Part shown: positions 1 to 64,000 of the stretch, piece by piece
How positions within the stretch are numbered: position 1 is the stretch's first letter
How the letters are laid out: the number at the start of each line of letters is the position of its first letter
Virus record (IMG/VR): IMGVR_UViG_3300034358_000008
Span: 186,001-250,000 of that record
Length of the DNA: 64,000 nt
Reading direction: 5' to 3' (one strand)
Program-made: the position numbers and the translations under genes
The notes under the pieces: generated by a model
What the model was told of the DNA's origin: nothing
Seen by the model: only the letters and a program-made list of their open reading frames with translations
The model's database searches: none

Positions 1-38
1 CGTAAACCATCAGCTGTCAGATCTCTATCGGGAGTAAC

Positions 39-260
39 ATGGAAATCACCATTGGGGTTGACACCCTTGTTTTAATCGCGGGCTGTATCCTATTCGTAAT
101 GCTCATCTTGCAATTGATAGGCGCGGCATACATCCACAACGAGCTTCCTAAAGAAAATAAGCCGTTGGGCATTTACTGGGAACTGTTCCTCTGGATCAGT
201 TTCGGCACTACGACTTTGGGTATCGCGATCTGCGCAGGGCTTCGTACGTATCTGGGCTAG
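39..260 (+). CDS. Small hypothetical membrane protein (2 TM)
   Basis: GGAG RBS upstream; two hydrophobic segments. Confidence 0.7.
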   Translation: MEITIGVDTLVLIAGCILFVMLILQLIGAAYIHNELPKENKPLGIYWELFLWISFGTTTLGIAICAGLRTYLG

Positions 261-261
261 C

Positions 262-351
262 ATGGAAAAACTACCTGTAGGAACTGCAACGCTCTACTGG
301 GGATTAGCCATCGGTATCATCGGTGGCTATATCTACATTCATTTAATTTAA
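262..351 (+). CDS. 29-aa hydrophobic peptide (not in ORF track)
   Basis: Translates as MEKLPVGTATLYWGLAIGIIGGYIYIHLI*; fills the gap between two co-oriented genes. Confidence 0.55.
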   Translation: MEKLPVGTATLYWGLAIGIIGGYIYIHLI

Positions 352-363
352 AGGAGTTTTACA

Positions 364-762
364 ATGTCTCATTTTGGTCTCACTGCTAACCCTAACGAAA
401 ATCCAGTATCCGCTGGTAAAGTGCGTGAAGCCTGTACAGGTGCGCTTCGCGAACTCGGAGATCGGCTGAAGAATAAAATCGATCAGATCTTGATCACAGG
501 TGACTTCGCAAAAGATCGCCGTTACTCCTTCCTTAAAGATGATGGAAAAATCAAGCTGACCTTCGATCTGAGTGAGCTGGCTAACGGTGATCGCACTGAG
601 GCAGAACGTGATACTGGTGAAGGTTACTACCATGTCCCAGATCTGGTTAAAGAGTATCTGGAAGGCTATTACAATGCATTGGGTTGGGGTACTGACTACA
701 GTCGTCACGTAGGTAACCAGTTCCACTTGACGGTAGGTCCAATCAAAAAGGATCTGGTATGA
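364..762 (+). CDS. Hypothetical protein
   Basis: AAGGAG RBS; phage-like codon usage; overlaps the next gene (ATGA). Confidence 0.85.
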   Translation: MSHFGLTANPNENPVSAGKVREACTGALRELGDRLKNKIDQILITGDFAKDRRYSFLKDDGKIKLTFDLSELANGDRTEAERDTGEGYYHVPDLVKEYLEGYYNALGWGTDYSRHVGNQFHLTVGPIKKDLV

Positions 763-1226
763 TCAAGCGGTGGTGGAAACAGTTCATCTATAATCGCATG
801 GCACGTATCATCGAGAAGGCTGCTGCTTCGGCAACATACGAGAAGTATCAGTATCTCTGCCCATCGATTGGCGTTAAGACATCAAATCCGTTAAAACGTA
901 AGACTATCCGATTCGTCGAAGATAGCCTCCGTGGCTACCCTACGCTCTACAGCACGATTCGTCGAGCACTCAGAGAAGAAGGTTACGACCCCAAAGATCA
1001 CATGTGGTACGTGCATCTGGATTGGCCTGAACGCATGGTAATTCATCGTGCTTACTGGGCTAAGGTCGTAGCTGAACTCCGCAAGGGTAATCCAACGTGG
1101 GGTAAGTATTTCAACACGAAGGAAATCCAAGCCGATCCTCCACATCTGCGTGATCTGTTTGACCCATCCCAACCGGGTACAAAGTCTGATCAGATTCTGG
1201 ATCAATTACGTAAGGATGCAGCTTAA
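759..1226 (+). CDS. Hypothetical protein
   Basis: Translationally coupled at both ends (ATGA, TAATG). Confidence 0.8.
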   Translation: MIKRWWKQFIYNRMARIIEKAAASATYEKYQYLCPSIGVKTSNPLKRKTIRFVEDSLRGYPTLYSTIRRALREEGYDPKDHMWYVHLDWPERMVIHRAYWAKVVAELRKGNPTWGKYFNTKEIQADPPHLRDLFDPSQPGTKSDQILDQLRKDAA

Positions 1227-1438
1227 TGAAAATGTTCAGTGGTCCATTTGGTAATTACGCTGCTGGTAGCTACGGCGCCGTCTTGAATGCTCTCTGTGAG
1301 CAGGAAGGTCGGTCCTGTGGTACGGTGGGTAATTATGTCTTTGGTAGCAATGGCAATATCCTTGCTGGTCACGGAAGTGATAAAGTTGTAGCTACCTACG
1401 TCTGGGAAAATGACGAGATCAAATTCACCTGGATGTAA
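1226..1438 (+). CDS. Hypothetical protein
   Basis: TAATG coupling to the upstream gene. Confidence 0.75.
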   Translation: MKMFSGPFGNYAAGSYGAVLNALCEQEGRSCGTVGNYVFGSNGNILAGHGSDKVVATYVWENDEIKFTWM

Positions 1439-1445
1439 AACGCGG

Positions 1446-1591
1446 CATAAAAGAAGAAGCCTAAGGGGGCACTACTCCCCTTAGGCGGACCATGTCTGAC
1501 GATTAGTGGTCGTCTTCTATGGGTTGATCCAATTACCCTCATTTCCAATTGATCCCCTCGTGGGATTAACCAGTCATTCCGGTAACGGAAT
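1446..1591 (+). ncRNA. Candidate structured RNA (multi-hairpin)
   Basis: Dense helices in an intergenic gap; G-U pairs and a GUAA tetraloop favour the + strand. Confidence 0.4.
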
Positions 1592-1650
1592 CAGAACGAT
1601 ACAAACATGTACAATCACTTTACATAACATTAGATCGGGAGTATTCTTTT

Positions 1651-1914
1651 ATGTCTTGCTTGGCTACTTTGGTTATTAACGCTCAGGAGAAAATGGCAGC
1701 GTCTTACAGCGTCATCGTTAAATCGATTGAGGAGGCTATGTTACAGGGCCGTGGTGAATTGATCCTCAATGCAACGTTGGACTACCAACTCGTTAGCGAA
1801 GAATCCATGCATATGCTGACAGCTAATGCCCTCGTGGATAATGGTTTCAAAGTTACCCGTGGTGGTAATAACACATTCATCGTTAGTGGTTGGGATAAAG
1901 TCAAAGTTCATTAA
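1651..1914 (+). CDS. Hypothetical protein
   Basis: GGGAG RBS; followed by a terminator. Confidence 0.75.
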   Translation: MSCLATLVINAQEKMAASYSVIVKSIEEAMLQGRGELILNATLDYQLVSEESMHMLTANALVDNGFKVTRGGNNTFIVSGWDKVKVH

Positions 1915-1917
1915 CGT

Positions 1918-1965
1918 CATAAAGCCCCAGCCGTTAGGCCGGGGCAATATGTTCTATTTTTTTTT
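1918..1965. terminator. Hairpin terminator between convergent genes
   Basis: CATAAA-GCCCC..GGGGC-AATATG followed by a T-tract. Confidence 0.75.
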
Positions 1966-1967
1966 GC

Positions 1968-3128
1968 TTAAGCCTTTTCAGCCTGTTTGAACATCTTCAT
2001 GGTACCGTAAGTAACTTCGGTAACGTGGTTGATGGTCTTGGAGGCCAGCTCAAGAACTGGAGAAGCTGCGCGTTTCAGATCGGCTTGCTTCTCAGCAGGA
2101 ACTTTCTTGATCGCACCAGTGATGGCTTTAACGTCGTTTTCGATACCTTGAACGAGCGGACCCATCTTCTTCATTTCACTGATCACGTTGGCGATGGCGC
2201 GCAGAGATTGTTTCTTCTTAGACTTCTCATCACCATTACCGCCTTTAATCAGACGATAGACCAAACCTGCCCAGCTGAATACAAAGAGCCAGAACCAGTC
2301 ACCGGCAGACCAAGACTTATCTGGTGGTGGAACTTCACCTTGTTCAAATACGGCACGACCACCTTCAATCTTGACATTAGTGTTGGACATCAGCTGGACG
2401 GAATCACTGCCTACGAGAGCAGTACCTTCACCTGCGTTACCCGCAGCCATTGCAAGGATGTTATCCTTACCTTTGGATACCAGACCTGCGAGAGTTTTGA
2501 CACCGTCAACTTCTACACCGAAGTCTTTCATGTCCATAAGTTTTCCGTTCATGTGGAACAGTTTCCACACAGCTTTATGGTCGATATTGACATTACCGTC
2601 CATGCTAATGCTGTTTTCGTTAACGCGACTCAGTTCACCGAGAGCTTGCTTGTAGTTAGAAATACTACCAGCGACCTTCTGGTCAATTTGATCGACGTAG
2701 TCTTCCAGAGCAATGTTTACACACTGACGAATAGTATTGGCATGAGCACGGATAGCCTTAGCAAGCTGCTTCTTACCACCTTTGGTGACAGGGAAGCTCT
2801 CCAGGGATACGCCAGCTTGAATCGGGTGACCCGACATGCTGGTGATCTGACCAAACAGACGACGGTAGGATTCCATTGCGATAGCGGTGGTGGACTGGTC
2901 CACATCAACTGCCATATCGTCAAGAGTATCTGCTACCGCAACCGATTCAACGATCGGGTCGAGGCTAGTATCTTCTTGAACCAGTGTCTCAGGGATAGAG
3001 TTATCAACGACAACGTTGTTCACTGTTTCGAGAATTGGTGGGATACTATCCATGAATTCTTCGATAGCTACCTGCTCCGCAGTGCGAACAGGTTTAGCGT
3101 GTTTCATTACAGGGCTTACTTTGGCCAT
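1968..3128 (-). CDS. Virion inner-head (ejection-type) protein with propeptide
   Basis: Acidic N-terminus with repeated AME/SLE/ALE sites typical of phiKZ head-protease substrates; hydrophobic segment WFWLFVFSWAGLVY. Confidence 0.7.
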   Translation of the reverse strand: MAKVSPVMKHAKPVRTAEQVAIEEFMDSIPPILETVNNVVVDNSIPETLVQEDTSLDPIVESVAVADTLDDMAVDVDQSTTAIAMESYRRLFGQITSMSGHPIQAGVSLESFPVTKGGKKQLAKAIRAHANTIRQCVNIALEDYVDQIDQKVAGSISNYKQALGELSRVNENSISMDGNVNIDHKAVWKLFHMNGKLMDMKDFGVEVDGVKTLAGLVSKGKDNILAMAAGNAGEGTALVGSDSVQLMSNTNVKIEGGRAVFEQGEVPPPDKSWSAGDWFWLFVFSWAGLVYRLIKGGNGDEKSKKKQSLRAIANVISEMKKMGPLVQGIENDVKAITGAIKKVPAEKQADLKRAASPVLELASKTINHVTEVTYGTMKMFKQAEKA

Positions 3129-3431
3129 TTTAAGGTACCTTATTTACTGTGTTTTCGTACGAAGTTGGGTTGACTAGTGCACATTAATCAAATTATTGGA
3201 TACCCCGGTTCGGTATCCCTTTGTTATACAGTAGTATCTATCTGATCAGGATTTCTAGTGTTAACATACGATTGTTTTAAATTACTGGGAATCACTATGT
3301 AGTACAGGACTAGCACTAAAGAGCATAGGATCGCCCGTAGGGCTTTTATTCTGTAATATACAGCGATTACGATAGTAATCAAGCAATGCTTTGATAGACT
3401 CCTTATCCTAGCGTAAGCGAATATACACCCG

Positions 3432-3465
3432 CATAAGCCAACCCCTAAGAGGGTTGGCATTTATG
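3432..3465 (-). terminator. CATA...TATG hairpin terminator
   Basis: GCCAACCC-CTAAGA-GGGTTGGC stem just after the Kelch gene stop. Confidence 0.65.
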
Positions 3466-3470
3466 ACGTC

Positions 3471-4403
3471 TTAAGGGGAAGCGTAAACAGCACCGGTAGT
3501 CTGCTCAGTAGATCCGATGATACCACCCATGAAGTACAACTTGTTATTCATATAACCGTTAGCACTGAAACATCTCATCCCTGCTGGGATAGTGTAGTCA
3601 GTCCAAAGCAACGTAGTTGTATCCAGTACCATTGCTTTGTTAATAGGTGTAGTTGCTCCAGACGAAGGAGCTACAACATAGATCTGACGACCATTAGTAA
3701 ACAAGTTATTTGCAGGGAAGCAAGCCGAAGACATATTCGGCAACAACTCAATCTCTTTGGTCGTAAGATTCATTCGATAGGCTACAGCAGATCCAGCTGC
3801 ACCGCCCGCACGAGAAACACGACCACCCACGGAATAAGCGTAGTTACCAGCCACAATCGTAGCCCGCTCAAAGATTGCTGGAACACCCAATGAGGTCAAG
3901 CTGATTGTTTCTAAGGTTTTAGCTTCAATGTCGTAGATGTAATAGTTGGTAGTACCATCACATTGAGGCATGTAAATCTTACCGTTAGCATAACCAGCCA
4001 CCGTATGCATGGCTACAGGTAGTCCAGGAGCCGTTACACGGGCATGTGTGTTCAAGACTGGATCATACACGATAAAACCTAATGTACTGTCCCCACGCGT
4101 CCCACCGAAGTTGTAGAACTTGTTATTGTGGAACACAACCAAGCCACCGTAGATGGTAGTTGGAAGCGCAGCCAAGGCAGTCTGACCGCCAGCACCCGTA
4201 GTTTTGGTTACAGTCGCTTTACCCACACCACTATAGCCACCAAAAGCATAGATCAGGTTACTGTTCACAATTGTTGCCTGGTGGAATGATCCGGCAGCAG
4301 GTGCACCTAGAGGGCCTGGAAAACCAGTGACCACACCTGTGCTAAAATTAAAGTCACGGATAGGCGTAGGACCTGTATCCAAAATGAGCATTTGTTCGAT
4401 CAT
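3471..4403 (-). CDS. Kelch-repeat beta-propeller protein, possibly virion-associated
   Basis: Repeated Y-x-x-GG motifs (IYAFGG, FYNFGG, YSVGG, LYFMGG); start placed at MIEQML, downstream of the 4443 hairpin. Confidence 0.75.
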   Translation of the reverse strand: MIEQMLILDTGPTPIRDFNFSTGVVTGFPGPLGAPAAGSFHQATIVNSNLIYAFGGYSGVGKATVTKTTGAGGQTALAALPTTIYGGLVVFHNNKFYNFGGTRGDSTLGFIVYDPVLNTHARVTAPGLPVAMHTVAGYANGKIYMPQCDGTTNYYIYDIEAKTLETISLTSLGVPAIFERATIVAGNYAYSVGGRVSRAGGAAGSAVAYRMNLTTKEIELLPNMSSACFPANNLFTNGRQIYVVAPSSGATTPINKAMVLDTTTLLWTDYTIPAGMRCFSANGYMNNKLYFMGGIIGSTEQTTGAVYASP

Positions 4404-4442
4404 TAGTTTTACTTCCAAAAGGTGTATACATACTATCGACGT

Positions 4443-4471
4443 CATAAAGCTACCCCGAAGGGTAGCGATAT
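4443..4471 (-). terminator. Hairpin terminator
   Basis: GCTACCC-CGAA-GGGTAGC (UUCG loop on - strand). Confidence 0.7.
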
Positions 4472-4833
4472 CAAACTTCAGGTGCAGCAGACAGATCATT
4501 ACTGTTCAATTCAAGATCAAACAGTATCCGATTGTAGTTACGACATTCCAAACTGATATGACTGTAATCTGGATGACCATGTGGTTTCTGCCAGATATCC
4601 AACAGAATGTTGTACTTCAAGTAAAGCGATTGCTTAGCAACGTTGAACGAGCTATAACTAGTATAGTCTGTTTCGCCCCACGATTCGATCTCAGCTACGT
4701 AACGTGTAACTGCACCCATGATGTGGGATACGTTGAAATCGGCTGCCTGAACGAGGATGGCGGTGCTTTGATGCCATTTAATGCAATGCTTCAGATGTTC
4801 TACCACTTCGTTACTCAAAACTTCAATTGTCAT
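4471..4833 (-). CDS. Hypothetical protein (paralog of adjacent gene)
   Basis: Shares DIWQKPH motif with 4823..5149; likely ATG at 4833. Confidence 0.75.
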   Translation of the reverse strand: MTIEVLSNEVVEHLKHCIKWHQSTAILVQAADFNVSHIMGAVTRYVAEIESWGETDYTSYSSFNVAKQSLYLKYNILLDIWQKPHGHPDYSHISLECRNYNRILFDLELNSNDLSAAPEV

Positions 4834-5149
4834 AGATACTTTCCTCGTAATCAAAAATGATAGCTGTCAAACCACCTACGGTCAGAGTAAGGTGATTCTT
4901 ATCTTTAAACGGATGAGGCTTCTGCCAGATGTCCATGCGTAGTCCACTCGCCTTAAGGAAGCTCTGCACGTCCGATAGACTCTCAGTACTGATCTTGTAA
5001 TGATCATTAAGGCGTTCAATAAAACGATCGATCACAGGAGTTAGGTTCTGCCTTGCAGTGTATACTCCGATGAAAGCTTTTTGTTTGCAGACAATCGCCA
5101 GTTGGATCTGGCTGATAATATCGTTAACAATGTTATCTACATGACTCAT
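4823..5149 (-). CDS. Hypothetical protein
   Basis: DIWQKPH motif; overlaps the next gene. Confidence 0.75.
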   Translation of the reverse strand: MSHVDNIVNDIISQIQLAIVCKQKAFIGVYTARQNLTPVIDRFIERLNDHYKISTESLSDVQSFLKASGLRMDIWQKPHPFKDKNHLTLTVGGLTAIIFDYEESIYDN

Positions 5150-5176
5150 TTGTATTTACCTGAGAATGAATAAATT

Positions 5177-5196
5177 GCCTCTCCCTAGGGAGAGGC
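5177..5196 (-). terminator. Hairpin after the helicase gene
   Basis: GCCTCTCC/GGAGAGGC stem. Confidence 0.55.
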
Positions 5197-5213
5197 TTTA
5201 TATCGTTTCTTTT

Positions 5214-6743
5214 TTAGTCCCAACCGCTTTCGTCACCACTACCGATAACAGAACCCGGAACTACTTTCATCGAGAAGTCTTCTTCTTTGTCGATGTCCCA
5301 CGGCATAACGCCAATCTGAGCCATTGGTAGAATGATGTACTGGTCTTCTACCGGTGTAACAGTGTTACGGTGCTTACCACGTTGGATAGCCAGATACGCT
5401 TTGCCTTTACGACGGATGATGTGGTGGAACAACTCCAGATCTGGTTCTTGACCCAGACGACGGCAACCATCATAGTAACCTTTGTTGGCTACGGTCTGTA
5501 CGAAGTCCTCAGTGTTCTCACGTTGCAGTTGCAATGCATCGGATGACATCTGGTGAGGGGATAGGAACGTAATGCCTCGTGGAGCAGTGTAGTTACGCAT
5601 ACGACGGAACAGCAAACGAATATCATCACCGGCGATCTTAGCATCAAGCCCAGTCTTAGGCAGCATATTCAGATAGTCAACTGTCAGGTACTGGAGTTCA
5701 AAACCTTGAGCTTGCAAAGAGTCGAGATAGTTTACGAAACCAGCTACGGTAAACTCAGTAGGGTCAAAGCGAATCATCTTCACTTTAAAACCATTCTCTT
5801 CTAGACGAGCACAGACATAAGCAGCTGCTTCTTTCTTATCGATATCCTTAACTACGATTTCTTCACCCGTTTCATTTTCACGGATGTACTTATACATGGT
5901 CAACAGGTTATCGGTGATTTCGTTTTCAAGTGTTACAAACAGAATCAGTGGCTTCTTAGTTCGATCTCGTAGAAATGGCTTGTTAAACAAGCATACGTGT
6001 ACGAACAAGAACATAGCAAGATAAGACTTAAAGTTATGCTGTAGTGCAGAAGTAATAATGAACTCACCTCGACGGAATGCCCCCAAGATACCAAGGATGC
6101 GGTTAAATCCTTTCCAACCGAGTTTGAATGCACCATCTGCTGACAACGTATCTTTCACAGCCTCGAAGAAGTCTTCTACTGCCTCAGGGTTATCGAAGTC
6201 AATAGCACCCATCTCTGCGGGATGCTTAGATTCAGCGCGTGCCTTTACATAAGGTTCAAGTTTTGCACCCATCTCGTTAACCATACTGGCAATATCGATA
6301 TTGCCTCGGTCAAAGATAGCCTTCTGAGAATACTCTTTCAGAATGGTCTTAATAGTGGTGTCATTGAGATAATAGTTAAGTGCACCACGACGACTATTAA
6401 TAGCCTTCATGATACTCATCCCATCCGGGAAGTTTTCCATTACGCCTTGTTCAACAGAATCGTATAGGAACGACTCCTCGCGACAGCTAACGCGAACAAG
6501 CTGTAGGACTTCTTGAGAACCCGGAAAAGCATTCTTAGGTTTCTGATTGAGTTCGTTTACGAGGTTACGCAATTCCAGAAATGTCTGACGACCATGATCG
6601 TGGTCTACTGTGGTTTCCTTTACTTCCAAAGACGATACCACTTTATCGATCAATTCTGTAGAAGGAGAAGCGGGTGAATCTTCACGGTGTTCAAGGCACA
6701 GTAGCGTCACACACTGTACCAAGAGTTGCTTTGGAGATGCCAT
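5214..6743 (-). CDS. dnaB: DnaB-like replicative helicase (phiKZ gp118-like)
   Basis: RRGEF..ALQHNFKS variant Walker A; TLEN; VDYLN Walker B; HQ and RGKHR motifs; divergent from MCP as in phiKZ. Confidence 0.9.
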   Translation of the reverse strand: MASPKQLLVQCVTLLCLEHREDSPASPSTELIDKVVSSLEVKETTVDHDHGRQTFLELRNLVNELNQKPKNAFPGSQEVLQLVRVSCREESFLYDSVEQGVMENFPDGMSIMKAINSRRGALNYYLNDTTIKTILKEYSQKAIFDRGNIDIASMVNEMGAKLEPYVKARAESKHPAEMGAIDFDNPEAVEDFFEAVKDTLSADGAFKLGWKGFNRILGILGAFRRGEFIITSALQHNFKSYLAMFLFVHVCLFNKPFLRDRTKKPLILFVTLENEITDNLLTMYKYIRENETGEEIVVKDIDKKEAAAYVCARLEENGFKVKMIRFDPTEFTVAGFVNYLDSLQAQGFELQYLTVDYLNMLPKTGLDAKIAGDDIRLLFRRMRNYTAPRGITFLSPHQMSSDALQLQRENTEDFVQTVANKGYYDGCRRLGQEPDLELFHHIIRRKGKAYLAIQRGKHRNTVTPVEDQYIILPMAQIGVMPWDIDKEEDFSMKVVPGSVIGSGDESGWD

Positions 6744-6876
6744 TTTAAATCCTTGATAGTAAAATAGTGGATTGTATCGTGTACCATCTTGTGTGTAAGT
6801 ATTTAATTGTCGATGGTTTTAATCACTATTTTTATGAATGATTAACTAAACCTCGATTAAACCAAAGGTTAACTGT

Positions 6877-7413
6877 ATGACCCAGCTCTTAGTCGTACCA
6901 GAAGCAGTTTACGATCAGTGGAAATCTGATGGTGTACTCTTCACACGTCTTTTAGACACCAACTATATAGCTAGCGTTAGTTCGGTTAACGATCTGGCGC
7001 AAATCGACTTAGCTATGAACCAATTTCCATTCGTGTTTGGCCCCGGTACAGGCGTAAGTCTGGCTGTTAGCCCACGAGCTGGCATTGCAATTGCATCGAC
7101 CGCAGATAACCTCGAACGGTTTAAGATGCAAGATTTGCATAATGCTTTAGAGGAACGTGTCGAAACGATCACGCTCCGTTTCACTAATGAACCAAAAGTT
7201 TGTAGTGAATATTCCCTTTATCCTGTAGATGAGAATCTTTGGGTTGCGGTGCAGAAGAGTCTGCCTATCACCAATAGCGATCCTGAACGGTTTACCTTGA
7301 TCAGTAACCGTACGTTCTTCGATAGTATGATTAATGAGTTGCTGAGAACTTGTAAATTAGAGCAAGTAGCATCAACGAATCTCTTCAACTATTATCTTAT
7401 GTCCAAGGTCTAG
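6877..7413 (+). CDS. Virion structural protein (phiKZ gp119-like)
   Basis: Synteny between helicase and MCP. Confidence 0.65.
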   Translation: MTQLLVVPEAVYDQWKSDGVLFTRLLDTNYIASVSSVNDLAQIDLAMNQFPFVFGPGTGVSLAVSPRAGIAIASTADNLERFKMQDLHNALEERVETITLRFTNEPKVCSEYSLYPVDENLWVAVQKSLPITNSDPERFTLISNRTFFDSMINELLRTCKLEQVASTNLFNYYLMSKV

Positions 7414-7487
7414 TTCCGGTGAAAAATAGGCCTGGACAATAGATACTCGTTTAAAACCAAAACCCATCCTGCGTAGGAAATTATTAG

Positions 7488-9707
7488 ATGAAAACTTTGA
7501 AATCTCTTCTGAAGGCTAGCGCCACAGATAAACCAGTCTTCTCCATGGAAGCATTCGTAAGCAAGCTGAACCTCGAAAACGATCTGGCCGATGGCGTGTT
7601 TAATACCGCAGCTGGTCTGGCCGCTACCGTAGGTCTGGAAAGCTTTGGTCAAAAGGATGACGCTCAAGCTGCGTCGAACGTATTCAAGACTCTGACTCAG
7701 ATGGCTACCAAGCTGGGCTTTGAGCAGTACATCTCCGAAGACGCTCGCGTTGCAGAGAACCAACTGACTGCTGCTTTCCTGGGTACTATTGCTGCCGCTA
7801 ACCCGGATCAGTACATCAAGGCTCTGCGTGGCCTGTCGAAGGTAATCCCTTCGAACGAAGCTATCAAAACCATCGAACACAAATTCGACGGTCCTGCCGG
7901 TTCCCTGCAAGTATTTGACGCTGAAGGCGCCAAGACCATGGGTCTGGAAAACTACAACGAGAAATCGCAACGTGACTTCCGTGTTGTAACCGTTGGTTAT
8001 AACCTGGCAGCTTCCCGTCAGGATGAGTTCTCCGAGCGCATCTACCCAACTACCGTTATCAACCCTATCGAGGGTGGTGTAGTTCAGGTACTGCCGTACA
8101 TCGCTGTAATGAAAGACGTCCATCACGCTGTTAACGGTGCTCGTTGGAAGAACGAAGAAGTGAACATGGTAGAAGCATACCGTGATCCGTCGATTCTTGA
8201 CGACAACGCTACTGATCTGATCGTTGCGATCGATCCAGCTGGTACCAACCTGGACTTCTTCGTTGACCCGGCTCTGATTCCTGCTGAGACCATTGTTAAC
8301 GAACAAAACCTGTCGATCGAAACCGCTCCTCTGAAGCCTGGTATTCGTATTGACCTGATCGGTAACTCCAACGCTAACCTGCTGATCTCGGCTGGCATGC
8401 TGGAAGTATCTGATACCATCGACCCTGCTGGTCGTCTGAAGAACCTGTACGTTAAGTTCCAAGGTAAAGTTGTTAAGTTCAAAGTTGACCGCATGCCTCG
8501 CGCTGTGTTCCAACCTGACCTGATCGGCGACACCCGTGGCGCACGTATCGACTTCTGGACTGATGATCTGAGCGTAAGTTCGATCACCCGTACTATCGAC
8601 GGCGTACAAACTGCTGCAATGCAAGAACTGACCCAGCGTGAATGGGTACTGCGTCTGAGCGTTGACTTCAGCGGTAACATCAGCACCTCGAAAGGTGACT
8701 CCCGCTTCAACAACGGTACTGCCGAAATCTCGGCTATCCTGAACTCTGACCGTCGTCCAGTAGATATGAAATCTGGCGCTGGTAAAGTTCTGGTTGATTC
8801 GATCACCGATCTGGAAATCGTTGGTTTCGACCTGCTCACTCGGTTCACCAACACTAACCGCCGTCAACGTGGTCACCTGTTGCAAACCCGTGCTCTGCAA
8901 TTCCGTCACCCAATCCCGATGCACGCTCCAGTGACTCTGCCACTGAGCACCATGGAAGATGAAGGTCCAGGCGAAGTTGTTAAAGCACTGACCGTGAACA
9001 CCAACATTCGTAACAGCAACAACGCTGTTAAGACTCTGTTGAACTACCTGGCTCAACTGCGTGAACTGACTGGTAATGGTTTCAACCGTCCAGTTATCAA
9101 CGTGTACGAAGGTGCGCTGGCCGCAGTAATGCGTCCTACCTACCACTTCGAACGCATGCACTTGCCAGACATGATCGATACCCTGAAGTCGAAAGATCGT
9201 TGGGACGACGTTTGCTCCGCTATCCTGAACAAAGTTAAAGGTGCGCTGTTCCCAGCCTACCGTAACTCGAACATCGAAGCTGCTTTCCGAGTGATCTCGG
9301 GCAACCAAGATGAGCGTCCAATGTTCCTGTTCTGCTCGGACAAAGAGATCGCCAACTACCTGATGACCAAAGGTGACGACCGTACCCTGGGTGCTTACCT
9401 CGAGTACGACATCGTATCGACCAACAACGAACTGTTCGACGGTAAGCTGGTAGTAGTACCAACCCGTAAGACCCCAGTAGAGAACGACATCCTGAGCTTC
9501 GGTCAGTTCTTCTACGTGTCGACTATCATCGCCGATCTTCCGATCAGCCGTGGCGGTCACCAGGTCTCCCGTGAGATCGCAGCCATTCCTTTCAACCTGC
9601 ACATCAACAACATTCCATTCGCACTGGAATTTGAAGTAACAGGCTTCCAGGAAGTAATGGGTCACTCGCAGTGGAACAAGCCCGTCGTTGACGGCCTGAA
9701 TGCCTGA
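7488..9707 (+). CDS. Major capsid protein (phiKZ gp120-like)
   Basis: 739 aa; strong codon bias; propeptide with SME/GLE sites; YNLAASRQDEFSERIYPT and NRRQRG motifs recognised from phiKZ-like MCPs. Confidence 0.92.
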   Translation: MKTLKSLLKASATDKPVFSMEAFVSKLNLENDLADGVFNTAAGLAATVGLESFGQKDDAQAASNVFKTLTQMATKLGFEQYISEDARVAENQLTAAFLGTIAAANPDQYIKALRGLSKVIPSNEAIKTIEHKFDGPAGSLQVFDAEGAKTMGLENYNEKSQRDFRVVTVGYNLAASRQDEFSERIYPTTVINPIEGGVVQVLPYIAVMKDVHHAVNGARWKNEEVNMVEAYRDPSILDDNATDLIVAIDPAGTNLDFFVDPALIPAETIVNEQNLSIETAPLKPGIRIDLIGNSNANLLISAGMLEVSDTIDPAGRLKNLYVKFQGKVVKFKVDRMPRAVFQPDLIGDTRGARIDFWTDDLSVSSITRTIDGVQTAAMQELTQREWVLRLSVDFSGNISTSKGDSRFNNGTAEISAILNSDRRPVDMKSGAGKVLVDSITDLEIVGFDLLTRFTNTNRRQRGHLLQTRALQFRHPIPMHAPVTLPLSTMEDEGPGEVVKALTVNTNIRNSNNAVKTLLNYLAQLRELTGNGFNRPVINVYEGALAAVMRPTYHFERMHLPDMIDTLKSKDRWDDVCSAILNKVKGALFPAYRNSNIEAAFRVISGNQDERPMFLFCSDKEIANYLMTKGDDRTLGAYLEYDIVSTNNELFDGKLVVVPTRKTPVENDILSFGQFFYVSTIIADLPISRGGHQVSREIAAIPFNLHINNIPFALEFEVTGFQEVMGHSQWNKPVVDGLNA

Positions 9708-9794
9708 GACCGAAAGGGCGGTTCCCGCTACTCCGAAGACGGTACAAGTCTGAGGTTTGATGAAAGCGGGGACTCCCGCCGACTAGAGCGGTGA
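9708..9794 (+). other. Putative in-frame readthrough extension of MCP (28 aa)
   Basis: DRKGGSRYSEDGTSLRFDESGDSRRLER then TGA; no ATG/GTG/TTG start; matches the C-terminus of 35969..36508. Confidence 0.65.
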
Positions 9795-9802
9795 CACTAG
9801 GT

Positions 9803-9836
9803 TATAGAGCCCCTACCAATCGGTAGGGGTTTTATG
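9803..9836 (+). terminator. Terminator of MCP transcript
   Basis: GCCCCTACC-AATC-GGTAGGGGT then TTTATG. Confidence 0.8.
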
Positions 9837-9860
9837 ACGTCTTGAGCTTAATAGAATTTA

Positions 9861-9877
9861 TTTCAAGTTTATATCAT
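9861..9877 (+). promoter_or_regulatory. phiKZ-type early (virion RNAP) promoter
   Basis: TTTCAAGTT-TATATCAT, resembling the phiKZ early consensus TATATTAC. Confidence 0.6.
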
Positions 9878-9919
9878 GCTTGGGTAATTACAATTAATGT
9901 TATCTAAAGGATTTATCGA

Positions 9920-10390
9920 ATGAGCTTTCTTTCCCGTTACTGGAATGCTGTTGAAAGACAACATACCGAAACTGGTATGAACCATGGTGACATTCGTGTG
10001 GATGTCAAACTCTTAAAAGAAAATACTCGGGTGAGTGATATTGTAGATCCCCAACCAACCCAACCTAAACCTCAAACCAACCGTCCTATCAAGGATGGAT
10101 CTATGCCCTCTACTAAATTTGAACGGGGGTCGGCTAGGCCGTACCAACGAGTTCAAGAAATGGCAGAAGATACACGGCCAATCCGCGAAGCGAAAGCTTC
10201 ACGAAACCGCAGTGTGGAAAACGAACGATCGGGGGGATCGGGTACAAGTGGTGATCAAACGAAAACGACCGCCAGGGAAGTTAAACGTCTTAGAAATAAG
10301 GCGTTGAAGAAACTAGGGGCTGGACGCAAAGTAAATGTCCAGTTAGATAAGGTAGTCATTGATGGACAATCTTGGCATCAAACGGCCTAA
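9920..10390 (+). CDS. Hypothetical basic, low-complexity protein
   Basis: AAGGA RBS; first gene after the early promoter. Confidence 0.7.
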   Translation: MSFLSRYWNAVERQHTETGMNHGDIRVDVKLLKENTRVSDIVDPQPTQPKPQTNRPIKDGSMPSTKFERGSARPYQRVQEMAEDTRPIREAKASRNRSVENERSGGSGTSGDQTKTTAREVKRLRNKALKKLGAGRKVNVQLDKVVIDGQSWHQTA

Positions 10391-11402
10391 GGTAATTGAC
10401 TGTAACCCCTCCCTAGATCCTCCGCAGTATGCTGGTAGTACGTATGACACGAGAGACGTTTATAACGCCTACTCGAGGCCAAGGGGACCACGTAGCGTTG
10501 ATGTGTTAAATACATCTCCCATTCCTTTGTCAGTAATGTATTCTGACGGCATGGTGGTAAACATCCCATCTGACAATCAGAGCTTCAAACAAGAAGCGAC
10601 CGTAATAGTGCGTTATGAGATTTCAGGGGGTGCTACAATTCCCTGGGCTAACGTTAGCAAGAACTTACCAGAGCAAGACGTAGCATTCATCCAAAAGGTG
10701 AAAGAGCGATTCGACCGTGAGGTTAATAATGGATCGTATGCTCCGTGTGTGGTGGAGTTCTATTACATCGTCGATATCGGGGATTTAGATTATCGACCAA
10801 ATGGAATATACATCAAGCCAGCTGATGTTCAGTTGGTGTCAACGCGTCATCTGGACGTAGCGGTTCCATACCGAAGACAGGCACAAATAGGCATAGCAGA
10901 CTTTAACGATGATGAGGGGGTGTCTCAAGCAGCGACATGTATGGCTGCTTACGTTGTTCATGATCCTACCGATCGTGAGACGTTGTTTATGGTTTCAACA
11001 ACTGGCCTAGTTGTGTTAGATCCGGTGTGCACTCAAGAACTACCTGAGGGTGTACATCTAATCTCTATTGGCGGTCGTAGGTCTCCCGGAGATACGAGAA
11101 CGTCTGAGGTGGAACATATTCCAATTGCTGACTTCCGCAAGCGAATGTGCTTTCGCGGACTAGACAACTTTAATAACAACTTTGATCGAGAGACCAAGTC
11201 GTTACCTAAAGCTGATGTCGACAAAATGTTTAAGCGTATGCAAGAGTTCCTGGATCAAAATCTAATACCACCGAATGTACAGGGTGGACCGGAACAGTTG
11301 GTAGACATTCGTTGTTTCTTTGGACACAGTTTGAAAGAGGTATTAGGTGTACTCGATCATGCAGTGAAGCTGAAGACCAACATTGAAAAACTTGTTAGCT
11401 AG
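10362..11402 (+). CDS. Hypothetical protein upstream of nvRNAP subunit
   Basis: Long ORF in operon; synteny. Confidence 0.8.
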   Translation: MDNLGIKRPKVIDCNPSLDPPQYAGSTYDTRDVYNAYSRPRGPRSVDVLNTSPIPLSVMYSDGMVVNIPSDNQSFKQEATVIVRYEISGGATIPWANVSKNLPEQDVAFIQKVKERFDREVNNGSYAPCVVEFYYIVDIGDLDYRPNGIYIKPADVQLVSTRHLDVAVPYRRQAQIGIADFNDDEGVSQAATCMAAYVVHDPTDRETLFMVSTTGLVVLDPVCTQELPEGVHLISIGGRRSPGDTRTSEVEHIPIADFRKRMCFRGLDNFNNNFDRETKSLPKADVDKMFKRMQEFLDQNLIPPNVQGGPEQLVDIRCFFGHSLKEVLGVLDHAVKLKTNIEKLVS

Positions 11403-11414
11403 GTAGATGGCAGT

Positions 11415-13037
11415 ATGGATAAATTCCTCATCAGTAAAATGTTGGAACGAACACCGGCTTTCAATAAAACGATTGCTGACGGCATTGCCTTGGATCACTT
11501 AATGGGTGTGAACTCAGGTGGTGTATGTAACCGGCGTGCTTACATTGACCAACTCTGGGCGATTAACGCCATGATGTTCCCAGAGGGTTTCAAGTACGAG
11601 GGGAGTGTTGTCTGCCGACCTGAGAAGATGTTCGATGAGATTACACGGGAGTATGGTTCGAAGCGTAATGCAAACATCGCTAAGACCAACATCCGAATGA
11701 TCGCATTGAAGAGTTCATTCAAAGGCGAACCTCTGTTTGACCGTCACATCCTCATCCCGTTCGTAGAACAGGCTGGGACAACGTGCATCAACGGCGCGAA
11801 GTATGGCCTGTCTCCAGTAATGACTGACGTAGGTTATTCTGTACTGAACAACAGTTTGTTTATTCCGTTCCAACGGGCCAAGCTTACGTTCAAGCAGGTG
11901 GACCATCATTACGTTTGTAATGGTAAGCGTGAGATCATGTACGTGATCTGGTCGCAAGTCCACAACGAGATGTCCAAGCGTACGAAGCGTGACCTTGATA
12001 ACCGACCACACATCGAATCGTGCGTGGCACAATACTTCTTCTGTGAGTTCGGTGTAAAGGAAACATTCAAGCGTTGGGCTAATGCTGATGTACAAATCGG
12101 GTACTTCAAGGATTTCAATCCAACAGACTACCCACGTGACCAATGGAACGTTTATCAATCAGCTGTATTGGTTGGGAAGCATCCTACTGGTGATATGGCT
12201 ATCGCTGTACCTAAGGAAGCAGACTCAGACTTCGTACAACGCTTAATCGCGGGCTTCTGGTATGTAGTCGATGCTTTCCCTAGCCGTTTCGTAGAACCCC
12301 ACTACCTCGACTCTAAGGAGTTGTGGCGGATCATTCTTGGCCTGATGATCTTCGGTGACTTTGAGCACCAAGGTAAATTGGCGGAGAACATCGATTCCCA
12401 CTTGAAGTCCTTCAATAGCTCTCTCGATGAGATGACCATTAAGGAACTGGGTAGCGTTGGGATTAAGGTCACAACGATCTGGGAACTGATGTACAAGATC
12501 ATGACAGACATGGCTCATCACTTGTACGACACTGACTTGGATGAAACCAGTCTGTGGAACAAGAACCTGTCTGTGTTGCGTTATGTGTTTGCTGACTTGA
12601 ACTATGCGATCACCATGTTTGGTTATTCGTTCCAGTCACGTCTTAACAAAGATTGGACCGCTCAAGAAATCAATGACGCCATGAAGCGGTCGTTTAAACT
12701 GAATACCTGTATGCGTAAGCTTACCAGTGAACACGGCGAGTTCGACACTATCAGTTATCCGGGTGATAACAAAGCAATCAAGTTAACGTCGATGGTAGTA
12801 CCGCAGGATCGTGCCCGAACTAAAGGTGGGCATAACAAATCCTTGATCGGTGACTCCAGTCGACTGATTCACGTATCTCTGGCACCAATCGGCCAATATA
12901 AAAACCAACCTAAGAACAACCCTGATGGTCGTGGCCGACTCAACCTGTATGCGGACGTATCGCATGATGGATTGATTAAGCGTAACGAAACTGATCGGTT
13001 ATTCTTGGATAGCGTTCAAGAACGTTTCAATCGTTAA
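11415..13037 (+). CDS. Non-virion RNA polymerase beta subunit, N-terminal part (phiKZ gp123-like)
   Basis: 540 aa; INGAKYGLSPV motif and C-terminal PDGRGRLN; synteny. Confidence 0.8.
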   Translation: MDKFLISKMLERTPAFNKTIADGIALDHLMGVNSGGVCNRRAYIDQLWAINAMMFPEGFKYEGSVVCRPEKMFDEITREYGSKRNANIAKTNIRMIALKSSFKGEPLFDRHILIPFVEQAGTTCINGAKYGLSPVMTDVGYSVLNNSLFIPFQRAKLTFKQVDHHYVCNGKREIMYVIWSQVHNEMSKRTKRDLDNRPHIESCVAQYFFCEFGVKETFKRWANADVQIGYFKDFNPTDYPRDQWNVYQSAVLVGKHPTGDMAIAVPKEADSDFVQRLIAGFWYVVDAFPSRFVEPHYLDSKELWRIILGLMIFGDFEHQGKLAENIDSHLKSFNSSLDEMTIKELGSVGIKVTTIWELMYKIMTDMAHHLYDTDLDETSLWNKNLSVLRYVFADLNYAITMFGYSFQSRLNKDWTAQEINDAMKRSFKLNTCMRKLTSEHGEFDTISYPGDNKAIKLTSMVVPQDRARTKGGHNKSLIGDSSRLIHVSLAPIGQYKNQPKNNPDGRGRLNLYADVSHDGLIKRNETDRLFLDSVQERFNR

Positions 13038-13052
13038 TAAATAGGAATCAAC

Positions 13053-15173
13053 ATGTTTCAGAATAACCAAGCACCGCAACTGCCAGTTCCTTACAATGGC
13101 ATTGACCCTAGCACCCAGAACCCAAACCTGCCACAAGGCAATGATCGCGTTCCACAAATCCAGCTTTCTCCGTGGATGAATCAGAACCAACAGATCGGGC
13201 TGTATGCTATCGGTCTGTTTCGGTCGATTGCGCAGAGCGCTGTAGGTAACTCCGCTACTCACGTTGCGGCATATAACCTGCTCTCTCAGAACCAGTTCCA
13301 AAACCAACTGTATCCTCAATGGTGTCAGATGGCAGTAGAACTGACTGAGCTTCTGATTCGTGCTAAGAACTATCAACCGGAAGCTGCTGTGAAGATGGCT
13401 GCTCAACGTGTCTATGAAGCATTATTGGGTATGGTGTTCCAAACCTATACCCAACTGCAACAGGTCACCGATAGCAAGTTTTGGCCAGGTCTGCAAACAG
13501 CTGCTCAGATCTACCAACAGGTAGTGAACGATATCAACGGTTTCCGTAACGGTGGTATGCAGCAACAACCACAGCAGAACTTCCAACAAGGCAATGGCAG
13601 TTATAACGGTGGTTCTCAACTACCACCGATTAACTTCCAGCAGCAGAACAATGCTTATAGCCAACCACAGAACAATGGGATCAACAACTTCCAGACTTCC
13701 GGTAATGGTCCAGCCTATAGCCAACCTAGTGCTTACAGCCAGCCAACCGCACATGGTGCCGAAGGCGTAGGTAATAGTTTCTATGATGACCCAGCACCAG
13801 TTAAACCGTTGCGTCCAGTAGAAGAGATCAGCAGCGACAACACTGATTATTTCGGTAACCCAATCCGTCAGGAACAACAACCAATGCAAACGTTCAACCA
13901 ACCAACCAGTGGTAACGAGTTCCATCCAACCGAAGATTACACCGACCTGCCTGCACCGATGTCGGTTGATGATGTAGTGATGGACCCAACCTACTACACA
14001 CCAAAAGGTTTCAAGCTGGATATCAATCGTCCGTACGATGCGATCTATAGTCCAGGTGGCGTAGTAACTCGTCCAGCACAACAGGTCGATTGGGAACTGA
14101 CTGTCGGTGATGACATGCCTTGGGAGCAGATGGTTGACCCAAGTCGCTTCTGCTTGTTCTATGTCAAGTTCCCTGATGGCGCAGTAAAAGAGAAATTCGT
14201 AGAATGGACAGCAACCATGAATTACCTTCAACATGAACAAGACGCAGAGATGCGTCGTAAAGCCTATCGTCCGAATGGTGAAGTCGTTGCATCGGATACT
14301 CCAATCTCCACGATCGGTGGTGATGCTGCAACTGAGTCCGATGTATTCTCGATGGTTCAAGATGGTCACCTGAAACGTAGTGCAGTTCCGCCAGTTATCT
14401 TGGCTACTACTTTCTCCGGTGCAACTGATCTCGAAGTTGAGATGACTGTACGTGAAGAACTCCAGAACCTTCTGGAAGTTGCATTCACCAAAGACATCCC
14501 AATGCCAGCAGCAGAGTATCGTTCGACTTTCCTGCATCCGATCAACGTATCGGAAGAGTGCTTCAACAAGCTGACCATGGTTAGCAAACAAGAAGAACTG
14601 TCTCAGGTTGCCTTGCAGTTGCGTGAACTGGTTCTGCAAGACGTACTGCCAGTGCGTTACTTCCGTTTCATCAATGATCGTCTGACCAAGGCTGTCAATG
14701 GTGTACTGGCAGATGGCATGACACTGAACATGGACATCACAGATTTCTGTGAAGACTATCTGGAACTGGAAGACTATCTGGCTTCCAAGAAAGGCGATGC
14801 AATGGTTCAAGTTCTGCGTGGTTCCGTCCACAGCGTTCTGAACAAAGCTATGCACCTGATGGAAACCGTGGAAAGCACCGATGCTGATGCTACACCGGTA
14901 TACCAGATTGCCGACAACTACATCAACTTCCAACTGGGTTGGACTTTGGATCAGCTGTCGACTCAGAACGTCCGTAATGGTAAAGCTGTACTGATCTCTG
15001 CATCGGCACACCCAACCTTGCTGGAAGCTCTGCGTGGTATGATCACTCGTGCCGCTACCAACGAAGAGTTCGTTGCTGGTACTATGCGTCTGATCACTTC
15101 GGATGGCGTGTATCTGGAAGTTATCAAAGGTCGTCTGATGCAGAAAGCAACTCTGCTCAAGATGATCAAGTAA
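13053..15173 (+). CDS. Hypothetical protein with Q/N-rich linker
   Basis: 706 aa; strong codon bias; AGGA RBS. Confidence 0.85.
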   Translation: MFQNNQAPQLPVPYNGIDPSTQNPNLPQGNDRVPQIQLSPWMNQNQQIGLYAIGLFRSIAQSAVGNSATHVAAYNLLSQNQFQNQLYPQWCQMAVELTELLIRAKNYQPEAAVKMAAQRVYEALLGMVFQTYTQLQQVTDSKFWPGLQTAAQIYQQVVNDINGFRNGGMQQQPQQNFQQGNGSYNGGSQLPPINFQQQNNAYSQPQNNGINNFQTSGNGPAYSQPSAYSQPTAHGAEGVGNSFYDDPAPVKPLRPVEEISSDNTDYFGNPIRQEQQPMQTFNQPTSGNEFHPTEDYTDLPAPMSVDDVVMDPTYYTPKGFKLDINRPYDAIYSPGGVVTRPAQQVDWELTVGDDMPWEQMVDPSRFCLFYVKFPDGAVKEKFVEWTATMNYLQHEQDAEMRRKAYRPNGEVVASDTPISTIGGDAATESDVFSMVQDGHLKRSAVPPVILATTFSGATDLEVEMTVREELQNLLEVAFTKDIPMPAAEYRSTFLHPINVSEECFNKLTMVSKQEELSQVALQLRELVLQDVLPVRYFRFINDRLTKAVNGVLADGMTLNMDITDFCEDYLELEDYLASKKGDAMVQVLRGSVHSVLNKAMHLMETVESTDADATPVYQIADNYINFQLGWTLDQLSTQNVRNGKAVLISASAHPTLLEALRGMITRAATNEEFVAGTMRLITSDGVYLEVIKGRLMQKATLLKMIK

Positions 15174-15176
15174 CTG

Positions 15177-15209
15177 CATAGACGCCCTACCTTCGGGTAG
15201 GGCTTTATG
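15177..15209 (+). terminator. CATA...TATG hairpin terminator
   Basis: GCCCTACC-TTCG-GGTAGGGC. Confidence 0.8.
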
Positions 15210-15221
15210 TCATTTGAATCC

Positions 15222-15239
15222 TTTTAAAGACTATATTAC
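15222..15239 (+). promoter_or_regulatory. phiKZ-type early promoter
   Basis: TTTTAAAGAC-TATATTAC, exact early core. Confidence 0.7.
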
Positions 15240-15279
15240 AAACGTGATGTAGTACCTAACCTATCTAGAGGATCTTACA

Positions 15280-15735
15280 ATGGCTGTAGTTAAAACGAAT
15301 CGCAGTTGCACCCGTTCTCCTATCGTATCCATCGAAGTTAAACGGGTTGATCCACGTGAAGCTGAAGCACGTAATTTGATTATGTGGTTTAAGACTGTTC
15401 CTTCGGGAGCAATCAACCCATGCCTGGCTACCACGTTCGCATTGCATCTGGGTGAGATGCGCGCTGTTGACCGTCTGAAGTCGTTGGTTGTTAAAGACCT
15501 CGACATCGTTGCACCGGGAGTTGCACCTAATTTCCTGCGTGTGAAAACGATTGACGGTACGGATGGCGTACCTATGTACGTTGTGGGTTACATGGAATAC
15601 ATGGCGGCCACAGATGCATACGAGGAACACTTCTCGTCTATGTGCACTCAACACTACACCCACATCGTGGACGCGTTCAAGTGCCTGCAACTGCGGCTCG
15701 AAAGCGAACACCCCTACAAGTCTGTAAGGATCTAA
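15280..15735 (+). CDS. Hypothetical early protein
   Basis: GAGGA RBS after the early promoter. Confidence 0.75.
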   Translation: MAVVKTNRSCTRSPIVSIEVKRVDPREAEARNLIMWFKTVPSGAINPCLATTFALHLGEMRAVDRLKSLVVKDLDIVAPGVAPNFLRVKTIDGTDGVPMYVVGYMEYMAATDAYEEHFSSMCTQHYTHIVDAFKCLQLRLESEHPYKSVRI

Positions 15736-15737
15736 CA

Positions 15738-16208
15738 ATGCGTCTCCCAATTCAACGGATGGCTGATGGGACTATGTACATCACCATCGACTTTGAACAA
15801 ACACCAACCGGTTTTGAAGATGCGATGGAGGAGAGTAGTTTCCGACGTCGTTTGTTGAGTGGTGAATCCGTGGGTGAGTTCAATGCCCCAGATGTATCCG
15901 CATTGACAGGTAATGAAAGCGCTACCATCTATCGCCTTCGTGCCGTAGATGAATCACGCGTTTGCCTGATTCTGTACGACGGTCAGAACTTCGCTAATCG
16001 TTACGTGCAATTAAAGATTCGTCCTTATGGGCGACTGGGTAAAGCATTCAAGATGTCTATGGATGCTAATCCGATGGAAGACCAGTACATCACATTCCGG
16101 CATCAAGCCGAGTATGATGATGAAGCTGGTGAAGACCGCATCACCAATATCTTTAACCTCGATTACACCCCGGTCCAATATGGGCCACACAACACCAAAC
16201 TTATCTAA
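15738..16208 (+). CDS. Head-maturation protease (peptidase S80)-like protein, probably inactive
   Basis: GEFNAP / RAVDESRVC / IRPYGRLG / ITFR / IFNLD resemble gp175-family motifs, without catalytic His/Ser. Confidence 0.5.
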   Translation: MRLPIQRMADGTMYITIDFEQTPTGFEDAMEESSFRRRLLSGESVGEFNAPDVSALTGNESATIYRLRAVDESRVCLILYDGQNFANRYVQLKIRPYGRLGKAFKMSMDANPMEDQYITFRHQAEYDDEAGEDRITNIFNLDYTPVQYGPHNTKLI

Positions 16209-16221
16209 AGGAATTTACCCC

Positions 16222-16905
16222 ATGAACATGACCATCCCAGCTCGTCTTTCCGCACCTCTGTCTACTCTGTTGGCCTTCCTCGGTCGTGAAACAGATTGGA
16301 CTCGTGAAGTAGAACACTCGATCGCGCCAGAAGAAATCTACCTTAAGGACTTGACTGACCTCCCTCTCAATGGGGAAGCCGATATCAAGTACCACGTAGT
16401 TTCTGACATGTCCCTGTGGCGCTGGGCTGATGGAGCCTACCATGAAGTCAATCCATATGTTTACGGCGTTGATGCACAGTACTGGGAGAAGCCCCGTACC
16501 ATTCGCCCAAACACGCAAATCGTGGACTCGTCTGCGGAGTTGGCTAGCCTCAGCCTGGATCAGGTTCGTAAAGGCAGCTCTCCTTCACTGGCAGTCTACT
16601 ACAACCTTATCGCTCTGCGTGCAGACCTTGATATGCTTCGCCGACTTGGCGTTGTAGGTCACAACATGTCCTTGATGGATCTGTTGGGTCGTGGTCCTAA
16701 CACTGATCGAGATCGTAACGTAACAGACTGGTTCCAGCGTGAACACAAAGCTCTCTGCCAATTGCTGGTTTCCAGCGCACGCAGTAAGACCGACATGTTC
16801 GCTCCTGTAATCGATGTACTGCATCACAATGACGCAAGCCTGACGTGGGATGAGAAAGCGAATCGTCCGGTGTTCAAAACCAATGACTTCAAGGTATACC
16901 TGTAA
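16222..16905 (+). CDS. Hypothetical protein
   Basis: AAGGA RBS before ATG 16222. Confidence 0.8.
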   Translation: MNMTIPARLSAPLSTLLAFLGRETDWTREVEHSIAPEEIYLKDLTDLPLNGEADIKYHVVSDMSLWRWADGAYHEVNPYVYGVDAQYWEKPRTIRPNTQIVDSSAELASLSLDQVRKGSSPSLAVYYNLIALRADLDMLRRLGVVGHNMSLMDLLGRGPNTDRDRNVTDWFQREHKALCQLLVSSARSKTDMFAPVIDVLHHNDASLTWDEKANRPVFKTNDFKVYL

Positions 16906-17252
16906 TGACAAAACGCATTTATATGTTCAACCCGAAGTTTGGTCGATTCAATAGCCCGTCATCGTACTACGGTCAAGTGCTACGTAATAACCGTGACCGT
17001 GAGCTGGGTGGTAACGCTCGTATCCGTAAGAAGGCTCAGGACATCCTGAACGATATCTCCAAGGCTGACGGTTGGGATATCATGCAGAAAGCTATGCGTG
17101 ATGAACTGACCTTTAAGGAATGGCATGCTCATTTCCGAGCTAAGGTTAGTCGTCGTAACACGGGTATCAACAAACGTTGGAACTATGGTTGGGGCTTGAA
17201 GAATAGCTTCAATACCTACATCAGTGATATCAAAATGCAACACGACTATTGA
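16905..17252 (+). CDS. Hypothetical basic protein
   Basis: TAATG coupling; followed by a terminator. Confidence 0.75.
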   Translation: MTKRIYMFNPKFGRFNSPSSYYGQVLRNNRDRELGGNARIRKKAQDILNDISKADGWDIMQKAMRDELTFKEWHAHFRAKVSRRNTGINKRWNYGWGLKNSFNTYISDIKMQHDY

Positions 17253-17255
17253 CGT

Positions 17256-17302
17256 CATAAAGCCCTCACCTTCGGGTGGGGGCAATATGTTCTATTTTTT
17301 TT
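17256..17302. terminator. Hairpin terminator between convergent genes
   Basis: CATAAA-GCCCTCACC-TTCG-GGTGGGGGC-AATATG plus T-tract. Confidence 0.8.
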
Positions 17303-17305
17303 GCT

Positions 17306-17740
17306 TTAATTCGATTCCTCAAACTGCAAAGTAATCGAACCACCCGGCAAGTAAGCCATGCTAACTGTAGTCACATCAATCTTGAATACCGTACCAGCGA
17401 AAGCTTTATCCAGATACTCAGATTCCTGTAGTGGTAACCCAAGCTTCTCACGCAATACTCTCAATACATCAAAGTATCGACTGTAATCCGTAGGCTTACC
17501 CGGAACCTTTACATCCAGCAGATCAGCTTCAATACGACGACGAATGAAGTAGATAGTTTCTTGACCACCAAAATCATTACTCGACGCAGAACCTTGAATC
17601 TTAACACGGGAGTTACATTCACCTTGTAACCAGATCTCTGGTGTAAGGAAGTCAACGTCCGTCATTTGAATAGGAGGACTGACATGGTTATCGATGTTGA
17701 ATTGATTCAGCAAAGATTGTTTAACGTTAGTTGTAATCAT
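17306..17740 (-). CDS. Putative virion structural protein
   Basis: GAGG RBS; YFIRRRI motif of the Y-x-R-L-D family; in structural operon. Confidence 0.7.
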   Translation of the reverse strand: MITTNVKQSLLNQFNIDNHVSPPIQMTDVDFLTPEIWLQGECNSRVKIQGSASSNDFGGQETIYFIRRRIEADLLDVKVPGKPTDYSRYFDVLRVLREKLGLPLQESEYLDKAFAGTVFKIDVTTVSMAYLPGGSITLQFEESN

Positions 17741-17747
17741 GATGACC

Positions 17748-18620
17748 TCAGTTATAGTGCAACAGCAAATAGCCATCGACGTTAGTACTCAGTTCGCTCA
17801 ACCGCAACACCAATACACGTTGCATATCCTTACGTGGAGAGAACCGTGGCAATACAATGCCATTGTACATCACCTCTAGGTGCCCCTCACCGCTTTTAGC
17901 CTCATAGGCAATGTTCCACTCGGCTTCCGTGATAGAACACACCCACGGACGTTTGGTGACGTCCTGTAGAATAGCTGCCATCTTACGACCGTCAAGCCAC
18001 ACAGAGTCTTTACTCAGGATTTTAATGAAATCACGATGCCCTGTGAAGTCAAAACCAGAAGTCATGTATTGAGCAGCGCGTTTAGTACCAGACGTACCCA
18101 ATGGTGCCGGGTTAGCTTTAGGGAACTCGCGTGCACTACCCAAGTTAGACAGCAGTCGCTTGGAAGTGTTAACCAACTGGAATTGAACAGCACCTACAAA
18201 TCGCATGGACTTAGGGTTAGCTTCCAATTGATAGGTCTGACCGAAAGCATCGTACCGAACATGTAAGAAGTCGTTCAATGTAAAGTTGATGTCGTTCAGT
18301 TCAGAGATAGCATCCAAGATCTTGAAGGAGTCAGCGGGTAGCGTGAAGCCACCCAGCTGCTTAAGCGTAGGACCTTTAAAGAACGTAGCCAAATCCAATC
18401 GATCGTAGAAATACTCAGTACGTTCAATCGGTGGAGCTGTATTCGTTTCGGAATCTACTTGGTTAGGACCGATCACTACTCGGGTACGTGTCCCACCAAG
18501 CGACTCCAGCTCGACAAGCTTCGTGGAGTACGGTTCTAACTCTGTTTGGTAAAGGTCGTTGATACGAGCAATGAGGGCGTCCCACGGGGTAGCCTGCAAG
18601 TAGTCTCTAGTCATTAGCAT
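17748..18620 (-). CDS. Virion structural protein (phiKZ gp127-like)
   Basis: FYDRLDL motif; synteny. Confidence 0.7.
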   Translation of the reverse strand: MLMTRDYLQATPWDALIARINDLYQTELEPYSTKLVELESLGGTRTRVVIGPNQVDSETNTAPPIERTEYFYDRLDLATFFKGPTLKQLGGFTLPADSFKILDAISELNDINFTLNDFLHVRYDAFGQTYQLEANPKSMRFVGAVQFQLVNTSKRLLSNLGSAREFPKANPAPLGTSGTKRAAQYMTSGFDFTGHRDFIKILSKDSVWLDGRKMAAILQDVTKRPWVCSITEAEWNIAYEAKSGEGHLEVMYNGIVLPRFSPRKDMQRVLVLRLSELSTNVDGYLLLHYN

Positions 18621-20794
18621 TATGGCTTCTCGAATTTAGGCCAGGTAGGATCAGTTGGTAGATCATAGAAATCAAGATCACCATCTGGGTTTGGATTAGA
18701 AGGTACAGAGATACTAACTCCACCCACACCGATGTTACACACAGGCATTGGATAAGCGTGCTCTTTAAAAGATGTCTCAACTACGTTCACGCAAGGGTCA
18801 ACCCAGTAACGACCATAACCACGATAGCTCCAGAGAATACTTGGGGTAATCGATGCATCCTTAATAGGAATCAATGTCTTACCGAGTGAAGCGATCTTCC
18901 GCACGTTGACGTTAACAATAGGTACGACCTCACCCCAGCCCGAATGAGCAGAGTAGTCACCCAATCTAGGCATTACCATACCTAGTACGTGGAAGTTAGT
19001 GAATTCGACGTTACGGAGGTACTGAGCAATGTAACTAGACATCCGCGACATCAAGCGCAGCAGTTCGCGTTGGATCTCACCCAAGGTAATGATCTTAACC
19101 AAGTTTGCACCGGTAGCAATGTTGATTGCATCTAAACAAAGCTGTTCCATATCGGTGTTAGACATGTCAGTGATGTTGAAGCCTTGTGCATGGAAGTAAT
19201 CATCCCAAACTACTTGACCTTCAACCAAAGTACATTGACGGTTCATGTAATGCATCTTCACGATCTGTTCACAGTATCCACGACCAACCATGTGCTCTTG
19301 GAACGAATACAGTTCCCATTGCTTCAAGTAGTTAGTGTGTGCACGAGCACAATCGAGATAGAAACGTTCAGTCGAGATGTAACTGGTCATTGGTGGAGTG
19401 ATATCCTGAATAGCGGTAATCACTTTATCAGGGATAATCCGTTTAGGGGACATCTCACGCAACTGCATGAACGTAGGCGACTTAGGAATCAGAACTTCGT
19501 ATGCAGTGAATCGAGGAATGAATTCCGACAACACACCACGAGTCTTCATCCAGCAATACATCGTAACGAGGTAAGCATCCTTCACAGACATCGTCATCAT
19601 CTCACCCGTCTTAGGGTTAGGGACTTGGATGAACGCGCGGTAGCGATCGCTAGAGGCTAGTTGTAACCATTCATTCAACAGTACGGACTGAAGACTACGA
19701 ACGTTAGACACAGAACGGTCAATTACCTCAGAGTCGTATACCCGAGTAGGCAGAGAACTGGAAGCACTGTAACCCATATCCTGCATGATGTCCCGTTCAG
19801 TATCGAACTCTACCAACGAGTTGTCTCGGGCAAGCGGTTCTTCACGTGCTAGGATACTAGATACAGGTACAGACTCTTGTCCTTCTTGAACGACATTGAA
19901 GTTAATGTCATGCTTAACCATCTCAACGTGTGCAAGGTTATCTCGCAACATGTTAGTAGAGTTCTGTTCAAGCGTGTACTCCAGAATAGGAATACCACGG
20001 TGAGTCAGGATGTTCTTAACCAATCGTTGGAAGGTATCTTTGCTACCAGCATTACGTTGAAGGAAGTCAATGTTCCGATAAAGCCAAAGCATCTGATACG
20101 TGTCCAGATACGGAATGAAATCATCAAGGTGTTCATGAGACGCAAGGTACTCACGAATATGGTAGCTGTGCGCACGAATGGTCTTAGCCTTAGCTAGGCG
20201 CATTGCCATAATAGCTGGAACCATACGAGAGTACAGGTTACCTAAGAACGCAGCATGGAACAGTTCGTCAACGATGTTAAACTGTTTGTTATACCACCGT
20301 AGATAGAATGTGTTAACCCAATCTTGTAGTTCAAATATAAACGTGTCTTCCTGAGACTCAACATATGCTGGGTCGTGATACAAGATTTCCCCATCGGGGG
20401 CATCGATCGCGGCTTGAATGTTAATGGGATAAAGAATCCCAGTAATGAGGTCAACTTGATTTGGGTATTGCCGAGCCAACGACTTGTAGAGAACGCTACC
20501 TGGGTAGTACTCACGAGCTGTTGCACGGTGAAATTCTAGATTGGCCTTCGTGAACTCGATTTGTTCGAGAGTGTCAGCAGACTTAACATACATCATTTCA
20601 TCGGTTGTATGGTATTCCCCCGCCAAGTGCATGTAGTACTTCCATGTCTCTGGATGAAGGGAATCTGCTTCGATACCAGTTTGTTGATAAAGACGATCAT
20701 TGATTTGAGTTGCAGTCTCACTGAACTTAACAATAACTGACCTTACCAATTTAATAGTGTCGTCACGAAAGATATTAAAGTATACGTTACTCAT
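18620..20794 (-). CDS. Virion structural/baseplate protein (phiKZ gp128-like)
   Basis: WKYYMHLAGEYH motif; divergent from the portal gene. Confidence 0.75.
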   Translation of the reverse strand: MSNVYFNIFRDDTIKLVRSVIVKFSETATQINDRLYQQTGIEADSLHPETWKYYMHLAGEYHTTDEMMYVKSADTLEQIEFTKANLEFHRATAREYYPGSVLYKSLARQYPNQVDLITGILYPINIQAAIDAPDGEILYHDPAYVESQEDTFIFELQDWVNTFYLRWYNKQFNIVDELFHAAFLGNLYSRMVPAIMAMRLAKAKTIRAHSYHIREYLASHEHLDDFIPYLDTYQMLWLYRNIDFLQRNAGSKDTFQRLVKNILTHRGIPILEYTLEQNSTNMLRDNLAHVEMVKHDINFNVVQEGQESVPVSSILAREEPLARDNSLVEFDTERDIMQDMGYSASSSLPTRVYDSEVIDRSVSNVRSLQSVLLNEWLQLASSDRYRAFIQVPNPKTGEMMTMSVKDAYLVTMYCWMKTRGVLSEFIPRFTAYEVLIPKSPTFMQLREMSPKRIIPDKVITAIQDITPPMTSYISTERFYLDCARAHTNYLKQWELYSFQEHMVGRGYCEQIVKMHYMNRQCTLVEGQVVWDDYFHAQGFNITDMSNTDMEQLCLDAINIATGANLVKIITLGEIQRELLRLMSRMSSYIAQYLRNVEFTNFHVLGMVMPRLGDYSAHSGWGEVVPIVNVNVRKIASLGKTLIPIKDASITPSILWSYRGYGRYWVDPCVNVVETSFKEHAYPMPVCNIGVGGVSISVPSNPNPDGDLDFYDLPTDPTWPKFEKP

Positions 20795-20830
20795 GGTAAG
20801 ATACTCACTTGTTTAATTGGGAGTTTTCAA

Positions 20831-23638
20831 ATGGCTCAAAAGTCAAAAGAGAACTATTATCCAAAGCTTGCGGCTTTACGACTAGGTCATGCAGCTACGC
20901 CAACTAACGCGTTGCTGAACCTATTGCGTAAAGATATCAATACTCCAACAGGAGATTCGGCTAAACCGACAGTTGATATCAACCGCTTTACGATGGATAA
21001 AGTTTCTCGACAAACCTCGCAGGACATTACAGACTCGAATGCTGTGATGCAACTGCTGCCTGAACTTCAGCTAGTGAAGACGGTAGCAGTCGGTACCACG
21101 CTTGACCCGAAGTCTATGTCGGAAGCGAACCTTACGTTTTCAGTTGATCCCGCTGTATTCGATAGCGAGATTGGTAAGCTACTGATTGAGCCTATTGAGA
21201 ACTTCTTTAAGAAGGACTATAAGATTGACGACCGTCTCGATTTGATCATCGAAGACTGCCTGTTCAACAAAGGCTCATCGATCTTGGTTGTCCTCCCTGA
21301 GAACAAACTCGACGAGATGGTAAACGGTAAACGCGAAGTGTCCATGGAAGCATTTGGTGCTATCCGCGACCGCATTGCTAACTCCACTGGGGACAACCTC
21401 GGCTTCCTTGGTTCACCTAAAGCTTCTACCGATGGGAAGAAGATCTCGCTCGAAGGCTTCCAAGCTACCGATACAGATGAGAACACACTCCAAGGGATGC
21501 ATGAAGGGACACTCTGTAAGTTCGAACACGTTAAGGTGTCAGATAACTTTGATGTCTTGAAAGTTCCACAGATGTCTAAGCGTGTACGTGAGCTGGGCAT
21601 TTCCGCTAAGCTTCGTCGTAACCGTGTTTCGTTGGAATCGGAAGTACATACATTCAACAACACTGAGATCGAAGCACTTTACCAAAATACACGTGCTGGT
21701 AGTGAACAGACTCAGGTACTCAGTTCTCCTAAGTACATGAATCGTCCATCGGTAGGTCACCCGTTGATCTTGCCTCTGCCATCGGAATCGGTTATCCCGG
21801 TATTCGTAGCTGGCCGTCCTCATGAGCATATCGGTTACTTCCTACTGGTAGACCATCATGGTTATCCAGTGTCTAAGGATTCGACTCGTGACTTCTACGG
21901 TGAGCTGCAAGCTGGCTGGAAAGGTGGTGGTTCTGGTGCAGGTGGTTTGGGTAACTCTGAAGTTTTGCGTTTAACCCGTGAAGCTATGGGTGACAACGAT
22001 AACAAGTCTGCTTATGAAGTTGACCATATCCAAACAGCGTTCAACGCTATTCTCACCAGTGACTTGAACAACCGTCTACGTAACGGCATGTATGACCAAG
22101 ACGTAGAGTTTGGTGTTACTCAGGAAATCCAACGGATCATGTTGTATCGTAGCTGGAAGGCTAAGACTACACAGCTGATCTTTATCCCTGAAGAACTTCT
22201 GACCTACATCGCATTCGACTTCAACGCTAACGGTATCGGTGAGACACTCATCGCTCGTACCAAAATGCTGTCGACTATGCGTACTACTCTGCTGTTCGCT
22301 GAAACCATTGGTGGTATGCGTAACGCAATGGGTCGTAAGAAAGTCCGGGTTGAGATTGACCCAGATGATCCAGATCCAGAACAAACTGTATCGAACATCC
22401 AATCGGTTATTATGGAACAAGGTCACCGGAGCTTCCCTCTGGCTGCACCCGATCCAGCACAGACCATGGATGCTCTGATTCGTTCCGGTTATGACTTTGA
22501 GATTAACGCCAACGATTCTGCTTACGCTCAAACGAAAGTAGAGTTCGATGACTACAACACCAACGTCAACGCTGGTAACCCAGAACTGCAAGACCGTCTG
22601 CGTCGTTATCACATCAGCTCCTTTGGTATTCCACCAGAGAAAGTTGACCCAATGGCTTCGCCTGACTTCGCTACCTCGATCGTACACAACGACTTGGTAA
22701 GTTCCCGTGTTGTTAAAGAACGTCAGAAAGCTCTGTGTGCTATGCTGTCTAAGTTCATTCGTGTCTTCTGTGTAAACAGTTCTATCATCCGTGATGAGCT
22801 GAAGAAGAAGATCGAAGCTAACGTAGAGATGCTGGTATCTCCTGAGCTGAAAGTCCTGACTGTTGACCAAGTGATTGACGAATTCATTCTCGCTCTGAGT
22901 GTGGATCTGCCAGCACCTGACAACACCCAACACGAACGTCAACTGGAATCCATTGAAGCTTACGAGCGTCTGTTGGATAAAGGTCTGGAAGCTTACATTA
23001 CTCCTGATTTGTTCCCTGATGACGTAACTGAGATCTCTGGCTTGGCTGACGATGTACTCGTTAACCTTAAGGCGCTGTTCATTCGTCAGTTCATGTCGAC
23101 TAACAACATCCTTCCAGAACTCAATATCCTGACTGAGATGGACGGTAGTCGTCCTGCATTTAGTCTGTTGGATCACATCAACGTATCTCGTGCTACATCG
23201 GTTCAAGCATTCCTTGAATACGCTGCTGGTAAGAAGAAGTTCAAAGATCGTCTGAAAGAGATCTACGGTGAAATGATCGAGAAGATCAATAGCGGTGATG
23301 ATTCGGACGGCTTCGGCGGTGACGGTGGTGGAGCAGATGACGGCTTCAATAACGACTCTGAAGCTGATGATGGTTTCGGTGGAGACCAAGGTGGGGGTGA
23401 TCAAGGTGACATATCCATGGATGGTGGTGACAGCGGTGATCAAGGTTTGGATGAGGGAACTCAGAACGAACTAGATTCCGACTTCGATATGGGCGGAGAC
23501 CAAGGTGATCAACAAAATGATCAAGGCGACCAGTCTAACGAAGAATCCGAAGAACCAGACGCTGAAGGTCTAGACGACCCGATGGGTGCTGCGGAAAAAG
23601 ATGAGGAAGAAGACGAAGAGAAGGACAAACCTCTCTAA
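20831..23638 (+). CDS. Portal protein (phiKZ gp129-like)
   Basis: 935 aa; SVGHPL..LPSESVIPV..G.PHEHIGYF motif; SME/SLE sites; acidic C-terminal tail; synteny. Confidence 0.75.
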   Translation: MAQKSKENYYPKLAALRLGHAATPTNALLNLLRKDINTPTGDSAKPTVDINRFTMDKVSRQTSQDITDSNAVMQLLPELQLVKTVAVGTTLDPKSMSEANLTFSVDPAVFDSEIGKLLIEPIENFFKKDYKIDDRLDLIIEDCLFNKGSSILVVLPENKLDEMVNGKREVSMEAFGAIRDRIANSTGDNLGFLGSPKASTDGKKISLEGFQATDTDENTLQGMHEGTLCKFEHVKVSDNFDVLKVPQMSKRVRELGISAKLRRNRVSLESEVHTFNNTEIEALYQNTRAGSEQTQVLSSPKYMNRPSVGHPLILPLPSESVIPVFVAGRPHEHIGYFLLVDHHGYPVSKDSTRDFYGELQAGWKGGGSGAGGLGNSEVLRLTREAMGDNDNKSAYEVDHIQTAFNAILTSDLNNRLRNGMYDQDVEFGVTQEIQRIMLYRSWKAKTTQLIFIPEELLTYIAFDFNANGIGETLIARTKMLSTMRTTLLFAETIGGMRNAMGRKKVRVEIDPDDPDPEQTVSNIQSVIMEQGHRSFPLAAPDPAQTMDALIRSGYDFEINANDSAYAQTKVEFDDYNTNVNAGNPELQDRLRRYHISSFGIPPEKVDPMASPDFATSIVHNDLVSSRVVKERQKALCAMLSKFIRVFCVNSSIIRDELKKKIEANVEMLVSPELKVLTVDQVIDEFILALSVDLPAPDNTQHERQLESIEAYERLLDKGLEAYITPDLFPDDVTEISGLADDVLVNLKALFIRQFMSTNNILPELNILTEMDGSRPAFSLLDHINVSRATSVQAFLEYAAGKKKFKDRLKEIYGEMIEKINSGDDSDGFGGDGGGADDGFNNDSEADDGFGGDQGGGDQGDISMDGGDSGDQGLDEGTQNELDSDFDMGGDQGDQQNDQGDQSNEESEEPDAEGLDDPMGAAEKDEEEDEEKDKPL

Positions 23639-23643
23639 GACAA

Positions 23644-23690
23644 CATATTGCCCCTACCAATCGGTAGGGGTTTTATGCCGTTTCTTTTTT
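23644..23690. terminator. Hairpin terminator between convergent genes
   Basis: Same 28-nt core as the MCP terminator. Confidence 0.8.
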
Positions 23691-24972
23691 AACCCTCTAC
23701 ACCCAGAATTCGGAAGTAAGCGGTTTCGTTCTTAAATGGGCTACCTGGATAACGTCCACCATTCACAGCCTTCTGTTGAAGCCAAGGACGGTGATGTGCA
23801 TCGTAGTCGTTACGTTGGTTCATAGTCGAACAGTAAACGTACTGTGCGTCCATAGCGGGGATTATAGCGCTAGCCTGTTGCGGTTCTTTGATGATGTGGT
23901 AATCAAGCATCCGACCGTAAGCACCAACCATCGGTAGTTGTTCTTGTTTACCATCGATGAACCGACCCGGTAGATTCAGGTATTGCACTGGTTCAAAGGA
24001 CTGGAACATACTTGGAGAGTCAACGATAACAAAGAAGCTCTGCGATAGTTGCAGGTACTTCTTAATGATGTCATCACGCTTCAGTTCCTGAGCATCGAAC
24101 AATGTAGGATCAACCTTGCTACGGGTAAGCCCCAAGCTAGTCAAATCCATGTCCTGAGCAGATTGAATGTAACGGTTAAGGAACATCATCTTACCAAAGC
24201 TCAGACGCCACGTCCGTTCATTAATACGTTCGTACACATCAGACAATACGTTGAGATAACCACCTGTCACCAACAGCACAGTCTTGTTCGTAATATCGAC
24301 ATCGTCTGGTATTTGAAGATAGGTAGAATCCCACAGTGGAATATCATCACCCGCTTTACGGATCATGGCTTCACTAATAGGAATATACTTCAACTTACCG
24401 ATCGTCTCAAAGGAATAGAGACCGACTTGGTTATCGTTAGAGGCAACAACTGTTTTGTTACCATCTACAACTCGAACACCTTCATCGGTCCAGTCAGTTA
24501 GATGGAAGTAACCGTTTACCGAGACCATGCAGTAGTCACGAATGGTTTGCGGTTTATGTGTTGGGTGAGTCAGTACCAAGTCTTCTTTGTAATGTACCGA
24601 GATATCTTGTTTGAGACTACCATTAAACCCTTTAGCTTGAACCTTATACCCCGCGTGCCACGCCTGAGCATAGCGTACAAGCCGTAGCTTCTCATTGGGG
24701 AGGGTTAGATCAAAGGGCAGTGTCTTGTTACCGACTTGCGTCAACCACTGCTGTACGGTCAACGTAGGGCTGTAGTTGTTGATGTCTTGTTCTACGTTAA
24801 CCCAGTGAAGGGCTTTCGTAATGGGTGCACCTGCCCCAGGGTATTCGATGTACAGATAAATGTCACCGTAGTTTGCAGAGAGAGTACCAATAGCTTCATC
24901 GGCTAGATCGGCTTCAATCCAACGTCCACTGCGACGGTCTCTGCGGTAGCGGGCCCGCACTAGAGTGTACAT
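23689..24972 (-). CDS. Virion structural protein (phiKZ gp130-like)
   Basis: SVNGYFH and LVTGGYL motifs; GGAGG RBS; synteny. Confidence 0.75.
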   Translation of the reverse strand: MYTLVRARYRRDRRSGRWIEADLADEAIGTLSANYGDIYLYIEYPGAGAPITKALHWVNVEQDINNYSPTLTVQQWLTQVGNKTLPFDLTLPNEKLRLVRYAQAWHAGYKVQAKGFNGSLKQDISVHYKEDLVLTHPTHKPQTIRDYCMVSVNGYFHLTDWTDEGVRVVDGNKTVVASNDNQVGLYSFETIGKLKYIPISEAMIRKAGDDIPLWDSTYLQIPDDVDITNKTVLLVTGGYLNVLSDVYERINERTWRLSFGKMMFLNRYIQSAQDMDLTSLGLTRSKVDPTLFDAQELKRDDIIKKYLQLSQSFFVIVDSPSMFQSFEPVQYLNLPGRFIDGKQEQLPMVGAYGRMLDYHIIKEPQQASAIIPAMDAQYVYCSTMNQRNDYDAHHRPWLQQKAVNGGRYPGSPFKNETAYFRILGVEG

Positions 24973-25063
24973 ATTTACCTCCGAAAGAAAGATTGGACAA
25001 TCCTATGTGAATTTCACATCATTACGCTAACAACAGCGCACTAGCGCTTCTTAGGAGGGCGCG

Positions 25064-27277
25064 ATGGCTTACAGCACCACGTATCTGTATCCAGAAGACC
25101 TTAACGGGACCCTACCGAGTAACCTGATTCCAAGCGAAGTACAAACGCTTCAGGCTCCTGGTCCAACTGATTACTATTTTATTATCCCGAAGGCCGCGCC
25201 GTTCTTCGTTGACTCCTTAATCATAGTCAACCCAGCAAACGGACAGCCTTACGTGGAAGGTGATGACTACCAGGTGGGTCACCTCTTCATTGAAGCAATG
25301 AACTCTACTGGTCGTCCTATCGCCGGTAGTATTCGTTTCATGAGACCCACCATCGTAGGTCAGGTAAGACTGACTTATCGAACTATTGGTGGTCCATGGG
25401 GCTTCAGCGATCAGGCTATCCTTCGTGAACTGTCCAATAAACATCTTAACCCACTCATCCGTAGCTGGGGCGATATCGACGTACTTCCGTACGCGTTCCC
25501 TCCTCTGCCTCACGATCAACGGATCGATAGTTTGGTGGGTTCCGCAGAGATCAATGCTACTCTCGAGAAAATCGCAGAGATCCTTGAAGCTACTGCTGAA
25601 GGTACATCCAAGTCTCACATCGACAACCGGAATAACCCACACGTCGTAACAGCCTTTCAGGTAGGTCTGGGCAACGTCCCTAACTTCCAGATGGCTAACG
25701 ATCAACAACACCTAGACGCTGCTCGTAACGATCTGTTTACGAACCCGCGTGGTGTACTGCTGTTGGTCAACAAGTACGCTGTGACACCTTTGACGGCTCA
25801 CATCCAAGCTAAAGGTAACGTGCATGACATGGTTCCTGCTGATATCGGTCTGGGCAACGTCCCTAACTGGAAACCAGCAACTCCACAGAATGCAATCGAC
25901 CCGACTAACAATACGTCGTTCATGACGCCGTACACAACTAGTCTGTTGATCCAAAAGCTTCAGAACGATCCACGACTCGATCAGTTGATTATCGATTTCA
26001 ATAATCACTTGACTGCACAGAACCCCCACCATATCACTCCTTCGCTGATCGGGACTTACACGTCTCAACAGATCGATGCAATGATTGATGCTATTAGCCA
26101 AGGTGGTGATGCAGCTACATTCGATGGTAAAACACCGGACGAATGGGTTGCTATGTTCCCAGCAGTAGCTGACATCAATCAGATGCTCCAAGAACTGTTC
26201 GATTTGTACCTTAGTGCAAGTAGTACATTGGGTGCACTCGATGTTGAAGATCCAGTTACCCCTGAAGATGCCGCTCTACGCGCTTCGCAAAAGATCAGCT
26301 GGGCCTACGCGGATTATCAAGCTTACGCTTTGTATAATTCGTTAGGTGCCGGGCAGATCATTGCAGATACCGCATACAGTCAAGACTTCCCAACTGGAAC
26401 ACTGGTTGGAGCAGCAGGTAAGTGGTCGACTACGGTCAATGCAGCTTACTACATTAACCCACTCGGTTATATCGAAACTGCTGGCACGGGTGCTATTGTT
26501 ATCCCTGCGAAATACGCAGCTGGTTCAACCGACGTAACGGGTAAGGCCTCGTTGGTATATGCATCGAAAGATTGCATCTACTTGATCCGTAGTACTGACA
26601 CTGTCCTTATTCGGATTGATCGTAGTAGTACAGTTACGACTGTCGGTGCACAAATCGATATCGCGGCACTCTTCTGTAACAACGGTCTGACTGACCCACG
26701 TCCTTTCAGCGTCACTGAGATACAACCTCAGACTGGTGCACGGTCGTGGAATGCTCAGGGCGATGCTAGTTGGGTTACCGCCTTCAACGCAGTTAAGACT
26801 CGCGCTTCTACAGGCAGCTTTACTATCGAAGAAGTACGTATTGGTTCTGGCTATCTGATCGTGATGGTTGATAAAGCTGGTGTTACCTCGTTGTGGATCT
26901 ATCGGATCAACTACGGTGGTTCTATCACGCTGACAGATGTATCGGCAACGACTCTGCTTCGAGATCACTCGACTGGTCTGTCGGTAGCCGCTTCTACTGT
27001 AAACGGTATTAGTGGTATCTCTGGTAACTTTGACCACTTCGTATTTATTCAACCTATTGGTCCAGGTTCGATCCTGTGCGACTTGCTGTCCTTCGGTGAT
27101 GAAACCAAAGGTCAACTGGAAATCACTTCGGCATCTGTACCTTTCATTGCAGCAGTAGCCGGTTTCGGTTTCACTGTTACCGTCAACCAAAACAACTTCG
27201 CTGAGTTCTGGGGCGATTCACCAGATAACTCGATGTTGTGGCGCGGCGGTAAATACATTGAACCTGTCGGTCCATAA
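25064..27277 (+). CDS. Tail-tip/baseplate fibre protein (phiKZ gp131-like)
   Basis: H-x4-NPH / GLGNV.N repeats; beta-rich C-terminal half. Confidence 0.8.
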   Translation: MAYSTTYLYPEDLNGTLPSNLIPSEVQTLQAPGPTDYYFIIPKAAPFFVDSLIIVNPANGQPYVEGDDYQVGHLFIEAMNSTGRPIAGSIRFMRPTIVGQVRLTYRTIGGPWGFSDQAILRELSNKHLNPLIRSWGDIDVLPYAFPPLPHDQRIDSLVGSAEINATLEKIAEILEATAEGTSKSHIDNRNNPHVVTAFQVGLGNVPNFQMANDQQHLDAARNDLFTNPRGVLLLVNKYAVTPLTAHIQAKGNVHDMVPADIGLGNVPNWKPATPQNAIDPTNNTSFMTPYTTSLLIQKLQNDPRLDQLIIDFNNHLTAQNPHHITPSLIGTYTSQQIDAMIDAISQGGDAATFDGKTPDEWVAMFPAVADINQMLQELFDLYLSASSTLGALDVEDPVTPEDAALRASQKISWAYADYQAYALYNSLGAGQIIADTAYSQDFPTGTLVGAAGKWSTTVNAAYYINPLGYIETAGTGAIVIPAKYAAGSTDVTGKASLVYASKDCIYLIRSTDTVLIRIDRSSTVTTVGAQIDIAALFCNNGLTDPRPFSVTEIQPQTGARSWNAQGDASWVTAFNAVKTRASTGSFTIEEVRIGSGYLIVMVDKAGVTSLWIYRINYGGSITLTDVSATTLLRDHSTGLSVAASTVNGISGISGNFDHFVFIQPIGPGSILCDLLSFGDETKGQLEITSASVPFIAAVAGFGFTVTVNQNNFAEFWGDSPDNSMLWRGGKYIEPVGP

Positions 27278-27292
27278 TGGGAGGATAACATC

Positions 27293-27616
27293 ATGGCAAT
27301 GGCTGATTTCACAGTTAAGTTCACACAGCTCAAACAGGTGATGGCGCAGTACTTTGCGCAAACACTACAGAAGTTTACCACAATACGCAATCGTTTGAAT
27401 GCACATACAGGTGCTAAAGGTAACGTTCACGAAATGGTGTCAGCAGACATCGGTTTGGGTAATGTTCCTGACTGGCTACCTGCTACACAGGCTCAAGCTA
27501 AACGGGGCCTTAGTAACAACGCATTCATGACACCGAAACGTGTTGATGACTACGCAGATGAAAACATCTACAAAGTTATCGGCGATGCTTTTGCTGACGC
27601 GGCTGATGATCTGTAA
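27293..27616 (+). CDS. Small virion protein with one H..NVH/GLGNV module
   Basis: HTGAKGNVHEMVSADIGLGNVPDW; GGAGG RBS. Confidence 0.8.
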   Translation: MAMADFTVKFTQLKQVMAQYFAQTLQKFTTIRNRLNAHTGAKGNVHEMVSADIGLGNVPDWLPATQAQAKRGLSNNAFMTPKRVDDYADENIYKVIGDAFADAADDL

Positions 27617-27624
27617 CTAACCGG

Positions 27625-27669
27625 GTAGCAGAAGGAGCACTTGGGCAACCCGGTGTCTCCTTCTGCTAC
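27625..27669 (+). promoter_or_regulatory. Long intercistronic hairpin
   Basis: 13-bp perfect stem GTAGCAGAAGGAG/CTCCTTCTGCTAC plus an inner stem. Confidence 0.6.
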
Positions 27670-27690
27670 TATATCCTTTTTGGAGATAAC

Positions 27691-29055
27691 ATGGCTAACA
27701 TTTACGTAAGGTTATCGTACGACCCCACCGGACGAAACCCTGATAACCTGATCCCCGGTGAACCCCATGATCTTCAATCGATCAACGGTTTCCCTTACAA
27801 GATCGTTACGATGAATAACGGTGGTTTCTATTCTCGTACATTGCGTGTATACGACGCATCATACACAAAGCTGACACCTAACGTCGATTACATCTTTACT
27901 TATCGTTTCGCTAACCTCAGTACTAAACTGGGTTTAGAAGTAGCTGCCGATATCGTCTTTCTTGACCCAGCACGTACAGGTAAGGTTTATCTGTCTGCTC
28001 AGATGGTCGGTGGCGATGTAGCATTTAGTTTGACCGCAATAGCCGACTACATTAGTTGGTTCACCACGCAGCCTGCCGGTTATAAGCCTCGTGAGATGGA
28101 CTATGCTGGTAATGAACCTATCTGGAAGCCAGGTGAGCTTGATAAAGAACGTTGGGCGCTTGATACCTATCAACCATTCAACAATGAAATTTATCAGATG
28201 GGTCGAGCGGTACAAGGGCAGACCGGAACATACGAACAAGACTACCGCGATAACGTCACCCGTGACTATAACGCTTTCTTAGATCTGTTCAATGATCGAC
28301 TGGAACGACATATTCAAGATGAGGCTAACCCACACGCCGATGAAAAGGCTGACGTTGGATTAAACCTAGTTGAGAACTACGCTCTAGCTACCGATCAGGC
28401 AGCTCGTGCAGGTGCCGTGAATAACCTTTACTTGACCCCGTTGTTGTCTTGGTCCACAGTAGATCAACTAGCAGTGCAACCACTGAACACTCACATCGCT
28501 AAACGTGATAACCCGCACCAGACTACACCAGAGAAGATTGAATCTCCCCGTAAACCTGTAGTCGATGCAACTGCTGCCCAAAAGTATCTGCGTTATGAGC
28601 AAGTAGCCAACACCGATTACTTCAGTGACGGTAACGCCGCTTACAGTTATAACGAGTACTATCAATTTGCTCGTCGTAACATCCCAGCAGCTAACTTCTT
28701 GTCGGGCGGTGGTAACGGGTATATTGATCCACGTCGATTGGGTCGTGGTAGTCCTGGTGGTAACACGGCGCTTAATGGTGATGGTCAGTGGGTATCATGG
28801 GATTCCATTATTATCCAACATGGCGCACCACCTTCTCCACAGATTTACCCTGTTGGGTCGTGGGCGAGTGCAGCACAAGGACATCAGTTCGTTGTTAGTC
28901 AACCATGGTCATTCAGCGCACCAGTCGGGTCGATGGCATTCTATCGTGTCAGCACAGCCAACTGGTGGGGTACTGGTAACGGTGTGATTCAAACCTTTCA
29001 TCCGATCATTTATGGTTCGTACAAATCAGCATCCGGTTGGCTTCAACTACTTTGA
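27691..29055 (+). CDS. Tail fibre-like protein, gp131-135 paralog family
   Basis: NPH repeats; shared N-terminal domain (YDPTG..PDNLI.GE.H). Confidence 0.8.
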   Translation: MANIYVRLSYDPTGRNPDNLIPGEPHDLQSINGFPYKIVTMNNGGFYSRTLRVYDASYTKLTPNVDYIFTYRFANLSTKLGLEVAADIVFLDPARTGKVYLSAQMVGGDVAFSLTAIADYISWFTTQPAGYKPREMDYAGNEPIWKPGELDKERWALDTYQPFNNEIYQMGRAVQGQTGTYEQDYRDNVTRDYNAFLDLFNDRLERHIQDEANPHADEKADVGLNLVENYALATDQAARAGAVNNLYLTPLLSWSTVDQLAVQPLNTHIAKRDNPHQTTPEKIESPRKPVVDATAAQKYLRYEQVANTDYFSDGNAAYSYNEYYQFARRNIPAANFLSGGGNGYIDPRRLGRGSPGGNTALNGDGQWVSWDSIIIQHGAPPSPQIYPVGSWASAAQGHQFVVSQPWSFSAPVGSMAFYRVSTANWWGTGNGVIQTFHPIIYGSYKSASGWLQLL

Positions 29056-29064
29056 GGTGATTAC

Positions 29065-30429
29065 ATGATTCCTGTATTACAAGCTCTACCGATCGATTGG
29101 TCGGGTGAGTCCCCTGATAACCGGACTAAAGGGGAGGTCCATGATCTTTCCCCGCAGTTCGATCTACCTTACCGCATTGTGGTAATGGAGAAAGGTTATT
29201 TCTACACCGACAACATGTACATCATCGACAACCGTGGCCACGTCCTTAAAGAAGATGTTGACTATCAATGTTTGCTGATGGAACAGACTGTAGCTAAGAA
29301 GCGTGGTTTGACAGCATGTGCGGTTCTGGTAGTCACTAACCCTAGTGTGGGTAACTTCCTGTACATAGAAGCTCAGATGGTCGGTGGTCTTTATTGCTCA
29401 CTGAACACAGCTATCTTGGAACAAGCTGCTAACGTTATTCGTTCAGCTAACCGTAAGGTCTTCTGGAAGAACCTGAAAGACAAACCTGATAGCTATCGTC
29501 CTAACGGTCACTTACATGCATTGTGGGAACTCTTTGGCTTCACTCCTCAGACAGCTATCCTACACCGGATGACTACTGCACTGGACAAGATGTCGAAGAA
29601 AGAATTCGATAACCTGTACGGTGAGTTTGTCATTAAGTTTGATGCGGTCAGGCAACAACTTGCTGACGTTGAAGCTCGATTGACTACGCACATTGCAGAT
29701 ACTTCAGATCCCCATGACGTGACAGTAGAACAAGTCCATCTGGAGTTTGTCTATAACGCCCCGCCGGCAACGATTGCTCAAGCACAGTCGGCTTCAGGTT
29801 CGGTGATGAATGCCTATGCTACACCTTTGCGTGCAGCACAGTCGATTGCAGTTAACTTCACCCCGCAACTCCAAGCGCATATCGATGACTACAACAATCC
29901 ACACCAAGACACAGCTGCAAAACTTGGTACGATGACTAACATCGAAATGAACCAACTTGCTAACCTGTACTACAATCGTGGTGACACGACTACGTACGCC
30001 GTTGGATTGGGTGGTTTGCCTTGGGCTAACTTCTACCAGCAAGTTCGTGCTAACCTCCCCGCGGCTGCGTTGACCACTGGGTTCCTCCCATGGCAAACGT
30101 TCTCTGGGCAAATCTGGCAAGGTTCTAGTTATGTATTAGCCCCGTCGATATTCGGTATCCTAGGTTGGCGATCTATTGCATCGATCTTTAGTATCTATGC
30201 GAAGAGAGGCAATGACATTCTTTACATTGGGGCTTTGCCTTACGCAGCTTCCCCGTCTGTCATTGGTAGTATGATTGGAACCAACTGGCCCAACGGTACT
30301 ATCGTAATTTACCGGTCGAACAACGAATCCGGTGCTAGCACAGGTAACGGTGGTCTCTTGACTGTCTTTAACTCACTGGCAATGGCAACCATTAGTAACG
30401 GCACATGGTATTCACCTGGATGGCGTTAA
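29065..30429 (+). CDS. Tail fibre-like protein, gp131-135 paralog family
   Basis: Same architecture as neighbours; QMVGG; DPH/NPH repeats. Confidence 0.8.
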   Translation: MIPVLQALPIDWSGESPDNRTKGEVHDLSPQFDLPYRIVVMEKGYFYTDNMYIIDNRGHVLKEDVDYQCLLMEQTVAKKRGLTACAVLVVTNPSVGNFLYIEAQMVGGLYCSLNTAILEQAANVIRSANRKVFWKNLKDKPDSYRPNGHLHALWELFGFTPQTAILHRMTTALDKMSKKEFDNLYGEFVIKFDAVRQQLADVEARLTTHIADTSDPHDVTVEQVHLEFVYNAPPATIAQAQSASGSVMNAYATPLRAAQSIAVNFTPQLQAHIDDYNNPHQDTAAKLGTMTNIEMNQLANLYYNRGDTTTYAVGLGGLPWANFYQQVRANLPAAALTTGFLPWQTFSGQIWQGSSYVLAPSIFGILGWRSIASIFSIYAKRGNDILYIGALPYAASPSVIGSMIGTNWPNGTIVIYRSNNESGASTGNGGLLTVFNSLAMATISNGTWYSPGWR

Positions 30430-30438
30430 GAGGTAACT

Positions 30439-31785
30439 ATGGCATCGATCACAAAACTCCCCTTAGACTTCAAGGGGACACTCACTTCTAACTATCGTTC
30501 GGGTGAAGAACATACGTTGACTAAGGCTAATGGTCGAGTCAACAGAATGTTCACTCCTGACTTTGGTGCATTCTATACCGAGTCCCTCGTGGTCCGTCAA
30601 TCAGACGGCCAACTGCTGGTTCGTGATAAAGACTATGTGTTGACGTATTTTTACAAAGACCTCGGCGACGTTACAGCCAAAGAGATCTGCGCGATCATCG
30701 TAGTAACCAATCCTGTCGTTACGGCTACCGTTCGTATTACCTATCAAGCTGTAGGTGGTCCATACGCTCTGAGCATTAAAGAACTCAAAGCTGTGTTGGA
30801 TGAAACTGAACTGGCTCCGGGTAAGATCAAATGGGAAGATATCATCGATAAGCCTTTGGCCTATAACCCCGATGACCACGCCCATGAGTATTGGCAGCTT
30901 TATGGACTGGAGTCCACGAACTTCAACCTTGACGCTTTGGGTAAGGCATGGGCTAAAGGACGTAAAGCCATCATTGGCGATAACCGTATTTACTACCAGA
31001 ATTACATCATCCTTGCTCAAGCAGCTGTTGATGCGTATCGTCTTAAAGTAAATGCTCACATCGTTGACCGAGCTAACCCACATAAAACGGATAAGATTAA
31101 AATCCAGTTGGGTAACGTCAATAACTGGCCATTGGCAGACACAGCGACATCGACCTCTAAAACGGTGAATAATAAATACCAGCCAATCGGCGGTATCTAT
31201 AATCAGTTGGTTACACATGTCGTTCCGTTACTTAACGCTCACGTTAATAACATGGCTAACCCACACCAAGTCCAGCTAACTGATCCACTACTGAATCTTT
31301 ATAGCTCGCAGCAGATCAGAGACATCTTTAATCTGCATTTGGCAAAGACTCAGATGGCCAACGATTCAGCTAAGTTCGCAGGTTTCCCGGCGACTACGGT
31401 GTTTAACAATATCCGTACCGGTTTGGATGCATCTAACGTCGATCCGAATACTCGCTTCCCTGAGGCAATGTTTGGCCCTACTGTTCCAGGTTGGGACCCA
31501 GGCCAATGGATACTTGCAGGTAACCAACGTTACGCATACATTCAGGATATCCTCAAGCCATACAACGACCTAGCCGGTACAGTGTATTTCGTAGGTTCCA
31601 GTGGTGATGTTACTACCATCCAGTCAGCTTACAACGCTATTCAGATTGCCTCTAACAACCCTGAGATTAATGTTAACGCATGGTTGATTGGACAATACGC
31701 GTACGATTACGTTGCTGGTCTGCGTAACGTCAGTCTGGTAGTTGCACAGAAGACTGGACCCGGTACTTGGGCAATTCGAGTTTAA
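30439..31785 (+). CDS. Tail fibre-like protein, gp131-135 paralog family
   Basis: YQAVGG; WEDIIDKP; NPH repeats. Confidence 0.8.
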   Translation: MASITKLPLDFKGTLTSNYRSGEEHTLTKANGRVNRMFTPDFGAFYTESLVVRQSDGQLLVRDKDYVLTYFYKDLGDVTAKEICAIIVVTNPVVTATVRITYQAVGGPYALSIKELKAVLDETELAPGKIKWEDIIDKPLAYNPDDHAHEYWQLYGLESTNFNLDALGKAWAKGRKAIIGDNRIYYQNYIILAQAAVDAYRLKVNAHIVDRANPHKTDKIKIQLGNVNNWPLADTATSTSKTVNNKYQPIGGIYNQLVTHVVPLLNAHVNNMANPHQVQLTDPLLNLYSSQQIRDIFNLHLAKTQMANDSAKFAGFPATTVFNNIRTGLDASNVDPNTRFPEAMFGPTVPGWDPGQWILAGNQRYAYIQDILKPYNDLAGTVYFVGSSGDVTTIQSAYNAIQIASNNPEINVNAWLIGQYAYDYVAGLRNVSLVVAQKTGPGTWAIRV

Positions 31786-31805
31786 TTCATTTTGGAGAAA
31801 TAACC

Positions 31806-32408
31806 ATGTCAACCTATGACGAAATTTTTGATGATGGTCGGGTCTCGGCCACAGCTTTGTTCAACAAACAAAATGGGGTATTCGTAACAACCGTCGGTAT
31901 CCCATTCGATCAATCCCAGTACGACCAAGCGCTGTACGTAGGTCGTTCGGTACTGTTTAACTTTGCGGATGACGTACTGATTGGTAAGTTGATCATTAAC
32001 GCTGACGGTACATTCAGCGATGCCTTCTCCGTAGAGAAACGTAGTGATCAGAAAGAGCAAGTCTTTGAGAAGATGCTCAACATGCAGGCTGAACAGAAGA
32101 TCACCAAAGTCTATCCACTGGTAGACCAAGTGAACCTCCTAGTTAAAGCTATTCAGCGTCTGGGTCAAGAACACGATCTGTTGGAACTCCCAGAGTTTAC
32201 TGCATTGAGTGAGATGACCTCTTATATCGACCAGTGTATCGCAACCAACCAGGCTAAGAAGGAATTCTATAGTGAGTCTCCAGACGTTGAGTACATCAGT
32301 GATGAACAAGTCGAGGCTGACCTTGCCATCCGAATGGAAGGCGGTATCCATGAAGCGCTTGGCTCAAGACCTATTACCGGTGGTAGCGTTTTCGGCACCG
32401 GTCGCTAA
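31806..32408 (+). CDS. Hypothetical protein, possible fibre assembly factor
   Basis: GGAG RBS before ATG 31806; follows the fibre genes. Confidence 0.7.
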   Translation: MSTYDEIFDDGRVSATALFNKQNGVFVTTVGIPFDQSQYDQALYVGRSVLFNFADDVLIGKLIINADGTFSDAFSVEKRSDQKEQVFEKMLNMQAEQKITKVYPLVDQVNLLVKAIQRLGQEHDLLELPEFTALSEMTSYIDQCIATNQAKKEFYSESPDVEYISDEQVEADLAIRMEGGIHEALGSRPITGGSVFGTGR

Positions 32409-32832
32409 TGAGGTAGTAGAGTACGTAGAGGAACTACCAGACACTCGGTGGTTCCATCGACTAAAGATCAACAGTAAACCGACTAAGGGCGATCCTACAG
32501 CAGACTACTGGTTCCTAGGGGATCGGCAGATGCCCAAGGATCTACGTGATCATCTCTTTGCCCTAGCCCCAACCATCGACGGTGAGAAACCAGCTGAAGC
32601 CTGTATCAATCGCTATGAAATCGGAAACGGTATGCCGGAACATGTTGATATAGCAATGTATCGACACAACATGGTTATCCCGCTAAGTAACAATGGTGAC
32701 GGCTTATTGGTTAGTGGCAAGTTCTATGTGGATGTACCAGGTTCTGGGTTGATCATGCCATTCAAATCACCACCCCATGAAGTTCCACCAGTGACCCATA
32801 GACGATACACACTCATCTATCTCTACGAATAG
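32350..32832 (+). CDS. 2OG-Fe(II) oxygenase (AlkB/prolyl-hydroxylase-like fold); start uncertain
   Basis: INRY..G..MPEHVD (HxD), HEVPPV (distal His), RRYTLIY (2OG-binding Arg). Confidence 0.7.
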   Translation: MKRLAQDLLPVVAFSAPVANEVVEYVEELPDTRWFHRLKINSKPTKGDPTADYWFLGDRQMPKDLRDHLFALAPTIDGEKPAEACINRYEIGNGMPEHVDIAMYRHNMVIPLSNNGDGLLVSGKFYVDVPGSGLIMPFKSPPHEVPPVTHRRYTLIYLYE

Positions 32833-32840
32833 AGGTTAAT

Positions 32841-33329
32841 ATGTACAAGCAATATGAAAATATCTCCGAAACAGAACTCGAAGAACTGTTGACACTCAGC
32901 AAGGAAGTTAAGTTCCAGAAGGCTGAAGGTCACCGTCGTCGTGTAGGTGCAAACGGTCCTAATGCCCTTAGTCGTTATAATGTGGCTAAGTGGTTCGATT
33001 GGACTCATGCCCAACGTGAGCTGTACCGTACCAAATTCCCTGACCCTATCCAAAACAAGATTCTACAAGGTTGGTTCCTTGAGATCCCTCGTGGTACAGG
33101 CTTTCTTGATCTGATGACCTACTGGGTAGGTAAACCACTGTCAGGCTCAGTTGTCTGTACAGCGCTACAAAACCAGACCATTTATCTCGATAACAAAGAG
33201 ATCAAAGTTAAGAAGGGTCAACAGATCGGGTTTAACCTTCAGACCTTACATGAACTGAAACCTTCTAAGGAAGGCCAGCTCTGGGCGTGTGTCATGTTTC
33301 TCGGTTGCCCTCTCAAACTAACCGAATGA
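32841..33329 (+). CDS. Hypothetical protein, possible degenerate double-stranded beta-helix
   Basis: KGQQIGF...LHELKP pattern resembles the second half of a DSBH; GAGG RBS. Confidence 0.65.
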   Translation: MYKQYENISETELEELLTLSKEVKFQKAEGHRRRVGANGPNALSRYNVAKWFDWTHAQRELYRTKFPDPIQNKILQGWFLEIPRGTGFLDLMTYWVGKPLSGSVVCTALQNQTIYLDNKEIKVKKGQQIGFNLQTLHELKPSKEGQLWACVMFLGCPLKLTE

Positions 33330-33371
33330 TGCACAATCTTACAATGGTATTTATAAACTTAGAGGTTCATC

Positions 33372-34271
33372 ATGGCTGAAGTTGTCGCAAACCCTATTGA
33401 TCAACAATTGATCAACGTAACCCGTACAGCGTATGCAGCTTATTTGCAAACGACTAAGTATTTGGGTCTTACTCCTTTTCGCGTTATCGCACACACTACC
33501 CTGAACGAGAAGTTCGGTATCGAGAACGGTACTGCCCCTGCTGTTGGGGAAGTGCCTAACGTTCGTTACCTCGTTATTGGTAACATGGGTCACTACACCG
33601 TTAAAGGTCCAGATGGAGCTGACGAAGTAGCTAACCGAATCCACCGTTCTAATGACGCTGCGCTCTACAACCATATCCCGTTCGTAATGCGTGAGGTAAG
33701 TGGTGGTGACCTTCCGGCAGATCGCCGTGATCAATACTGCTTGCGTACACAGGAATCCCATGGCGGTAAGAACTACGTCGTTTACTACGGTCGTCGTATT
33801 AACGTGACTGGTGTTCAACCACAACTGTTGGAACTGGAAGTGATTAACGGTGTTGTAACCGCTAAGCCTTACACCCCAACCGTGGATGACCTCAACCCTA
33901 CTCCACCAGTTATCTCTAACAGCGGTACTGTGATCGGTTCTAATAAGACTGTATCTGCATCGGCAATCGTTAAGGTTAGCCTGTCTGCTGAAGAGATCCG
34001 TGATATCACTGATGCTCACCGTATTCGTACTGGTTCTATCCGTTCCCCGATCATCTCTGAGATGGGTCTGGCTTCGGGCGTAGATCGTCGAGTGACTGCT
34101 CAAGGTCAAGGCTTCCAATACAACGAAGTTATTGCTTGTCAGATCAACGTATTCATTTCTACCAACCACCCGATCGGTTATAACTCCAGTGGTCTGGATC
34201 TTACCTTCGACATCGGTGGCGTAGAACCTACCCTTGGCTCGAACGCTGTTCAACAGGCGCAATTCGTTTAA
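33372..34271 (+). CDS. Virion structural/baseplate protein (phiKZ gp139-like)
   Basis: [17 protein letters not shown] and [12 protein letters not shown] motifs. Confidence 0.75.
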
Positions 34272-34280
34272 GGACTTAAA

Positions 34281-34844
34281 ATGTTAGTGATGTCTAAAAG
34301 CAAAGAGCCTTTTAGAATCGCTGGATTTGACCCAGGTGCAAACTTGGGTCTTTCCCTTATCGAGAATCACTTAGATGGTTCTAAGCCAATTGTGAAGGTA
34401 GTGGAAACAGTCAAGCTGAATCCAGCTGAATTCGGATATAAGGAATTAGCAGAACTCCATGGAAACCGTGCAGTTAAGCTTATGATCCTTCATGACCGTG
34501 TAACCGTATTCCTGCGCACTCATCGTCCACATGGTGTCATCGTGGAGGGTAACTACCTAGGACGCTTCGCAACAGCGTTTGCGAGCCTTGTAGAGTGTGT
34601 AACGGTAATACGTAACGCGTGTTACGCCTATGATCCTTTCATGCAGCTCCATATCGTCGACCCTACTACAGTGAAGACGAATATCGGAATGGTGAAGATC
34701 CGTGGTACAGACAAAGAAGACGTACGCAGAGCCTTAGCAAACTTGAAGGAACTAGAATGGGACGGCATTAACATTGCTGATCTAGACGAGCACTCCATTG
34801 ACTCTATTGCAATCGGCTACTACTACTCCTCGCAACTACTTTAA
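34281..34844 (+). CDS. ruvC: RuvC-like Holliday junction resolvase
   Basis: IAGFDPG, VIVE and EHSIDSIAIG catalytic acidic motifs. Confidence 0.85.
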   Translation: MLVMSKSKEPFRIAGFDPGANLGLSLIENHLDGSKPIVKVVETVKLNPAEFGYKELAELHGNRAVKLMILHDRVTVFLRTHRPHGVIVEGNYLGRFATAFASLVECVTVIRNACYAYDPFMQLHIVDPTTVKTNIGMVKIRGTDKEDVRRALANLKELEWDGINIADLDEHSIDSIAIGYYYSSQLL

Positions 34845-34854
34845 GAGGATGACT

Positions 34855-35292
34855 ATGTTCACCTTATTGAAAAGTGCAAGCACTAAGATATTCGTAATCG
34901 TAATTCTAATACTCGCTGTGGGGAGCTTTGGATTATGGAAGCTGTATACGGGTAACTTGGTAGAGACGGGAAGCCTACAAACTGAGAACGGAACTCTACA
35001 ACAAAATGTGGTCCACACCGAGGAATCGGCAAAGATCGCTGATCGTGTAGTTACCGACTACGCAACCGAAGCCAAGCAGTCTCAACTAGATATAGTCAAC
35101 TTGAGAAAAGAGACAATCAATGAGTACGTTAAGAAAATCGAACCTGTGGTACCTGCTAAGGAAGCAAGCCGTAAAGGTGATGTTCCTGATGGGGCTGATC
35201 GCGTTGGTGTCCTCGCTGACCGCATGTACGAGTACTATTGTCGTGCCCGCCCCGGCGACACACGATGCAGTGCCGTCACTCCTGTTAAGTAA
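34855..35292 (+). CDS. Putative i-spanin (Rz-like)
   Basis: N-terminal TM helix, helical periplasmic region, C-terminal Cys pair; overlapped by a lipoprotein ORF. Confidence 0.65.
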   Translation: MFTLLKSASTKIFVIVILILAVGSFGLWKLYTGNLVETGSLQTENGTLQQNVVHTEESAKIADRVVTDYATEAKQSQLDIVNLRKETINEYVKKIEPVVPAKEASRKGDVPDGADRVGVLADRMYEYYCRARPGDTRCSAVTPVK

Positions 35293-35512
35293 GTGTCAGG
35301 TTGATGCACCGCCTACCAAAGAAGAACTTGTAAATGCTCAAGACGTGTTCCCCACAGCTACGAATGTGTGGGAAGCAAGATTCTTGATTATGTACGACGC
35401 ATACTTAGGTCAGACAGGGAACCTGTTTAACTGTGATCTCCAGGTTGACTCAATTCGTAGTTGGGACACTCAACATCTGGAGATAAAATATGAAGCTCGA
35501 AGAGTTCCTTAG
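35120..35512 (+). CDS. Putative o-spanin (Rz1-like lipoprotein); start may be 35180
   Basis: Lipobox LTA-C after a hydrophobic stretch; Pro- and Cys-containing mature part; overlaps the i-spanin gene in another frame. Confidence 0.65.
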   Translation: MSTLRKSNLWYLLRKQAVKVMFLMGLIALVSSLTACTSTIVVPAPATHDAVPSLLLSKCQVDAPPTKEELVNAQDVFPTATNVWEARFLIMYDAYLGQTGNLFNCDLQVDSIRSWDTQHLEIKYEARRVP

Positions 35513-35885
35513 TGAGCAGGGGACCGATCCGTTGACAGATGAACTCAACGGTCGTCCATTGCGTGCGTTTATCAATGCTAACCTCAAAAGGGTTGGTAGT
35601 GAACCTATCGACGCGGATACAACGTGTGACGTTATCCTTGAACGCATTTACGGCATCGAGGATGTAGATGTACAGAATACTTTGCTTAACCGCACAGTAG
35701 CTAATCTAAAGGGTGATTCGAACTATAAGCGGTTCAGTATGTACGGGGCAATCCTGCTGACAGTAATCGTGATTGGGTTGATCGTCACTGGTGGCCATCT
35801 AAGTCCTGAAGTTATTGATGCATTGAAGTCTATCGCTTTAGGCATTATTAACCTTATCGGTCCAAATACACCGCCTACAACCTAA
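35490..35885 (+). CDS. Membrane protein, holin candidate
   Basis: GGAG RBS; C-terminal hydrophobic helices; lies in the lysis region. Confidence 0.55.
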   Translation: MKLEEFLSEQGTDPLTDELNGRPLRAFINANLKRVGSEPIDADTTCDVILERIYGIEDVDVQNTLLNRTVANLKGDSNYKRFSMYGAILLTVIVIGLIVTGGHLSPEVIDALKSIALGIINLIGPNTPPTT

Positions 35886-35887
35886 CT

Positions 35888-35918
35888 ATAGCCTCCCCTT
35901 TCTAGGGGAGGTTTTATA
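35888..35918 (+). terminator. Hairpin terminator
   Basis: GCCTCCCCT-TTCT-AGGGGAGGT then TTT. Confidence 0.7.
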
Positions 35919-35968
35919 ATGCTATGTAAGTTAAGTAGATCTTTCACACGTTTTAAAGAGGGTTTAAC

Positions 35969-36508
35969 ATGAGTGATCGTTTTCCCTACAACATGTTTTC
36001 GCGAGAAGCACTTGTAGAGCTGGTCCGGCGATCCGAGCACCGACCTGATCTGAAGGATGAATACATTACCTTTGAGGATTTGTTCTTCTCCCCATCGGTG
36101 GTTGAACCGGGGCGCACTTATGTCGAGATGGTCGATCGCGTAACGAGTCATAAAGACTGGTTCGAGTTCAGACGACTGGACTTTGCAGACCGTCGGTGTC
36201 TGGGGCCTTCGATTAGTATCAAGGTCATGGGTGATCCGACCCCCGCTAGCATTGCGGCTGAAATCAACCGCTCTCGGCTAATGAAATTAGGTCCTAGTGA
36301 TGTATCTTTCTCCGAAGAAGTGATCCCAGTAATTGGCACCACTTTTGAATATGAATTCACAGCGCTGACCGGTAGTTACGTTTACTACGGTAAGACTACG
36401 ATCCAAGTAGAGGTTATCCCAGTCTCTCAATGGACACGTTATCTCGAATCCGGGACAATTCGTTACACAGAAGAAGGTGTTACACGCGATCTAGAACATC
36501 GAGTGTAA
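35969..36508 (+). CDS. Putative virion protein with C-terminal R-Y-x-E-x-G tag
   Basis: FEFRRLDF family motif; C-terminus RYLESGTIRYTEEGVTRDLEHRV. Confidence 0.75.
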   Translation: MSDRFPYNMFSREALVELVRRSEHRPDLKDEYITFEDLFFSPSVVEPGRTYVEMVDRVTSHKDWFEFRRLDFADRRCLGPSISIKVMGDPTPASIAAEINRSRLMKLGPSDVSFSEEVIPVIGTTFEYEFTALTGSYVYYGKTTIQVEVIPVSQWTRYLESGTIRYTEEGVTRDLEHRV

Positions 36509-36523
36509 TACACTGGAGTTAAT

Positions 36524-37318
36524 ATGGCTTTGTTAAAGAATGGTTCCCGTGGGGAACAGGTTGCTGCACTACAGCGTCAACTGAAGAGTCTTGGTTACGT
36601 TCTCAAAGATGACGGTGTCTTTGGTGACACTACCGAGAGTTACGTAAAAGAAGTTCAGCGTAAATTCAAACTCAAGGATGATGGGATTGTAGGCGACAAA
36701 ACCTGGGCTGTTATCAACACCCCTAACACTACTCTGAAGTCTCTAACTGAAGAGGACTTTAAATGGGCAGCAGACTTCCTTGCGGATGACGTGCCATCAG
36801 TTAAAGCTGTACGTGAAGTAGAAGCACCTCAAGGTGGCTTCCTTCCAGATGGACGTGTAACCATTCTCTATGAACGTCATGTGATGTATCGTCAGCTTTT
36901 CGCCAACGGTATTGATCCAGACCCTATCTCAGCTAAGTTCCCTGACATCGTTAATAAGAAGACGGGCGGTTATCTGGGTAAGGCGGCTGAATACACGCGC
37001 TTGGATAAAGCCAAGCAGATTGATGATAAGTCTGCATTAGAGTCCTGCTCTTGGGGCGCATACCAGATAATGGGTTACCATTGGAAACTACTGGGGTTCA
37101 AGGACGTTTACGAACTCATCGCTAAGATGGAGTCTTCGGAACGCGGTCAACTGGAATGCTTCGTGCGCTTCATTAAGGCCAACCCTGTATTGCTGAAAGC
37201 TATCCGTCAGGATGATTGGGTTACTTTCGCCCGCTATTACAACGGCTCGAATTATCGTGCTAATAAGTACGACGAAAAGCTTGAAGCTGCATTTAAGCAA
37301 AACGGCGGCTTGAAATAA
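36524..37318 (+). CDS. Modular endolysin: peptidoglycan-binding domain + N-acetylmuramidase (DUF3380-type)
   Basis: LKNGSRG..V..LQ..L / DGVFG / DGIVG; VE..GGFLPDGR..ILYERH; SWGAYQIMGYH; FARYYNG. Confidence 0.9.
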   Translation: MALLKNGSRGEQVAALQRQLKSLGYVLKDDGVFGDTTESYVKEVQRKFKLKDDGIVGDKTWAVINTPNTTLKSLTEEDFKWAADFLADDVPSVKAVREVEAPQGGFLPDGRVTILYERHVMYRQLFANGIDPDPISAKFPDIVNKKTGGYLGKAAEYTRLDKAKQIDDKSALESCSWGAYQIMGYHWKLLGFKDVYELIAKMESSERGQLECFVRFIKANPVLLKAIRQDDWVTFARYYNGSNYRANKYDEKLEAAFKQNGGLK

Positions 37319-37390
37319 TACCCAACAGTATGTGTCTTATTTTACTAAGGCGAAATTGGGTGGTTAATCTATTTTTTAAAGGAAATCACA

Positions 37391-40300
37391 ATGGCTGATC
37401 CAAAAAAAGCTGGTATGATCTCGGGCATGTCGCCCCTTGCAATCATCACTGGTGATGAGCTGATGGAAGTCTCCTCGCGTCAAAGCGATGGGACTTGGAA
37501 AACGTTTTCCATTCTGATCAACAAGATCCGTACCAACCAAGGTCTCTCTGCCTATGAAGTAGCTGTGAAGAACGGTTACCAAGGCACAGAAGTCGAGTGG
37601 TTGGATACGCTGAATGGTAAGTCGGCATATGAACTTGCCGTAGAGCTAGGCTTTACCGGCACTGAAGCACAATGGCTGAAGACCCTCGTCGGTGAATCCG
37701 CTTACGATGAAGCTGTAGATCAAGGCTTCCCCGGTACCGAAGCTGAATGGCTGGCGTCTCTAGTTGGTAAGTCCGCCTTTGAAATTGCTAAGGCTAACGG
37801 CTTCGTGGGCACACAAGTTGAATGGCTTGCAAGTCTGAAAGGCCACTCGGCTTATCAGATCGCCAAAGAAATTGATCCAACTGTAGGTACTGAGGCTGAA
37901 TGGCTCCAGACTTTGGTTGGTGCTTCTGCTTACCAAACAGCTGTGGATAAAGGTTTCGTTGGTACAGAAGCTGCTTGGTTGGATTCCCTCAAAGGTAAGT
38001 CCGCTTATCAGATCTGGGTTGCCTCGGGTAACAGTGGTACTGAAGCTGACTTCATCGCTTCGCTGAAAGGTGAAGACGGTACCGACGGTGATGATGGCGA
38101 ATCTGCTTATGCGCTGTGGGAAGCTATCCCGGCTAACGCAGGTAAAACAGAAGCCGAGTTCCTCGATTCCCTTAAAGGGAAGGATGGTACTAATGGCACC
38201 AACGGTAACGACGGTGAGTCGGCCTATGAGGTCTGGGAATCTCTTCCTGGGAACGCAGGTAAGACCGAAGTTGACTTCATCGTTAGTCTGAAAGGCCAAG
38301 ATGGTACCAACGGTACCGATGGCACAAACGGAACAGATGGTGAATCCGCTTACGAAGTTTGGGAAGGTCTTCCAGGCAATACTGGTAAAACACCACAAGA
38401 GTTTATTAACTCTCTGCGTGGCACCAATGGTACTAACGGTACCAATGGCGCAACCGGTAAGTCTGCTTATGAAGTGTGGCTCCTGCAAGCTGGTAATGCC
38501 GGTAAGACAGAAGCTGAGTTCATTGCCAGCTTGAAAGGTACAGACGGCACTAACGGAACCAATGGTACTAATGGTGCAGCTGGTAAATCGGCTTACGAGA
38601 TTTGGGTAGCACTACCAGCTAACGCCGGTAAGACCGAACAACAGTTCTTGGATAGCCTTGTTGGTAAATCTGCTTACGCTGAATGGTTGGCACTGGGTAA
38701 CACCGGTGATACCTCTGCATTCTTGCTGTCTCTGAAAGGTGACCGCGGGGCGCAAGGCGACTCGGCTTATCAAGTATGGTTGGCGGCTGGTAATACTGGT
38801 TCGCAAGCTGTTTACTTGGCATCCCTCAAAGGTAGTGATGGTGAGAATGGTACTGACGGCACCGATGGTGCTGCTGGTAAACCAATCACTGTGTTGGACG
38901 AATTGACCCAAGCTGAATTCGATCAGATCGTATCGGAAGGTACTTCTGCAACCGCTGATGCTTACTGGGTAGGTGACTTCATCTACGTTTACAACGGTAC
39001 TGACTGGGTTCAATCCCCGAACGTTCGTGGTAAAGATGGTAAAGGTCTGAACTATCTGGGTGAATGGCCAGGTAACCTCTCGCTGCCTTTGGGTAGCAAC
39101 TACGTAGCTGGCGACACTTACGTTTGGGGTCAAGACAACCTGAACAAATCCCTGTGGACTTTGGTTGAAGAACCGACTCGCGCTTGGGTTGATATCGGTG
39201 TTCCAGGTCCTAAGGGTGATTCCGCTTACCAAACTTGGTTGGGTCTGCCTGGCAATGCCGGTAAAACACAGCAAGAATTTATCGACTCTATCAAGGGCGA
39301 TAAAGGTGATGATGGTGACATCGGTCCTATTGGTAAGTCGGCATACGTGTTGGCTCAAGAGGAAGGCTTCGTAGGTACTGTTGAAGAGTACGTCGAATCC
39401 CTGCATGGTCAATCTGCTTATCAGACTTGGGAAGAACAAGCTGGTAACGCTGGTAAAACCGAAGCGGAATTCATCGCTAGCCTGAAAGGCGCTAAAGGTG
39501 ATGCCGCTGCTGCATTTGAGATCATCGATCAGCTGACCAACATCTCTCAGTTGCCACGTCCGGGTGATGCTACTCGTGCTTACTACGTTAACAAAGATCT
39601 CTACGTTTGGTTCACTGCTAAAGACGACTATGAGAACCTCGGTTCTCTGGACGGCGCTTCGGCATACCAAGTTTGGCTGGATCTGGGTAACACTGGTACT
39701 GCACAAGACTTCATCAATAGCCTGAAGGGCACTAACGGTACCAATGGTACTAACGGCGCATCTGCCTACGATACTTACAAAGCCCTTCCGGGTAATGCAA
39801 GTAAGACTGAGGCTGAATTCATCGCCTCTCTCAAAGGTACTGATGGGACAAACGGTACCAATGGTACTAACGGTAAGTCTGCTTACGAGCTGGCTGTAGC
39901 TGGTGGTTACGTTGGGACTGAAGCTGCTTGGATTGCTTCGCTCAAAGGTAAGAACCTGCAAGTGAATGGTACTCAGGCTAACGCTGCTGCTATTCAAGCA
40001 CTACCTACCCCTGCTAACCAAGATGCTTGGGTTGCTAACGATACCGGTAACCTGTGGATCTATGCTACCTCTGCTTGGATCGATGCTGGTCTTTTCCGTG
40101 GTGCTAAAGGTACAGACGGTACTAATGGCCAATCGGCCTATGAACTCTACAAAGCTCAACCGGGTAACTCTGGTAAGACTGAAGCTGAGTTCTTGGCTTC
40201 GCTGAAGGGCACCAATGGTACTAACGGTACCAATGGCACGAACGTAAAAGTTCTGGGCTCTAAGGCTAACCTTGCTGCTATCCAAGCTTTGCCAACTCCT

Positions 40301-41746
40301 GCACAACAGGATGCTTGGACTGCTCTGGATACACTGCACCTGTACATGTACATCGGTGCTGCTTGGGTGGACCTCGGTTCGTTCAAAGGTGACAAGGGCG
40401 ATCAAGGTATCCAAGGTCCTGCTGGTCAAGGTATCAACATCGTAAGTACAGTCACTCTGTTGGCTGACCGTCCACTGGCTTCTACCCTGAATCCAGGTGA
40501 TGCTGTTTACGTTGAAGCTACTGGTTCCCTGTACCAAGTGAACGATGCACACGTCTATGGCGTAGGTATTCCGATCCGTGGTCTGAAAGGCGACAAAGGT
40601 GATCAGGGTAACCAAGGTGTGATGGGTCCTGGTATTACCATCCAAGGTTCCTACGCTACCGCTGCTGCTCTGATTGCAGCGCATCCTACCGGTTCTCCGG
40701 GTGAAGCTTACACTGTTGGTTCTAACCTGTACCTGTACGGTGTTAACCCTGTTGGCGGCGCTACTGAGTGGTATAATGCCGGTCAGTTCAAAGGTGACAA
40801 GGGTGATAAAGGCGACATTGGTAACCGTGGTCTTCCGGGTGATAAAGGCGTTAAGGGTGATCGCGGTTCGCTGTGGCTCAACCTTGGCTCTACTGCTGCT
40901 CCGACTCCGACTTACGGTACCGTAGGCGATTGGGCTATCACCACTGACTTCATTACTTACTACAAGGATGAAGGCGCTGGTTGGGTTCGTATTGGTCCAA
41001 TGGTTCCAGGTGGTATCTCCTCGCCTGCAATCGGTCTCGGTAAAGTTGTCCGTGAGGGCGACAACTGGGTAGCATTGCCAGTGGACGAAGTTACTTCTCC
41101 AGTACTCGACACACAGTACGTCCGTAAGGGTATTGCTGGTGGTAAGACTGTCTGGGCTGTACTGAGCGTTCCTGCTGCTGGTATCCCAGAAGTACCGGGC
41201 TCCACTGTTATCCCACAAGGTCGTACTTCGGCTGGCTGGGTATCGGTAATTGCTCTGCCGACTGGTCAAACAGCTGGTAAGCAATACGTTTGGAAAGATG
41301 GTGCTTTCGCCCTGTCTCCAATCCAAGTAGCTGCTGCTCCGGGTACAGTTGGTAAGGTATACGGTTACAGTGTCGATGGTAGTGGTGTTGGTTCGTGGGC
41401 AGACATGACCCTCGACTCCTACAACCTGCTGGCTGACGCCGCTCCACGTACCACCAGTTTCACTGTGAACCCAGCTACCCAGAACTGCTACTCTGTTTCT
41501 GGTACTACCGCTGGTATCGTAGTGACCTTGCCTAAGTTGGCTACCGGTCGTTCGATGATGTGTGTATTTACCGTAGTGGGTGCAACTAACAAGTTGACCT
41601 TCGCTGCTGGTACTGGTGCACCTACCGTCGCATACAACGGTAACACTGCTGCTGTTGACATTGAATACGGTGCTTCTTCGACCGTGCTCACTGCCTTCTA
41701 CAATGGTATCAACACTTGGATCATCTCCAAGGGTCCTGCTTACTAA
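37391..41746 (+). CDS. Long collagen-like fibre protein (phiKZ gp145/146 position)
   Basis: About 21 SA(Y/F) repeat units, G-X-Y collagen tracts, and globular spacer and C-terminal domains. Confidence 0.85.
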   Translation: MADPKKAGMISGMSPLAIITGDELMEVSSRQSDGTWKTFSILINKIRTNQGLSAYEVAVKNGYQGTEVEWLDTLNGKSAYELAVELGFTGTEAQWLKTLVGESAYDEAVDQGFPGTEAEWLASLVGKSAFEIAKANGFVGTQVEWLASLKGHSAYQIAKEIDPTVGTEAEWLQTLVGASAYQTAVDKGFVGTEAAWLDSLKGKSAYQIWVASGNSGTEADFIASLKGEDGTDGDDGESAYALWEAIPANAGKTEAEFLDSLKGKDGTNGTNGNDGESAYEVWESLPGNAGKTEVDFIVSLKGQDGTNGTDGTNGTDGESAYEVWEGLPGNTGKTPQEFINSLRGTNGTNGTNGATGKSAYEVWLLQAGNAGKTEAEFIASLKGTDGTNGTNGTNGAAGKSAYEIWVALPANAGKTEQQFLDSLVGKSAYAEWLALGNTGDTSAFLLSLKGDRGAQGDSAYQVWLAAGNTGSQAVYLASLKGSDGENGTDGTDGAAGKPITVLDELTQAEFDQIVSEGTSATADAYWVGDFIYVYNGTDWVQSPNVRGKDGKGLNYLGEWPGNLSLPLGSNYVAGDTYVWGQDNLNKSLWTLVEEPTRAWVDIGVPGPKGDSAYQTWLGLPGNAGKTQQEFIDSIKGDKGDDGDIGPIGKSAYVLAQEEGFVGTVEEYVESLHGQSAYQTWEEQAGNAGKTEAEFIASLKGAKGDAAAAFEIIDQLTNISQLPRPGDATRAYYVNKDLYVWFTAKDDYENLGSLDGASAYQVWLDLGNTGTAQDFINSLKGTNGTNGTNGASAYDTYKALPGNASKTEAEFIASLKGTDGTNGTNGTNGKSAYELAVAGGYVGTEAAWIASLKGKNLQVNGTQANAAAIQALPTPANQDAWVANDTGNLWIYATSAWIDAGLFRGAKGTDGTNGQSAYELYKAQPGNSGKTEAEFLASLKGTNGTNGTNGTNVKVLGSKANLAAIQALPTPAQQDAWTALDTLHLYMYIGAAWVDLGSFKGDKGDQGIQGPAGQGINIVSTVTLLADRPLASTLNPGDAVYVEATGSLYQVNDAHVYGVGIPIRGLKGDKGDQGNQGVMGPGITIQGSYATAAALIAAHPTGSPGEAYTVGSNLYLYGVNPVGGATEWYNAGQFKGDKGDKGDIGNRGLPGDKGVKGDRGSLWLNLGSTAAPTPTYGTVGDWAITTDFITYYKDEGAGWVRIGPMVPGGISSPAIGLGKVVREGDNWVALPVDEVTSPVLDTQYVRKGIAGGKTVWAVLSVPAAGIPEVPGSTVIPQGRTSAGWVSVIALPTGQTAGKQYVWKDGAFALSPIQVAAAPGTVGKVYGYSVDGSGVGSWADMTLDSYNLLADAAPRTTSFTVNPATQNCYSVSGTTAGIVVTLPKLATGRSMMCVFTVVGATNKLTFAAGTGAPTVAYNGNTAAVDIEYGASSTVLTAFYNGINTWIISKGPAY
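37541..40240 (+). repeat. Coding tandem repeats G-x-SAY...G.E..(W/F)..SL.G with GTN tracts
   Basis: Visible in both translation and DNA (ggtactaacggtaccaat units). Confidence 0.85.
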
Positions 41747-41755
41747 CTGAAGCGT

Positions 41756-41790
41756 CATAAAGCCCCTCCTTTAACGGGAGGGGTCTTATG
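41756..41790. terminator. CATA...TATG hairpin between convergent genes
   Basis: GCCCCTCC/GGAGGGGT stem. Confidence 0.75.
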
Positions 41791-41793
41791 TCG

Positions 41794-42576
41794 TTAATCG
41801 CTTAACTCTTGTGCAATCCGTTCTTCATCAGTTAACCACTTCTCTTCACGAGTACCGCCGTGAACGTTAAGAATACTGAAGTACTTTGCATCAATGAACT
41901 CGAAGTCCATGTGAATCAGCTTCTCTCTGCGGAAAGCATTCAGCACTTGCTTCTTAGCATCAATAGACATCTCACTAACGTCAGCTTCAAAGATCTTAGG
42001 AGCAATGAAGTTGAAACAGTTAATACGAATTTTACCAAGCTCAATCGCGTGAGTCTTGATCCATTCAGGGAACTCGTACATAATGGCAGCAGCAAAGTTC
42101 TCATTCAAGAACTGTGGCGTAACTTCAATCATTGGTACACTGATCAATTCGATCACTGTAGATTGACCGTAGAGTTCATGCATGATGTCACGAAGCCATT
42201 CGATCATGTTAGAATCAAAGTCGTATGGCCAGTAGTTAATGGTTAGACCAACCTGATCATCAGCATCACCCATCTGATTCATTCGGTTGATATGGTCATC
42301 AGCTAATAGACGAATAATGAATGGTGTGATACCCGAGCGTACGGAAGCAGCAATAGTCGCCATGGTGTTCTCGCCACCACGTTGAGCATAGGCTTCAGCA
42401 AACATTTCATTACTAATCAAACCACCAGTCATTCGATCCCAGAAATCGTTCTCACGAGTCCAGTAGTGATCGCCACTCACAAGCACTCTGGCAGCGTCTT
42501 GGTTCAATCTTGCAATGGTACCAAGGCGAGTGTCTAAATGAGCGTCTAGGGGTGTTAGGATTCGTTTAAGGCCCAT
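41794..42576 (-). CDS. Conserved phiKZ-like hypothetical protein
   Basis: LDAHLDTRLGT N-terminal motif; TAATG coupling. Confidence 0.75.
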   Translation of the reverse strand: MGLKRILTPLDAHLDTRLGTIARLNQDAARVLVSGDHYWTRENDFWDRMTGGLISNEMFAEAYAQRGGENTMATIAASVRSGITPFIIRLLADDHINRMNQMGDADDQVGLTINYWPYDFDSNMIEWLRDIMHELYGQSTVIELISVPMIEVTPQFLNENFAAAIMYEFPEWIKTHAIELGKIRINCFNFIAPKIFEADVSEMSIDAKKQVLNAFRREKLIHMDFEFIDAKYFSILNVHGGTREEKWLTDEERIAQELSD

Positions 42577-43046
42577 TACTTGCCTCCCTTAGTTGGTACC
42601 AGTGAAGCGAGGAACTGATTCACTACTCGCATGTTGGTTGCAGCGTACATTAAGAAGAATAACCAGTAGTTAGCCTTAAGGATAGTCTCTAGTTCTGAGT
42701 GTTCAGCAGCTTTGTCGATTGTCTCGTTATCTACGATGCCTGTGGCGTTGGTAAAGGGGACAAATGCAGGTACGAACCGTTTGATAGCCAAATCGATATC
42801 ATCGACACACTGAACAAATGTAGCGGTAGTAGCCATTAGCGTCTGAATATAGGAAGTCTTCTCCCGCAGTTTCTTCCAGACGTTGCTCTCTACGTATTTG
42901 TCAGCGAACATAATAAGATTCGTGTCGCCACGAATCTCAGTTATGATTGTTACCAAACCTTCGGCGTGCGCTTCATCCTCAGCATTGAACAATTCGTTCA
43001 ACGCCTCAACCAATGCTTCTTTTAGTTGGTTGTTGAGGTCTGACAT
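42576..43046 (-). CDS. Hypothetical protein
   Basis: Tightly packed in operon. Confidence 0.75.
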   Translation of the reverse strand: MSDLNNQLKEALVEALNELFNAEDEAHAEGLVTIITEIRGDTNLIMFADKYVESNVWKKLREKTSYIQTLMATTATFVQCVDDIDLAIKRFVPAFVPFTNATGIVDNETIDKAAEHSELETILKANYWLFFLMYAATNMRVVNQFLASLVPTKGGK

Positions 43047-43048
43047 TA

Positions 43049-43723
43049 TTACACCAAGTTGTTATTCAAATGTTGAGCCTTCAGATATACCGAAAGAGTC
43101 TTGTTAGACTTAACGGTAGAATCAAACTCAGTCATGATAGAGTTAGTGGATGCTTCACCTGTTTCCAGAATGGAGCGATTCATTGCAAGGTATGCCTCTT
43201 CATCACCACCACGACATTTGATCAACTCACGGATCATATCGAACAAACCTTTCGAGGCGTTAACCTGAAGCTCAGGAGCCGACAGACGAGCACCTTTAGA
43301 GTCACCGGTAGGTTGGCCTGTACGTTGGTCGATAATGTGGTTAGACGAAGGGATAGAAGCCTTCTTGACCAGCATCTGTACTTGACGACGGAAAGGAACG
43401 ATACCTACAAGGTGTTTGTTAGCTGTCCGATACGTTTGACCTGTTTGTGGGTCAGTCAAAATTACATGCTGAAACAAATCGTACTCGAGTTCATCAGCGA
43501 TCTCATAGTTACGATTCATGTTAAGAGTGTACTCTTGCAAGTTAGGTGCATAGAGAGCCATGATCTCTGCGTCAGTTTCTAATGCAACAATCCACTCTTC
43601 AAATTCTTTGTCGTTCATACCAGCGAACATGTCAATATAGACTTGATCGTTTGCAGAACCGGGAAGGAATTTACTAATGAAATAGATGGCTTCCTTCTCA
43701 GCCGCTTTTCTGTCGTTAGCCAT
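43049..43723 (-). CDS. Virion RNA polymerase beta subunit, C-terminal part (phiKZ gp149-like)
   Basis: RRQVQMLVKK; TGQPTGDSKGARLSAPE (rpoB QP..G...GG.R.GEME equivalent); RGGD. Confidence 0.85.
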   Translation of the reverse strand: MANDRKAAEKEAIYFISKFLPGSANDQVYIDMFAGMNDKEFEEWIVALETDAEIMALYAPNLQEYTLNMNRNYEIADELEYDLFQHVILTDPQTGQTYRTANKHLVGIVPFRRQVQMLVKKASIPSSNHIIDQRTGQPTGDSKGARLSAPELQVNASKGLFDMIRELIKCRGGDEEAYLAMNRSILETGEASTNSIMTEFDSTVKSNKTLSVYLKAQHLNNNLV

Positions 43724-43749
43724 GATAGCCTCCAGTTTAAGTCATACGA

Positions 43750-44067
43750 TTACAGACTCTTAGACTGGCCACTATAGATCTGTCCTGCCAAAGTGTCCGT
43801 ACAAGGTGGTAGACGCTTCTTGGAGATGAATGGAAAGATCTTGTTAAGGAATTGGTTATACCAACTTGGATAATCTTCCGTTACCAACAGACTTGAACGC
43901 AAGTCGATGGTGTTACCTGTGTACGCAGCTAAGGTACTATGAAAAAATGAATTCAGCTGTGCCACTGTATCACAAGGAGTCATACGACGATGAAGGTCCT
44001 CGGATAGTTCTACATCTTTGCCACGCAAAGAACAAATTAACTGCATTTTCAAATCGGTTTGGTTCAT
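43750..44067 (-). CDS. Hypothetical protein
   Basis: AGGA RBS; in operon. Confidence 0.65.
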   Translation of the reverse strand: MNQTDLKMQLICSLRGKDVELSEDLHRRMTPCDTVAQLNSFFHSTLAAYTGNTIDLRSSLLVTEDYPSWYNQFLNKIFPFISKKRLPPCTDTLAGQIYSGQSKSL

Positions 44068-44081
44068 TAAAGAAATCCTGT

Positions 44082-44429
44082 TTATTTTATCTCACCACGG
44101 TTTATAGTCTCCGTGTGCTTTTCTAAAAATTTGACAAGTAAGTGACGATGGCAGAACTTACCGGGTCGACAGTAACAGCCAACCGCCAATACTTCTATAT
44201 TAAATAGGTCATTGAAGTATTCTGGGTATTCGATTAAACGGGCTTCCAATAATGCATTGTAAGCTTTGGTGTACTCGTCCTCAGTCATACCGAAATGGCG
44301 ATAAGCAGTCAACAACTCCCAAGTGGGAGCTAACATCCAATCTCCCGACTTGATAGTGGTGTCCATATAGAACACCCCTAATGCCTTTACTTTACGCCAG
44401 TTGGCTAACTGATACGTGTACACTTCCAT
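44082..44429 (-). CDS. DUF488-like protein
   Basis: LAPTWELL; CYC...FCHRHLL. Confidence 0.75.
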   Translation of the reverse strand: MEVYTYQLANWRKVKALGVFYMDTTIKSGDWMLAPTWELLTAYRHFGMTEDEYTKAYNALLEARLIEYPEYFNDLFNIEVLAVGCYCRPGKFCHRHLLVKFLEKHTETINRGEIK

Positions 44430-44953
44430 CAGATGCTAGCCACTGTTAAAGTGTCTTCGTAATCGTCTTCTGTGAGAGGTTGTCCACCAGCTAAACGCCG
44501 TTTGGCTTCAGCAGTGACTTCTTGGAACACGACGTTAAATTCATCATGATCCATCTCACTGATAGCACCTACGTGTTGTCGCCCACAAGGTCGTGAGAGA
44601 CCGCCATCTCTGATACCACTGAAGTTAACTTTAGGCAAGGCATTCATGAAAGATTCTTTTGCAGGCTTAGTCACCAGAAGGGGCTGACCATTCACATCCA
44701 ACATTACATCACCTGCGCGATGCAAGAATATCCAGTTACCATTGACATCCCTTTGGATTTGCCCTAACTCATTTAGTTTGTGGACATCCCTCATGTAGCG
44801 TGCGTACTCTGGAGACTTATCAGCATTCTCAAATTGAATACTACCTACAGTCACCCCACCAATCTTTTCACCATTCATATCTCTCTCCAATTGACTACCT
44901 TTAGCTGGTGGAGTAATCATAATGCATCCACCAGCACCGACTTCTAGAATCAT
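44429..44953 (-). CDS. Hypothetical protein
   Basis: TGATG coupling to the DUF488 gene. Confidence 0.65.
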   Translation of the reverse strand: MILEVGAGGCIMITPPAKGSQLERDMNGEKIGGVTVGSIQFENADKSPEYARYMRDVHKLNELGQIQRDVNGNWIFLHRAGDVMLDVNGQPLLVTKPAKESFMNALPKVNFSGIRDGGLSRPCGRQHVGAISEMDHDEFNVVFQEVTAEAKRRLAGGQPLTEDDYEDTLTVASI

Positions 44954-45016
44954 TTAAAGGTGACCTTCTTAGCGTTAGTTAAGTCCGCACCTGAGTGCGG
45001 ATCTATGTCAGTGTTA

Positions 45017-46471
45017 TCAGGCAGCTTTCTTTTCGCCAGCAAGGCCTTTAGCAAGAGCGAGAGGAGTAATTTTGGCTTTATCTGCATCAGACATCCAGTA
45101 TGGTTTATAATCGCCAGTACGCATGCGTAGGAGATCGTAGGTGGAAAGGAACTTCTTCCGATCAGAATGCTCGTCTTCTGCACACATCCAGTAACCACGA
45201 GTATCACTCAGGATGAATTCCCAGTCATAACCCATAGCCTTCAGATCATCGTACAATGTCTTAGGATCACATACTTGCTCAGCAGTCCAACGTTGGAACA
45301 TGATCAGTTGCAGGAGTTCCGATTGGATCTCTACAGCACGCCGCAATGGACCAGAATCATCAAGCTTCTTACGCACGGTGGTACGAGTCAGTTTGATATC
45401 AGGACACAGTTCAACGTAGTAGTTCTGCAAGTTACCACCAATACCCCACGATGCTTCTTTGCAATAGTGGAACTCGGAGAGCGATGGGAGCAGACCTTCT
45501 GTTTGAGAAACGATCAGGTTGAAAGGCAGACCAGTAATACCACCTTTACCACGCAGGTTCTTGATCTCGAGAATACGGAGGTCAGAGTCACCCTGGATAG
45601 CGGTAGAGTTATCCAGTGGGTAGATAGGCATCTTATCTTTGTTCAGCAACACCTTGTTGGACATGATGTCCCAGACGTTGTTAGGCAAAGAATAGAAACC
45701 AGACGATACACCTTTAAGCACGGTATCTTTCTTCATTTCAGAAAGGTTACGCTTATCAGTAGGGTACATCTCCATCTGGATGATATCACCAACGTGTGCA
45801 GTCAGGATCATGTAAGTACCAGTCTTGGCACATACCTGAGGCAGTTGGTTAAACAGTTGGTTCTTCGCCTTGCCGTTCATCATTGCATCAGTGTTGTTAC
45901 CAGAAGCGCCGATGGCGTTCTTCTCGTACATGTCCGATACAGCGGTAACGATAAACTTGGAGAAGCTATCGATGAAACCAGTCGTTGGATACAAGCATTG
46001 ACGAGGAGCACCATGCATATCCAAGAATGGTGTAGTACGCATGTTAGACTTCGCATCTTTCTCTTTCTCACCAAGAGCTTTACGGAAGATACTGAAGAAT
46101 TCATCACCGGTATAACGAGACAAGTCGGTGAATACAAACTGATCATCGTTTTCCCAATCTACACTACGAATCTCTTCAATGGACTTAGCCAGAGAACTGA
46201 AACGAGCTACTGGGTTAAGCGTACCCTCAGTATCGTAGATCAATGCAGAACTGCCGGGAAAGGCACGACGGATCATAGCGAGCATGTACACGCCAAGAGC
46301 GGTCTTAAAGTTGTTAGGGCGTGAAGCGATACCAGTCAGTGACCCTAGGCCACCGTTCATGATCATCTCTCCGTGTTGACCCTGTTCATATTTACCTGTT
46401 GGAATATCCATCATGCACCCGATGTTCAGGGCAGGACGAAAGGCAGGTCGTTCAAAATGGTTTGCAAACAT
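45017..46471 (-). CDS. uvsX: UvsX/RecA-like recombinase (phiKZ gp152-like)
   Basis: RPALNIG; SRPNNFKT Walker A; YDTE; IDSFS Walker B; RGKGG. Confidence 0.85.
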   Translation of the reverse strand: MFANHFERPAFRPALNIGCMMDIPTGKYEQGQHGEMIMNGGLGSLTGIASRPNNFKTALGVYMLAMIRRAFPGSSALIYDTEGTLNPVARFSSLAKSIEEIRSVDWENDDQFVFTDLSRYTGDEFFSIFRKALGEKEKDAKSNMRTTPFLDMHGAPRQCLYPTTGFIDSFSKFIVTAVSDMYEKNAIGASGNNTDAMMNGKAKNQLFNQLPQVCAKTGTYMILTAHVGDIIQMEMYPTDKRNLSEMKKDTVLKGVSSGFYSLPNNVWDIMSNKVLLNKDKMPIYPLDNSTAIQGDSDLRILEIKNLRGKGGITGLPFNLIVSQTEGLLPSLSEFHYCKEASWGIGGNLQNYYVELCPDIKLTRTTVRKKLDDSGPLRRAVEIQSELLQLIMFQRWTAEQVCDPKTLYDDLKAMGYDWEFILSDTRGYWMCAEDEHSDRKKFLSTYDLLRMRTGDYKPYWMSDADKAKITPLALAKGLAGEKKAA

Positions 46472-46576
46472 TTTTGATTCCTTGGTTGGATGGGAACATC
46501 ACTTCATTGGGTTCGTGTGTAATTTTATGTTTACAGTGTCGCGACTGTTTCTTAAACATTTATAAGGTACCTTAAA

Positions 46577-47491
46577 ATGAAATTCGGAATTTTTGACCAA
46601 TACGTAGATCGCTCGTCCAATGAGAACATTACACCTGATTGGGATCTACCCGCAGAGTCTACTGCTGAACCTCTGCAAATTAACGAATCACCGTCTGAGC
46701 AACTCTTCACTGAACTGGGGACTATCTCTAACGAAGCTATGGTTATGGGTAACATCTCTAAGTACTTCGGTCGTAAGGTAGATGGCTTGAGCGTATCGAT
46801 TCAAGAAGGCTTCAAGTACCTGACCACGTACAACTACGATCCAATGGAAACCCTGCATCCAGCAAACCTTTCAACCTTCACTGGTAGCTTGGATTTCTTG
46901 GACCATGAGAGTTTGTCTGTGCCCCAACCAAACGGTCTTAAGGGTGAGATCCTCCCACTGACCGCAATGCTCGTAGACCACGCTAAGATCATGCAGAAGG
47001 TACTGACTGAAGTAATCCGTCCAGCTACTTCCCGCTTTGGTCATTACCTGTCTGTGCCATTCGACCGTGCTGAACGTCGTGACTTTGAATTCGGTGTACA
47101 CATCGGTGATGATCGTGATCGTCTAGTATCGGAAGAGTCTAAACACTTCACTGGTAACCGTGCTGCTCAGACCACTCTGGGTAAAGTGTTCAACTCGTTC
47201 ACTGACTTCGTAGAAGCAGAACGTAACATGCAACAGATCAACACCATGTTGAATGGTGGTGGTACCGAGGATGTGAAGAAAGCTGTTAATGCTCTCTCGC
47301 AGACCGCTGGTGCATTGATTCGTCGGATGTCTGAAGAGAAGGTAACTAACTCTAACGAATTCGCTAAGATGGTTGCTGATCAACTGTCTGAAGTAGGTCG
47401 TTGGGTTGAGTGGTACGCTGCTCAGATGACACGAATCATCGAGACCAACAACGTACTGGCTGAAATCGAGAAGGCTATCCTGAAGCTGTAA
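46577..47491 (+). CDS. Virion head protein (phiKZ gp153-like)
   Basis: Acidic propeptide with SNE sites; synteny. Confidence 0.7.
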   Translation: MKFGIFDQYVDRSSNENITPDWDLPAESTAEPLQINESPSEQLFTELGTISNEAMVMGNISKYFGRKVDGLSVSIQEGFKYLTTYNYDPMETLHPANLSTFTGSLDFLDHESLSVPQPNGLKGEILPLTAMLVDHAKIMQKVLTEVIRPATSRFGHYLSVPFDRAERRDFEFGVHIGDDRDRLVSEESKHFTGNRAAQTTLGKVFNSFTDFVEAERNMQQINTMLNGGGTEDVKKAVNALSQTAGALIRRMSEEKVTNSNEFAKMVADQLSEVGRWVEWYAAQMTRIIETNNVLAEIEKAILKL

Positions 47492-47496
47492 CACGC

Positions 47497-47530
47497 CATA
47501 GAGCCCCTGCCTAAGCGCAGGGGCAATATG
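47497..47530. terminator. CATA...TATG hairpin between convergent genes
   Basis: GCCCCTGC/GCAGGGGC stem. Confidence 0.75.
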
Positions 47531-47533
47531 TCA

Positions 47534-47941
47534 TCACTTAGCTTTGTGAGCTTCTTCACAGAAACCCAGCAGGCTCTTAATGTCCGACTCAAATCGATCG
47601 TCAGACGCGTAGTTCAACCAGCATGGTGTAAGCCGTTTAATGCGGTGAATTAACTTGGTGCTATCTGTATCCAACTTGTCGATGGTCGGGAGGTTTTTCC
47701 AGATCACCCCTGCGAACAACGTTGGAAGTTTCATGGCGTTAGAGTCATTCACCAAACACATATGCTGATTAAGTCGTGCTATTGCACCGCAATCATCAGT
47801 CTCGCATTTAGCTAACTGAGCATGCAATGAAGCCATTACACACATTCTTCGAAAACTTACGTCGCTTTGTAGCCACAACCAATTCCAGACCGCAGCTACA
47901 CGACCACGCAAGTACTCTCGGAATCTAGTAAATAGATTCAT
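47534..47941 (-). CDS. Hypothetical protein
   Basis: Directly downstream of RNase H. Confidence 0.7.
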   Translation of the reverse strand: MNLFTRFREYLRGRVAAVWNWLWLQSDVSFRRMCVMASLHAQLAKCETDDCGAIARLNQHMCLVNDSNAMKLPTLFAGVIWKNLPTIDKLDTDSTKLIHRIKRLTPCWLNYASDDRFESDIKSLLGFCEEAHKAK

Positions 47942-47951
47942 AAGTTACCCA

Positions 47952-49397
47952 CTATTTTTTAAACAAGAACTGTGCATAAGGTGCACTAAAGATAGCAGAA
48001 CCATCCTCCGTGACAAACACAGTTGAGTACGAATAGGCTAACGGTCCCAGTGGTGAAATCAACAGTTCGACTTTAACGCCCTCACTGGAAATCCGATTAA
48101 GCTGATTGCGAGACGGAATGTCGATACCGAGTACTAACTTGATATTGATAGGCCGACCCTTATACTTAACAGGAATGTCCATGTGCGGAGTATTTTGGGT
48201 AATTGATTTCTTTAGCTGAGTTACCGTCTTCTTACCTACGACCACTTCGTAAAAGTGTGAGGTAATGTCAATTACATCTACCGACGAACCAAGCTTTCCA
48301 GCCATGTATTCATTTAGACGTATCTCCATGGCGTTAAACTCACGGATACCATCATTAGCCATACGTGGTGGATTGAGTGTTCGACTAACCAACCCCATCT
48401 CAGGAGTTGCCAGTACGTAGATATCATCAAACTTCAGCAAGCCATCTGCACCCAACAACTCAATATTATTTCGTTGCCGAGCATTGCAAGCGTTAGCGAG
48501 GTTGATAATAGCTAGCTCTGGGTTCTCCGTGCCATAAACACTGGCATGAAGCTTTTGAATGTGCTCGAGATATTCATCGGGCTCATTCGCTTTGTACACG
48601 CAATAAGTCGCTTCGGCAATCCGTCTTCCAAAGAGCAGATCCGACTTAGCCAACTTATCCTTAGCTGTGTCTCGTGGTTTATGGCCAGCATTATGCATAC
48701 GACCAAGGTTATAGGTGTAGTAGTAGCCGTCAGGCTCTTTACCCGAGTTGATACCAAAGACCATTCGGGTTTCAAGAATCAACGGAGAAACCGCTATCTT
48801 CTTGAGCTTGTTGACTTTTGCACCATCCTGCTTAACTTCAACAGTCGCGTCTGGTGCACAACCACCACCACGGGCAGCGTTGACGTCGGCTTTATCGTTG
48901 CCTAAGTCGTTACTATGTCCCTTGATCCAGATCGCATTGTACTTGTAGCCACGTTCAACCCACTGCTTCTGTACTTCGAGCAGCTCGAGCCACAACTCTT
49001 TGTTCTCGCGTGGGGTCCCGTCCGCTTTCACCCAACCTTCTTTAACCCATTTCTGAACCCATTGAGTCATGCCCTTGCGAACATACTCAGAGTCCATACG
49101 GAAGACTAGGTTCTGCGCACCAGACTTAAGCGCGATACGGAAACCTTCAATAGCTGCTGTTAACTCAGCAGTGTTGTTAGTAGCCCGTCCTTCAACTCGT
49201 CCAAACGCATCGATATAATCTACGACCGTACAGGTCTCATCGAGCGGTACATCTTTATAACCCTCGCTGGTGGGTTGCTGCTTAGTAGCAGCCTTTGATT
49301 TCAACGGTTCGTCCTTAAACGTATAACCGTGAACTCCCCAGCCAGCTACGTTGTGACGGAATGACCCGTCCGTGTATAACACAATCCCATCACACAT
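47952..49397 (-). CDS. rnhA: Ribonuclease HI with C-terminal extension (phiKZ gp155-like)
   Basis: YTDGS; TNNTAEL; DSEYV; WIKGHS..GNDKAD. Confidence 0.9.
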   Translation of the reverse strand: MCDGIVLYTDGSFRHNVAGWGVHGYTFKDEPLKSKAATKQQPTSEGYKDVPLDETCTVVDYIDAFGRVEGRATNNTAELTAAIEGFRIALKSGAQNLVFRMDSEYVRKGMTQWVQKWVKEGWVKADGTPRENKELWLELLEVQKQWVERGYKYNAIWIKGHSNDLGNDKADVNAARGGGCAPDATVEVKQDGAKVNKLKKIAVSPLILETRMVFGINSGKEPDGYYYTYNLGRMHNAGHKPRDTAKDKLAKSDLLFGRRIAEATYCVYKANEPDEYLEHIQKLHASVYGTENPELAIINLANACNARQRNNIELLGADGLLKFDDIYVLATPEMGLVSRTLNPPRMANDGIREFNAMEIRLNEYMAGKLGSSVDVIDITSHFYEVVVGKKTVTQLKKSITQNTPHMDIPVKYKGRPINIKLVLGIDIPSRNQLNRISSEGVKVELLISPLGPLAYSYSTVFVTEDGSAIFSAPYAQFLFKK

Positions 49398-49433
49398 CGA
49401 TAATACCTCGTTCAGAATTCACTAGATCATTAA

Positions 49434-49871
49434 CTAGTCTAGTAATTTCTGCTTACAGGATTCCATCCACCTAAGGTGGGCTTGCTCAACTTTGGAATGC
49501 ATGTTATCGATATATGTTTGAAGCTTGCCGATATGGTTACCCAATACGACGTCCAGTTCATCAGAGTCTTTGGCAACAGCCATCATCTCATCAGTAAGGA
49601 ATTCTGGAATAGCTTCACGGGGAAGGGTAAAAGCTCCGCAAGCAGCTAACGAGCGCTGAGTACTTGGCAACGGTGCTTTCGACACTACCCGTTCCGATAC
49701 CTCATTCGTTTGTTTTGTCACGGCAGACTCGTGTGAGTCGACTGTGGAGGATGATTCATAATGAACCACCGTTGTACTCGGTTGCGAAACGTATGTTGGT
49801 GCATAAATCATGCACGCAGAAAGAGCTAAGCATACGGGTGCAAGAAAGAAAAATCTAAACATGTGGTCCAT
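49434..49871 (-). CDS. Putative lipoprotein
   Basis: Hydrophobic signal with lipobox LSA-C. Confidence 0.65.
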   Translation of the reverse strand: MDHMFRFFFLAPVCLALSACMIYAPTYVSQPSTTVVHYESSSTVDSHESAVTKQTNEVSERVVSKAPLPSTQRSLAACGAFTLPREAIPEFLTDEMMAVAKDSDELDVVLGNHIGKLQTYIDNMHSKVEQAHLRWMESCKQKLLD

Positions 49872-49886
49872 TTTCCCATATCGGTT

Positions 49887-50171
49887 TTATTTCAGAATGT
49901 CACCTAGTAGTTTACGACGATCGATCAGACTTTTGGTCTTAGGAACTTCGCAGACTAGGGCCGAGTGCTCGCGCAACCGGACGTTCTCTGACTTAACTAC
50001 GCTCAACTCAATAATCGCGTTCATGAATGCAAGGAACATAAGTACCAAGCAAGCATTCACCACGGTAATGTGTTTATTAGCCAGCACAACTTCTTTAATA
50101 GTGCGGTCCCCGAAAAGAGCACGTTTCAAGAAGGGCCAAAATAGGAGCAAGGCTTTGATAGCTAAACTCAC
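49887..50171 (-). CDS. Small membrane protein
   Basis: GAGGA RBS, GTG start; hydrophobic helices followed by a short coiled coil. Confidence 0.65.
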   Translation of the reverse strand: MSLAIKALLLFWPFLKRALFGDRTIKEVVLANKHITVVNACLVLMFLAFMNAIIELSVVKSENVRLREHSALVCEVPKTKSLIDRRKLLGDILK

Positions 50172-50359
50172 CGGAATATCCTCAGGTCAGTAATAAACTA
50201 AGCCTACCCATTGAACCGTAAAGGCAGAAGTATAGACTTGATGACAGTATTCGTGATACATTGCATACCACTATACCCGACGATTTATGTTAGCACAAGT
50301 AGAATGACAGATTCTATAGATGGTAGACCATCCAAAAGCTCTACTCGTGAGGATAGCAA

Positions 50360-51667
50360 ATGTACGAATTAAAAGGTTTCTATGAGATCGCAGCGTTTAT
50401 TAACAACGCTACTGATCAAACGGCTCTACTCGGTGAGATCTCCGATAACAGCCTTACCTATGCAAAAGACAAATCCATCCTGACCGGGTCGTCCACCCCA
50501 AGCGTGGGTCTTATCTCATTTCATAGCGTAAGGGACGAAACAGTCGTTCAGGTCACAGGTAATTATCTGGACCAGAGCCTGAAACTGGGTCAGTATCTTT
50601 ATGATCAGGCAGTAGCTGGTGTTATCACAAATAACCCTACAGCTCTTCGTCAAATGGTCATGGCAGAATTCAACGGTATCATCGACACCTTTACTTCAGG
50701 TGTAATGAAGAACAACGGTCAGGTGTGGATGCCTGAGTACGTAGAATTCAAACTGGTTGGTGTTGAAGACAACCGCATCATTATCTGGCTGGCTGACGAT
50801 TCGTTTGCTGCTCAGTACGATGGTTACATCATCAAGGTGATTCAACCCATCTTGCCTGTGGATGATTTCTTCAAAGACCCATTGATCGTTAAAGGTCTAT
50901 TGGATGCTTACAGTGTCGTTGAGAAACTGGAAGAAGCTCAAGCCGAACGGGCACAGTACCCGTACACTCATTTGCGTGCATTCGAGTTTGACTATGTTAA
51001 CCCAGTTAACAATACTCAACGCTGGCCTGCTAAGTGGATCGTACTGATCTACGGTGAAGCTGGTAACAACCCTGACTTGATCAAGGACGCTATCGTAAAA
51101 GATATCCTTGAACAATCGACTCGTCCACGTGAGGACTGGGAAGTTATCCTACCTGATTTGTTTCTGACTACCGAATTCATCTTTACTCCAATCTGGACTA
51201 AGTATTCGGTACCCAACGCTGACTTCCGTTCTGGTATCTATTCGCCAATCTACGATCCAAACACAGATCTTAAACTGATCCTGCGTACGGCACGTGGTCC
51301 AGCTTATACTGAGACCTATGTACGGTCTAACTACCAGTCGGGTGTTAACATCTATAAGTCTTTGGCTTTCGGTGTTATCGGTAACCCACAGAACCGTAAT
51401 GGTATCCGCAAGCTGACTCAGAAATACCCGGAGTATCTGGTTGCTGAAGTGGGTAGTGGTGATGCTAACCGTGTTGACCCTGAAACCTTGGAATGGATGA
51501 TGATTTTCTCGAAGCTTATTAAAGCTGCTGAAACCATGACCCAGTACACCTCGGTTCCTCAAGGTGTCTCCCGGATGAAACGTGATGGGATTGTGTATGC
51601 TTCGGCATTCTTCAAGAACGTCAACTATCTGGTGACTGCTAAGTCTTCGGTCGAAGCGATTGTTTAA
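50360..51667 (+). CDS. Virion structural protein (phiKZ gp157-like)
   Basis: MYELKGF..GEIS..SLTYAKD; IYGEAGNN; GAGGA RBS. Confidence 0.75.
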   Translation: MYELKGFYEIAAFINNATDQTALLGEISDNSLTYAKDKSILTGSSTPSVGLISFHSVRDETVVQVTGNYLDQSLKLGQYLYDQAVAGVITNNPTALRQMVMAEFNGIIDTFTSGVMKNNGQVWMPEYVEFKLVGVEDNRIIIWLADDSFAAQYDGYIIKVIQPILPVDDFFKDPLIVKGLLDAYSVVEKLEEAQAERAQYPYTHLRAFEFDYVNPVNNTQRWPAKWIVLIYGEAGNNPDLIKDAIVKDILEQSTRPREDWEVILPDLFLTTEFIFTPIWTKYSVPNADFRSGIYSPIYDPNTDLKLILRTARGPAYTETYVRSNYQSGVNIYKSLAFGVIGNPQNRNGIRKLTQKYPEYLVAEVGSGDANRVDPETLEWMMIFSKLIKAAETMTQYTSVPQGVSRMKRDGIVYASAFFKNVNYLVTAKSSVEAIV

Positions 51668-51671
51668 AACT

Positions 51672-51696
51672 AAGGAGAGGGAAACCTCTCCTTTTT
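51672..51696 (+). terminator. Intrinsic terminator
   Basis: AAGGAGAGG-GAAA-CCTCTCCTT then TTT. Confidence 0.7.
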
Positions 51697-51710
51697 ATAA
51701 CGGGGTTAAC

Positions 51711-52187
51711 ATGCTATACACAGATATCGATTATTTAGCCATGACATACGGCGCAGATAAATGGCAGTTGGTATTAGACCGCATCAATATCAATCATCCA
51801 ACTCTTCAGTTCACCAAAGCTAACTGTAAACTGTTAAAGAGTATGCCTTACGGTGATACAGCTAAACCTCTGTTGGGGTACTTGCAGATCCAAAAGGGTG
51901 AGGCCACTTACGAGTTCCTCTATGGTCGACACAACATCAGTGACGTTGCTTCGGGTAAGCCTGTACTGACTACTGCTGATAAGACGGCATTAAAGGCTAT
52001 GAATACCTCTGAAGCCATGTTGGATTACATTGCCAAGAAATGGAACGTAGCTTTTACCTCTGATGATTTCTGGGTGAGTCCTAACTCCAAGGATTACACC
52101 GGTGGTACTACGCAACCTAATTGGTTGATGAAATCACAATACAGTGCCTTGGGTTGGTGGGGCGAGATGATCGTGCATTTACACTGA
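51711..52187 (+). CDS. Putative virion protein
   Basis: Likely ATG 51711 after the terminator; FLYGRHNI family-like motif. Confidence 0.7.
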   Translation: MLYTDIDYLAMTYGADKWQLVLDRININHPTLQFTKANCKLLKSMPYGDTAKPLLGYLQIQKGEATYEFLYGRHNISDVASGKPVLTTADKTALKAMNTSEAMLDYIAKKWNVAFTSDDFWVSPNSKDYTGGTTQPNWLMKSQYSALGWWGEMIVHLH

Positions 52188-52225
52188 GGTCCCTAATCTT
52201 ATAACTGACACCAAAGGGCCTTAAG

Positions 52226-52846
52226 ATGGCAAACAACATTATCCCAGCCGTGGGTACTCGGGGGCGGTTCACCCTAAAGGAACCTTTTGCCGCGGCAATG
52301 ACTCCGAATACCTTGTACACCATGACCGCTGTTCGACGGTTTGATGAGATTGAGACCTTGGGTCAAAACATCTTTGAACTGTTTTATAAGCCGTTCCTGT
52401 TAACTGAGCAAGACGTAGCAACTGATCGCTCTGCCGGTGCAATGCTGATCACTTTGATGGCAACGGACTCTCGTCCTTTATATGTACCATCGTCCTATGT
52501 CCAGTTCCCCGATCTAGCTTACAAACCTTACAACCAATACATCATGGTTCTTAGTGTCGGTCCTCTCCCAGAGGATACTCTGTTTGACCCCACTATTAAT
52601 GCCTTAAAGAATACTTGCAGCGATTTCCTAGGTGTACAACCAGAAATCAACGTAGCATTCATGCCGCTCTCCGACGTGATTACTCCTGAAGAGAACGATA
52701 ACCGTGAGGCTGCTAGGCAGGGTGCTATCTCTAACCGAGCTACCGATTATGCTCGGCTCTACGAGGCACAAGCTACTATCGCTTTGCTGTCTCAGCGAAA
52801 CGCAATCCTTGAGAAGATCGTCAAAGACAACGGTCTACTCCCTTGA
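52226..52846 (+). CDS. Conserved phiKZ-like hypothetical/virion protein
   Basis: G.F.LKEPF and YVPSSY motifs; C-terminal coiled coil. Confidence 0.75.
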   Translation: MANNIIPAVGTRGRFTLKEPFAAAMTPNTLYTMTAVRRFDEIETLGQNIFELFYKPFLLTEQDVATDRSAGAMLITLMATDSRPLYVPSSYVQFPDLAYKPYNQYIMVLSVGPLPEDTLFDPTINALKNTCSDFLGVQPEINVAFMPLSDVITPEENDNREAARQGAISNRATDYARLYEAQATIALLSQRNAILEKIVKDNGLLP

Positions 52847-52892
52847 CAACCTTATGTAGAACTAACCACCCCTTCTCTTACTGGAGTAAGAT

Positions 52893-54722
52893 ATGTCACG
52901 CGTAAACGTATTCTCGATGGTTCAATCCATCTCCAAAGAAAGCATCTCCACCCCGAACGTAGACAACGTTACACTGGATGCTAAGAAAGACATCCCGTCT
53001 AATGCTGTTAATGATCCTAAACCACTCGAGGCAGATGACCTGTCGAAAGCTGATGCTACCAACACCAAGACTACCGAACCGGGTCCAGACAATGGCGGTG
53101 GTGATGGTACTGCACAAACTGTAGACGTAAAGACTGCTACCACTAGTATGGATGTCAGTGACGTTAACAAGAACCTGACTCGTGATCAGAACGGTGGTCG
53201 TGATATCGATACCCTGCCTAGTCAAGTCAGTGCCAAAGACGGTCTGTCTAAGAGCGACGTTTCTACTTCCGTAGAAGACCACTCCGAAGAAGGCAAAGAA
53301 GGTGGTGAGAATGCTGAAGCTAGTGATCTGACAACCATCGATGCTTCTGGCGCAGAAGAGATTGATAAAGCTGACAACCTGATCATGGACTTGGATGGTG
53401 AAGAACTCGAAGTTACCGGTATGACCGATGCTTCCGAATCTAAGCTGGCTGAGCTGGACTCCGTTGCTGCTAAAGCTGACTCCCTGAGTAAAGCCACTGC
53501 TACCGTTGAGAAGTATCACGGTCTGATGGTACAGATGCACAAAGAAGGTCGCTATATGTCGGATGAACTCCGTCAGACGATCTCGTGGGCGCTGGAAGAC
53601 ATTGACTCCCAGATGTTCCTCCCTGAGCGTGTTGCTCTGGAATCCTTTAACCCTAAATCGCGTGTATCGTTGGAAGCTACCGGCATGTCCGCTACTACCG
53701 GTGGTGCTCGTTCCGGCACTATCGATGATGGCGCAGATCCAGGTGAAGTCTCCAAAGGTCTGGGTGGCAAACTCAAGAAGATGTTTGAAGCCGGCGTTAA
53801 GATCTTCTGGCGTGTTGTCAACATGGTTAATGACCTGCTGACTAACCTCGCTCAAGACACAGGTAAGATTAAGCAACACTTGGTTGACCTGCGTAAGCGT
53901 GTAAACGTTCTTGAAGGTGGTGTGAAGTTCACCATGAAGAACCCACAACGTCTGATGATTGGTGACGAGTTCGTAGGCGATTCCTCGAATGCTATTACCA
54001 AGGTTAGTAAAGTCGCTCAAGAACTCCTGATGAACTGGCCTAATGCATTGGCTAAGATCATCGAAGACTGGAAAGGCGCACGTGGCATTTTCGGTAACCA
54101 TGGCGGGGAAGCTTTGGGTGCTGTAATCGGTGGGCTGGATACTGCTCTGGATCGTGCATTCCGTAGCTTCGATACTTTGAACCCAGGTGACAAGGCTAAA
54201 GTGCCGTCTGGTTTCCTGAGTGTAGATCGTCTGAACTGGACTGGTCCATTGCCGGGTAACATGGCTCTGTACGCTGGTACCATTAAACCTAAGACCAAGG
54301 GTGTTGTGGCTCAAGGTATGGATCAAGCTGTTAATGGTGTCACGATTGACTTCAGTCTGATTCCAGGTGGCGAGACTCGTTCTAATGATACTGCTGTAAC
54401 TACTCTGTCTGCTGGTGAAGCTGTATCGGTTATCCGTGAACTTGAGAAACTGTGTGGTTTCATTCAAGATGCCAAAGAAGGCATGCGTTCACTGAAGACC
54501 TTCACTGACGGTGCTAACCAAGCAGCCTTCATGGATCTGTTCCTCGGTATGGGTGGTGGCGAAGGCCAAGTAGCGGGTATCATGGTTATGGGTATTGCTA
54601 AAACCTCTACCGAATCCCAGCATCGCTTCTTGGGTTACCTGATCAACATGATCAAAGCCTACATCGGTTTCCTCGAAGCTTCGCTCAAAGCTGAAGCCAG
54701 TGGCGATACCATCGACGCCTAA
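52893..54722 (+). CDS. Inner-head protein (phiKZ gp162-like)
   Basis: Long acidic propeptide with SVE/ALE/SLE sites; LPGN motif; TATG upstream. Confidence 0.75.
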   Translation: MSRVNVFSMVQSISKESISTPNVDNVTLDAKKDIPSNAVNDPKPLEADDLSKADATNTKTTEPGPDNGGGDGTAQTVDVKTATTSMDVSDVNKNLTRDQNGGRDIDTLPSQVSAKDGLSKSDVSTSVEDHSEEGKEGGENAEASDLTTIDASGAEEIDKADNLIMDLDGEELEVTGMTDASESKLAELDSVAAKADSLSKATATVEKYHGLMVQMHKEGRYMSDELRQTISWALEDIDSQMFLPERVALESFNPKSRVSLEATGMSATTGGARSGTIDDGADPGEVSKGLGGKLKKMFEAGVKIFWRVVNMVNDLLTNLAQDTGKIKQHLVDLRKRVNVLEGGVKFTMKNPQRLMIGDEFVGDSSNAITKVSKVAQELLMNWPNALAKIIEDWKGARGIFGNHGGEALGAVIGGLDTALDRAFRSFDTLNPGDKAKVPSGFLSVDRLNWTGPLPGNMALYAGTIKPKTKGVVAQGMDQAVNGVTIDFSLIPGGETRSNDTAVTTLSAGEAVSVIRELEKLCGFIQDAKEGMRSLKTFTDGANQAAFMDLFLGMGGGEGQVAGIMVMGIAKTSTESQHRFLGYLINMIKAYIGFLEASLKAEASGDTIDA

Positions 54723-55933
54723 TGAGGAAGTACCACATGAACCCAACATCTGAATTGAAGCCTGTGCTTGAGAATTGGGACAAGGTGGTACGACTCAATC
54801 AATCCTTGGAACGCTATGAACAACTCTTAGCGGGTAAGGAGCGAGCGAGTGACGACATCGCATTTGTAATGAGTACTGCTCTTGAGAACATCGACCCTGA
54901 GTTCGATATCAAAGAGGGTAGTGCCATTACACTGCGTGCAATTAAGGAAGCCATCTCTGCCGGAGCTAATGCGGCATGGAAGATCATTAAACAGATCTGG
55001 CAATTCCTTAACGCGATGTACATCAAGTTTACTGGTAGTATCCGTCGGGTACGTCGTAATCAGGAAAACACTACACGTCGATTGGGTAAGCTAGGATCTA
55101 AAACTACCTTGCATTCCAAAATGTCTGTAGCAGGTGTACAACGATTGTCGGTAGACGGTAAATTCATGGGTGTTGAGCAAAGTGCCATTGAGGACATTAA
55201 GCAAGTCACCAATTATTGCCTGAACATCTATCCGAAAGCTGTTACACAGATCGCTCGAAATTGCAGTCGTAAGTTCCTTAACATTCTCGAAGAATCTGCT
55301 GGTCAAGATCGTCAGCAAACAGCGCAAGCTGTTGTCGAAACATTCATCGAAGTATTCCAAGCTAATTTCCGTGGACCTCCAGGGGCAACGGCGATGAAGA
55401 CTGGTGAGATGGCTGGAGTAGATCCAAAGAACCATAGACGTAGTGACCTGCTAGTTGGCAACACTGCATTTATCTACATGTCTCCAGAAGGTATGTCAGC
55501 CACACTCCGTGCTGGTAAGACCGATCCTGCTGAAGTTGTAGGCTCTAGTTTCTTCATGCACTTCACTGAACTCCAGATGAACGTTGCTGATAAATCGGAG
55601 CGTGAGATTGATATCCCATCTGTAAAAGAATTGACTCTTTTGACTGAAGAGATTTCTCGTGTACTGACCTTGGCTGAGAAAGCTGAGTCTGGTCGCAAAG
55701 ACTTCGATACTGTCAAGACTGTGGTAGATGATTCTATTCGTCAGATTATGGAAAAGGCAGATACGGGTGAAACCGTTCCAGCTTCTAACCTAGTACTCCA
55801 GATCACTGGGGAGATTTCCAAGAAGCTCGCTGAGCCACTGGATAACTTCACTCATTGGTTGGCCATTACACTGAACGTTTGGCTTACATTCATTAACCAC
55901 TGTATCGATCACTACGAGACAGAAGGCGTTTAA
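54722..55933 (+). CDS. Inner-head protein (phiKZ gp163-like)
   Basis: SLE/ALE sites; LVGN motif; paralogous layout to the upstream gene. Confidence 0.7.
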   Translation: MRKYHMNPTSELKPVLENWDKVVRLNQSLERYEQLLAGKERASDDIAFVMSTALENIDPEFDIKEGSAITLRAIKEAISAGANAAWKIIKQIWQFLNAMYIKFTGSIRRVRRNQENTTRRLGKLGSKTTLHSKMSVAGVQRLSVDGKFMGVEQSAIEDIKQVTNYCLNIYPKAVTQIARNCSRKFLNILEESAGQDRQQTAQAVVETFIEVFQANFRGPPGATAMKTGEMAGVDPKNHRRSDLLVGNTAFIYMSPEGMSATLRAGKTDPAEVVGSSFFMHFTELQMNVADKSEREIDIPSVKELTLLTEEISRVLTLAEKAESGRKDFDTVKTVVDDSIRQIMEKADTGETVPASNLVLQITGEISKKLAEPLDNFTHWLAITLNVWLTFINHCIDHYETEGV

Positions 55934-55936
55934 CGA

Positions 55937-55968
55937 CATATTGCCCTCCCGTTGGGGAGGGCTTTATG
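55937..55968. terminator. CATA...TATG hairpin between convergent genes
   Basis: GCCCTCCC-GTTG-GGGAGGGC. Confidence 0.75.
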
Positions 55969-55971
55969 CTG

Positions 55972-56238
55972 TCATGCACTAACGGTTAGATTAGGGCGAC
56001 CTGTAGCTACATCATTACAACTGGCTCTGGAACCTGCGTAGCAAACTGGAATACCGTTAATGAACAATCCAACTGAACCTGTTTGCATTACGGCAGATCT
56101 GTGAGGACCACTACCATGGTCGTTGATAGTGCATCCCACTACTGCTAATGGTTGACCATTATAGGTAACCCCTATATTAGGACCAACCTGAATCAACCCT
56201 CCAGCTGAATCCATATTACACACTGCAATACCCGGCAT
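55972..56238 (-). CDS. PAAR-repeat spike tip protein
   Basis: [10 protein letters not shown] and [15 protein letters not shown]-like motifs with His/Cys ligands; follows the spike gene. Confidence 0.85.
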
Positions 56239-56241
56239 AGA

Positions 56242-57066
56242 TCACCCAATAATGAAATCCCACTTAGCAGCCTTGACCGTACCTTGAGAGGTTTGGATAT
56301 TAAACTGAGTCGACTTCATAGTAGTAGTCGTTGTTTGTGTGGTGATAGCGTCAGGTGTTAATTCCATCACTGTACCACCCACCGTAAACTTAATAGAACG
56401 ATCTGCTTTAAGATCGATCATCTGCTTTTGAATTTGTACAAAGCTTTTATCAGCGTTCTGTAGTTTAAGGCGTGTCTCTTTAGAGTTCAACTCAAAGTAG
56501 TTACCCACGTCGTCTTGCATGCCGATCAGGCCATCTTTGGTATTGATTTGGAATGTGTACGCATAGGGTTCTTTGTTAGCCTTGGTCGTCTGGATTGTAA
56601 TGTGCCCATCGATTGGAGAGAAGGTCATCGTGTAACATTTGCTGAAGTCTACACCTGACCCACCCACAGCTGGGCTAGCACCGAAAGCCAGTACAACATG
56701 CTCTAAGGTACGTAGACCATTACGGAAACCCATACAGCGCCAGAAGTATTGACTGGTGTTAGCCAACCGATAGATAGCTACCAGCTCACCACGTCTTACA
56801 TCGGGTGGAGTTGCACGGTTATCTTCATGTGGCAGCCAGTCGCATTCTAGATCACGAGTTGCTGTACCTTTAACCTCGTAAGAGTTACCGTCTTTATCAA
56901 TCCCCTTCATGATACTTTCAACAGGGTTGTGTGTTACTTCCCCGTCAGTAGCGGAAGCAGACTCTACTGGGAGAGCTTGAATTTTACGACTGTCACGAGC
57001 TTTGTTGATCGTCACATAACCTACGCTAAAGAACACTAACGAGGATACCATTTCATCACTTTTCAT
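56242..57066 (-). CDS. Baseplate central spike (phiKZ gp164-like)
   Basis: N-terminal OB-like region (TPPDVRRGE) and beta-strand-repeat C-terminus; adjacent to PAAR. Confidence 0.75.
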   Translation of the reverse strand: MKSDEMVSSLVFFSVGYVTINKARDSRKIQALPVESASATDGEVTHNPVESIMKGIDKDGNSYEVKGTATRDLECDWLPHEDNRATPPDVRRGELVAIYRLANTSQYFWRCMGFRNGLRTLEHVVLAFGASPAVGGSGVDFSKCYTMTFSPIDGHITIQTTKANKEPYAYTFQINTKDGLIGMQDDVGNYFELNSKETRLKLQNADKSFVQIQKQMIDLKADRSIKFTVGGTVMELTPDAITTQTTTTTMKSTQFNIQTSQGTVKAAKWDFIIG

Positions 57067-57125
57067 AGTCCACCATTTATTTACTTGAATGTCTGTATCT
57101 ATAGGATTAATTAAGGATTGCTGCT

Positions 57126-59615
57126 ATGCAAATTAAACTCATTCGTCTCAAGCGCTATAAACGTTTGATGCGTTCCAACATTCAAGAGTTCGAGTGGACT
57201 CCTACCAAACAACTGATGATCATGATCGGTTCTAATGGTTCAGGTAAGTCGTCCATTATGGATGAGTTGTCACCACTCCCGTCACCACATAAGAACTTCG
57301 GTCCATTGGGTGAGAAAGAATTCCACTGCTACCACAACGGTAGCCTTTATGTCCTGAAGTCTGAATACGGTCACGGTACAGGTAAGCATTCTTTCATGCG
57401 TGCTGACGAGGAACTAAATTCGGGTGGTACATTCAAGATCCAAGAAGATCTATGTTTCCAAGAGTTCGGTCTAACCCGTGAGTTCCATGACATCCTGACT
57501 GGACGTATTCGTTTTACTCAGATGACTACTGCTAAGCGTCGTGAGATCCTGACTAAGATGTCGGTGGTTGATCTGAACTTTGCTTTCCATATCTTCGGTC
57601 TACTCAAACAAGAACATCGTTCACAGAAGGGTACAGTCGATACGATCACTAAACGACTGACTAACGAGAACCATGATCTCCCAACGGATGCTGAATTAAG
57701 TATCTTGAAAGATGAGAACGGTGAACTGTCTGAACGATTGAATGGTTTGTTCTTAGCTCGTCAACCTAATGCACGTCAGGGATTCAATAATGAAGCCGAA
57801 GCAATTCAATACCTCGAGAACCTTATTGGACGATCTAAAGCTATTCTTTTCTCTTACCCGTCTTTACCGGAAAGAATCAAAGCCCGAGACGAAGCAGGAT
57901 TCCTCGAAGAAAAGCAAGCCGTAAGCGCACAGTGTACAGCTATTCAAGCAGTCATCAATCAGATGGCAGAAGAACTAGAATCGCTCCGCGGTATCAACAC
58001 AGCTGATATGGAAGTATCTCCTGAACAGTTGAGAGATCTAGAAGCTGAAGTCGTTTCGCTTAACAACATCATCGCAGGTAAGCTGCAAGAGGTTACGAGC
58101 ACTGCTATCGTTTTCCCATTGGTTAACTTGGATCTGTCTAACAATCCTGAAGGTCGACTGAACAGTATGTTTGCTCGGTTGTTTGAGATCACTAACGGCT
58201 TCCCAGATAACACTACCGGTTACTTCTCCAACCACGTCATCGAACAGACTCGGCAATCCCTACAAGGGCTGTTGGCCCTACGTCGTCAACTCGATCAAGC
58301 AGAGCAAACAGCTTCTCAACGATTGGCTCGATTTAAAGCCTGTGACACTGTGGCTTGCCCTAAGTGTGAGCATGACTTCAAACCGGGTGTTGATGAAACT
58401 GAAGGTGAGAAGCTTGAAGAGTATCTGTCTCAGATCCATATTAAGTTAGAGGCCGTTGACCTAGATATCTTGAGGGAAGAAGAATATCTCGAAGCAGCTA
58501 AAGACTATCGTGGTCACGTACACAACTTTGTTCAACTGACTCGTGAGTATAACGACTTCGGCCCATTGTGGGATTTCATGGCAGAGCATCAATTGATGTT
58601 CCGTACTCCATCAGCTATTAAGATGGATCTGACGCAATGGCAGACCAAGATGGCATTGGTTATCTCGTTACATAAAGACCAAGCAAAAGCAGAACGCTTG
58701 GCTCATCGTCAGGCTACCTTGAATGAGATCGACCGTGATGCCGTAGCCTACAACCGTAACCGCATTACTTTGCTGGAACATGACATCAACGCTAAGTACG
58801 ATGAACACGCTAACGTGACTCAGTACCTGCAACAGATTAACTCTGGTGAAGTCAACATCCGTAAACTCAACCGTGAAATCGAATCGATCATTAACGATTA
58901 TAAGCAGTGGCGTGCACGTGCCATGCAGCATTGTGAATGGTTGCTCGATAAGGCATTTGAAAATGAAATCAAAGAAATCCAAATTCGACTGGCGGAAGGC
59001 ACCCGTAGGCTTAATACTCTGGAGCAGCGTGAACATAGTTTGCGCGTTCTTGAAAACGAAGTTACGAACTCCCGAGAAGTCCAAGCAGACCTGAACCTAC
59101 TGATTAAAGCTCTATCCCCTAATGGCGGTCTGTTGGGTAAATACCTGATGGGTTTCATGCAGGGCGTAGTGACTCTGGTGAATGCGTTCATTGATGAGGT
59201 CTGGACTTACAAGATGGAAGTGTTGCCGTCTAAAGTGGAGAAAGATGAACTCGATTACAACTTCCCATTGAACATTTCTAACGGTGCAGTGGTAGCTCCA
59301 GATATCTCTAAGGGATCTGACTCTCAATTGGAAATGGTTGACTTCAGTTTCTGTCAAGCAATGCGTAAGTTCCTTCACTTGGATAACTACCCGTTGTTCA
59401 TTGATGAGTTCGGTCGTACGTTTGATGAGCAACACCGTGACAACTTGATTCCATTTATTAGTCGTTTGATTGAGAATGGGAACTTCGCACAAATATTTTA
59501 TATTTCGCACTTTGTTAGTACACACGGTGCTTTCAACCAAGCCGAGTACATGGTGTTAGATCCAACCAACATCACTGTACCTGAAGTCTACAACAAGAAC
59601 GTGCAGATGCACTGA
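57126..59615 (+). CDS. sbcC: SbcC/Rad50-like SMC ATPase (phiKZ gp165-like)
   Basis: GSNGSGKS Walker A; coiled coils; CPKC zinc hook; SKGS signature; LFIDEFG Walker B; ISH. Confidence 0.9.
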   Translation: MQIKLIRLKRYKRLMRSNIQEFEWTPTKQLMIMIGSNGSGKSSIMDELSPLPSPHKNFGPLGEKEFHCYHNGSLYVLKSEYGHGTGKHSFMRADEELNSGGTFKIQEDLCFQEFGLTREFHDILTGRIRFTQMTTAKRREILTKMSVVDLNFAFHIFGLLKQEHRSQKGTVDTITKRLTNENHDLPTDAELSILKDENGELSERLNGLFLARQPNARQGFNNEAEAIQYLENLIGRSKAILFSYPSLPERIKARDEAGFLEEKQAVSAQCTAIQAVINQMAEELESLRGINTADMEVSPEQLRDLEAEVVSLNNIIAGKLQEVTSTAIVFPLVNLDLSNNPEGRLNSMFARLFEITNGFPDNTTGYFSNHVIEQTRQSLQGLLALRRQLDQAEQTASQRLARFKACDTVACPKCEHDFKPGVDETEGEKLEEYLSQIHIKLEAVDLDILREEEYLEAAKDYRGHVHNFVQLTREYNDFGPLWDFMAEHQLMFRTPSAIKMDLTQWQTKMALVISLHKDQAKAERLAHRQATLNEIDRDAVAYNRNRITLLEHDINAKYDEHANVTQYLQQINSGEVNIRKLNREIESIINDYKQWRARAMQHCEWLLDKAFENEIKEIQIRLAEGTRRLNTLEQREHSLRVLENEVTNSREVQADLNLLIKALSPNGGLLGKYLMGFMQGVVTLVNAFIDEVWTYKMEVLPSKVEKDELDYNFPLNISNGAVVAPDISKGSDSQLEMVDFSFCQAMRKFLHLDNYPLFIDEFGRTFDEQHRDNLIPFISRLIENGNFAQIFYISHFVSTHGAFNQAEYMVLDPTNITVPEVYNKNVQMH

Positions 59616-59706
59616 GGTCAAATGTAAGGAACGTTAATAGCGTTCCCTACCACGTCTCACCCACACAGGTTGTAATGGCTGTAATCGCACTACAGAGCCT
59701 CACAGA

Positions 59707-59736
59707 CATACTGCTTCCCTTCGGGGAAGCTTTATG
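59707..59736 (+). terminator. CATA...TATG hairpin terminator
   Basis: GCTTCCC-TTCG-GGGAAGC. Confidence 0.75.
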
Positions 59737-59742
59737 CCGTTC

Positions 59743-59770
59743 AATAGATTTTATTTGAGATTTATATCAT
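59743..59770 (+). promoter_or_regulatory. phiKZ-type early promoter
   Basis: AATAGATTTTATTTGAGATTTATATCAT, a near copy of 9850-9877. Confidence 0.6.
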
Positions 59771-59799
59771 ACATCCGCAGTAGTAATAGGGAAGTCCTT

Positions 59800-60264
59800 A
59801 TGGATCAATCGTTGTTTGGGACTATGAGAAAGCTCGGCTGTAAGCATCCGATGGATATGTATTTCGATCCATTGCTTAGATCCAAAGTTTACAGCATAGA
59901 TACGTATTACCGTGGCATGCGTGTAAAAGCTGTCTCTGTAGATGGTGGTGCAAACTATCGATTCATTTATGCTTCACTCGAAACAGGGTTCGTCTATCGG
60001 AAACTAACCGTTGATACCGTTACTGAATTCACTATCCGAGAAGTTGATCACAATCGACTGCTAGGGATTCCATACAACATCAGCTATGAGGTACCTGTGA
60101 CCCCAACAGAGCCAATTAATAACAATACACAGAACAACCCCAACAGTGGGGTAGAAGACGCCTCTCAACTCATTGTGATCGGTATAGCTTTAGCTGTTAC
60201 TGCTTCAGTTCTATATAAACGTTTTATGAGTGATAGTAGTAACCCTACTAAAGGGAAGAAATAA
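59800..60264 (+). CDS. Hypothetical protein with C-terminal TM anchor
   Basis: Likely ATG 59800 after the promoter; P/N-rich linker, TM helix, basic tail. Confidence 0.7.
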   Translation: MDQSLFGTMRKLGCKHPMDMYFDPLLRSKVYSIDTYYRGMRVKAVSVDGGANYRFIYASLETGFVYRKLTVDTVTEFTIREVDHNRLLGIPYNISYEVPVTPTEPINNNTQNNPNSGVEDASQLIVIGIALAVTASVLYKRFMSDSSNPTKGKK

Positions 60265-60357
60265 TACTCGGGTAGTCATTGCTATAGGTAGGGGGAATCG
60301 GATTAAACTCTTTATTCCTTATCCCTTTAGTAATAGACTAGCATAAGGCTAACTAAC

Positions 60358-60630
60358 ATGACAGCACAGAGATCACAATCGTGGTACAGTAAGATTAAGA
60401 ATACTCTATCCGATAACATCCCAGTGGTAATAGCAACAGCAACATCTATCATCGCTGTCGGTATGATGTTGAAAGCATCGAATGATGTAGATGAGTCTAC
60501 AAGACGTAATCAAGAAACCTTAGATAACATCGAAGAAAAGATTCAAACAGCAATAGAAGTACCTTCAATCGTAAGAGTTGAATTTGGTGATGAGTTTGAA
60601 CTCATAGGACATGGCAACCGGACTGACTGA
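60358..60630 (+). CDS. Small membrane protein with coiled coil
   Basis: Single hydrophobic helix followed by a coiled coil. Confidence 0.6.
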   Translation: MTAQRSQSWYSKIKNTLSDNIPVVIATATSIIAVGMMLKASNDVDESTRRNQETLDNIEEKIQTAIEVPSIVRVEFGDEFELIGHGNRTD

Positions 60631-60664
60631 CATAAAGCCCTCCCGTTAAAGGAGGGCAGATATG
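60631..60664. terminator. CATA...TATG hairpin between convergent genes
   Basis: GCCCTCC/GGAGGGC stem. Confidence 0.75.
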
Positions 60665-60675
60665 TTGTTTCGTTA

Positions 60676-61206
60676 CTAGGTTGGTACATCCACACCAGTA
60701 AGACCCATTTCCCGTTCACGACGAAGCTGATCTTGACGATTGACTTCAGTCATACGAGCGGTAAAAGAATCCGAGATCTCAGAGATAACACCAATCTCTG
60801 CCTCACCACTAGCGTGCTCACCACTAAAGTCGGGCAGCTCACCAATGTCTGTGTTCGTATTAGCCGTACCTTTAGCGCCAGCTGTGAACATGTTATCGTT
60901 ACCACCTTGTGCAACCATCTGGGCAATACCCTGAAGAATACTGAGAGCCGAGTTACCAGACTTCTCGTCAACAGAAATACGTTTCTTGTTGATTGCAACT
61001 TTATCCATCGAATCAGCTACCTTGAGCATGAGTTCTACGGAATCCTTATCGGTGGGCATAGAGCCATCGGGATTCGAGTAAACCAGCTTATGCAGTAACC
61101 GTCCTTTGATGCGTTGCGTGTGTTTTAGTTGTTGATCGAATTCGAGTTCGGCATAATCGACCTCTGGAACTTCTGGATCAATGAATACGTTACTGATGTC
61201 TTCCAT
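60676..61206 (-). CDS. Hypothetical protein
   Basis: ATG-initiated ORF with phage-like codon usage, ending at the terminator. Confidence 0.75.
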   Translation of the reverse strand: MEDISNVFIDPEVPEVDYAELEFDQQLKHTQRIKGRLLHKLVYSNPDGSMPTDKDSVELMLKVADSMDKVAINKKRISVDEKSGNSALSILQGIAQMVAQGGNDNMFTAGAKGTANTNTDIGELPDFSGEHASGEAEIGVISEISDSFTARMTEVNRQDQLRREREMGLTGVDVPT

Positions 61207-61266
61207 AAAAATACCTGACTGAATAAGACTATGTCTTAGGACAAAAATTGATTAAGGGTCTATACA

Positions 61267-61803
61267 ATGATTGATTTTATTGAGCGTTTAGTGGCTCGCT
61301 GGACTGGAACAACCCCCAAGAAGACTTACTTGAAGTTACTTGAGCAGTTTGAAGGTCCTCAAGCAAGCATGGTAAATCTACCCGGTATGTTGGTAGAGTT
61401 CTGGACACGGGTGAAACCGTTGCAGTTCCAGAATGGTCCGGGCGTACGTGACATGATGTACATCGACATCGAAACACGTCATGACTCTATTGGGGAATTG
61501 ACTCGTTTGATGAATCTTGTTACTGGTTCGCTAGTACAAGAAGATGAAGCAGCAGTGATGGATCTTGCCAAAGAACAGTTTGCCACTTACCGCAAAATGA
61601 CTCTGGATGATTATTTCGCTGGTGCAGATGGTGGATCACTCTCGTTCTATGAGGGTGTACTTAACCTAAAGAATGCCATTATCCTGCACGGATTGGGCAT
61701 AGAAAACCTAAACTCAAACTATCACTCACGAGTTATGAATCGGATGTACAATGATATCCTGTACATAACCAAAGTGATCATCGAAAACATGCCGGAGGAA
61801 TAA
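61267..61803 (+). CDS. Hypothetical protein
   Basis: Divergent ORF; TATG upstream. Confidence 0.75.
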   Translation: MIDFIERLVARWTGTTPKKTYLKLLEQFEGPQASMVNLPGMLVEFWTRVKPLQFQNGPGVRDMMYIDIETRHDSIGELTRLMNLVTGSLVQEDEAAVMDLAKEQFATYRKMTLDDYFAGADGGSLSFYEGVLNLKNAIILHGLGIENLNSNYHSRVMNRMYNDILYITKVIIENMPEE

Positions 61804-61866
61804 ACAATCAGATCTTTGGTTTATTGAACTGCGACCCCCGATACAATCACCGTAGGTGTAGAGCTA

Positions 61867-62622
61867 ATGGATTCTGTAAAAGACTTGCTTGCTGATCCCC
61901 TGAAAGGTAAGAAACACGCTCAGGGTATTTTGTGTTATTTGTTCCGTGAAGTGTTGTTGTGGCGTAAGGTAAACTGGTTCACTTGGAACCGGTTGCTCAC
62001 AATGTACTTCGAGAAGCCGCACAACGTGGAGAACCCAGATAAGGGTAATCTGAATAAGGCGCTTAAAGCGGATGACATGAATTGGTCAGCCTTCAACAAA
62101 GCAATCGACTTCCTCAACCCACATAAAGCAGTCTTGGATATCAAGCTGTTCTGGCGGGACGGAAGTGAAAGCAACTATCGAATCAATGTTGATCCGACTG
62201 ATGATGAAGCCAAACCAACAGTTAATGAATTCAACTGGAAAGACTGTGAACTCTTCAAGGGAACTAAAGATCCATCTTTGCTGATGGGCCACGTGTTCCG
62301 TCACATTGTTAATGCAGAGGGCTCTAAGCACCCAGACATCAACGTCTGGTATGAAAAGCTTTTTGATGATTACACGAAGAACCCATCCAACGTGGTTGGG
62401 TTAAGTCAGAATGAAATCAACAAGAACGTCCAGCAACTCCGTCGCACTTTGATCGATCCTCGATTGAGTTGGAACGGTTTCCGTCGTGGGTTACATCTGC
62501 TCCGCCCAAAAGCAGAAGAGTACACCCTTACCCTTGAATGGGCTGACAACGAACAACTGAAGAAGACTCTCCCGGACACGATCCATCCTGTCTTTGTGGC
62601 TGACCCGTACTTTGAGGAATAA
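61867..62622 (+). CDS. Hypothetical protein with internally duplicated domain
   Basis: Two copies of FR.....W...Y...P.N...L.....W..F.....L.P. Confidence 0.8.
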   Translation: MDSVKDLLADPLKGKKHAQGILCYLFREVLLWRKVNWFTWNRLLTMYFEKPHNVENPDKGNLNKALKADDMNWSAFNKAIDFLNPHKAVLDIKLFWRDGSESNYRINVDPTDDEAKPTVNEFNWKDCELFKGTKDPSLLMGHVFRHIVNAEGSKHPDINVWYEKLFDDYTKNPSNVVGLSQNEINKNVQQLRRTLIDPRLSWNGFRRGLHLLRPKAEEYTLTLEWADNEQLKKTLPDTIHPVFVADPYFEE

Positions 62623-62625
62623 CTG

Positions 62626-63003
62626 ATGTACGTTCTCGATCTTAGCTGTAAACATACCTGCCCACCGCAGTTTCGTTTCGACTTCGAGGACCCTAAGCAG
62701 ACTATGACAGGGATAGGCTTCCTGTCATACGAAGGCTTGCGAATGTACCTCATTACCGGGAGCAAATACAAGATGTTCCTCCAAGGCAACTTGGAGTACG
62801 CTATACAACAATACAAACCAGACTACGTGTTCATCCCAGATCTTCACGAGCAACTAGAGAATACTCTGAAGTTGGTATTAGCACGTTACCCGTTCCTCAA
62901 ATTGAAGTACGGGCGTAACACACAAGTCGTTTGGACTAAGTTCGGTGTCACCCAAGCTGAGCAAGAATGGGTTGAGATCGTACGGAAGGTCCTTGCATCG
63001 TAA
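62626..63003 (+). CDS. Hypothetical protein
   Basis: GAGGA RBS; operonic. Confidence 0.7.
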   Translation: MYVLDLSCKHTCPPQFRFDFEDPKQTMTGIGFLSYEGLRMYLITGSKYKMFLQGNLEYAIQQYKPDYVFIPDLHEQLENTLKLVLARYPFLKLKYGRNTQVVWTKFGVTQAEQEWVEIVRKVLAS

Positions 63004-63050
63004 TAGGTTATCCATTTCGTATAACCTCTTAAACTCAAAAGGTAGTAAAT

Positions 63051-63935
63051 ATGACTAATGTACGTGAACTCGTTAAAACCGAAGTAGCCCTGCAAAAGAA
63101 AGCCATGATCTGGACTAACAAGCAGTTAGTGTTAGAGAAACAGGTTACTATTCAACAACTGGCTTCGGCTCTACGAGTGAGTGTAGCAAAGGCTGAAGAG
63201 GTAATGCACTTTCAGATTTACGGTGTAGGCGACGTTGCTCTGCTCGGGGTTAAATTACAGATCTTTGTGATTGACGGAAAACTCCCAGACTGGCTTCGTA
63301 AATTCCTGAACAAGATTCAGATCGCCTCAGTATTGCGTACCGCCAAGTCGACCACCAGTACATTGATCGAGCGCGATGTGCATCGTAAGGTTCTATCGCA
63401 AGTCTACGGTGATTCATTCAAAGACATTCTGACTGCAAGTTATCGCCGGGCTAGTGACACTCTATTTAATGCCTTAGTGCAGACCAATCTCGTAACTGAA
63501 GCTGCTCCATGTGAACTACATCAGTTTGATCAATTGACTAACCCACGCTGGGCGTTTGATCGCATGACTGGCCGAGCTGGTTTGGCCCACCATGTTCGTA
63601 AAGACGATGGTCTGACAGTACACATCCATTTCGGTAACCAACCTCCTGAAACTCTCGAGGCTATGGATCTTACAGTTAGCCGTCCTATCTCGGTAAACAC
63701 TGAGGCGACAACGTGTTCCCTGACTGCCGAGGAAATAGCTGATAATAAAGCTAAGCTGGAACATATCATCGAAAGCATGCGTCAAGCCGGCTACGCATTA
63801 TTGTCCGTACATAAACTCATCTCGTACCTACCCAAGAAAGGCGAAGCCCATACACGGCTATTGTTTGCTGAGAACACGGATATCGGTCTCACCATTGCAT
63901 TGACTGCACCATGGCAGGGATTGGTGTTTAAGTAA
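63051..63935 (+). CDS. Hypothetical protein
   Basis: AAGGT RBS; followed by a terminator. Confidence 0.8.
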   Translation: MTNVRELVKTEVALQKKAMIWTNKQLVLEKQVTIQQLASALRVSVAKAEEVMHFQIYGVGDVALLGVKLQIFVIDGKLPDWLRKFLNKIQIASVLRTAKSTTSTLIERDVHRKVLSQVYGDSFKDILTASYRRASDTLFNALVQTNLVTEAAPCELHQFDQLTNPRWAFDRMTGRAGLAHHVRKDDGLTVHIHFGNQPPETLEAMDLTVSRPISVNTEATTCSLTAEEIADNKAKLEHIIESMRQAGYALLSVHKLISYLPKKGEAHTRLLFAENTDIGLTIALTAPWQGLVFK

Positions 63936-63945
63936 CTAAGTAATC

Positions 63946-63985
63946 TGGGGCACTTCGGTGCCCCATTTTATGTCCTTTCTTTTTT
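63946..63985 (+). terminator. Intrinsic terminator
   Basis: TGGGGCAC-TTCG-GTGCCCCA then TTTTATG and a T-tract. Confidence 0.8.
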
Positions 63986-64000
63986 GGGTGAATCCAATGT

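What the first reader, a model, noticed from the sequence alone, without database searches (positions are those of the whole stretch)
9705..9794. Hidden stop-codon readthrough extension of the major capsid protein
Seen: MCP ends AAT GCC TGA (9705-9707). The same frame continues for 28 sense codons, DRKGGSRYSEDGTSLRFDESGDSRRLER, to a second TGA (9792-9794). There is no ATG/GTG/TTG in this stretch. The terminator starts about 9 nt after the second stop, whereas most terminators in this window sit close to the gene's stop. The peptide aligns with the C-terminus of the protein at 35969..36508: RYSEDGTSLRFDESGDSRRLER versus RYLESGT-IRYTEEGVTRDLEHR (R-Y-x-E-x-G-T..R-[FY]-x-E-x-G-x-x-R-x-L-E). Established: UGA is the leakiest bacterial stop, and other phages make minor extended capsid proteins by recoding (Qbeta A1 readthrough, T7 10B frameshift). 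Inference: programmed readthrough tags a minority of capsid subunits with a binding peptide. I know of no description of this in phiKZ-like phages.
Basis: partly seen in the sequence, partly recalled or inferred. Interest (0 to 1): 0.92.

Follow-up and report, generated by a model that had tools for sequence, protein, structure and literature searches.

The report
Leaky-stop tail on jumbo-phage capsid protein
The major capsid gene of this phiKZ-like jumbo phage, and of phiKZ, 201phi2-1, PhiPA3 and Goslar, ends in a conserved leaky TGA stop followed by a short conserved, unannotated in-frame peptide that copies the C-terminal tail of a virion filament protein, so a few capsid subunits probably carry a docking tag made by stop-codon readthrough.

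Summary
MCP (7488..9704) ends in TGA (9705-9707), followed by 28 in-frame sense codons and a second TGA (9792-9794), then the terminator hairpin. Within the window this is not unusual (P about 0.22). The comparative evidence is strong. In 23 distinct phiKZ-like MCP loci across several genera the stop is always TGA. It is followed by 24-30 open codons encoding R..E.G..R..E.G..R.LE. Invariant residues use 2-5 synonymous codons, and the other two frames are full of stops. All 15 relatives without the peptide have TAA followed directly by the terminator, and the two traits switch together at least 2-3 times on the MCP tree. None of 116 MCP cluster representatives has the stop replaced by a sense codon. 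The peptide is homologous to the C-terminal tail of the phiKZ gp143 homolog (35969..36508; hhalign E 3.6e-10), a DUF7941-fold virion protein. In distant Goslar the MCP also ends TGA plus 28 codons, and that peptide copies the tail of Goslar gp23, with a different sequence. Best reading: programmed UGA readthrough gives a minority of MCP subunits a mimic of the DUF7941 docking tail, which recruits those filament proteins to the capsid. Translation and binding are inferred, not shown. I found no published description.

The parts
7488..9704 (+). Major capsid protein (phiKZ gp120 / 201phi2-1 gp200 homolog), 739 codons
   Evidence: ORF list. Pfam PF25620 PhiKZ_MCP, E 1.5e-218. PDB 8y6v gp120. 82-84% nucleotide identity to Viktualia and 201phi2-1.
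9705..9707 (+). First stop, TGA (+4 base G): the proposed leaky readthrough site
   Evidence: TGA in 28 of 28 distinct MCP loci that have an extension and TAA in 15 of 15 that have none. TGA ends only 12 of 55 long ORFs in the window. The +4 base across the 23 phiKZ-like loci is A16, G6, C1, U0.
9708..9791 (+). 28-codon in-frame extension; conserved core R..E.G..R..E.G..R.LE at 9726-9788
   Evidence: There are 0 stops in frame 0 against 33 and 30 in frames +1 and +2 over 23 homologous extensions. Invariant R/E/G columns use 2-5 synonymous codons, and pN/pS is 0.45-0.56 in frame against 0.84-1.27 shifted. Unannotated in nearly all GenBank records.
9792..9794 (+). Second stop (TGA here; TAA, TAG or TGA in relatives)
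9801..9838 (+). Intrinsic terminator hairpin followed by TTTTATG
   Evidence: MFE fold, z = -4.2. Conserved with compensatory pair changes in 11 phages. In relatives without the extension it sits directly after the TAA.
35969..36508 (+). phiKZ gp143 / 201phi2-1 gp228 homolog: DUF7941-fold N-terminal domain (residues 1-150) plus C-terminal tail
   Evidence: tblastn and alignments A2/A6. AF2 model with pLDDT 86.9. The only significant Foldseek hit is a chain of the phiKZ peripheral baseplate, 9xqd, E 1.3e-6. Literature: virion protein by MS, 'lysis regulator', DUF7941.
36437..36505 (+). C-terminal tail RYLESGTIRYTEEGVTRDLEHRV, the sequence that the MCP extension copies
   Evidence: Kept in all 23+ gp143 homologs, including phages whose MCP has TAA and no extension. 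AF2 tail pLDDT is about 70-74, with beta-bridges every 8 residues.

Best explanation
Ribosomes translating the very abundant MCP mRNA normally stop at UGA 9705-9707. A small fraction decode it, most likely with host near-cognate tRNA-Trp, and add 28 residues before stopping at the second stop just ahead of the terminator. Each T=27 capsid has about 1,600 MCP copies, so a few to a few dozen would carry a C-terminal peptide built of three 8-residue repeats (R-x-x-E-x-G-x-x). This peptide copies the C-terminal tail of the gp143-family DUF7941 protein. DUF7941 proteins are predicted to chain head-to-tail, the tail or linker of one protomer docking on the N-terminal domain of the next. The extended MCP would therefore offer a docking site at a capsomer centre, where gp120 C-terminal arms meet, and recruit or seed DUF7941 protein(s) on the capsid. 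Shown here: conserved TGA, conserved open frame, protein-level selection, homology to the gp143 tail, the DUF7941 fold of the gp143 homolog, and a parallel co-evolved case in Goslar. Inferred: that readthrough occurs and at a low rate, the residue inserted, outward exposure of the tail, and binding to a DUF7941 N-terminal domain. My sub-estimates: the extension is translated as an MCP fusion, about 0.85; its role is DUF7941 docking, about 0.5.
For: (1) In 23 distinct phiKZ-like loci (phiKZ, PhiPA3, 201phi2-1, Phabio, Psa21, Noxifer, PS119XW, RVTF4, D6, Viktualia and IMG/VR contigs) the stop is always TGA, followed by 24-30 open codons with the motif. (2) Coding signature: 0, 33 and 30 stops in frames 0, +1 and +2. 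Invariant Arg, Glu and Gly columns use up to 5 synonymous codons, and pN/pS is lowest in frame 0. (3) Loci without the motif have TAA plus an immediate terminator. The two traits switch together at least 2-3 times on the MCP tree. The association is 28/0 against 0/15, Fisher 6.6e-12 ignoring phylogeny. (4) The stop is never lost: 0 of 116 MCP cluster representatives carry the motif fused. (5) There is no conserved in-frame start codon in the extension. (6) The extension is homologous to the gp143 tail (hhalign E 3.6e-10). tblastn of the phiKZ extension against 50,697 phage records hits only phiKZ-like phages, with two places per phiKZ-type record; in Noxifer and Phabio the hit lies in the gp143 homolog. 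(7) Goslar MCP ends TGA plus 28 codons whose core, L.DNVADGF..P, matches the tail of Goslar gp23, a DUF7941 protein next to the endolysin as gp143 is. The Smith-Waterman score of 55 was reached by 0 of 20,000 shuffles and is the best of all ORFs in 36 kb. PCH45 and SPLA10 have TGA plus a conserved related extension. (8) The gp143 homolog has the fold of a phiKZ peripheral-baseplate chain (9xqd, E 1.3e-6). A preprint reports head-to-tail DUF7941 filaments and about 2,140 gp23 copies per Goslar virion. (9) In the phiKZ capsid the C-terminal arms of gp120 form a six-helix bundle at each hexamer centre and contact the external protein gp244 at pentons (PMC11297242). This explains why a full fusion would be disfavoured and suggests outward exposure. 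(10) No tRNA lies in the window, and the tRNA mentioned for 201phi2-1 is tRNA-Leu.
Against: There is no direct evidence of the extended protein. The phiKZ capsid model (8y6v) ends at the annotated C-terminus, and the structural papers report no readthrough. No conserved covarying RNA structure or known stimulatory context was found beyond the absence of U at +4. Several viable lineages lack the extension yet keep the gp143 tail. phiKZ orf143 tolerates transposon insertions, so the function is accessory. The Goslar preprint anchors DUF7941 filaments at the peripheral baseplate, not the capsid. A 2026 paper assigns gp143 a cytoplasmic role as holin regulator. The AF2 confidence of the tail is only about 70. 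The tail-to-N-terminal-domain docking is an AlphaFold prediction by others for Goslar gp22/gp23 and phiKZ gp126-gp127; I did not test it for gp143.
Confidence: 0.6

Rival explanations
1. Readthrough is real, but the tag is not a DUF7941 docking site. The MCP extension and the gp143 tail instead bind a common third partner (for example the holin gp142, PhuZ filaments, the nuclear shell or a host component), or self-associate as a small beta-roll, or act as a shared degradation or sorting signal.
For: The shared motif shows only that the two tails have something in common. gp143 is reported to regulate the holin. The AF2 tail shows 8-residue periodic beta-bridges that could be a self-contained mini-fold.
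Against: [quoted passage not shown] In Goslar the copied segment lies exactly where the paralogs gp22, gp31, gp33 and gp34 have the linker that is predicted to dock on the next protomer.
Confidence: 0.25
2. The 28 codons are translated as a separate small peptide, by reinitiation or a non-canonical start after termination at UGA, and not as an MCP fusion.
For: Purine-rich, Shine-Dalgarno-like GGAAAGGG follows the stop in one subclade. L036 has an ATG two codons after its TGA.
Against: Most lineages have no in-frame ATG, GTG or TTG before the motif. The peptide is always in the MCP frame and starts immediately after the stop. The stop is always the leaky TGA rather than the TAA preferred elsewhere. 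The SD-like run is absent from the Psa21, Noxifer, Goslar and PCH45 types.
Confidence: 0.05
3. The region is an untranslated 3'-UTR RNA element (a stability or processing signal, or part of the terminator), and the open frame is a by-product.
For: The region folds well (z = -4.2). The last 25 nt (CGCCGACTAGAGCGGTRACACTAG) are nearly identical in the window, Viktualia and 201phi2-1 even at third positions.
Against: Most of the fold energy is the terminator. Predicted pairs inside the extension never covary. There is no Rfam match. Substitutions follow codon periodicity with synonymous Arg, Gly and Glu changes. Peptide-level similarity to gp143 tails persists where the DNA has diverged.
Confidence: 0.05
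4. UGA is decoded efficiently (by a phage suppressor tRNA, selenocysteine or an alternative code), so most MCP carries the tail.
For: The whole phage genome was not scanned for tRNAs.
Against: TGA terminates 12 of 55 ORFs in the window and also ends the extension itself in 5 lineages. No tRNA lies in the window, and there is no SECIS-like match. The phiKZ capsid model ends at residue 747 with the C-terminal arms packed in a six-helix bundle. If full decoding were tolerated, sense-codon fusions should exist, but 0 of 116 were found.
Confidence: 0.03
5. It is a chance open frame with no function.
For: In the window alone, 28 open codons has P about 0.22.
Against: All the comparative results above count against it.
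Confidence: 0.01

Closest known systems
Qbeta A1 (readthrough) protein
   Same: A UGA at the end of the coat gene is occasionally read through, giving a minor coat-extension subunit incorporated in a few copies per virion (established knowledge).
   Different: Qbeta is a small ssRNA levivirus with a 196-residue extension that is essential for infectivity. Here the virus is a dsDNA jumbo myovirus with an HK97-fold MCP, the tail is 24-30 residues long, it is apparently accessory (lost in some lineages), and it copies the tail of another virion protein.
T7 gene 10B and Listeria phages A118/PSA capsid extensions by programmed frameshifting
   Same: These are dsDNA tailed phages that make a minor, C-terminally extended MCP by recoding at the end of the capsid gene (established knowledge; review PMC5009743 listed).
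   Different: Those use -1 or +1 frameshifts. Here the extension is in frame 0 and the other frames are closed, so the mechanism is stop readthrough.
Luteovirus/polerovirus CP-RTD readthrough domain
   Same: A leaky stop after the coat gene places a minority of extended subunits on the capsid surface, where they mediate interactions with other proteins (established knowledge).
   Different: That is a eukaryotic plant RNA virus with a large domain and long-range RNA stimulators.
Ig-like domains appended to phage structural proteins by recoding (Fraser et al. 2006, from memory)
   Same: An accessory surface module is added to a fraction of structural subunits. The IMG/VR relative L036 has TGA plus an in-frame Big_2 domain after its MCP.
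   Different: The window's extension is a short linear docking-type motif, not a folded domain.
DUF7941 head-to-tail filament proteins of chimalliviruses (Goslar gp22/gp23; phiKZ gp126, gp127, gp143)
   Same: The extension is homologous to the tail or linker that directly follows the DUF7941 N-terminal domain. The window's gp143 homolog has that fold.
   Different: The extension has no N-terminal domain of its own. It would be a tail-only mimic grafted onto MCP. The preprint places the filament anchors at the baseplate and does not mention the capsid gene.

Membership tests
Programmed stop-codon readthrough (recoding) | A specific, usually leaky, stop codon conserved at the junction | tested here: met
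   TGA in 28 of 28 distinct loci with an extension. TAA in 15 of 15 without one. The second stop varies among TAA, TAG and TGA. TGA is a minority stop in the window, 12 of 55.
Programmed stop-codon readthrough (recoding) | The downstream sequence is open in the zero frame and under protein-level purifying selection | tested here: met
   Stops in frames 0, +1 and +2 number 0, 33 and 30. Synonymous codon variation occurs at invariant residues. pN/pS is 0.45-0.56 in frame against 0.84-1.27 in shifted frames.
Programmed stop-codon readthrough (recoding) | No independent initiation site for the downstream segment | tested here: met
   Most lineages have no in-frame ATG, GTG or TTG before the motif. 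An SD-like run occurs in only one subclade.
Programmed stop-codon readthrough (recoding) | The stop is retained rather than replaced by a sense codon in relatives | tested here: met
   0 of 116 MCP cluster representatives end with the motif.
Programmed stop-codon readthrough (recoding) | A stimulatory 3' context or RNA structure | tested here: inconclusive
   The +4 base is never U (A16, G6, C1). Pro precedes the stop in about a third of loci. There is no covarying hairpin between the stops.
Programmed stop-codon readthrough (recoding) | The extended protein is detected in vivo at a set ratio | not testable with these tools
   This needs proteomics, western blot or ribosome profiling. Published structures and MS did not include the extension in their databases.
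DUF7941 docking tail/linker | The protein whose tail is copied has the DUF7941 N-terminal fold | tested here: met
   AF2 model with pLDDT 86.9. The sole significant Foldseek hit is 9xqd, the phiKZ outer peripheral baseplate (E 1.3e-6, TM 0.61/0.71). The preprint lists gp143 as DUF7941.
DUF7941 docking tail/linker | Match to the Pfam DUF7941 model | tested here: inconclusive
   hmmscan of the gp143 homolog against the local Pfam-A gave no DUF7941 hit at E <= 1. The model may be absent from this copy or too distant.
DUF7941 docking tail/linker | Sequence similarity of the MCP extension to the segment directly after the N-terminal domain | tested here: met
   hhalign probability 96.7%, E 3.6e-10, aligned to the last 25 residues of gp143. 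In Goslar the extension against the gp23 tail gave a score reached by 0 of 20,000 shuffles, and the paralogs share the linker pattern.
DUF7941 docking tail/linker | The tail binds the N-terminal domain of another protomer | not testable with these tools
   Only single-chain prediction is available here. The binding is an AlphaFold prediction plus gp22 filaments seen by negative-stain EM in the preprint.
Selenocysteine recoding | A SECIS hairpin just 3' of the UGA | tested here: not met
   There is no Rfam match above noise and no conserved covarying hairpin after the UGA.
Alternative genetic code (TGA as sense) | TGA is not used as a terminator | tested here: not met
   12 of 55 long ORFs end in TGA. 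The extension itself ends in TGA in the window, 201phi2-1, L024, Psa21 and L038.
Programmed frameshift capsid extension (T7 10B type) | The extension is encoded in the -1 or +1 frame | tested here: not met
   The conserved peptide is in frame 0. Frames +1 and +2 carry 33 and 30 stops.

The most novel reading that the evidence does not exclude
Across Chimalliviridae the major capsid gene carries an ancient, unannotated UGA-readthrough module. Its peptide co-evolves with, and mimics, the docking tail of the abundant DUF7941 filament protein (phiKZ gp143, Goslar gp23). A set fraction of capsomer centres would then seed or anchor the 'fiber cloud' on the head rather than only on the baseplate. This would explain how thousands of copies of an unmodelled protein stay attached to the virion.
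Probability: 0.45. Interest if true: 0.9.

Novelty: new variant of a known kind. Interest (0 to 1): 0.85.

Why it matters
phiKZ, 201phi2-1, PhiPA3 and Goslar are the model nucleus-forming jumbo phages. Their capsids have been solved at near-atomic resolution and their virions catalogued by MS, yet this conserved coding segment is unannotated in nearly all records and absent from the papers I could search.

If confirmed, it would matter in four ways:
- It would be a clear case of programmed stop-codon readthrough in a dsDNA tailed phage capsid gene, with the leaky stop kept by selection.
- It would add a new minor capsid species to be looked for in existing cryo-EM maps and MS data.
- It would give a testable physical link between the capsid and the DUF7941 filament proteins. 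Their attachment sites and copy numbers (about 2,500 per Goslar virion) are currently unexplained.
- It would give annotators a simple rule for this family: MCP ending in TGA means an extension follows.

It also offers a natural low-copy display site on jumbo-phage capsids.

Tried and rejected
- Pfam and PDB sequence searches with the extension peptides found nothing.
- An Rfam scan of 9600-9950 gave only sub-threshold noise.
- ARAGORN found no tRNA in the window. I did not scan a whole genome.
- RNAalifold over 11 phages showed strong covariation only in the terminator. The pairs inside the extension are invariant Gly and Ala-Arg codon bases and are therefore uninformative.
- The consensus terminator scan missed the real hairpin because its T-run is short.
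- An HMM search of window ORFs for gp143 paralogs found none at sequence level.
- tblastn of the Goslar extension found only itself. The gp23 match needed direct alignment.
- I looked for the PCH45 partner tail in PCH45 1-32 kb and did not find it. It may lie elsewhere in that genome.
- A search for natural MCP-tail fusions found none. I read this as support for a retained stop.
It was redone with IMG/VR loci.
- A selenocysteine site, an alternative genetic code, a frameshift, an independent small ORF and a pure RNA element were each considered and rejected for the reasons given under rivals and membership tests.
Full report
**1. The observation**

The window is part of a phiKZ-like (Chimalliviridae) Pseudomonas phage. 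It is identical over the regions fetched (the MCP and gp143-homolog loci) to IMG/VR contig IMGVR_UViG_3300034358_000008. In the capsid gene it is about 83-84% identical at DNA level to 201phi2-1 and Viktualia.

- ORF 7488..9707 is the major capsid protein (Pfam PhiKZ_MCP, E 1.5e-218; PDB 8y6v gp120).
- It ends AAT GCC TGA at 9705-9707.
- The same frame then runs through 28 sense codons (9708-9791) to TGA at 9792-9794.
- A strong hairpin at 9801-9838 followed by TTTTATG is the terminator. It is conserved with compensatory changes in eleven phages.

On its own it proves little. From base composition, 28 open codons has P about 0.22, and 20% of the window's long ORFs have at least that many open codons after their stop.

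**2. Relatives**

I collected MCP 3' ends from GenBank phages and IMG/VR contigs. In 23 distinct phiKZ-like sequences spanning several genera (phiKZ, PhiPA3, 201phi2-1, Phabio, Psa21, Noxifer, PS119XW, RVTF4, D6, Viktualia and uncultured relatives; MCP identity down to about 48%):

- The stop is always TGA.
- It is always followed by 24-30 open in-frame codons and a second stop that varies among TAA, TAG and TGA.
- The peptides share R-x-x-E-[DN]-G-x-x-R-x-x-E-x-G-x-x-R-x-L-E, that is, three 8-residue repeats.

The conservation is at protein level:

- The invariant Arg columns use CGC, CGT, CGA, CGG, AGG and AGA.
- The invariant Gly columns use all four codons, and Glu uses both.
- Frame 0 has no stop in any of the 23 sequences, while frames +1 and +2 have 33 and 30.
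- pN/pS is 0.45-0.56 in frame against 0.84-1.27 in the shifted frames.
- Most lineages have no in-frame start codon before the motif.

**3. Stop codon and peptide go together**

Nine IMG/VR relatives of the same MCP family lack the peptide. All nine end in TAA with the terminator directly behind. On a maximum-likelihood MCP tree the state 'TGA plus motif' against 'TAA, no motif' needs three changes, and at least two are forced by well-supported branches. The two characters therefore switched together repeatedly.

More distant chimalliviruses behave the same way:

| Stop codon | Extension | Phages |
|---|---|---|
| TAA | none | SPN3US, RAY, RSL2, DT01, pVp-JHP1101, Eowyn, FBKp24, LAh10 |
| TGA | conserved in-frame extension | Goslar, PCH45, SPLA10 |
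| TGA | short 15-codon extension containing DGF | RP12 |

Overall the count is 28/0 against 0/15 (Fisher 6.6e-12, not corrected for phylogeny). TGA ends only 12 of 55 long ORFs in the window. The base after the MCP TGA is never U. From memory, U is the strongest termination context in E. coli.

No relative has turned the stop into a sense codon. None of 116 MCP cluster representatives from a 5.8-billion-protein collection ends with the motif. A conserved coding tail behind a stop that is always the leakiest one and is never lost is the comparative signature of programmed readthrough.

**4. What the peptide is**

In all six frames of the window the double motif occurs twice only: in the extension, and at the C-terminus of ORF 35969..36508.

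- That ORF is the homolog of phiKZ gp143 and 201phi2-1 gp228. Both are virion proteins by MS and lie between the holin and the endolysin.
- All gp143 homologs examined end in the same motif.
- Profile-profile comparison of the extensions with the gp143 family aligns the extension to the last 25 residues of gp143 (probability 96.7%, E 3.6e-10).
- tblastn of the phiKZ extension against 50,697 phage genomes finds only phiKZ-like phages, with two places in each phiKZ-type record. In Noxifer and Phabio the match lies in the gp143 homolog. The feature under the MCP-side match is 'none' almost everywhere, so the segment is unannotated.

**5. The link to DUF7941 filaments**

A 2026 preprint on the Goslar virion lists phiKZ gp143 with gp126 and gp127 as DUF7941 proteins. 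It reports three things:

- Such proteins are predicted to chain head-to-tail, the disordered linker or tail of one protomer docking on the N-terminal domain of the next.
- Purified Goslar gp22 forms filaments.
- gp23 is present at about 2,140 copies per virion but is invisible in the map.

My AF2 model of the window's gp143 homolog (pLDDT 86.9) has a folded domain at residues 1-150 and a lower-confidence tail with beta-bridges every eight residues. Its only significant PDB match is a chain of the phiKZ outer peripheral baseplate (9xqd, E 1.3e-6). That agrees with the DUF7941 assignment.

I then looked at Goslar itself.

- Its MCP gp41 ends in TGA, followed by 28 in-frame codons, a second stop and the terminator.
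- The core of that peptide (L-D-DNVADGF-I-x-P) matches the C-terminal tail of gp23 (L-A-DNVADGF-V-x-P). The Smith-Waterman score of 55 was reached by 0 of 20,000 shuffles and is the best of all ORFs in the 36 kb examined (next best 34).
- The segment aligns with the post-domain linker of the paralogs gp22, gp31, gp33 and gp34.

Two deeply separated lineages, with MCPs about 26% identical, thus have the same arrangement with different peptide sequences. Each peptide matches its own genome's DUF7941 tail. That is co-evolution, and it is hard to explain unless the MCP extension is made and acts through the same interface as the tail.

**6. Mechanism proposed**

A minority of ribosomes read the UGA, most likely with tRNA-Trp. 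The supporting points are these:

- No tRNA lies in the window.
- The tRNA mentioned for 201phi2-1 is tRNA-Leu.
- TGA is a normal terminator elsewhere in the window.

In the phiKZ capsid the C-terminal arms of six gp120 subunits form a helix bundle at the hexamer centre. At pentons they contact the external protein gp244 (PMC11297242).

- One extended arm per capsomer could emerge there. Six probably could not, which would explain why the stop is retained.
- The exposed tail would bind a DUF7941 N-terminal domain and so attach or seed gp143-type protein on the head.
- The role is accessory. Some lineages lost the extension while keeping the gp143 tail, and phiKZ orf143 tolerates transposon insertions.

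**7. What is not shown**

- Neither the extended protein, nor the rate, nor the inserted residue, nor the binding has been observed.
- The structural and MS papers did not consider it.
- I found no stimulatory RNA structure.
- gp143 has also been described as a cytoplasmic holin regulator. The preprint anchors DUF7941 filaments at the baseplate.
- Rival readings are listed separately with the reasons for their low weight: another common partner, a separate peptide, an RNA element, and efficient recoding.

**8. Verdict**

Capsid extension by recoding is a known kind of mechanism (Qbeta A1, T7 10B, luteovirus RTD). UGA readthrough in a jumbo dsDNA phage MCP that mimics a filament protein's docking tail is a new variant. 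As far as the searchable literature shows, it is undescribed.

Noticed in passing
L036:3709-4320 (IMGVR_UViG_3300043122_000192): The MCP ends TGA, followed by 203 in-frame codons containing a Big_2 Ig-like domain (Pfam E 4e-9), and then the terminator. Sister contigs (L039, L048, L051) have TAA plus the terminator. An ATG lies two codons after the TGA, so this is either a second kind of MCP readthrough extension (Ig display) or a separate small gene.
   Followed up: partly
L082:1347-1493 (Serratia phage PCH45) and L091:298-465 (Salmonella phage SPLA10): In both phages the MCP ends in TGA followed by a conserved 48-55 codon in-frame extension beginning L-x-E-I-F-K-x-E-V-L-x-G-F-A-L-P, related to the Goslar extension. 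The matching DUF7941 tail was not found in PCH45 1-32 kb.
   Followed up: partly
L090:1320-1370 (Ralstonia phage RP12): The MCP ends TGA followed by only 15 in-frame codons (RIGNTSPDGFNEFGA), which contain the DGF seen in the Goslar and PCH45 extensions. This may be a minimal version or chance.
   Followed up: no
window 9862-9880: TTTATATCATG lies between the MCP terminator and the next gene (9920..10390). It has a TATAT core invariant across five genera in alignment A1 and resembles the TATATTAC element seen after the MCP in Eowyn and FBKp24. It is probably a chimallivirus promoter for the downstream gene.
   Followed up: no
window 7410-9665 (- strand): A 751-codon antisense ORF lies opposite the MCP gene, slightly longer than the MCP ORF itself. 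It has no support as a gene, and a naive longest-ORF caller would pick it over the MCP.
   Followed up: no
L001:3462-3560 (Viktualia, PV037725.1): The GenBank record annotates a 32-aa 'hypothetical protein' across the extension, but in a different frame from the conserved peptide. This is likely a mis-call. HPP-Temi also has a small ORF annotated there.
   Followed up: partly
P0062-P0114 (MCP relatives); L037, L039, L043, L051: MCPs that lack the readthrough tail often end in low-complexity Thr/Gly/Asp/Pro-rich C-terminal stretches ending in Pro (for example ...GGDTTTP). This suggests a different, directly encoded flexible C-terminal appendage at capsomer centres.
   Followed up: no
window 35490-37318: The gp143 homolog lies between a 131-aa ORF (35490..35885) and a 264-aa ORF (36524..37318). 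By synteny with phiKZ gp142 to gp144 and 201phi2-1 gp227 to gp229 these would be the holin and the endolysin. In Goslar the DUF7941 gene gp23 likewise lies next to the endolysin gp24.
   Followed up: partly
L072 and L076 (IMGVR_UViG_3300011906_000001): One contig carries two gp143-like paralogs about 3 kb apart. One has a canonical tail and the other a degenerate tail (NEDGSFMQQEDGFYVLLESA). Its MCP (L040) has TAA and no extension.
   Followed up: no

Follow-up and report, generated by a model that had tools for sequence, protein, structure and literature searches.

A putative leaky UGA stop codon and a predicted stem-loop behind the major capsid gene of phiKZ-like Pseudomonas jumbo phages

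Recoding at or near the end of a coat gene is a described route by which bacteriophages obtain a minor, C-terminally extended form of a capsid protein. In Qbeta (Allolevivirus), a leaky UGA ends the coat gene and a small fraction of ribosomes read through it, with Trp inserted by near-cognate tRNA-Trp, to give the A1 readthrough protein, a C-terminally extended minor capsid component. In the dsDNA phages T7 and T3, the minor capsid protein 10B is likewise an extended form of the major capsid protein 10A, and the extension is surface-exposed and dispensable. In several eukaryotic RNA viruses, readthrough is stimulated by a stable structure that starts about 8 nt after the stop and spans tens of nucleotides inside the extension ORF, as in the MuLV gag-pol pseudoknot or the 3′ stem-loops behind the UGA of alphaviruses and coltiviruses. 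Finally, bacterial SECIS elements are hairpins located immediately 3′ of an in-frame UGA, within coding sequence. The locus described here combines a UGA at the end of a major capsid gene, a short conserved coding extension and a stem-loop inside that extension, which together point to an unannotated, programmed readthrough form of the capsid protein in phiKZ-like jumbo phages.

The window, that is, the whole 64,000-nucleotide stretch of DNA that was analysed (positions 186,001 to 250,000 of IMGVR_UViG_3300034358_000008), is part of a 324,912-bp virus record that resembles the Pseudomonas phiKZ-like jumbo phages, the closest named relatives being Viktualia and 201phi2-1 at about 77% nucleotide identity. 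The ORF at 7488-9707 (+) comprises 739 codons (7488-9704) followed by a TGA stop (9705-9707), and encodes the major capsid protein, a homologue of phiKZ gp120 and 201phi2-1 gp200, as judged from about 77% nucleotide identity to the annotated major head protein genes of Viktualia and 201phi2-1. The gene shows a strong codon bias, with zero TTA, CTA or TCA codons. As a by-product of this bias, a codon-aligned 751-codon ORF is open on the minus strand (7410-9665), but it is not a gene. After the TGA the capsid frame stays open for 28 codons (9708-9791; DRKGGSRYSEDGTSLRFDESGDSRRLER), without any in-frame ATG, GTG or TTG, and ends at a second TGA (9792-9794).

An earlier note, made from the sequence alone, had described a long stem-loop at 9717-9780 that starts 9 nt downstream of the capsid UGA, and had proposed it as a cis-acting readthrough stimulator, considering selenocysteine insertion less likely for want of a clear SECIS geometry. 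The observation holds in full, as every coordinate and pairing given in it is correct. GGCG (9717-9720) pairs with CGCC (9777-9780), GTTCCCGCT (9721-9729) pairs with AGCGGGGAC (9765-9773) with one G-U pair, and AGAC (9737-9740) pairs with GTCT (9748-9751) across the loop GGTACAA to form an inner apical hairpin (9737-9751). RNAfold reproduces the hairpin, the 74-nt piece folding at -28.1 kcal/mol (z = -2.07, with 8 of 200 shuffles as good). The 141-nt context folds at -61.5 kcal/mol (z = -4.24), although much of that stability comes from a separate 17-bp terminator hairpin at 9801-9838, and in this longer context the lowest four pairs (GGCG/CGCC) compete with a small local hairpin (9777-9781 with 9789-9793). 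Taken alone, the hairpin is therefore only modestly better than chance, and its significance comes from comparison with relatives. The interpretation offered in the note is only partly supported, since its premise, that the UGA is a recoding site with translated sequence behind it, is strongly supported by comparative evidence, whereas a stimulatory role of the hairpin remains an inference.

The same region was collected from named phages and from IMG/VR and metagenome contigs, and a second IMG/VR scan with a profile returned the same 17 loci. In all 28 related genomes that carry the extension, the capsid gene ends in TGA and continues in frame for 26-30 codons with a recognisable peptide (G-x-x-R-Y-x-E-D-G-T-x-x-R-Y-x-E-D-G-x-x-R-R-L-E). 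These genomes span Phikzvirus, Serwervirus, Miltoncavirus, Phabiovirus, Pawinskivirus, Psa21-like phages and metagenomic relatives, and include fnug (species phiKZ), PhiPizzaParty, 201phi2-1, PhiPA3, Phabio, PA1C, HPP-Temi, BRkr, RVTF4, D6, Psa21 and Viktualia, although the sampling amounts to about 22 distinct sequences from one clade. The peptide comes in two subgroups. Subgroup A, which includes the window, reads G-K-G-x-x-R-Y-x-E-D-G-T-x-x-R-Y-x-E-[DS]-G-x-A-R-R-L-E-R, while subgroup B, formed by the Psa21-like phages, reads R-N-P-G-x-V-R-R-x-E-D-G-T-I-R-Y-x-E-D-G-T-T-x-R-Y-L-E. Among more distant chimalliviruses, LucasX, RSL2 and OBP end in TAA without an extension, and EL has TGA, but its open frame runs through its terminator and is taken as chance. 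The capsid gene of Escherichia phage Goslar ends in TGA followed by A, with 28 open in-frame codons before a second TGA (1577-1666 of the collected locus L031), but the peptide is unrelated and the phage collection contains no relative with which its conservation could be judged.

The extension carries a coding signature. Frame 0 is open in 20 of 20 distinct sequences, while frames +1 and +2 carry stops in 20 and 17 of 20, respectively. dN/dS is 0.33-0.48 in frame, against 0.73 and 1.01 when the same alignment is read out of frame and 0.12-0.17 in the capsid gene body. One conserved Arg is written AGG, AGA, CGA or CGT in different phages, which is hard to explain without translation. The Leu-Glu near the end of the extension (9783-9788) is written CTA GAG (or TTA GAG/GAA) in nearly all relatives, and the conserved CTAG also supplies the +1-frame stop. 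Codon usage collapses at the UGA. Adaptiveness relative to the capsid gene's own usage is 0.255 for the extension, whereas the minimum for any 28-codon window inside the gene is 0.49 and the median is 0.77, and the extension uses AGG, GGG and CTA, which never occur in the 739 capsid codons. This fits much lower ribosome traffic after the UGA.

The identity of the first stop tracks the presence of the extension. In the 22 distinct sequences in which the first stop is always TGA, the second stop is TAA 15 times, TGA 5 times and TAG twice. Genome-wide, TGA ends only 70 of 285 long ORFs, against 166 for TAA. The base after the UGA is A in 15 and G in 7 of the 22 sequences, and never U or C, although U is the commonest base after TGA in this genome (23 of 70). 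Two relatives lack the extension and both end in TAA. One of them, L036 (metagenome contig RCUK01000188.1, 1401-1440), is nested in subgroup B as sister to Psa21 (support 98/89) and shows a deletion of about 56 nt that leaves only the last roughly 20 nt of the extension, out of frame. This is a secondary loss accompanied by a change from TGA to TAA, indicating that the extension can be lost in nature and may be dispensable. The other, the relative handled here as L038, also lacks the extension and has TAA.

The extension is part of the capsid mRNA region. In every locus the terminator lies after the second stop. In the window it is an intrinsic terminator hairpin with a U-tract (9801-9838), marking the 3′ end of the capsid mRNA, which a simple terminator scan did not flag because the U-run is partly absorbed into the stem. 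The hairpin at 9717-9780 is not itself an intrinsic terminator, as it is followed by GACUAGAGCGG and not by a U-tract. When contigs from four RNA-seq studies were compared with the equivalent region of a phiKZ-like genome, they ran through the TGA and the extension with no base change or indel there, and ended at or just before the terminator (2182-2184 in two runs, and 2218 at the U-tract in two), once followed directly by adapter sequence. As contigs can show neither translation nor strand, this only excludes editing and a transcript end upstream of the extension. The terminator and the AT-rich stretch behind it (9808-9888; TTTATG-N-CGTC, then a TATATCAT / TATATTAC-like motif) recur elsewhere in the phage genome (86979-87051, 209650-209681, 112445-112472 and 106450-106486 of contig G000:C1) and behind the capsid gene of relatives, and probably represent a terminator-promoter module of these phages.

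Covariation of the structure across homologs, which the note had named as a check on its proposal, gave different outcomes in the two subgroups. In subgroup A, every sequence is predicted to form a long stem whose invariant GGG starts at column 12 of the alignment, 8 nt after the UGA, so that the spacer (9708-9716 in the window) is 8-9 nt. The 5′ arm lies at 9716-9729 (9717-9729 in the note) and the 3′ arm at 9765-9780, the consensus pairs joining 9716-9718, 9721 and 9723-9729 to 9765-9771, 9773 and 9775-9777, whereas the register and loop sequence of the apical hairpin are not conserved among relatives. Native sequences fold more stably than synonymous recodings of the same peptide, with a mean z of -1.5 under a conservative null and -2.05 under a uniform null, and 19 of 20 negative under the conservative one. 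Nevertheless, the recoded versions still fold at about -20 to -25 kcal/mol, and much of the structure is thus a by-product of Gly, Arg and Asp codons, since the R1/DG2 and DG1/R2 codons (CGN against GAC GGN) are intrinsically complementary. Native 5′ and 3′ halves fold better than chimeras between relatives (-27.2 against -24.6 kcal/mol, permutation p = 0.003). On the subgroup A consensus stem, 91.7% of cells pair, against 84.3% when shuffled (0/500) and 44-60% when slid; four pairs show changes on both sides, and the synonymous third positions of an Arg and a Gly codon change in step with their partners. The shuffle control, however, does not correct for relatedness, the two stricter measures reached only 48/500 and 13/500, and synonymous divergence in the extension is not lower than in the gene body. 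Subgroup B folds differently, into a CCGG/CCGG plus CCGUC/GACGG hairpin that starts 6 nt after the UGA, followed by a GGUACC-N7-GGUACC hairpin. Its pairing is 90%, but the pairs are almost invariant and show no covariation. A predicted RNA structure close behind the UGA thus occurs in both subgroups, but its architecture differs, and only subgroup A gives positive evidence of selection on pairing.

The explanation that we favour, with moderate confidence as a whole, is that the capsid UGA is a programmed leaky stop. In this model most ribosomes would terminate there, while a minority would insert an amino acid, most likely Trp through near-cognate tRNA-Trp(CCA) as in other bacterial UGA readthrough, and continue for 28 codons to the second stop, producing a minor capsid isoform with a short, probably beta-hairpin-like, C-terminal tail. 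The hairpin would stand at the ribosome's mRNA entrance when the UGA is in the A site, which is the geometry of known recoding stimulators, and may tune the balance between termination and readthrough. What the analysis itself establishes is the conserved UGA, the conserved, translated-looking extension, and the hairpin 8-9 nt downstream that co-varies in the window's subgroup; production of the extended protein, decoding by tRNA-Trp, the position of the hairpin on the ribosome, its stimulatory action and the location of the tail are all inferred. The parts of the model are not equally secure. Translation of the extension by readthrough is strongly supported on comparative grounds, selection on the hairpin as RNA in the window's subgroup is likely, and a stimulator role is plausible but tentative. 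Literature searches found no proteomic or Ribo-seq data on the extended protein. As far as we are aware, a downstream hairpin that stimulates non-Sec readthrough on bacterial ribosomes has no established precedent.

No tRNA is present in the window, and the tRNA cluster found outside it in the phage genome (G000:C1:41555-42802, minus strand) encodes tRNA-Trp(CCA), tRNA-Asn(GTT) and tRNA-Tyr(GTA), none with a UCA anticodon, which leaves the genome without a suppressor tRNA. tRNA-Trp is the usual near-cognate reader of UGA, and the phage copy has a C11-G24 pair in the D stem and G73, but Viktualia, 201phi2-1, PhiPA3, Phabio and PhiPizzaParty share the readthrough site and carry no tRNA-Trp, and therefore a phage tRNA-Trp cannot be a general requirement.

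Regarding the fate of the tail, the phiKZ capsid structure models the protein to its annotated C-terminus, residue 747, which counts against an extended form, with the C-terminal arms forming a six-helix bundle at the centre of each hexamer and reaching, in pentamers at the vertices, the outer-surface decoration protein gp244 (PMC11297242). A readthrough tail would then be expected to project from the capsomer centres. Pfam and PDB profile searches with the peptide found nothing significant. Only 1 of 19 peptides matched each of the RHS/YD and MORN beta-hairpin repeat families, at E = 0.071 and 0.015, which is a resemblance and not membership, and the motif occurs nowhere else in the six frames of the genome. 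AlphaFold2, run on the 30-aa PhiPA3 extension with 19 aligned sequences, gave a low-confidence beta-hairpin (pLDDT 58.7), which is a hint only.

Of the alternatives, the one that survives best, although we consider it less likely than the model above, is that readthrough is real but the hairpin is not its stimulator. Leakiness would then be set by the stop context alone, namely UGA followed by A or G with a small last residue (Ala, Pro or Gly), and the pairing would be mostly a by-product of the repeated R..DG codons or serve another RNA-level role, such as mRNA stability, processing or slowing of ribosomes. The strong folding of recoded peptides, the different architectures of the two subgroups, the lack of covariation in subgroup B, the unreduced synonymous divergence, and the fact that Qbeta-type UGA readthrough needs no hairpin are consistent with this view. 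On the other hand, the compensatory changes in subgroup A, some at synonymous sites, the advantage of native halves over chimeras and of native sequences over recodings, and the presence of a hairpin 6-9 nt after the UGA in both subgroups argue against it.

It is improbable that the region is untranslated and represents a structured 3′ UTR, or a 3′-UTR-derived small RNA made of the stem-loop plus the terminator, with peptide conservation as a side effect of RNA constraints. A roughly 100-nt two-stem-loop fragment of the PHIKZ298 3′ UTR, whose second stem may be the terminator, is documented in phiKZ (PMC8545117), the region here has the same stem-loop-plus-terminator layout, and codon usage in the extension is very poor. 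However, the open frame and the lowest dN/dS are specific to frame 0, the conserved Arg switches between codon families, residues are conserved in parts of the RNA predicted to be unpaired (E-D-G-T, R-L-E), and the invariant TGA, followed by a variable second stop, changes to TAA exactly where the extension is lost. A small RNA role could still coexist with translation.

Similarly unlikely is that the UGA encodes selenocysteine and that the hairpin is a SECIS bound by host SelB, in agreement with the low ranking given to this possibility in the note. The layout resembles that of a selenoprotein gene, with an apical loop about 33 nt after the UGA in the window, and some Pseudomonas hosts use selenocysteine. 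Nevertheless, an Rfam scan of 9500-10000 at E up to 10 gave only chance miRNA and snoRNA hits and no SECIS, the apical hairpin and loop are not conserved among relatives, subgroup B folds differently, and no relative has a Cys codon (TGT or TGC) at the site, those without TGA having TAA and no extension. It can also be inferred that a very highly expressed late mRNA would swamp the limited SelB pool. Lastly, independent production of the peptide by reinitiation or from a non-canonical start codon is very unlikely. In its favour, gene callers placed small ORFs over the end of the capsid gene and the extension in Viktualia (CDS0407, L001:1787-1885) and HPP-Temi (CDS0286, L083:660-803). However, the Viktualia ORF is in frame +1 instead of the conserved frame and is probably an artefact, the window's extension has no in-frame ATG, GTG or TTG, and conservation begins at the second codon after the UGA, always in the frame of the capsid gene.

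phiKZ and its relatives are the main models for jumbo-phage biology, including the phage nucleus, capsid trafficking and phage therapy of Pseudomonas, and their capsids have been solved at near-atomic resolution. Even so, in the deposited records examined the extension lies under no annotation or under a small ORF call, and full-text searches found no report of translational readthrough in phiKZ-like or other jumbo-phage capsid genes. If confirmed, the extension would add an overlooked virion component to a heavily studied model, and would be the first programmed stop-codon readthrough of a major capsid gene in a tailed dsDNA phage that we are aware of. It would also offer a natural site for low-copy peptide display on the capsid, much as T7 10B does, and a tractable bacterial system for asking whether downstream RNA structure can shift the balance between RF2 and near-cognate tRNA. 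It also shows that TGA-terminated phage genes with conserved downstream frames deserve a systematic comparative scan. A more far-reaching possibility, which we regard as tentative, is that phiKZ-like jumbo phages use a non-SECIS RNA hairpin to stimulate UGA readthrough on bacterial ribosomes, as a prokaryotic counterpart of the stem-loop signals of eukaryotic RNA viruses, to yield a low-copy capsid isoform whose conserved beta-hairpin tail would be displayed at capsomer centres and have its own function, for example in capsid trafficking or docking, adhesion or capsid stability.

Compared with the described systems, the locus shares with bacterial SECIS elements a hairpin immediately 3′ of an in-frame UGA, but it has no family match, no conserved apical loop and no Cys-containing homologues, and the extension, rather than a catalytic residue, appears to be what is selected. 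The geometry matches that of the readthrough stimulators of eukaryotic RNA viruses, but those act on eukaryotic ribosomes and eRF1, and an equivalent on bacterial ribosomes and RF2 is not established. The proposed outcome is that of T7 10A/10B, an extended minor capsid form in a dsDNA phage, but T7 uses a -1 frameshift and not stop-codon readthrough, and its extension is in another frame. The proposed mechanism is that of Qbeta A1, a leaky UGA at the end of the coat gene. Qbeta, however, is a small ssRNA phage whose extension is about 195 aa, whose A1 protein is essential, and in which no downstream hairpin is known to be required, whereas here the phage is a 325-kb dsDNA jumbo phage, the tail is 26-30 aa, a hairpin lies 8-9 nt downstream of the UGA, and at least one natural lineage has lost the extension.

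What the first reader, a model, noticed from the sequence alone, without database searches (positions are those of the whole stretch)
36437..37560. Possible shared peptide-tag docking system linking capsid, adaptor protein and collagen-like fibre
Seen: the R-Y-x-E-x-G tandem tag ends protein 35969..36508 (36437-36508) and also ends the MCP readthrough product. Two genes downstream, the 1451-aa fibre begins with a short distinct domain (MISGMSPLAIITGDELMEVSSRQSDGTWKT) before its repeats. From recall, IS.L......G.E...V.Q.G.T-type N-termini and xxTE.G repeats co-occur in many phage fibre proteins; this is unverified here. Inference: the fibre's N-terminal domain binds the tag, so the same fibre could be mounted at two virion sites. 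Readthrough efficiency would then set how many fibres decorate the head.
Basis: inference. Interest (0 to 1): 0.78.

Follow-up and report, generated by a model that had tools for sequence, protein, structure and literature searches.

The report
Capsid readthrough tail shares docking tag

Summary
The tandem R-[YF]-x-E-x-G tag occurs at only two places in all six frames of the 325-kb genome. One ends the 179-aa protein (36434-36505). The other lies in frame after the TGA of the major capsid gene (9708-9791).

Both copies are conserved in eight relatives from six genera. The TGA is always kept, and the extension shows many synonymous changes.

The 179-aa protein is the phiKZ gp143 homologue: a DUF7941 N-terminal domain with the tag where DUF7941 proteins carry their docking linker.

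The fibre-docking idea has only weak support:
- One ESMFold2 run set gave scores of 0.00, 0.81 and 0.54, against 0.00 for all controls.
- Co-occurrence holds only within one clade.
- In phiKZ the fibres look essential but gp143 does not.

Comparative data favour a different partner. In Goslar and Burkholderia phage FLC9 the capsid gene also ends in TGA followed by an in-frame tail. Those tails, and the constitutive capsid C-termini of three other chimalliviruses, carry the DUF7941 linker core. In Goslar the tail matches that of gp23, the gp143 counterpart.

Most likely the readthrough capsid isoform anchors DUF7941 proteins on the head. Translation of the extension and the identity of the partner are both inferred, not shown.

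The parts
7488..9707 (+). Major capsid protein gene (phiKZ gp120 / 201phi2-1 gp200 homologue), 739 aa, ending in TGA
   Evidence: PF25620 PhiKZ_MCP, E 1.5e-218; 85.6% DNA identity over the 3' part (query 8800-9900) to the 201phi2-1 major head gene
9705..9707 (+). Candidate leaky UGA stop codon of the capsid gene
   Evidence: TGA at this position in the window and in all 8 relatives examined, across six genera. In this sample, distant chimallivirus capsid genes without an extension tail end in TAA
9708..9794 (+). In-frame 28-codon extension plus its own TGA; residues 7-28 (9726-9791) are the tag
   Evidence: The frame stays open for 26-30 codons in 9 of 9 phages. Across all pairs there are 283 identical codons, 267 synonymous-difference codons and 404 non-synonymous ones, and third positions vary most. 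No in-frame ATG/GTG/TTG start codon, so it is not an independent gene
9808..9834 (+). Intrinsic terminator hairpin plus T run, downstream of the extension
   Evidence: Sequence; the hairpin is conserved, with both-sides compensatory changes in the 9-phage alignment
35969..36508 (+). 179-aa virion protein, homologue of phiKZ gp143 / 201phi2-1 gp228: DUF7941-type N-terminal domain (about residues 1-150) plus the tag
   Evidence: tblastn finds 69 Pseudomonas phage records. The 201phi2-1 annotation says 'identified as virion protein by mass spectrometry'. Relatives hit PF25613 DUF7941 positions 3-152. The AF2 model (pLDDT 82.6) matches PDB 9xqd_0 = PHIKZ127 at E 4.2e-7
36434..36505 (+). C-terminal tag: three 8-residue units with R157/E160, R165/E168/G170 and R173/E176
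   Evidence: In the 41-sequence family alignment the three arginines are invariant and the three glutamates are at least 90% conserved; G170 is invariant only in the 9-phage alignment. Model pLDDT is 61-66, with short beta bridges every 8 residues
36524..37318 (+). Endolysin (PG_binding_1 plus N-acetylmuramidase); context gene between the tag protein and the fibre
   Evidence: PF11860 at 6e-62 and PF01471 at 2.1e-16
37391..41746 (+). 1451-aa collagen-like fibre (201phi2-1 gp230 / phiKZ gp145-gp146 type)
   Evidence: PF01391 Collagen; synteny and annotation in relatives
37391..37543 (+).
   Evidence: Conserved in every relative, and carried by two different fibre proteins in several phages. Present once in this genome. 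ESMFold2 contact residues 7-11, 13, 26, 28, 35-38
17748..18620 (-). Orthologue of phiKZ gp127 (full DUF7941 protein of the outer baseplate); candidate acceptor domain
   Evidence: PF25613 at 79.4 bits; E 5.1e-55 to PDB 9xqd_0 PHIKZ127
17306..17776 (-). 156-aa ORF just downstream of the gp127 orthologue, in the position of phiKZ gp126 (a DUF7941 N-domain-only protein without a tail); candidate acceptor. Assigned by gene position only
   Evidence: Translation. The homologous positions in phiKZ and 201phi2-1 hit PF25613 positions 4-152. This ORF itself did not hit PF25613 at E <= 1 in the own-genome search
51711..52187 (+). Further weak DUF7941 N-domain paralogue without a tail; candidate acceptor
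   Evidence: PF25613 at 17.3 bits, below the cut-off; translation

Best explanation
The tag is this clade's version of the chimallivirus DUF7941 'tail': a short donor peptide that plugs into an acceptor domain on another protein.

The 179-aa gp143-type protein carries both halves. It has a DUF7941 N-terminal acceptor-type domain followed by the donor tag.

The capsid gene ends in a leaky UGA. A few per cent of ribosomes read through it (inferred) and add the same donor tag to the capsid protein's C-terminal arm. In phiKZ that arm sits at the centre of each capsomer. A minority of capsomers would therefore display a docking site.

The most likely occupant is a DUF7941 N-domain: gp143's own, or that of the gp126/gp127-type proteins. 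The readthrough isoform would then seed short, non-essential chains or decorations of gp143 on the head. Readthrough frequency would set how many.

Shown here: the tags, their conservation, the fold of the N-domain, and the parallel arrangement in other chimalliviruses.

Inferred: translation of the extension, its exposure on the capsid, and the identity of the acceptor.
For: - Tag uniqueness and conservation.
- gp143 family equals a DUF7941 N-domain: relatives match PF25613 positions 3-152 of 276. The AF2 model matches the solved phiKZ gp127 chain 9xqd_0 at E 4.2e-7, TM 0.69. The tag starts where DUF7941 proteins have their linker.
- Published work on Goslar (PMC13742148): AlphaFold predicts that the DUF7941 linker docks on another protomer's N-domain as an added beta strand. 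Purified gp22 forms filaments. gp23 (N-domain plus linker only) is present at about 2140 copies per virion.
- Independent parallel in Goslar: the capsid gene ends in TGA, and its in-frame 28-codon tail shares D-N-V-A-D-G-F with the gp23 tail. The back-translated pattern hits only those two sites in 237 kb, with different synonymous codons. gp23 lies next to a lysozyme-like gene, as gp143 lies next to the endolysin.
- More capsid tails with the linker core: Burkholderia phage FLC9 also has TGA plus a tail with L-D-G-F-K-V-Y-P. LucasX, Proteus phage 10 and Ea35-70 carry the same core constitutively at the capsid C-terminus. DUF7941 linkers in those genomes have the same core.
- Capsid C-terminal arm position in phiKZ: six-helix bundle at the hexamer centre, touching the outer protein gp244 at pentons (PMC11297242).
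- Head association: SPN3US 'paralog family B', found in tailless-mutant heads (PMC5694885), is DUF7941.
- gp143 is non-essential in phiKZ, as decoration proteins usually are.
Against: - The only direct in-silico test was of the rival and it gave a weak positive.
- The R/E-rich triple repeat is chemically unlike the hydrophobic L-x-G-[LF] linker core of other DUF7941 proteins. The acceptor may therefore have changed in this clade.
- The window protein itself does not reach the PF25613 threshold.
- In the monomer model the tag is only moderately confident (pLDDT 61-66) and was not shown to be docked on its own N-domain.
- No peptide evidence exists for the readthrough product.
- The two tags of one phage are not more alike than tags of different phages (p = 0.46).
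- phiKZ gp143 has an experimentally supported role as a holin regulator (PMC12894885). That role needs no tag.
Confidence: 0.42

Rival explanations
1. The trimeric N-terminal domain of the collagen-like fibre (gp145/gp230 type) binds the tag, with one 8-residue unit per fibre subunit. The fibre would then be mounted both on gp143 (an adaptor held in the virion by its DUF7941 domain) and on readthrough capsid subunits.
For: - ESMFold2 complex: scores 0.00, 0.81 and 0.54 against 0.00 in three controls. Two runs share 77% of their contacts. The tag (153-179) touches the same residues on all three fibre copies, including the invariant G8, I10, S11 and E26.
- Three repeats in the tag match a three-fold fibre.
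- The fibre gene lies two genes downstream in every relative, including divergent metagenomic contigs.
- The N-domain is shared by two different fibre proteins in several phages, as anchor domains are.
- The triple-repeat form of the tag exists only in the clade that has this N-domain.
- gp145/gp146 are not mentioned anywhere in the text of the phiKZ structural atlas.
Against: - The tool itself rates the result 'weak support', and one run scored zero.
- Co-occurrence is clade-level only.
- The N-domain profile finds no such domain outside this clade's fibres. None is found in Goslar, FLC9, LucasX or Proteus phage 10, which still pair a capsid tail with DUF7941 tails.
- phiKZ gp145/gp146 appear essential while gp143 is dispensable. 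The essential mounting of the fibre does not depend on gp143.
Confidence: 0.25
2. The tag binds the capsid itself. The gp143 tail would occupy a site at or near the capsomer centre, and the readthrough extension would be the same peptide supplied in cis. Readthrough would then tune how much gp143 can decorate the head, or replace it, rather than recruit it.
For: - The tag is shared between a capsid isoform and a virion protein.
- The capsid C-terminal arms form a pore-lined six-helix bundle at the hexamer centres.
- Goslar gp23 copy number (about 2140) is close to the capsid protein copy number (1615).
Against: The text searches of the phiKZ capsid and Goslar papers turned up no outer density assigned to gp143 or gp23. 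A tail bound at high occupancy should be visible. No test was run here.
Confidence: 0.1
3. The extension is not translated to any useful level. Its conservation would reflect an RNA element (a structure upstream of the terminator), and the gp143 tag would serve only gp143's role in lysis timing.
For: - Invariant GGG/CCC and CCG/CGG segments could pair across the extension. They persist where the encoded residues differ.
- gp143 regulates the holin in phiKZ.
Against: - Peptide-level conservation with 267 synonymous-difference codons.
- The encoded peptide matches a protein tag elsewhere in the same genome, in nine phages.
- Goslar and FLC9 show the same logic with unrelated sequences, and other lineages fuse the tail directly to the capsid protein.
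- The proposed RNA pairs show no covariation.
Confidence: 0.06

Closest known systems
Q-beta A1 (readthrough) protein: UGA readthrough of the coat gene gives a minor, extended capsid subunit (own knowledge)
   Same: A leaky UGA at the end of the major capsid gene, an in-frame extension, and a minor isoform built into the shell.
   Different: Q-beta is an RNA phage, and its extension is a roughly 200-residue folded domain needed for infection. Here a dsDNA jumbo phage adds about 28 residues that copy the tail of another virion protein. Readthrough is inferred here, not shown.
T7/T3 capsid protein 10B: a minor capsid isoform made by a -1 frameshift at the end of gene 10 (own knowledge)
   Same: Recoding at the 3' end of a dsDNA phage capsid gene gives a sub-stoichiometric C-terminal extension on the capsid exterior.
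   Different: That case uses a frameshift rather than readthrough. 10B is dispensable and has no known partner. Here the extension matches a second protein's tail.
DUF7941 head-to-tail filaments of phage Goslar (gp22/gp23; PMC13742148)
   Same: gp143-type proteins share the DUF7941 N-domain fold. The tag sits where the docking linker sits. Goslar's own capsid gene has a TGA-plus-tail arrangement matching the gp23 tail.
   Different: That paper anchors the filaments at the peripheral baseplate. Searches of its text for readthrough, read-through and stop codon found nothing, and no capsid tail is described in the passages read. The tag here is an R/E-rich triple repeat, not the L-x-G-[LF] core.
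phiKZ gp143 as holin-specific lysis regulator (PMC12894885)
   Same: The 179-aa protein is its homologue (about 48% identity) and sits in the same spanin-holin-gp143-endolysin cassette.
   Different: In that work the first globular domain binds the holin N-terminus. The passages read do not mention the C-terminal tag, and that role does not explain its copy after the capsid gene.
Conserved N-terminal anchor domains of multi-fibre or tailspike phages such as CBA120 or G7C (own knowledge)
   Same: Different fibres of one phage share a short conserved N-terminal domain. That fits a common mounting site.
   Different: Those systems dock folded domains onto adaptor proteins at the baseplate. A peptide tag duplicated on the capsid has not been described there.

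Membership tests
DUF7941 (PF25613) module, for the 179-aa protein | Match to the Pfam profile above the gathering score (27 bits) | tested here: inconclusive
   The window protein has no PF25613 hit at E <= 10 and is not found by the genome scan. Close relatives score 27.5, 22.9 and 16.2 bits over profile positions 3-152. phiKZ and 201phi2-1 gp143-type loci score 16.6 and 14.2 bits.
DUF7941 (PF25613) module, for the 179-aa protein | N-terminal globular domain with the fold of a solved DUF7941 protein | tested here: met
   The AF2 model (41-sequence alignment, pLDDT 82.6) has one significant PDB match: 9xqd_0 at E 4.2e-7, probability 1.00, TM 0.69 by target. That chain is PHIKZ127.
DUF7941 (PF25613) module, for the 179-aa protein | A flexible segment after the N-domain that docks on another protomer's N-domain (head-to-tail) | not testable with these tools
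   The tag occupies this position.
Programmed stop-codon readthrough giving a minor capsid isoform (Q-beta A1 type) | A conserved leaky stop followed by an in-frame extension under protein-level selection | tested here: met
   TGA in 9 of 9 clade members. The frame stays open for 26-30 codons with the motif conserved. There are 267 synonymous against 404 non-synonymous codon differences, and third positions vary most.
Programmed stop-codon readthrough giving a minor capsid isoform (Q-beta A1 type) | The extended protein is detected in particles | not testable with these tools
   No proteomic data can be searched here. Text searches of the papers read for readthrough, read-through or stop codon returned only transcriptional readthrough, and the phiKZ capsid and atlas passages read show no capsid extension.
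Collagen-like phage fibre (201phi2-1 gp230 / phiKZ gp145-146 type), for ORF 37391..41746 | Collagen G-x-y repeats plus the conserved N-terminal domain and S-A-Y-E repeats of this family | tested here: met
   PF01391 at 6e-12. The N-terminal 56-64 residues are 81-84% identical to 201phi2-1 gp230, by tblastn and MAFFT.
   ipSAE 0.00, 0.81 and 0.54 (median 0.54) against a best control of 0.00. The tool's verdict is weak support.
   Both are confined to one Pseudomonas phage clade. Chimalliviruses with other capsid and DUF7941 tails lack the domain (with the own genome as positive control).

The most novel reading that the evidence does not exclude
Across Chimalliviridae the C-terminal tail of the major capsid protein mimics the DUF7941 docking linker. 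In some lineages the tail is made constitutively. In others (the phiKZ clade, Goslar, FLC9) it is made only by UGA readthrough. The very abundant but unplaced DUF7941 proteins (Goslar gp23/gp22, SPN3US paralog family B, phiKZ gp143) would then be anchored on the head at capsomer centres. Stop-codon leakiness would act as the dial that sets the density of this coat.
Probability: 0.35. Interest if true: 0.82.

Novelty: new variant of a known kind. Interest (0 to 1): 0.72.

Why it matters
phiKZ-like phages are the model for nucleus-forming jumbo phages and are candidates for therapy. Recent near-complete virion structures of phiKZ and Goslar leave hundreds to thousands of DUF7941 protein copies, and the collagen-like fibres, without a place.

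A conserved readthrough isoform of the capsid protein carrying the same tail as a DUF7941 protein would add recoding to capsid assembly in dsDNA jumbo phages. It would also give a concrete, testable anchor point on the head for these unplaced proteins. And it would offer a natural short tag for displaying cargo on jumbo phage heads at a tunable density.

The question becomes directly testable in three ways: re-searching existing mass-spectrometry data, peptide binding assays, and stop-codon mutants.

Tried and rejected
- **Wider co-occurrence of the fibre N-domain and tag.** A profile of the N-domain against 1.84 billion representatives gave 74 hits. Every single-stretch N-terminal hit whose sequence I read was a clade fibre. 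The multi-stretch hits I read were cadherin-like or similar repeat proteins sharing a generic beta-hairpin pattern.
- **Co-evolution of the two tags within a phage.** Same-phage pairs are no more similar than permuted pairs (p = 0.46). This is uninformative.
- **Homology between the fibre N-domain and the gp143 beta-hairpin (residues 40-70).** hhalign picks that alignment but at probability 0.4%, E 0.16. Rejected as evidence.
- **Suppressor tRNA.** The genome has tRNA-Trp(CCA), Asn and Tyr, but no opal suppressor. As I recall it, phiKZ has no tRNA-Trp, so a phage tRNA is not required.
- **RNA structure behind the UGA.** The consensus fold pairs invariant segments only, with no covariation. Left open.
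- **Wider survey of capsid gene ends.** The diverse alignment had no block conserved enough to scan with. The Goslar protein alone retrieved only near-identical contigs.
- **Capsid-tail motif statistic.** The regular expression for the L-x-G-[LF]-x(1-3)-P core was written after seeing the tails. The binomial P of 1.6e-12 is therefore inflated and is given only as a description.


Full report
**What the window is.** The window is bases 186001-250000 of a 324,912-bp phage genome. Its DNA is 75-76% identical, over the aligned stretches of the 33000-42000 region, to Pseudomonas phages 201phi2-1 and Viktualia, and more distantly related to PhiPA3 and PS119XW. It is therefore a phiKZ-like, nucleus-forming jumbo phage (Chimalliviridae). 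ORF 7488..9707 is the major capsid protein (PF25620, E 1.5e-218). ORF 36524..37318 is an endolysin. ORF 37391..41746 is a 1451-aa collagen-like protein.

The 179-aa ORF 35969..36508 ends with three 8-residue units of the form x-R-[YD]-x-E-x-[GR]-x (36434-36505). The capsid gene ends in TGA (9705-9707). It continues in frame for 28 codons that contain the same kind of units and end R-R-L-E-R, followed by a second TGA and a terminator hairpin. In a six-frame scan of the whole genome the tandem motif occurs at these two places only. Four of the five single units in the genome lie inside them.

**Both tags are conserved.**
- I read the end of the capsid gene in Viktualia, 201phi2-1, Phabio, PhiPA3, PS119XW, Psa21, RVTF4 and the phiKZ isolate KTN4. 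These represent six named genera.
- All eight end in TGA. All continue in frame for 26-30 codons of the form x-G-K-G-x-x-R-Y-x-E-[DN]-G-x-x-R-Y-x-E-D-G-x-A-R-R-L-E.
- Across all pairs there are 283 identical codons, 267 codons that differ but keep the residue, and 404 that change it. Third positions differ most. That is the signature of a translated peptide.
- There is no ATG, GTG or TTG codon in the extension's frame, so it cannot be a separate gene. The conserved terminator, with compensatory changes, lies after it.
- The tag on the 179-aa protein is present in the same eight phages. It is recognisable in 53 of 54 database homologues; the exception is a possibly truncated sequence from a 503-bp contig. 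A strict pattern for the full motif matches 36 of the 54. In the 41-sequence family alignment R157, R165 and R173 are invariant, and E160, E168 and E176 are at least 90% conserved.
- Translation of the extension is still an inference. None of the papers I read reports it.

**Who the proteins are.**
- *The 179-aa protein* is the homologue of phiKZ gp143 and 201phi2-1 gp228. The latter is annotated as found in virions by mass spectrometry.
  - In phiKZ, gp143 sits in the spanin-holin-gp143-endolysin cassette. It speeds holin triggering through the holin's N-terminal domain (PMC12894885). It tolerates transposon insertions.
  - The Goslar structure paper lists gp143 among DUF7941 proteins.
  - Here, relatives match PF25613 positions 3-152 of 276, at or just under threshold. 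An AlphaFold2 model built on 41 sequences (pLDDT 82.6) has a single significant PDB match, chain 9xqd_0 (E 4.2e-7). That chain is phiKZ gp127, a DUF7941 protein of the outer baseplate.
  - So the protein is a DUF7941 N-terminal domain followed directly by the tag. The tag has pLDDT 61-66 and short beta bridges every eight residues.
- *The fibre* is the 201phi2-1 gp230 / phiKZ gp145-gp146 type. Its first 51 residues are conserved in all relatives. In PhiPA3, PS119XW, Psa21, RVTF4 and two metagenomic contigs, two different fibre proteins carry this domain. That is what an anchor domain looks like.

- I spent the one available complex prediction on three copies of fibre residues 1-102 (21-row alignment) plus residues 146-179 of the 179-aa protein.
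- Scores were 0.00, 0.81 and 0.54 (median 0.54) against 0.00 for three controls. The tool's verdict is 'weak support'. By its own calibration, a pass at 0.60 or under is more often wrong than right unless the guess was already likely.
- In the best run, residues 153-179 touch the same residues (7-11, 13, 26, 28, 35-38) on all three fibre copies. Those residues include several invariant positions. This fits the attractive idea of one repeat per subunit.
- Against it, four points.
  - Co-occurrence is not independent. The tag, the gp143 family and the N-domain are all limited to one Pseudomonas phage clade.
  - The N-domain profile searched against 1.84 billion proteins found no such domain outside this clade's fibres.
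  - The two tags of one phage do not track each other.
  - In phiKZ the fibres gp145/gp146 lack insertions, while gp143 is dispensable. gp143 is therefore not the essential mount.

**What comparative genomics suggests instead.**
- DUF7941 proteins have an N-terminal domain, a flexible linker and often a C-terminal domain. For Goslar, AlphaFold predicts that the linker of one protomer adds a strand to the N-domain of the next. Purified gp22 forms filaments. gp23 (N-domain plus linker only) is the most abundant unplaced virion protein, at about 2140 copies against 1615 capsid subunits (PMC13742148).
- The Goslar capsid gene also ends in TGA, and its in-frame 28-codon tail shares D-N-V-A-D-G-F with the gp23 tail. 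The back-translated pattern hits only these two sites in the 237-kb genome, with different synonymous codons. gp23 lies beside a lysozyme-like gene, as gp143 lies beside the endolysin.
- Burkholderia phage FLC9 has TGA followed by a tail containing L-D-G-F-K-V-Y-P.
- Xanthomonas phage LucasX, Proteus phage 10 and Erwinia phage Ea35-70 carry L-D-G-L-K-Y-P, L-D-G-L-K-Q-P and L-G-G-L-N-T-T-P at the constitutive capsid C-terminus.
- The same L-x-G-[LF]-x(1-3)-P core ends or follows the N-domain in DUF7941 proteins of those genomes. It is very rare in background sequence: 6 hits in 156,011 residues. The pattern was defined after the fact, so that figure is descriptive only.
- None of Goslar, FLC9, LucasX or Proteus phage 10 has the fibre N-domain (positive control).
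- Seven other distant capsid genes end in TAA with no such tail.
- SPN3US 'paralog family B', detected in tailless-mutant heads (PMC5694885), is the DUF7941 family.

**Most likely mechanism.**
- *Shown:* two donors with the same tag, one on a DUF7941 N-domain protein and one encoded after a conserved UGA of the capsid gene. The same pairing occurs with unrelated tail sequences in two other lineages, and fused versions occur in three more.
- *From published structures:* the phiKZ capsid C-terminal arms form a six-helix bundle at the hexamer centre. At pentons they reach the outer protein gp244 (PMC11297242). An extension would therefore emerge at capsomer centres.
- *Inferred:* near-cognate decoding of UGA gives a minor extended isoform. 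Its tag is bound by the same acceptor that binds the gp143 tail. That acceptor is a DUF7941 N-domain, so gp143, alone or in short chains, decorates the head.
- I put this at about 0.42, the fibre N-domain as acceptor at about 0.25, binding to the capsid itself at about 0.1, and no meaningful translation at about 0.06. The rest is unassigned.
- The chemistry of the tag is the main reason for caution. It is R/E-rich, has three units with D-G or N-G turns, and is probably a small beta meander. That differs from the ancestral hydrophobic core, so the acceptor may have changed in this clade.

**Comparison with known systems.**
- The recoding resembles the Q-beta A1 protein (UGA readthrough of the coat gene) and T7 10B (a frameshift at the end of the capsid gene).
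- The docking logic resembles DUF7941 head-to-tail assembly.
- I found no description of a capsid readthrough tail in chimalliviruses, or of its identity with a DUF7941 tail, in the library searched.
- I rate it a new variant of known kinds.

**Limits.**
- There is no protein-level evidence for readthrough.
- Only one complex prediction was possible, and it used my own alignment.
- The sample of distant capsid gene ends is small (12 genomes).
- The assignment of the window protein to DUF7941 rests on fold and on relatives rather than on its own profile score.

Noticed in passing
genome outside the window: G000:C1 41555-41630, 42200-42275 and 42718-42802 (minus strand): The phage encodes tRNA-Trp(CCA), tRNA-Asn(GTT) and tRNA-Tyr(GTA). 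tRNA-Trp is the usual near-cognate reader of UGA, so a phage copy could raise readthrough of the capsid stop.
   Followed up: partly
window 9715-9780 (within the extension): In the nine-phage DNA alignment, GGG (starting 8 nt after the UGA) and a downstream CCC are invariant, as are CCG and CGG. They stay invariant where the encoded residues differ, and they can pair. This may be an RNA stem around the tag-coding region. It has no covariation, so it is untested.
   Followed up: partly
L017:1577-1666 (Goslar MK327938.1, complement of 43352-43441) and L040:1489-2031 (gp23): The Goslar capsid gene ends in TGA with a 28-codon in-frame tail sharing D-N-V-A-D-G-F with the tail of the abundant DUF7941 protein gp23. 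Searches of the Goslar structure paper for readthrough, read-through or stop codon found nothing.
   Followed up: yes
L048 (Burkholderia phage FLC9), L046 (LucasX), L047 (Proteus phage 10), L019 (Ea35-70): ends of the capsid genes: FLC9 has TGA plus an 18-codon tail with L-D-G-F-K-V-Y-P. LucasX, Proteus phage 10 and Ea35-70 carry the same DUF7941-linker-like core before a TAA stop.
   Followed up: partly
L080 (SPN3US JN641803.1 115000-135000): DUF7941 profile hits fall on SPN3US_0138-0145, 0148, 0151, 0154 and 0155. The 'paralog family B' of head proteins seen in tailless mutants is therefore the DUF7941 family. This fits poorly with a purely baseplate location for these proteins.
   Followed up: partly
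window 34798-35885: The genes upstream of the 179-aa protein keep the order of the phiKZ lysis cassette: the spanin pair 34798..35292 and an overlapping ORF 35120..35512, then a 131-aa protein 35490..35885 in the holin position. Assigned by synteny with annotated relatives only.
   Followed up: no
window 37391-41746: The fibre alternates about 25-residue S-A-Y-E...G-T-E-x-E-W-L repeats, G-T-N/G-T-D collagen-like runs, and several roughly 50-residue inserts. Those inserts loosely resemble the N-terminal domain's hairpin pattern. This resemblance was seen by eye and not tested.
   Followed up: no
window 33351-34262 (-), 13620-15179 (-), 40001-41758 (-) and others: Long antisense ORFs almost co-extensive with real genes appear in the mechanical ORF list. 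No homology evidence was sought. They look like by-products of codon bias.
   Followed up: no
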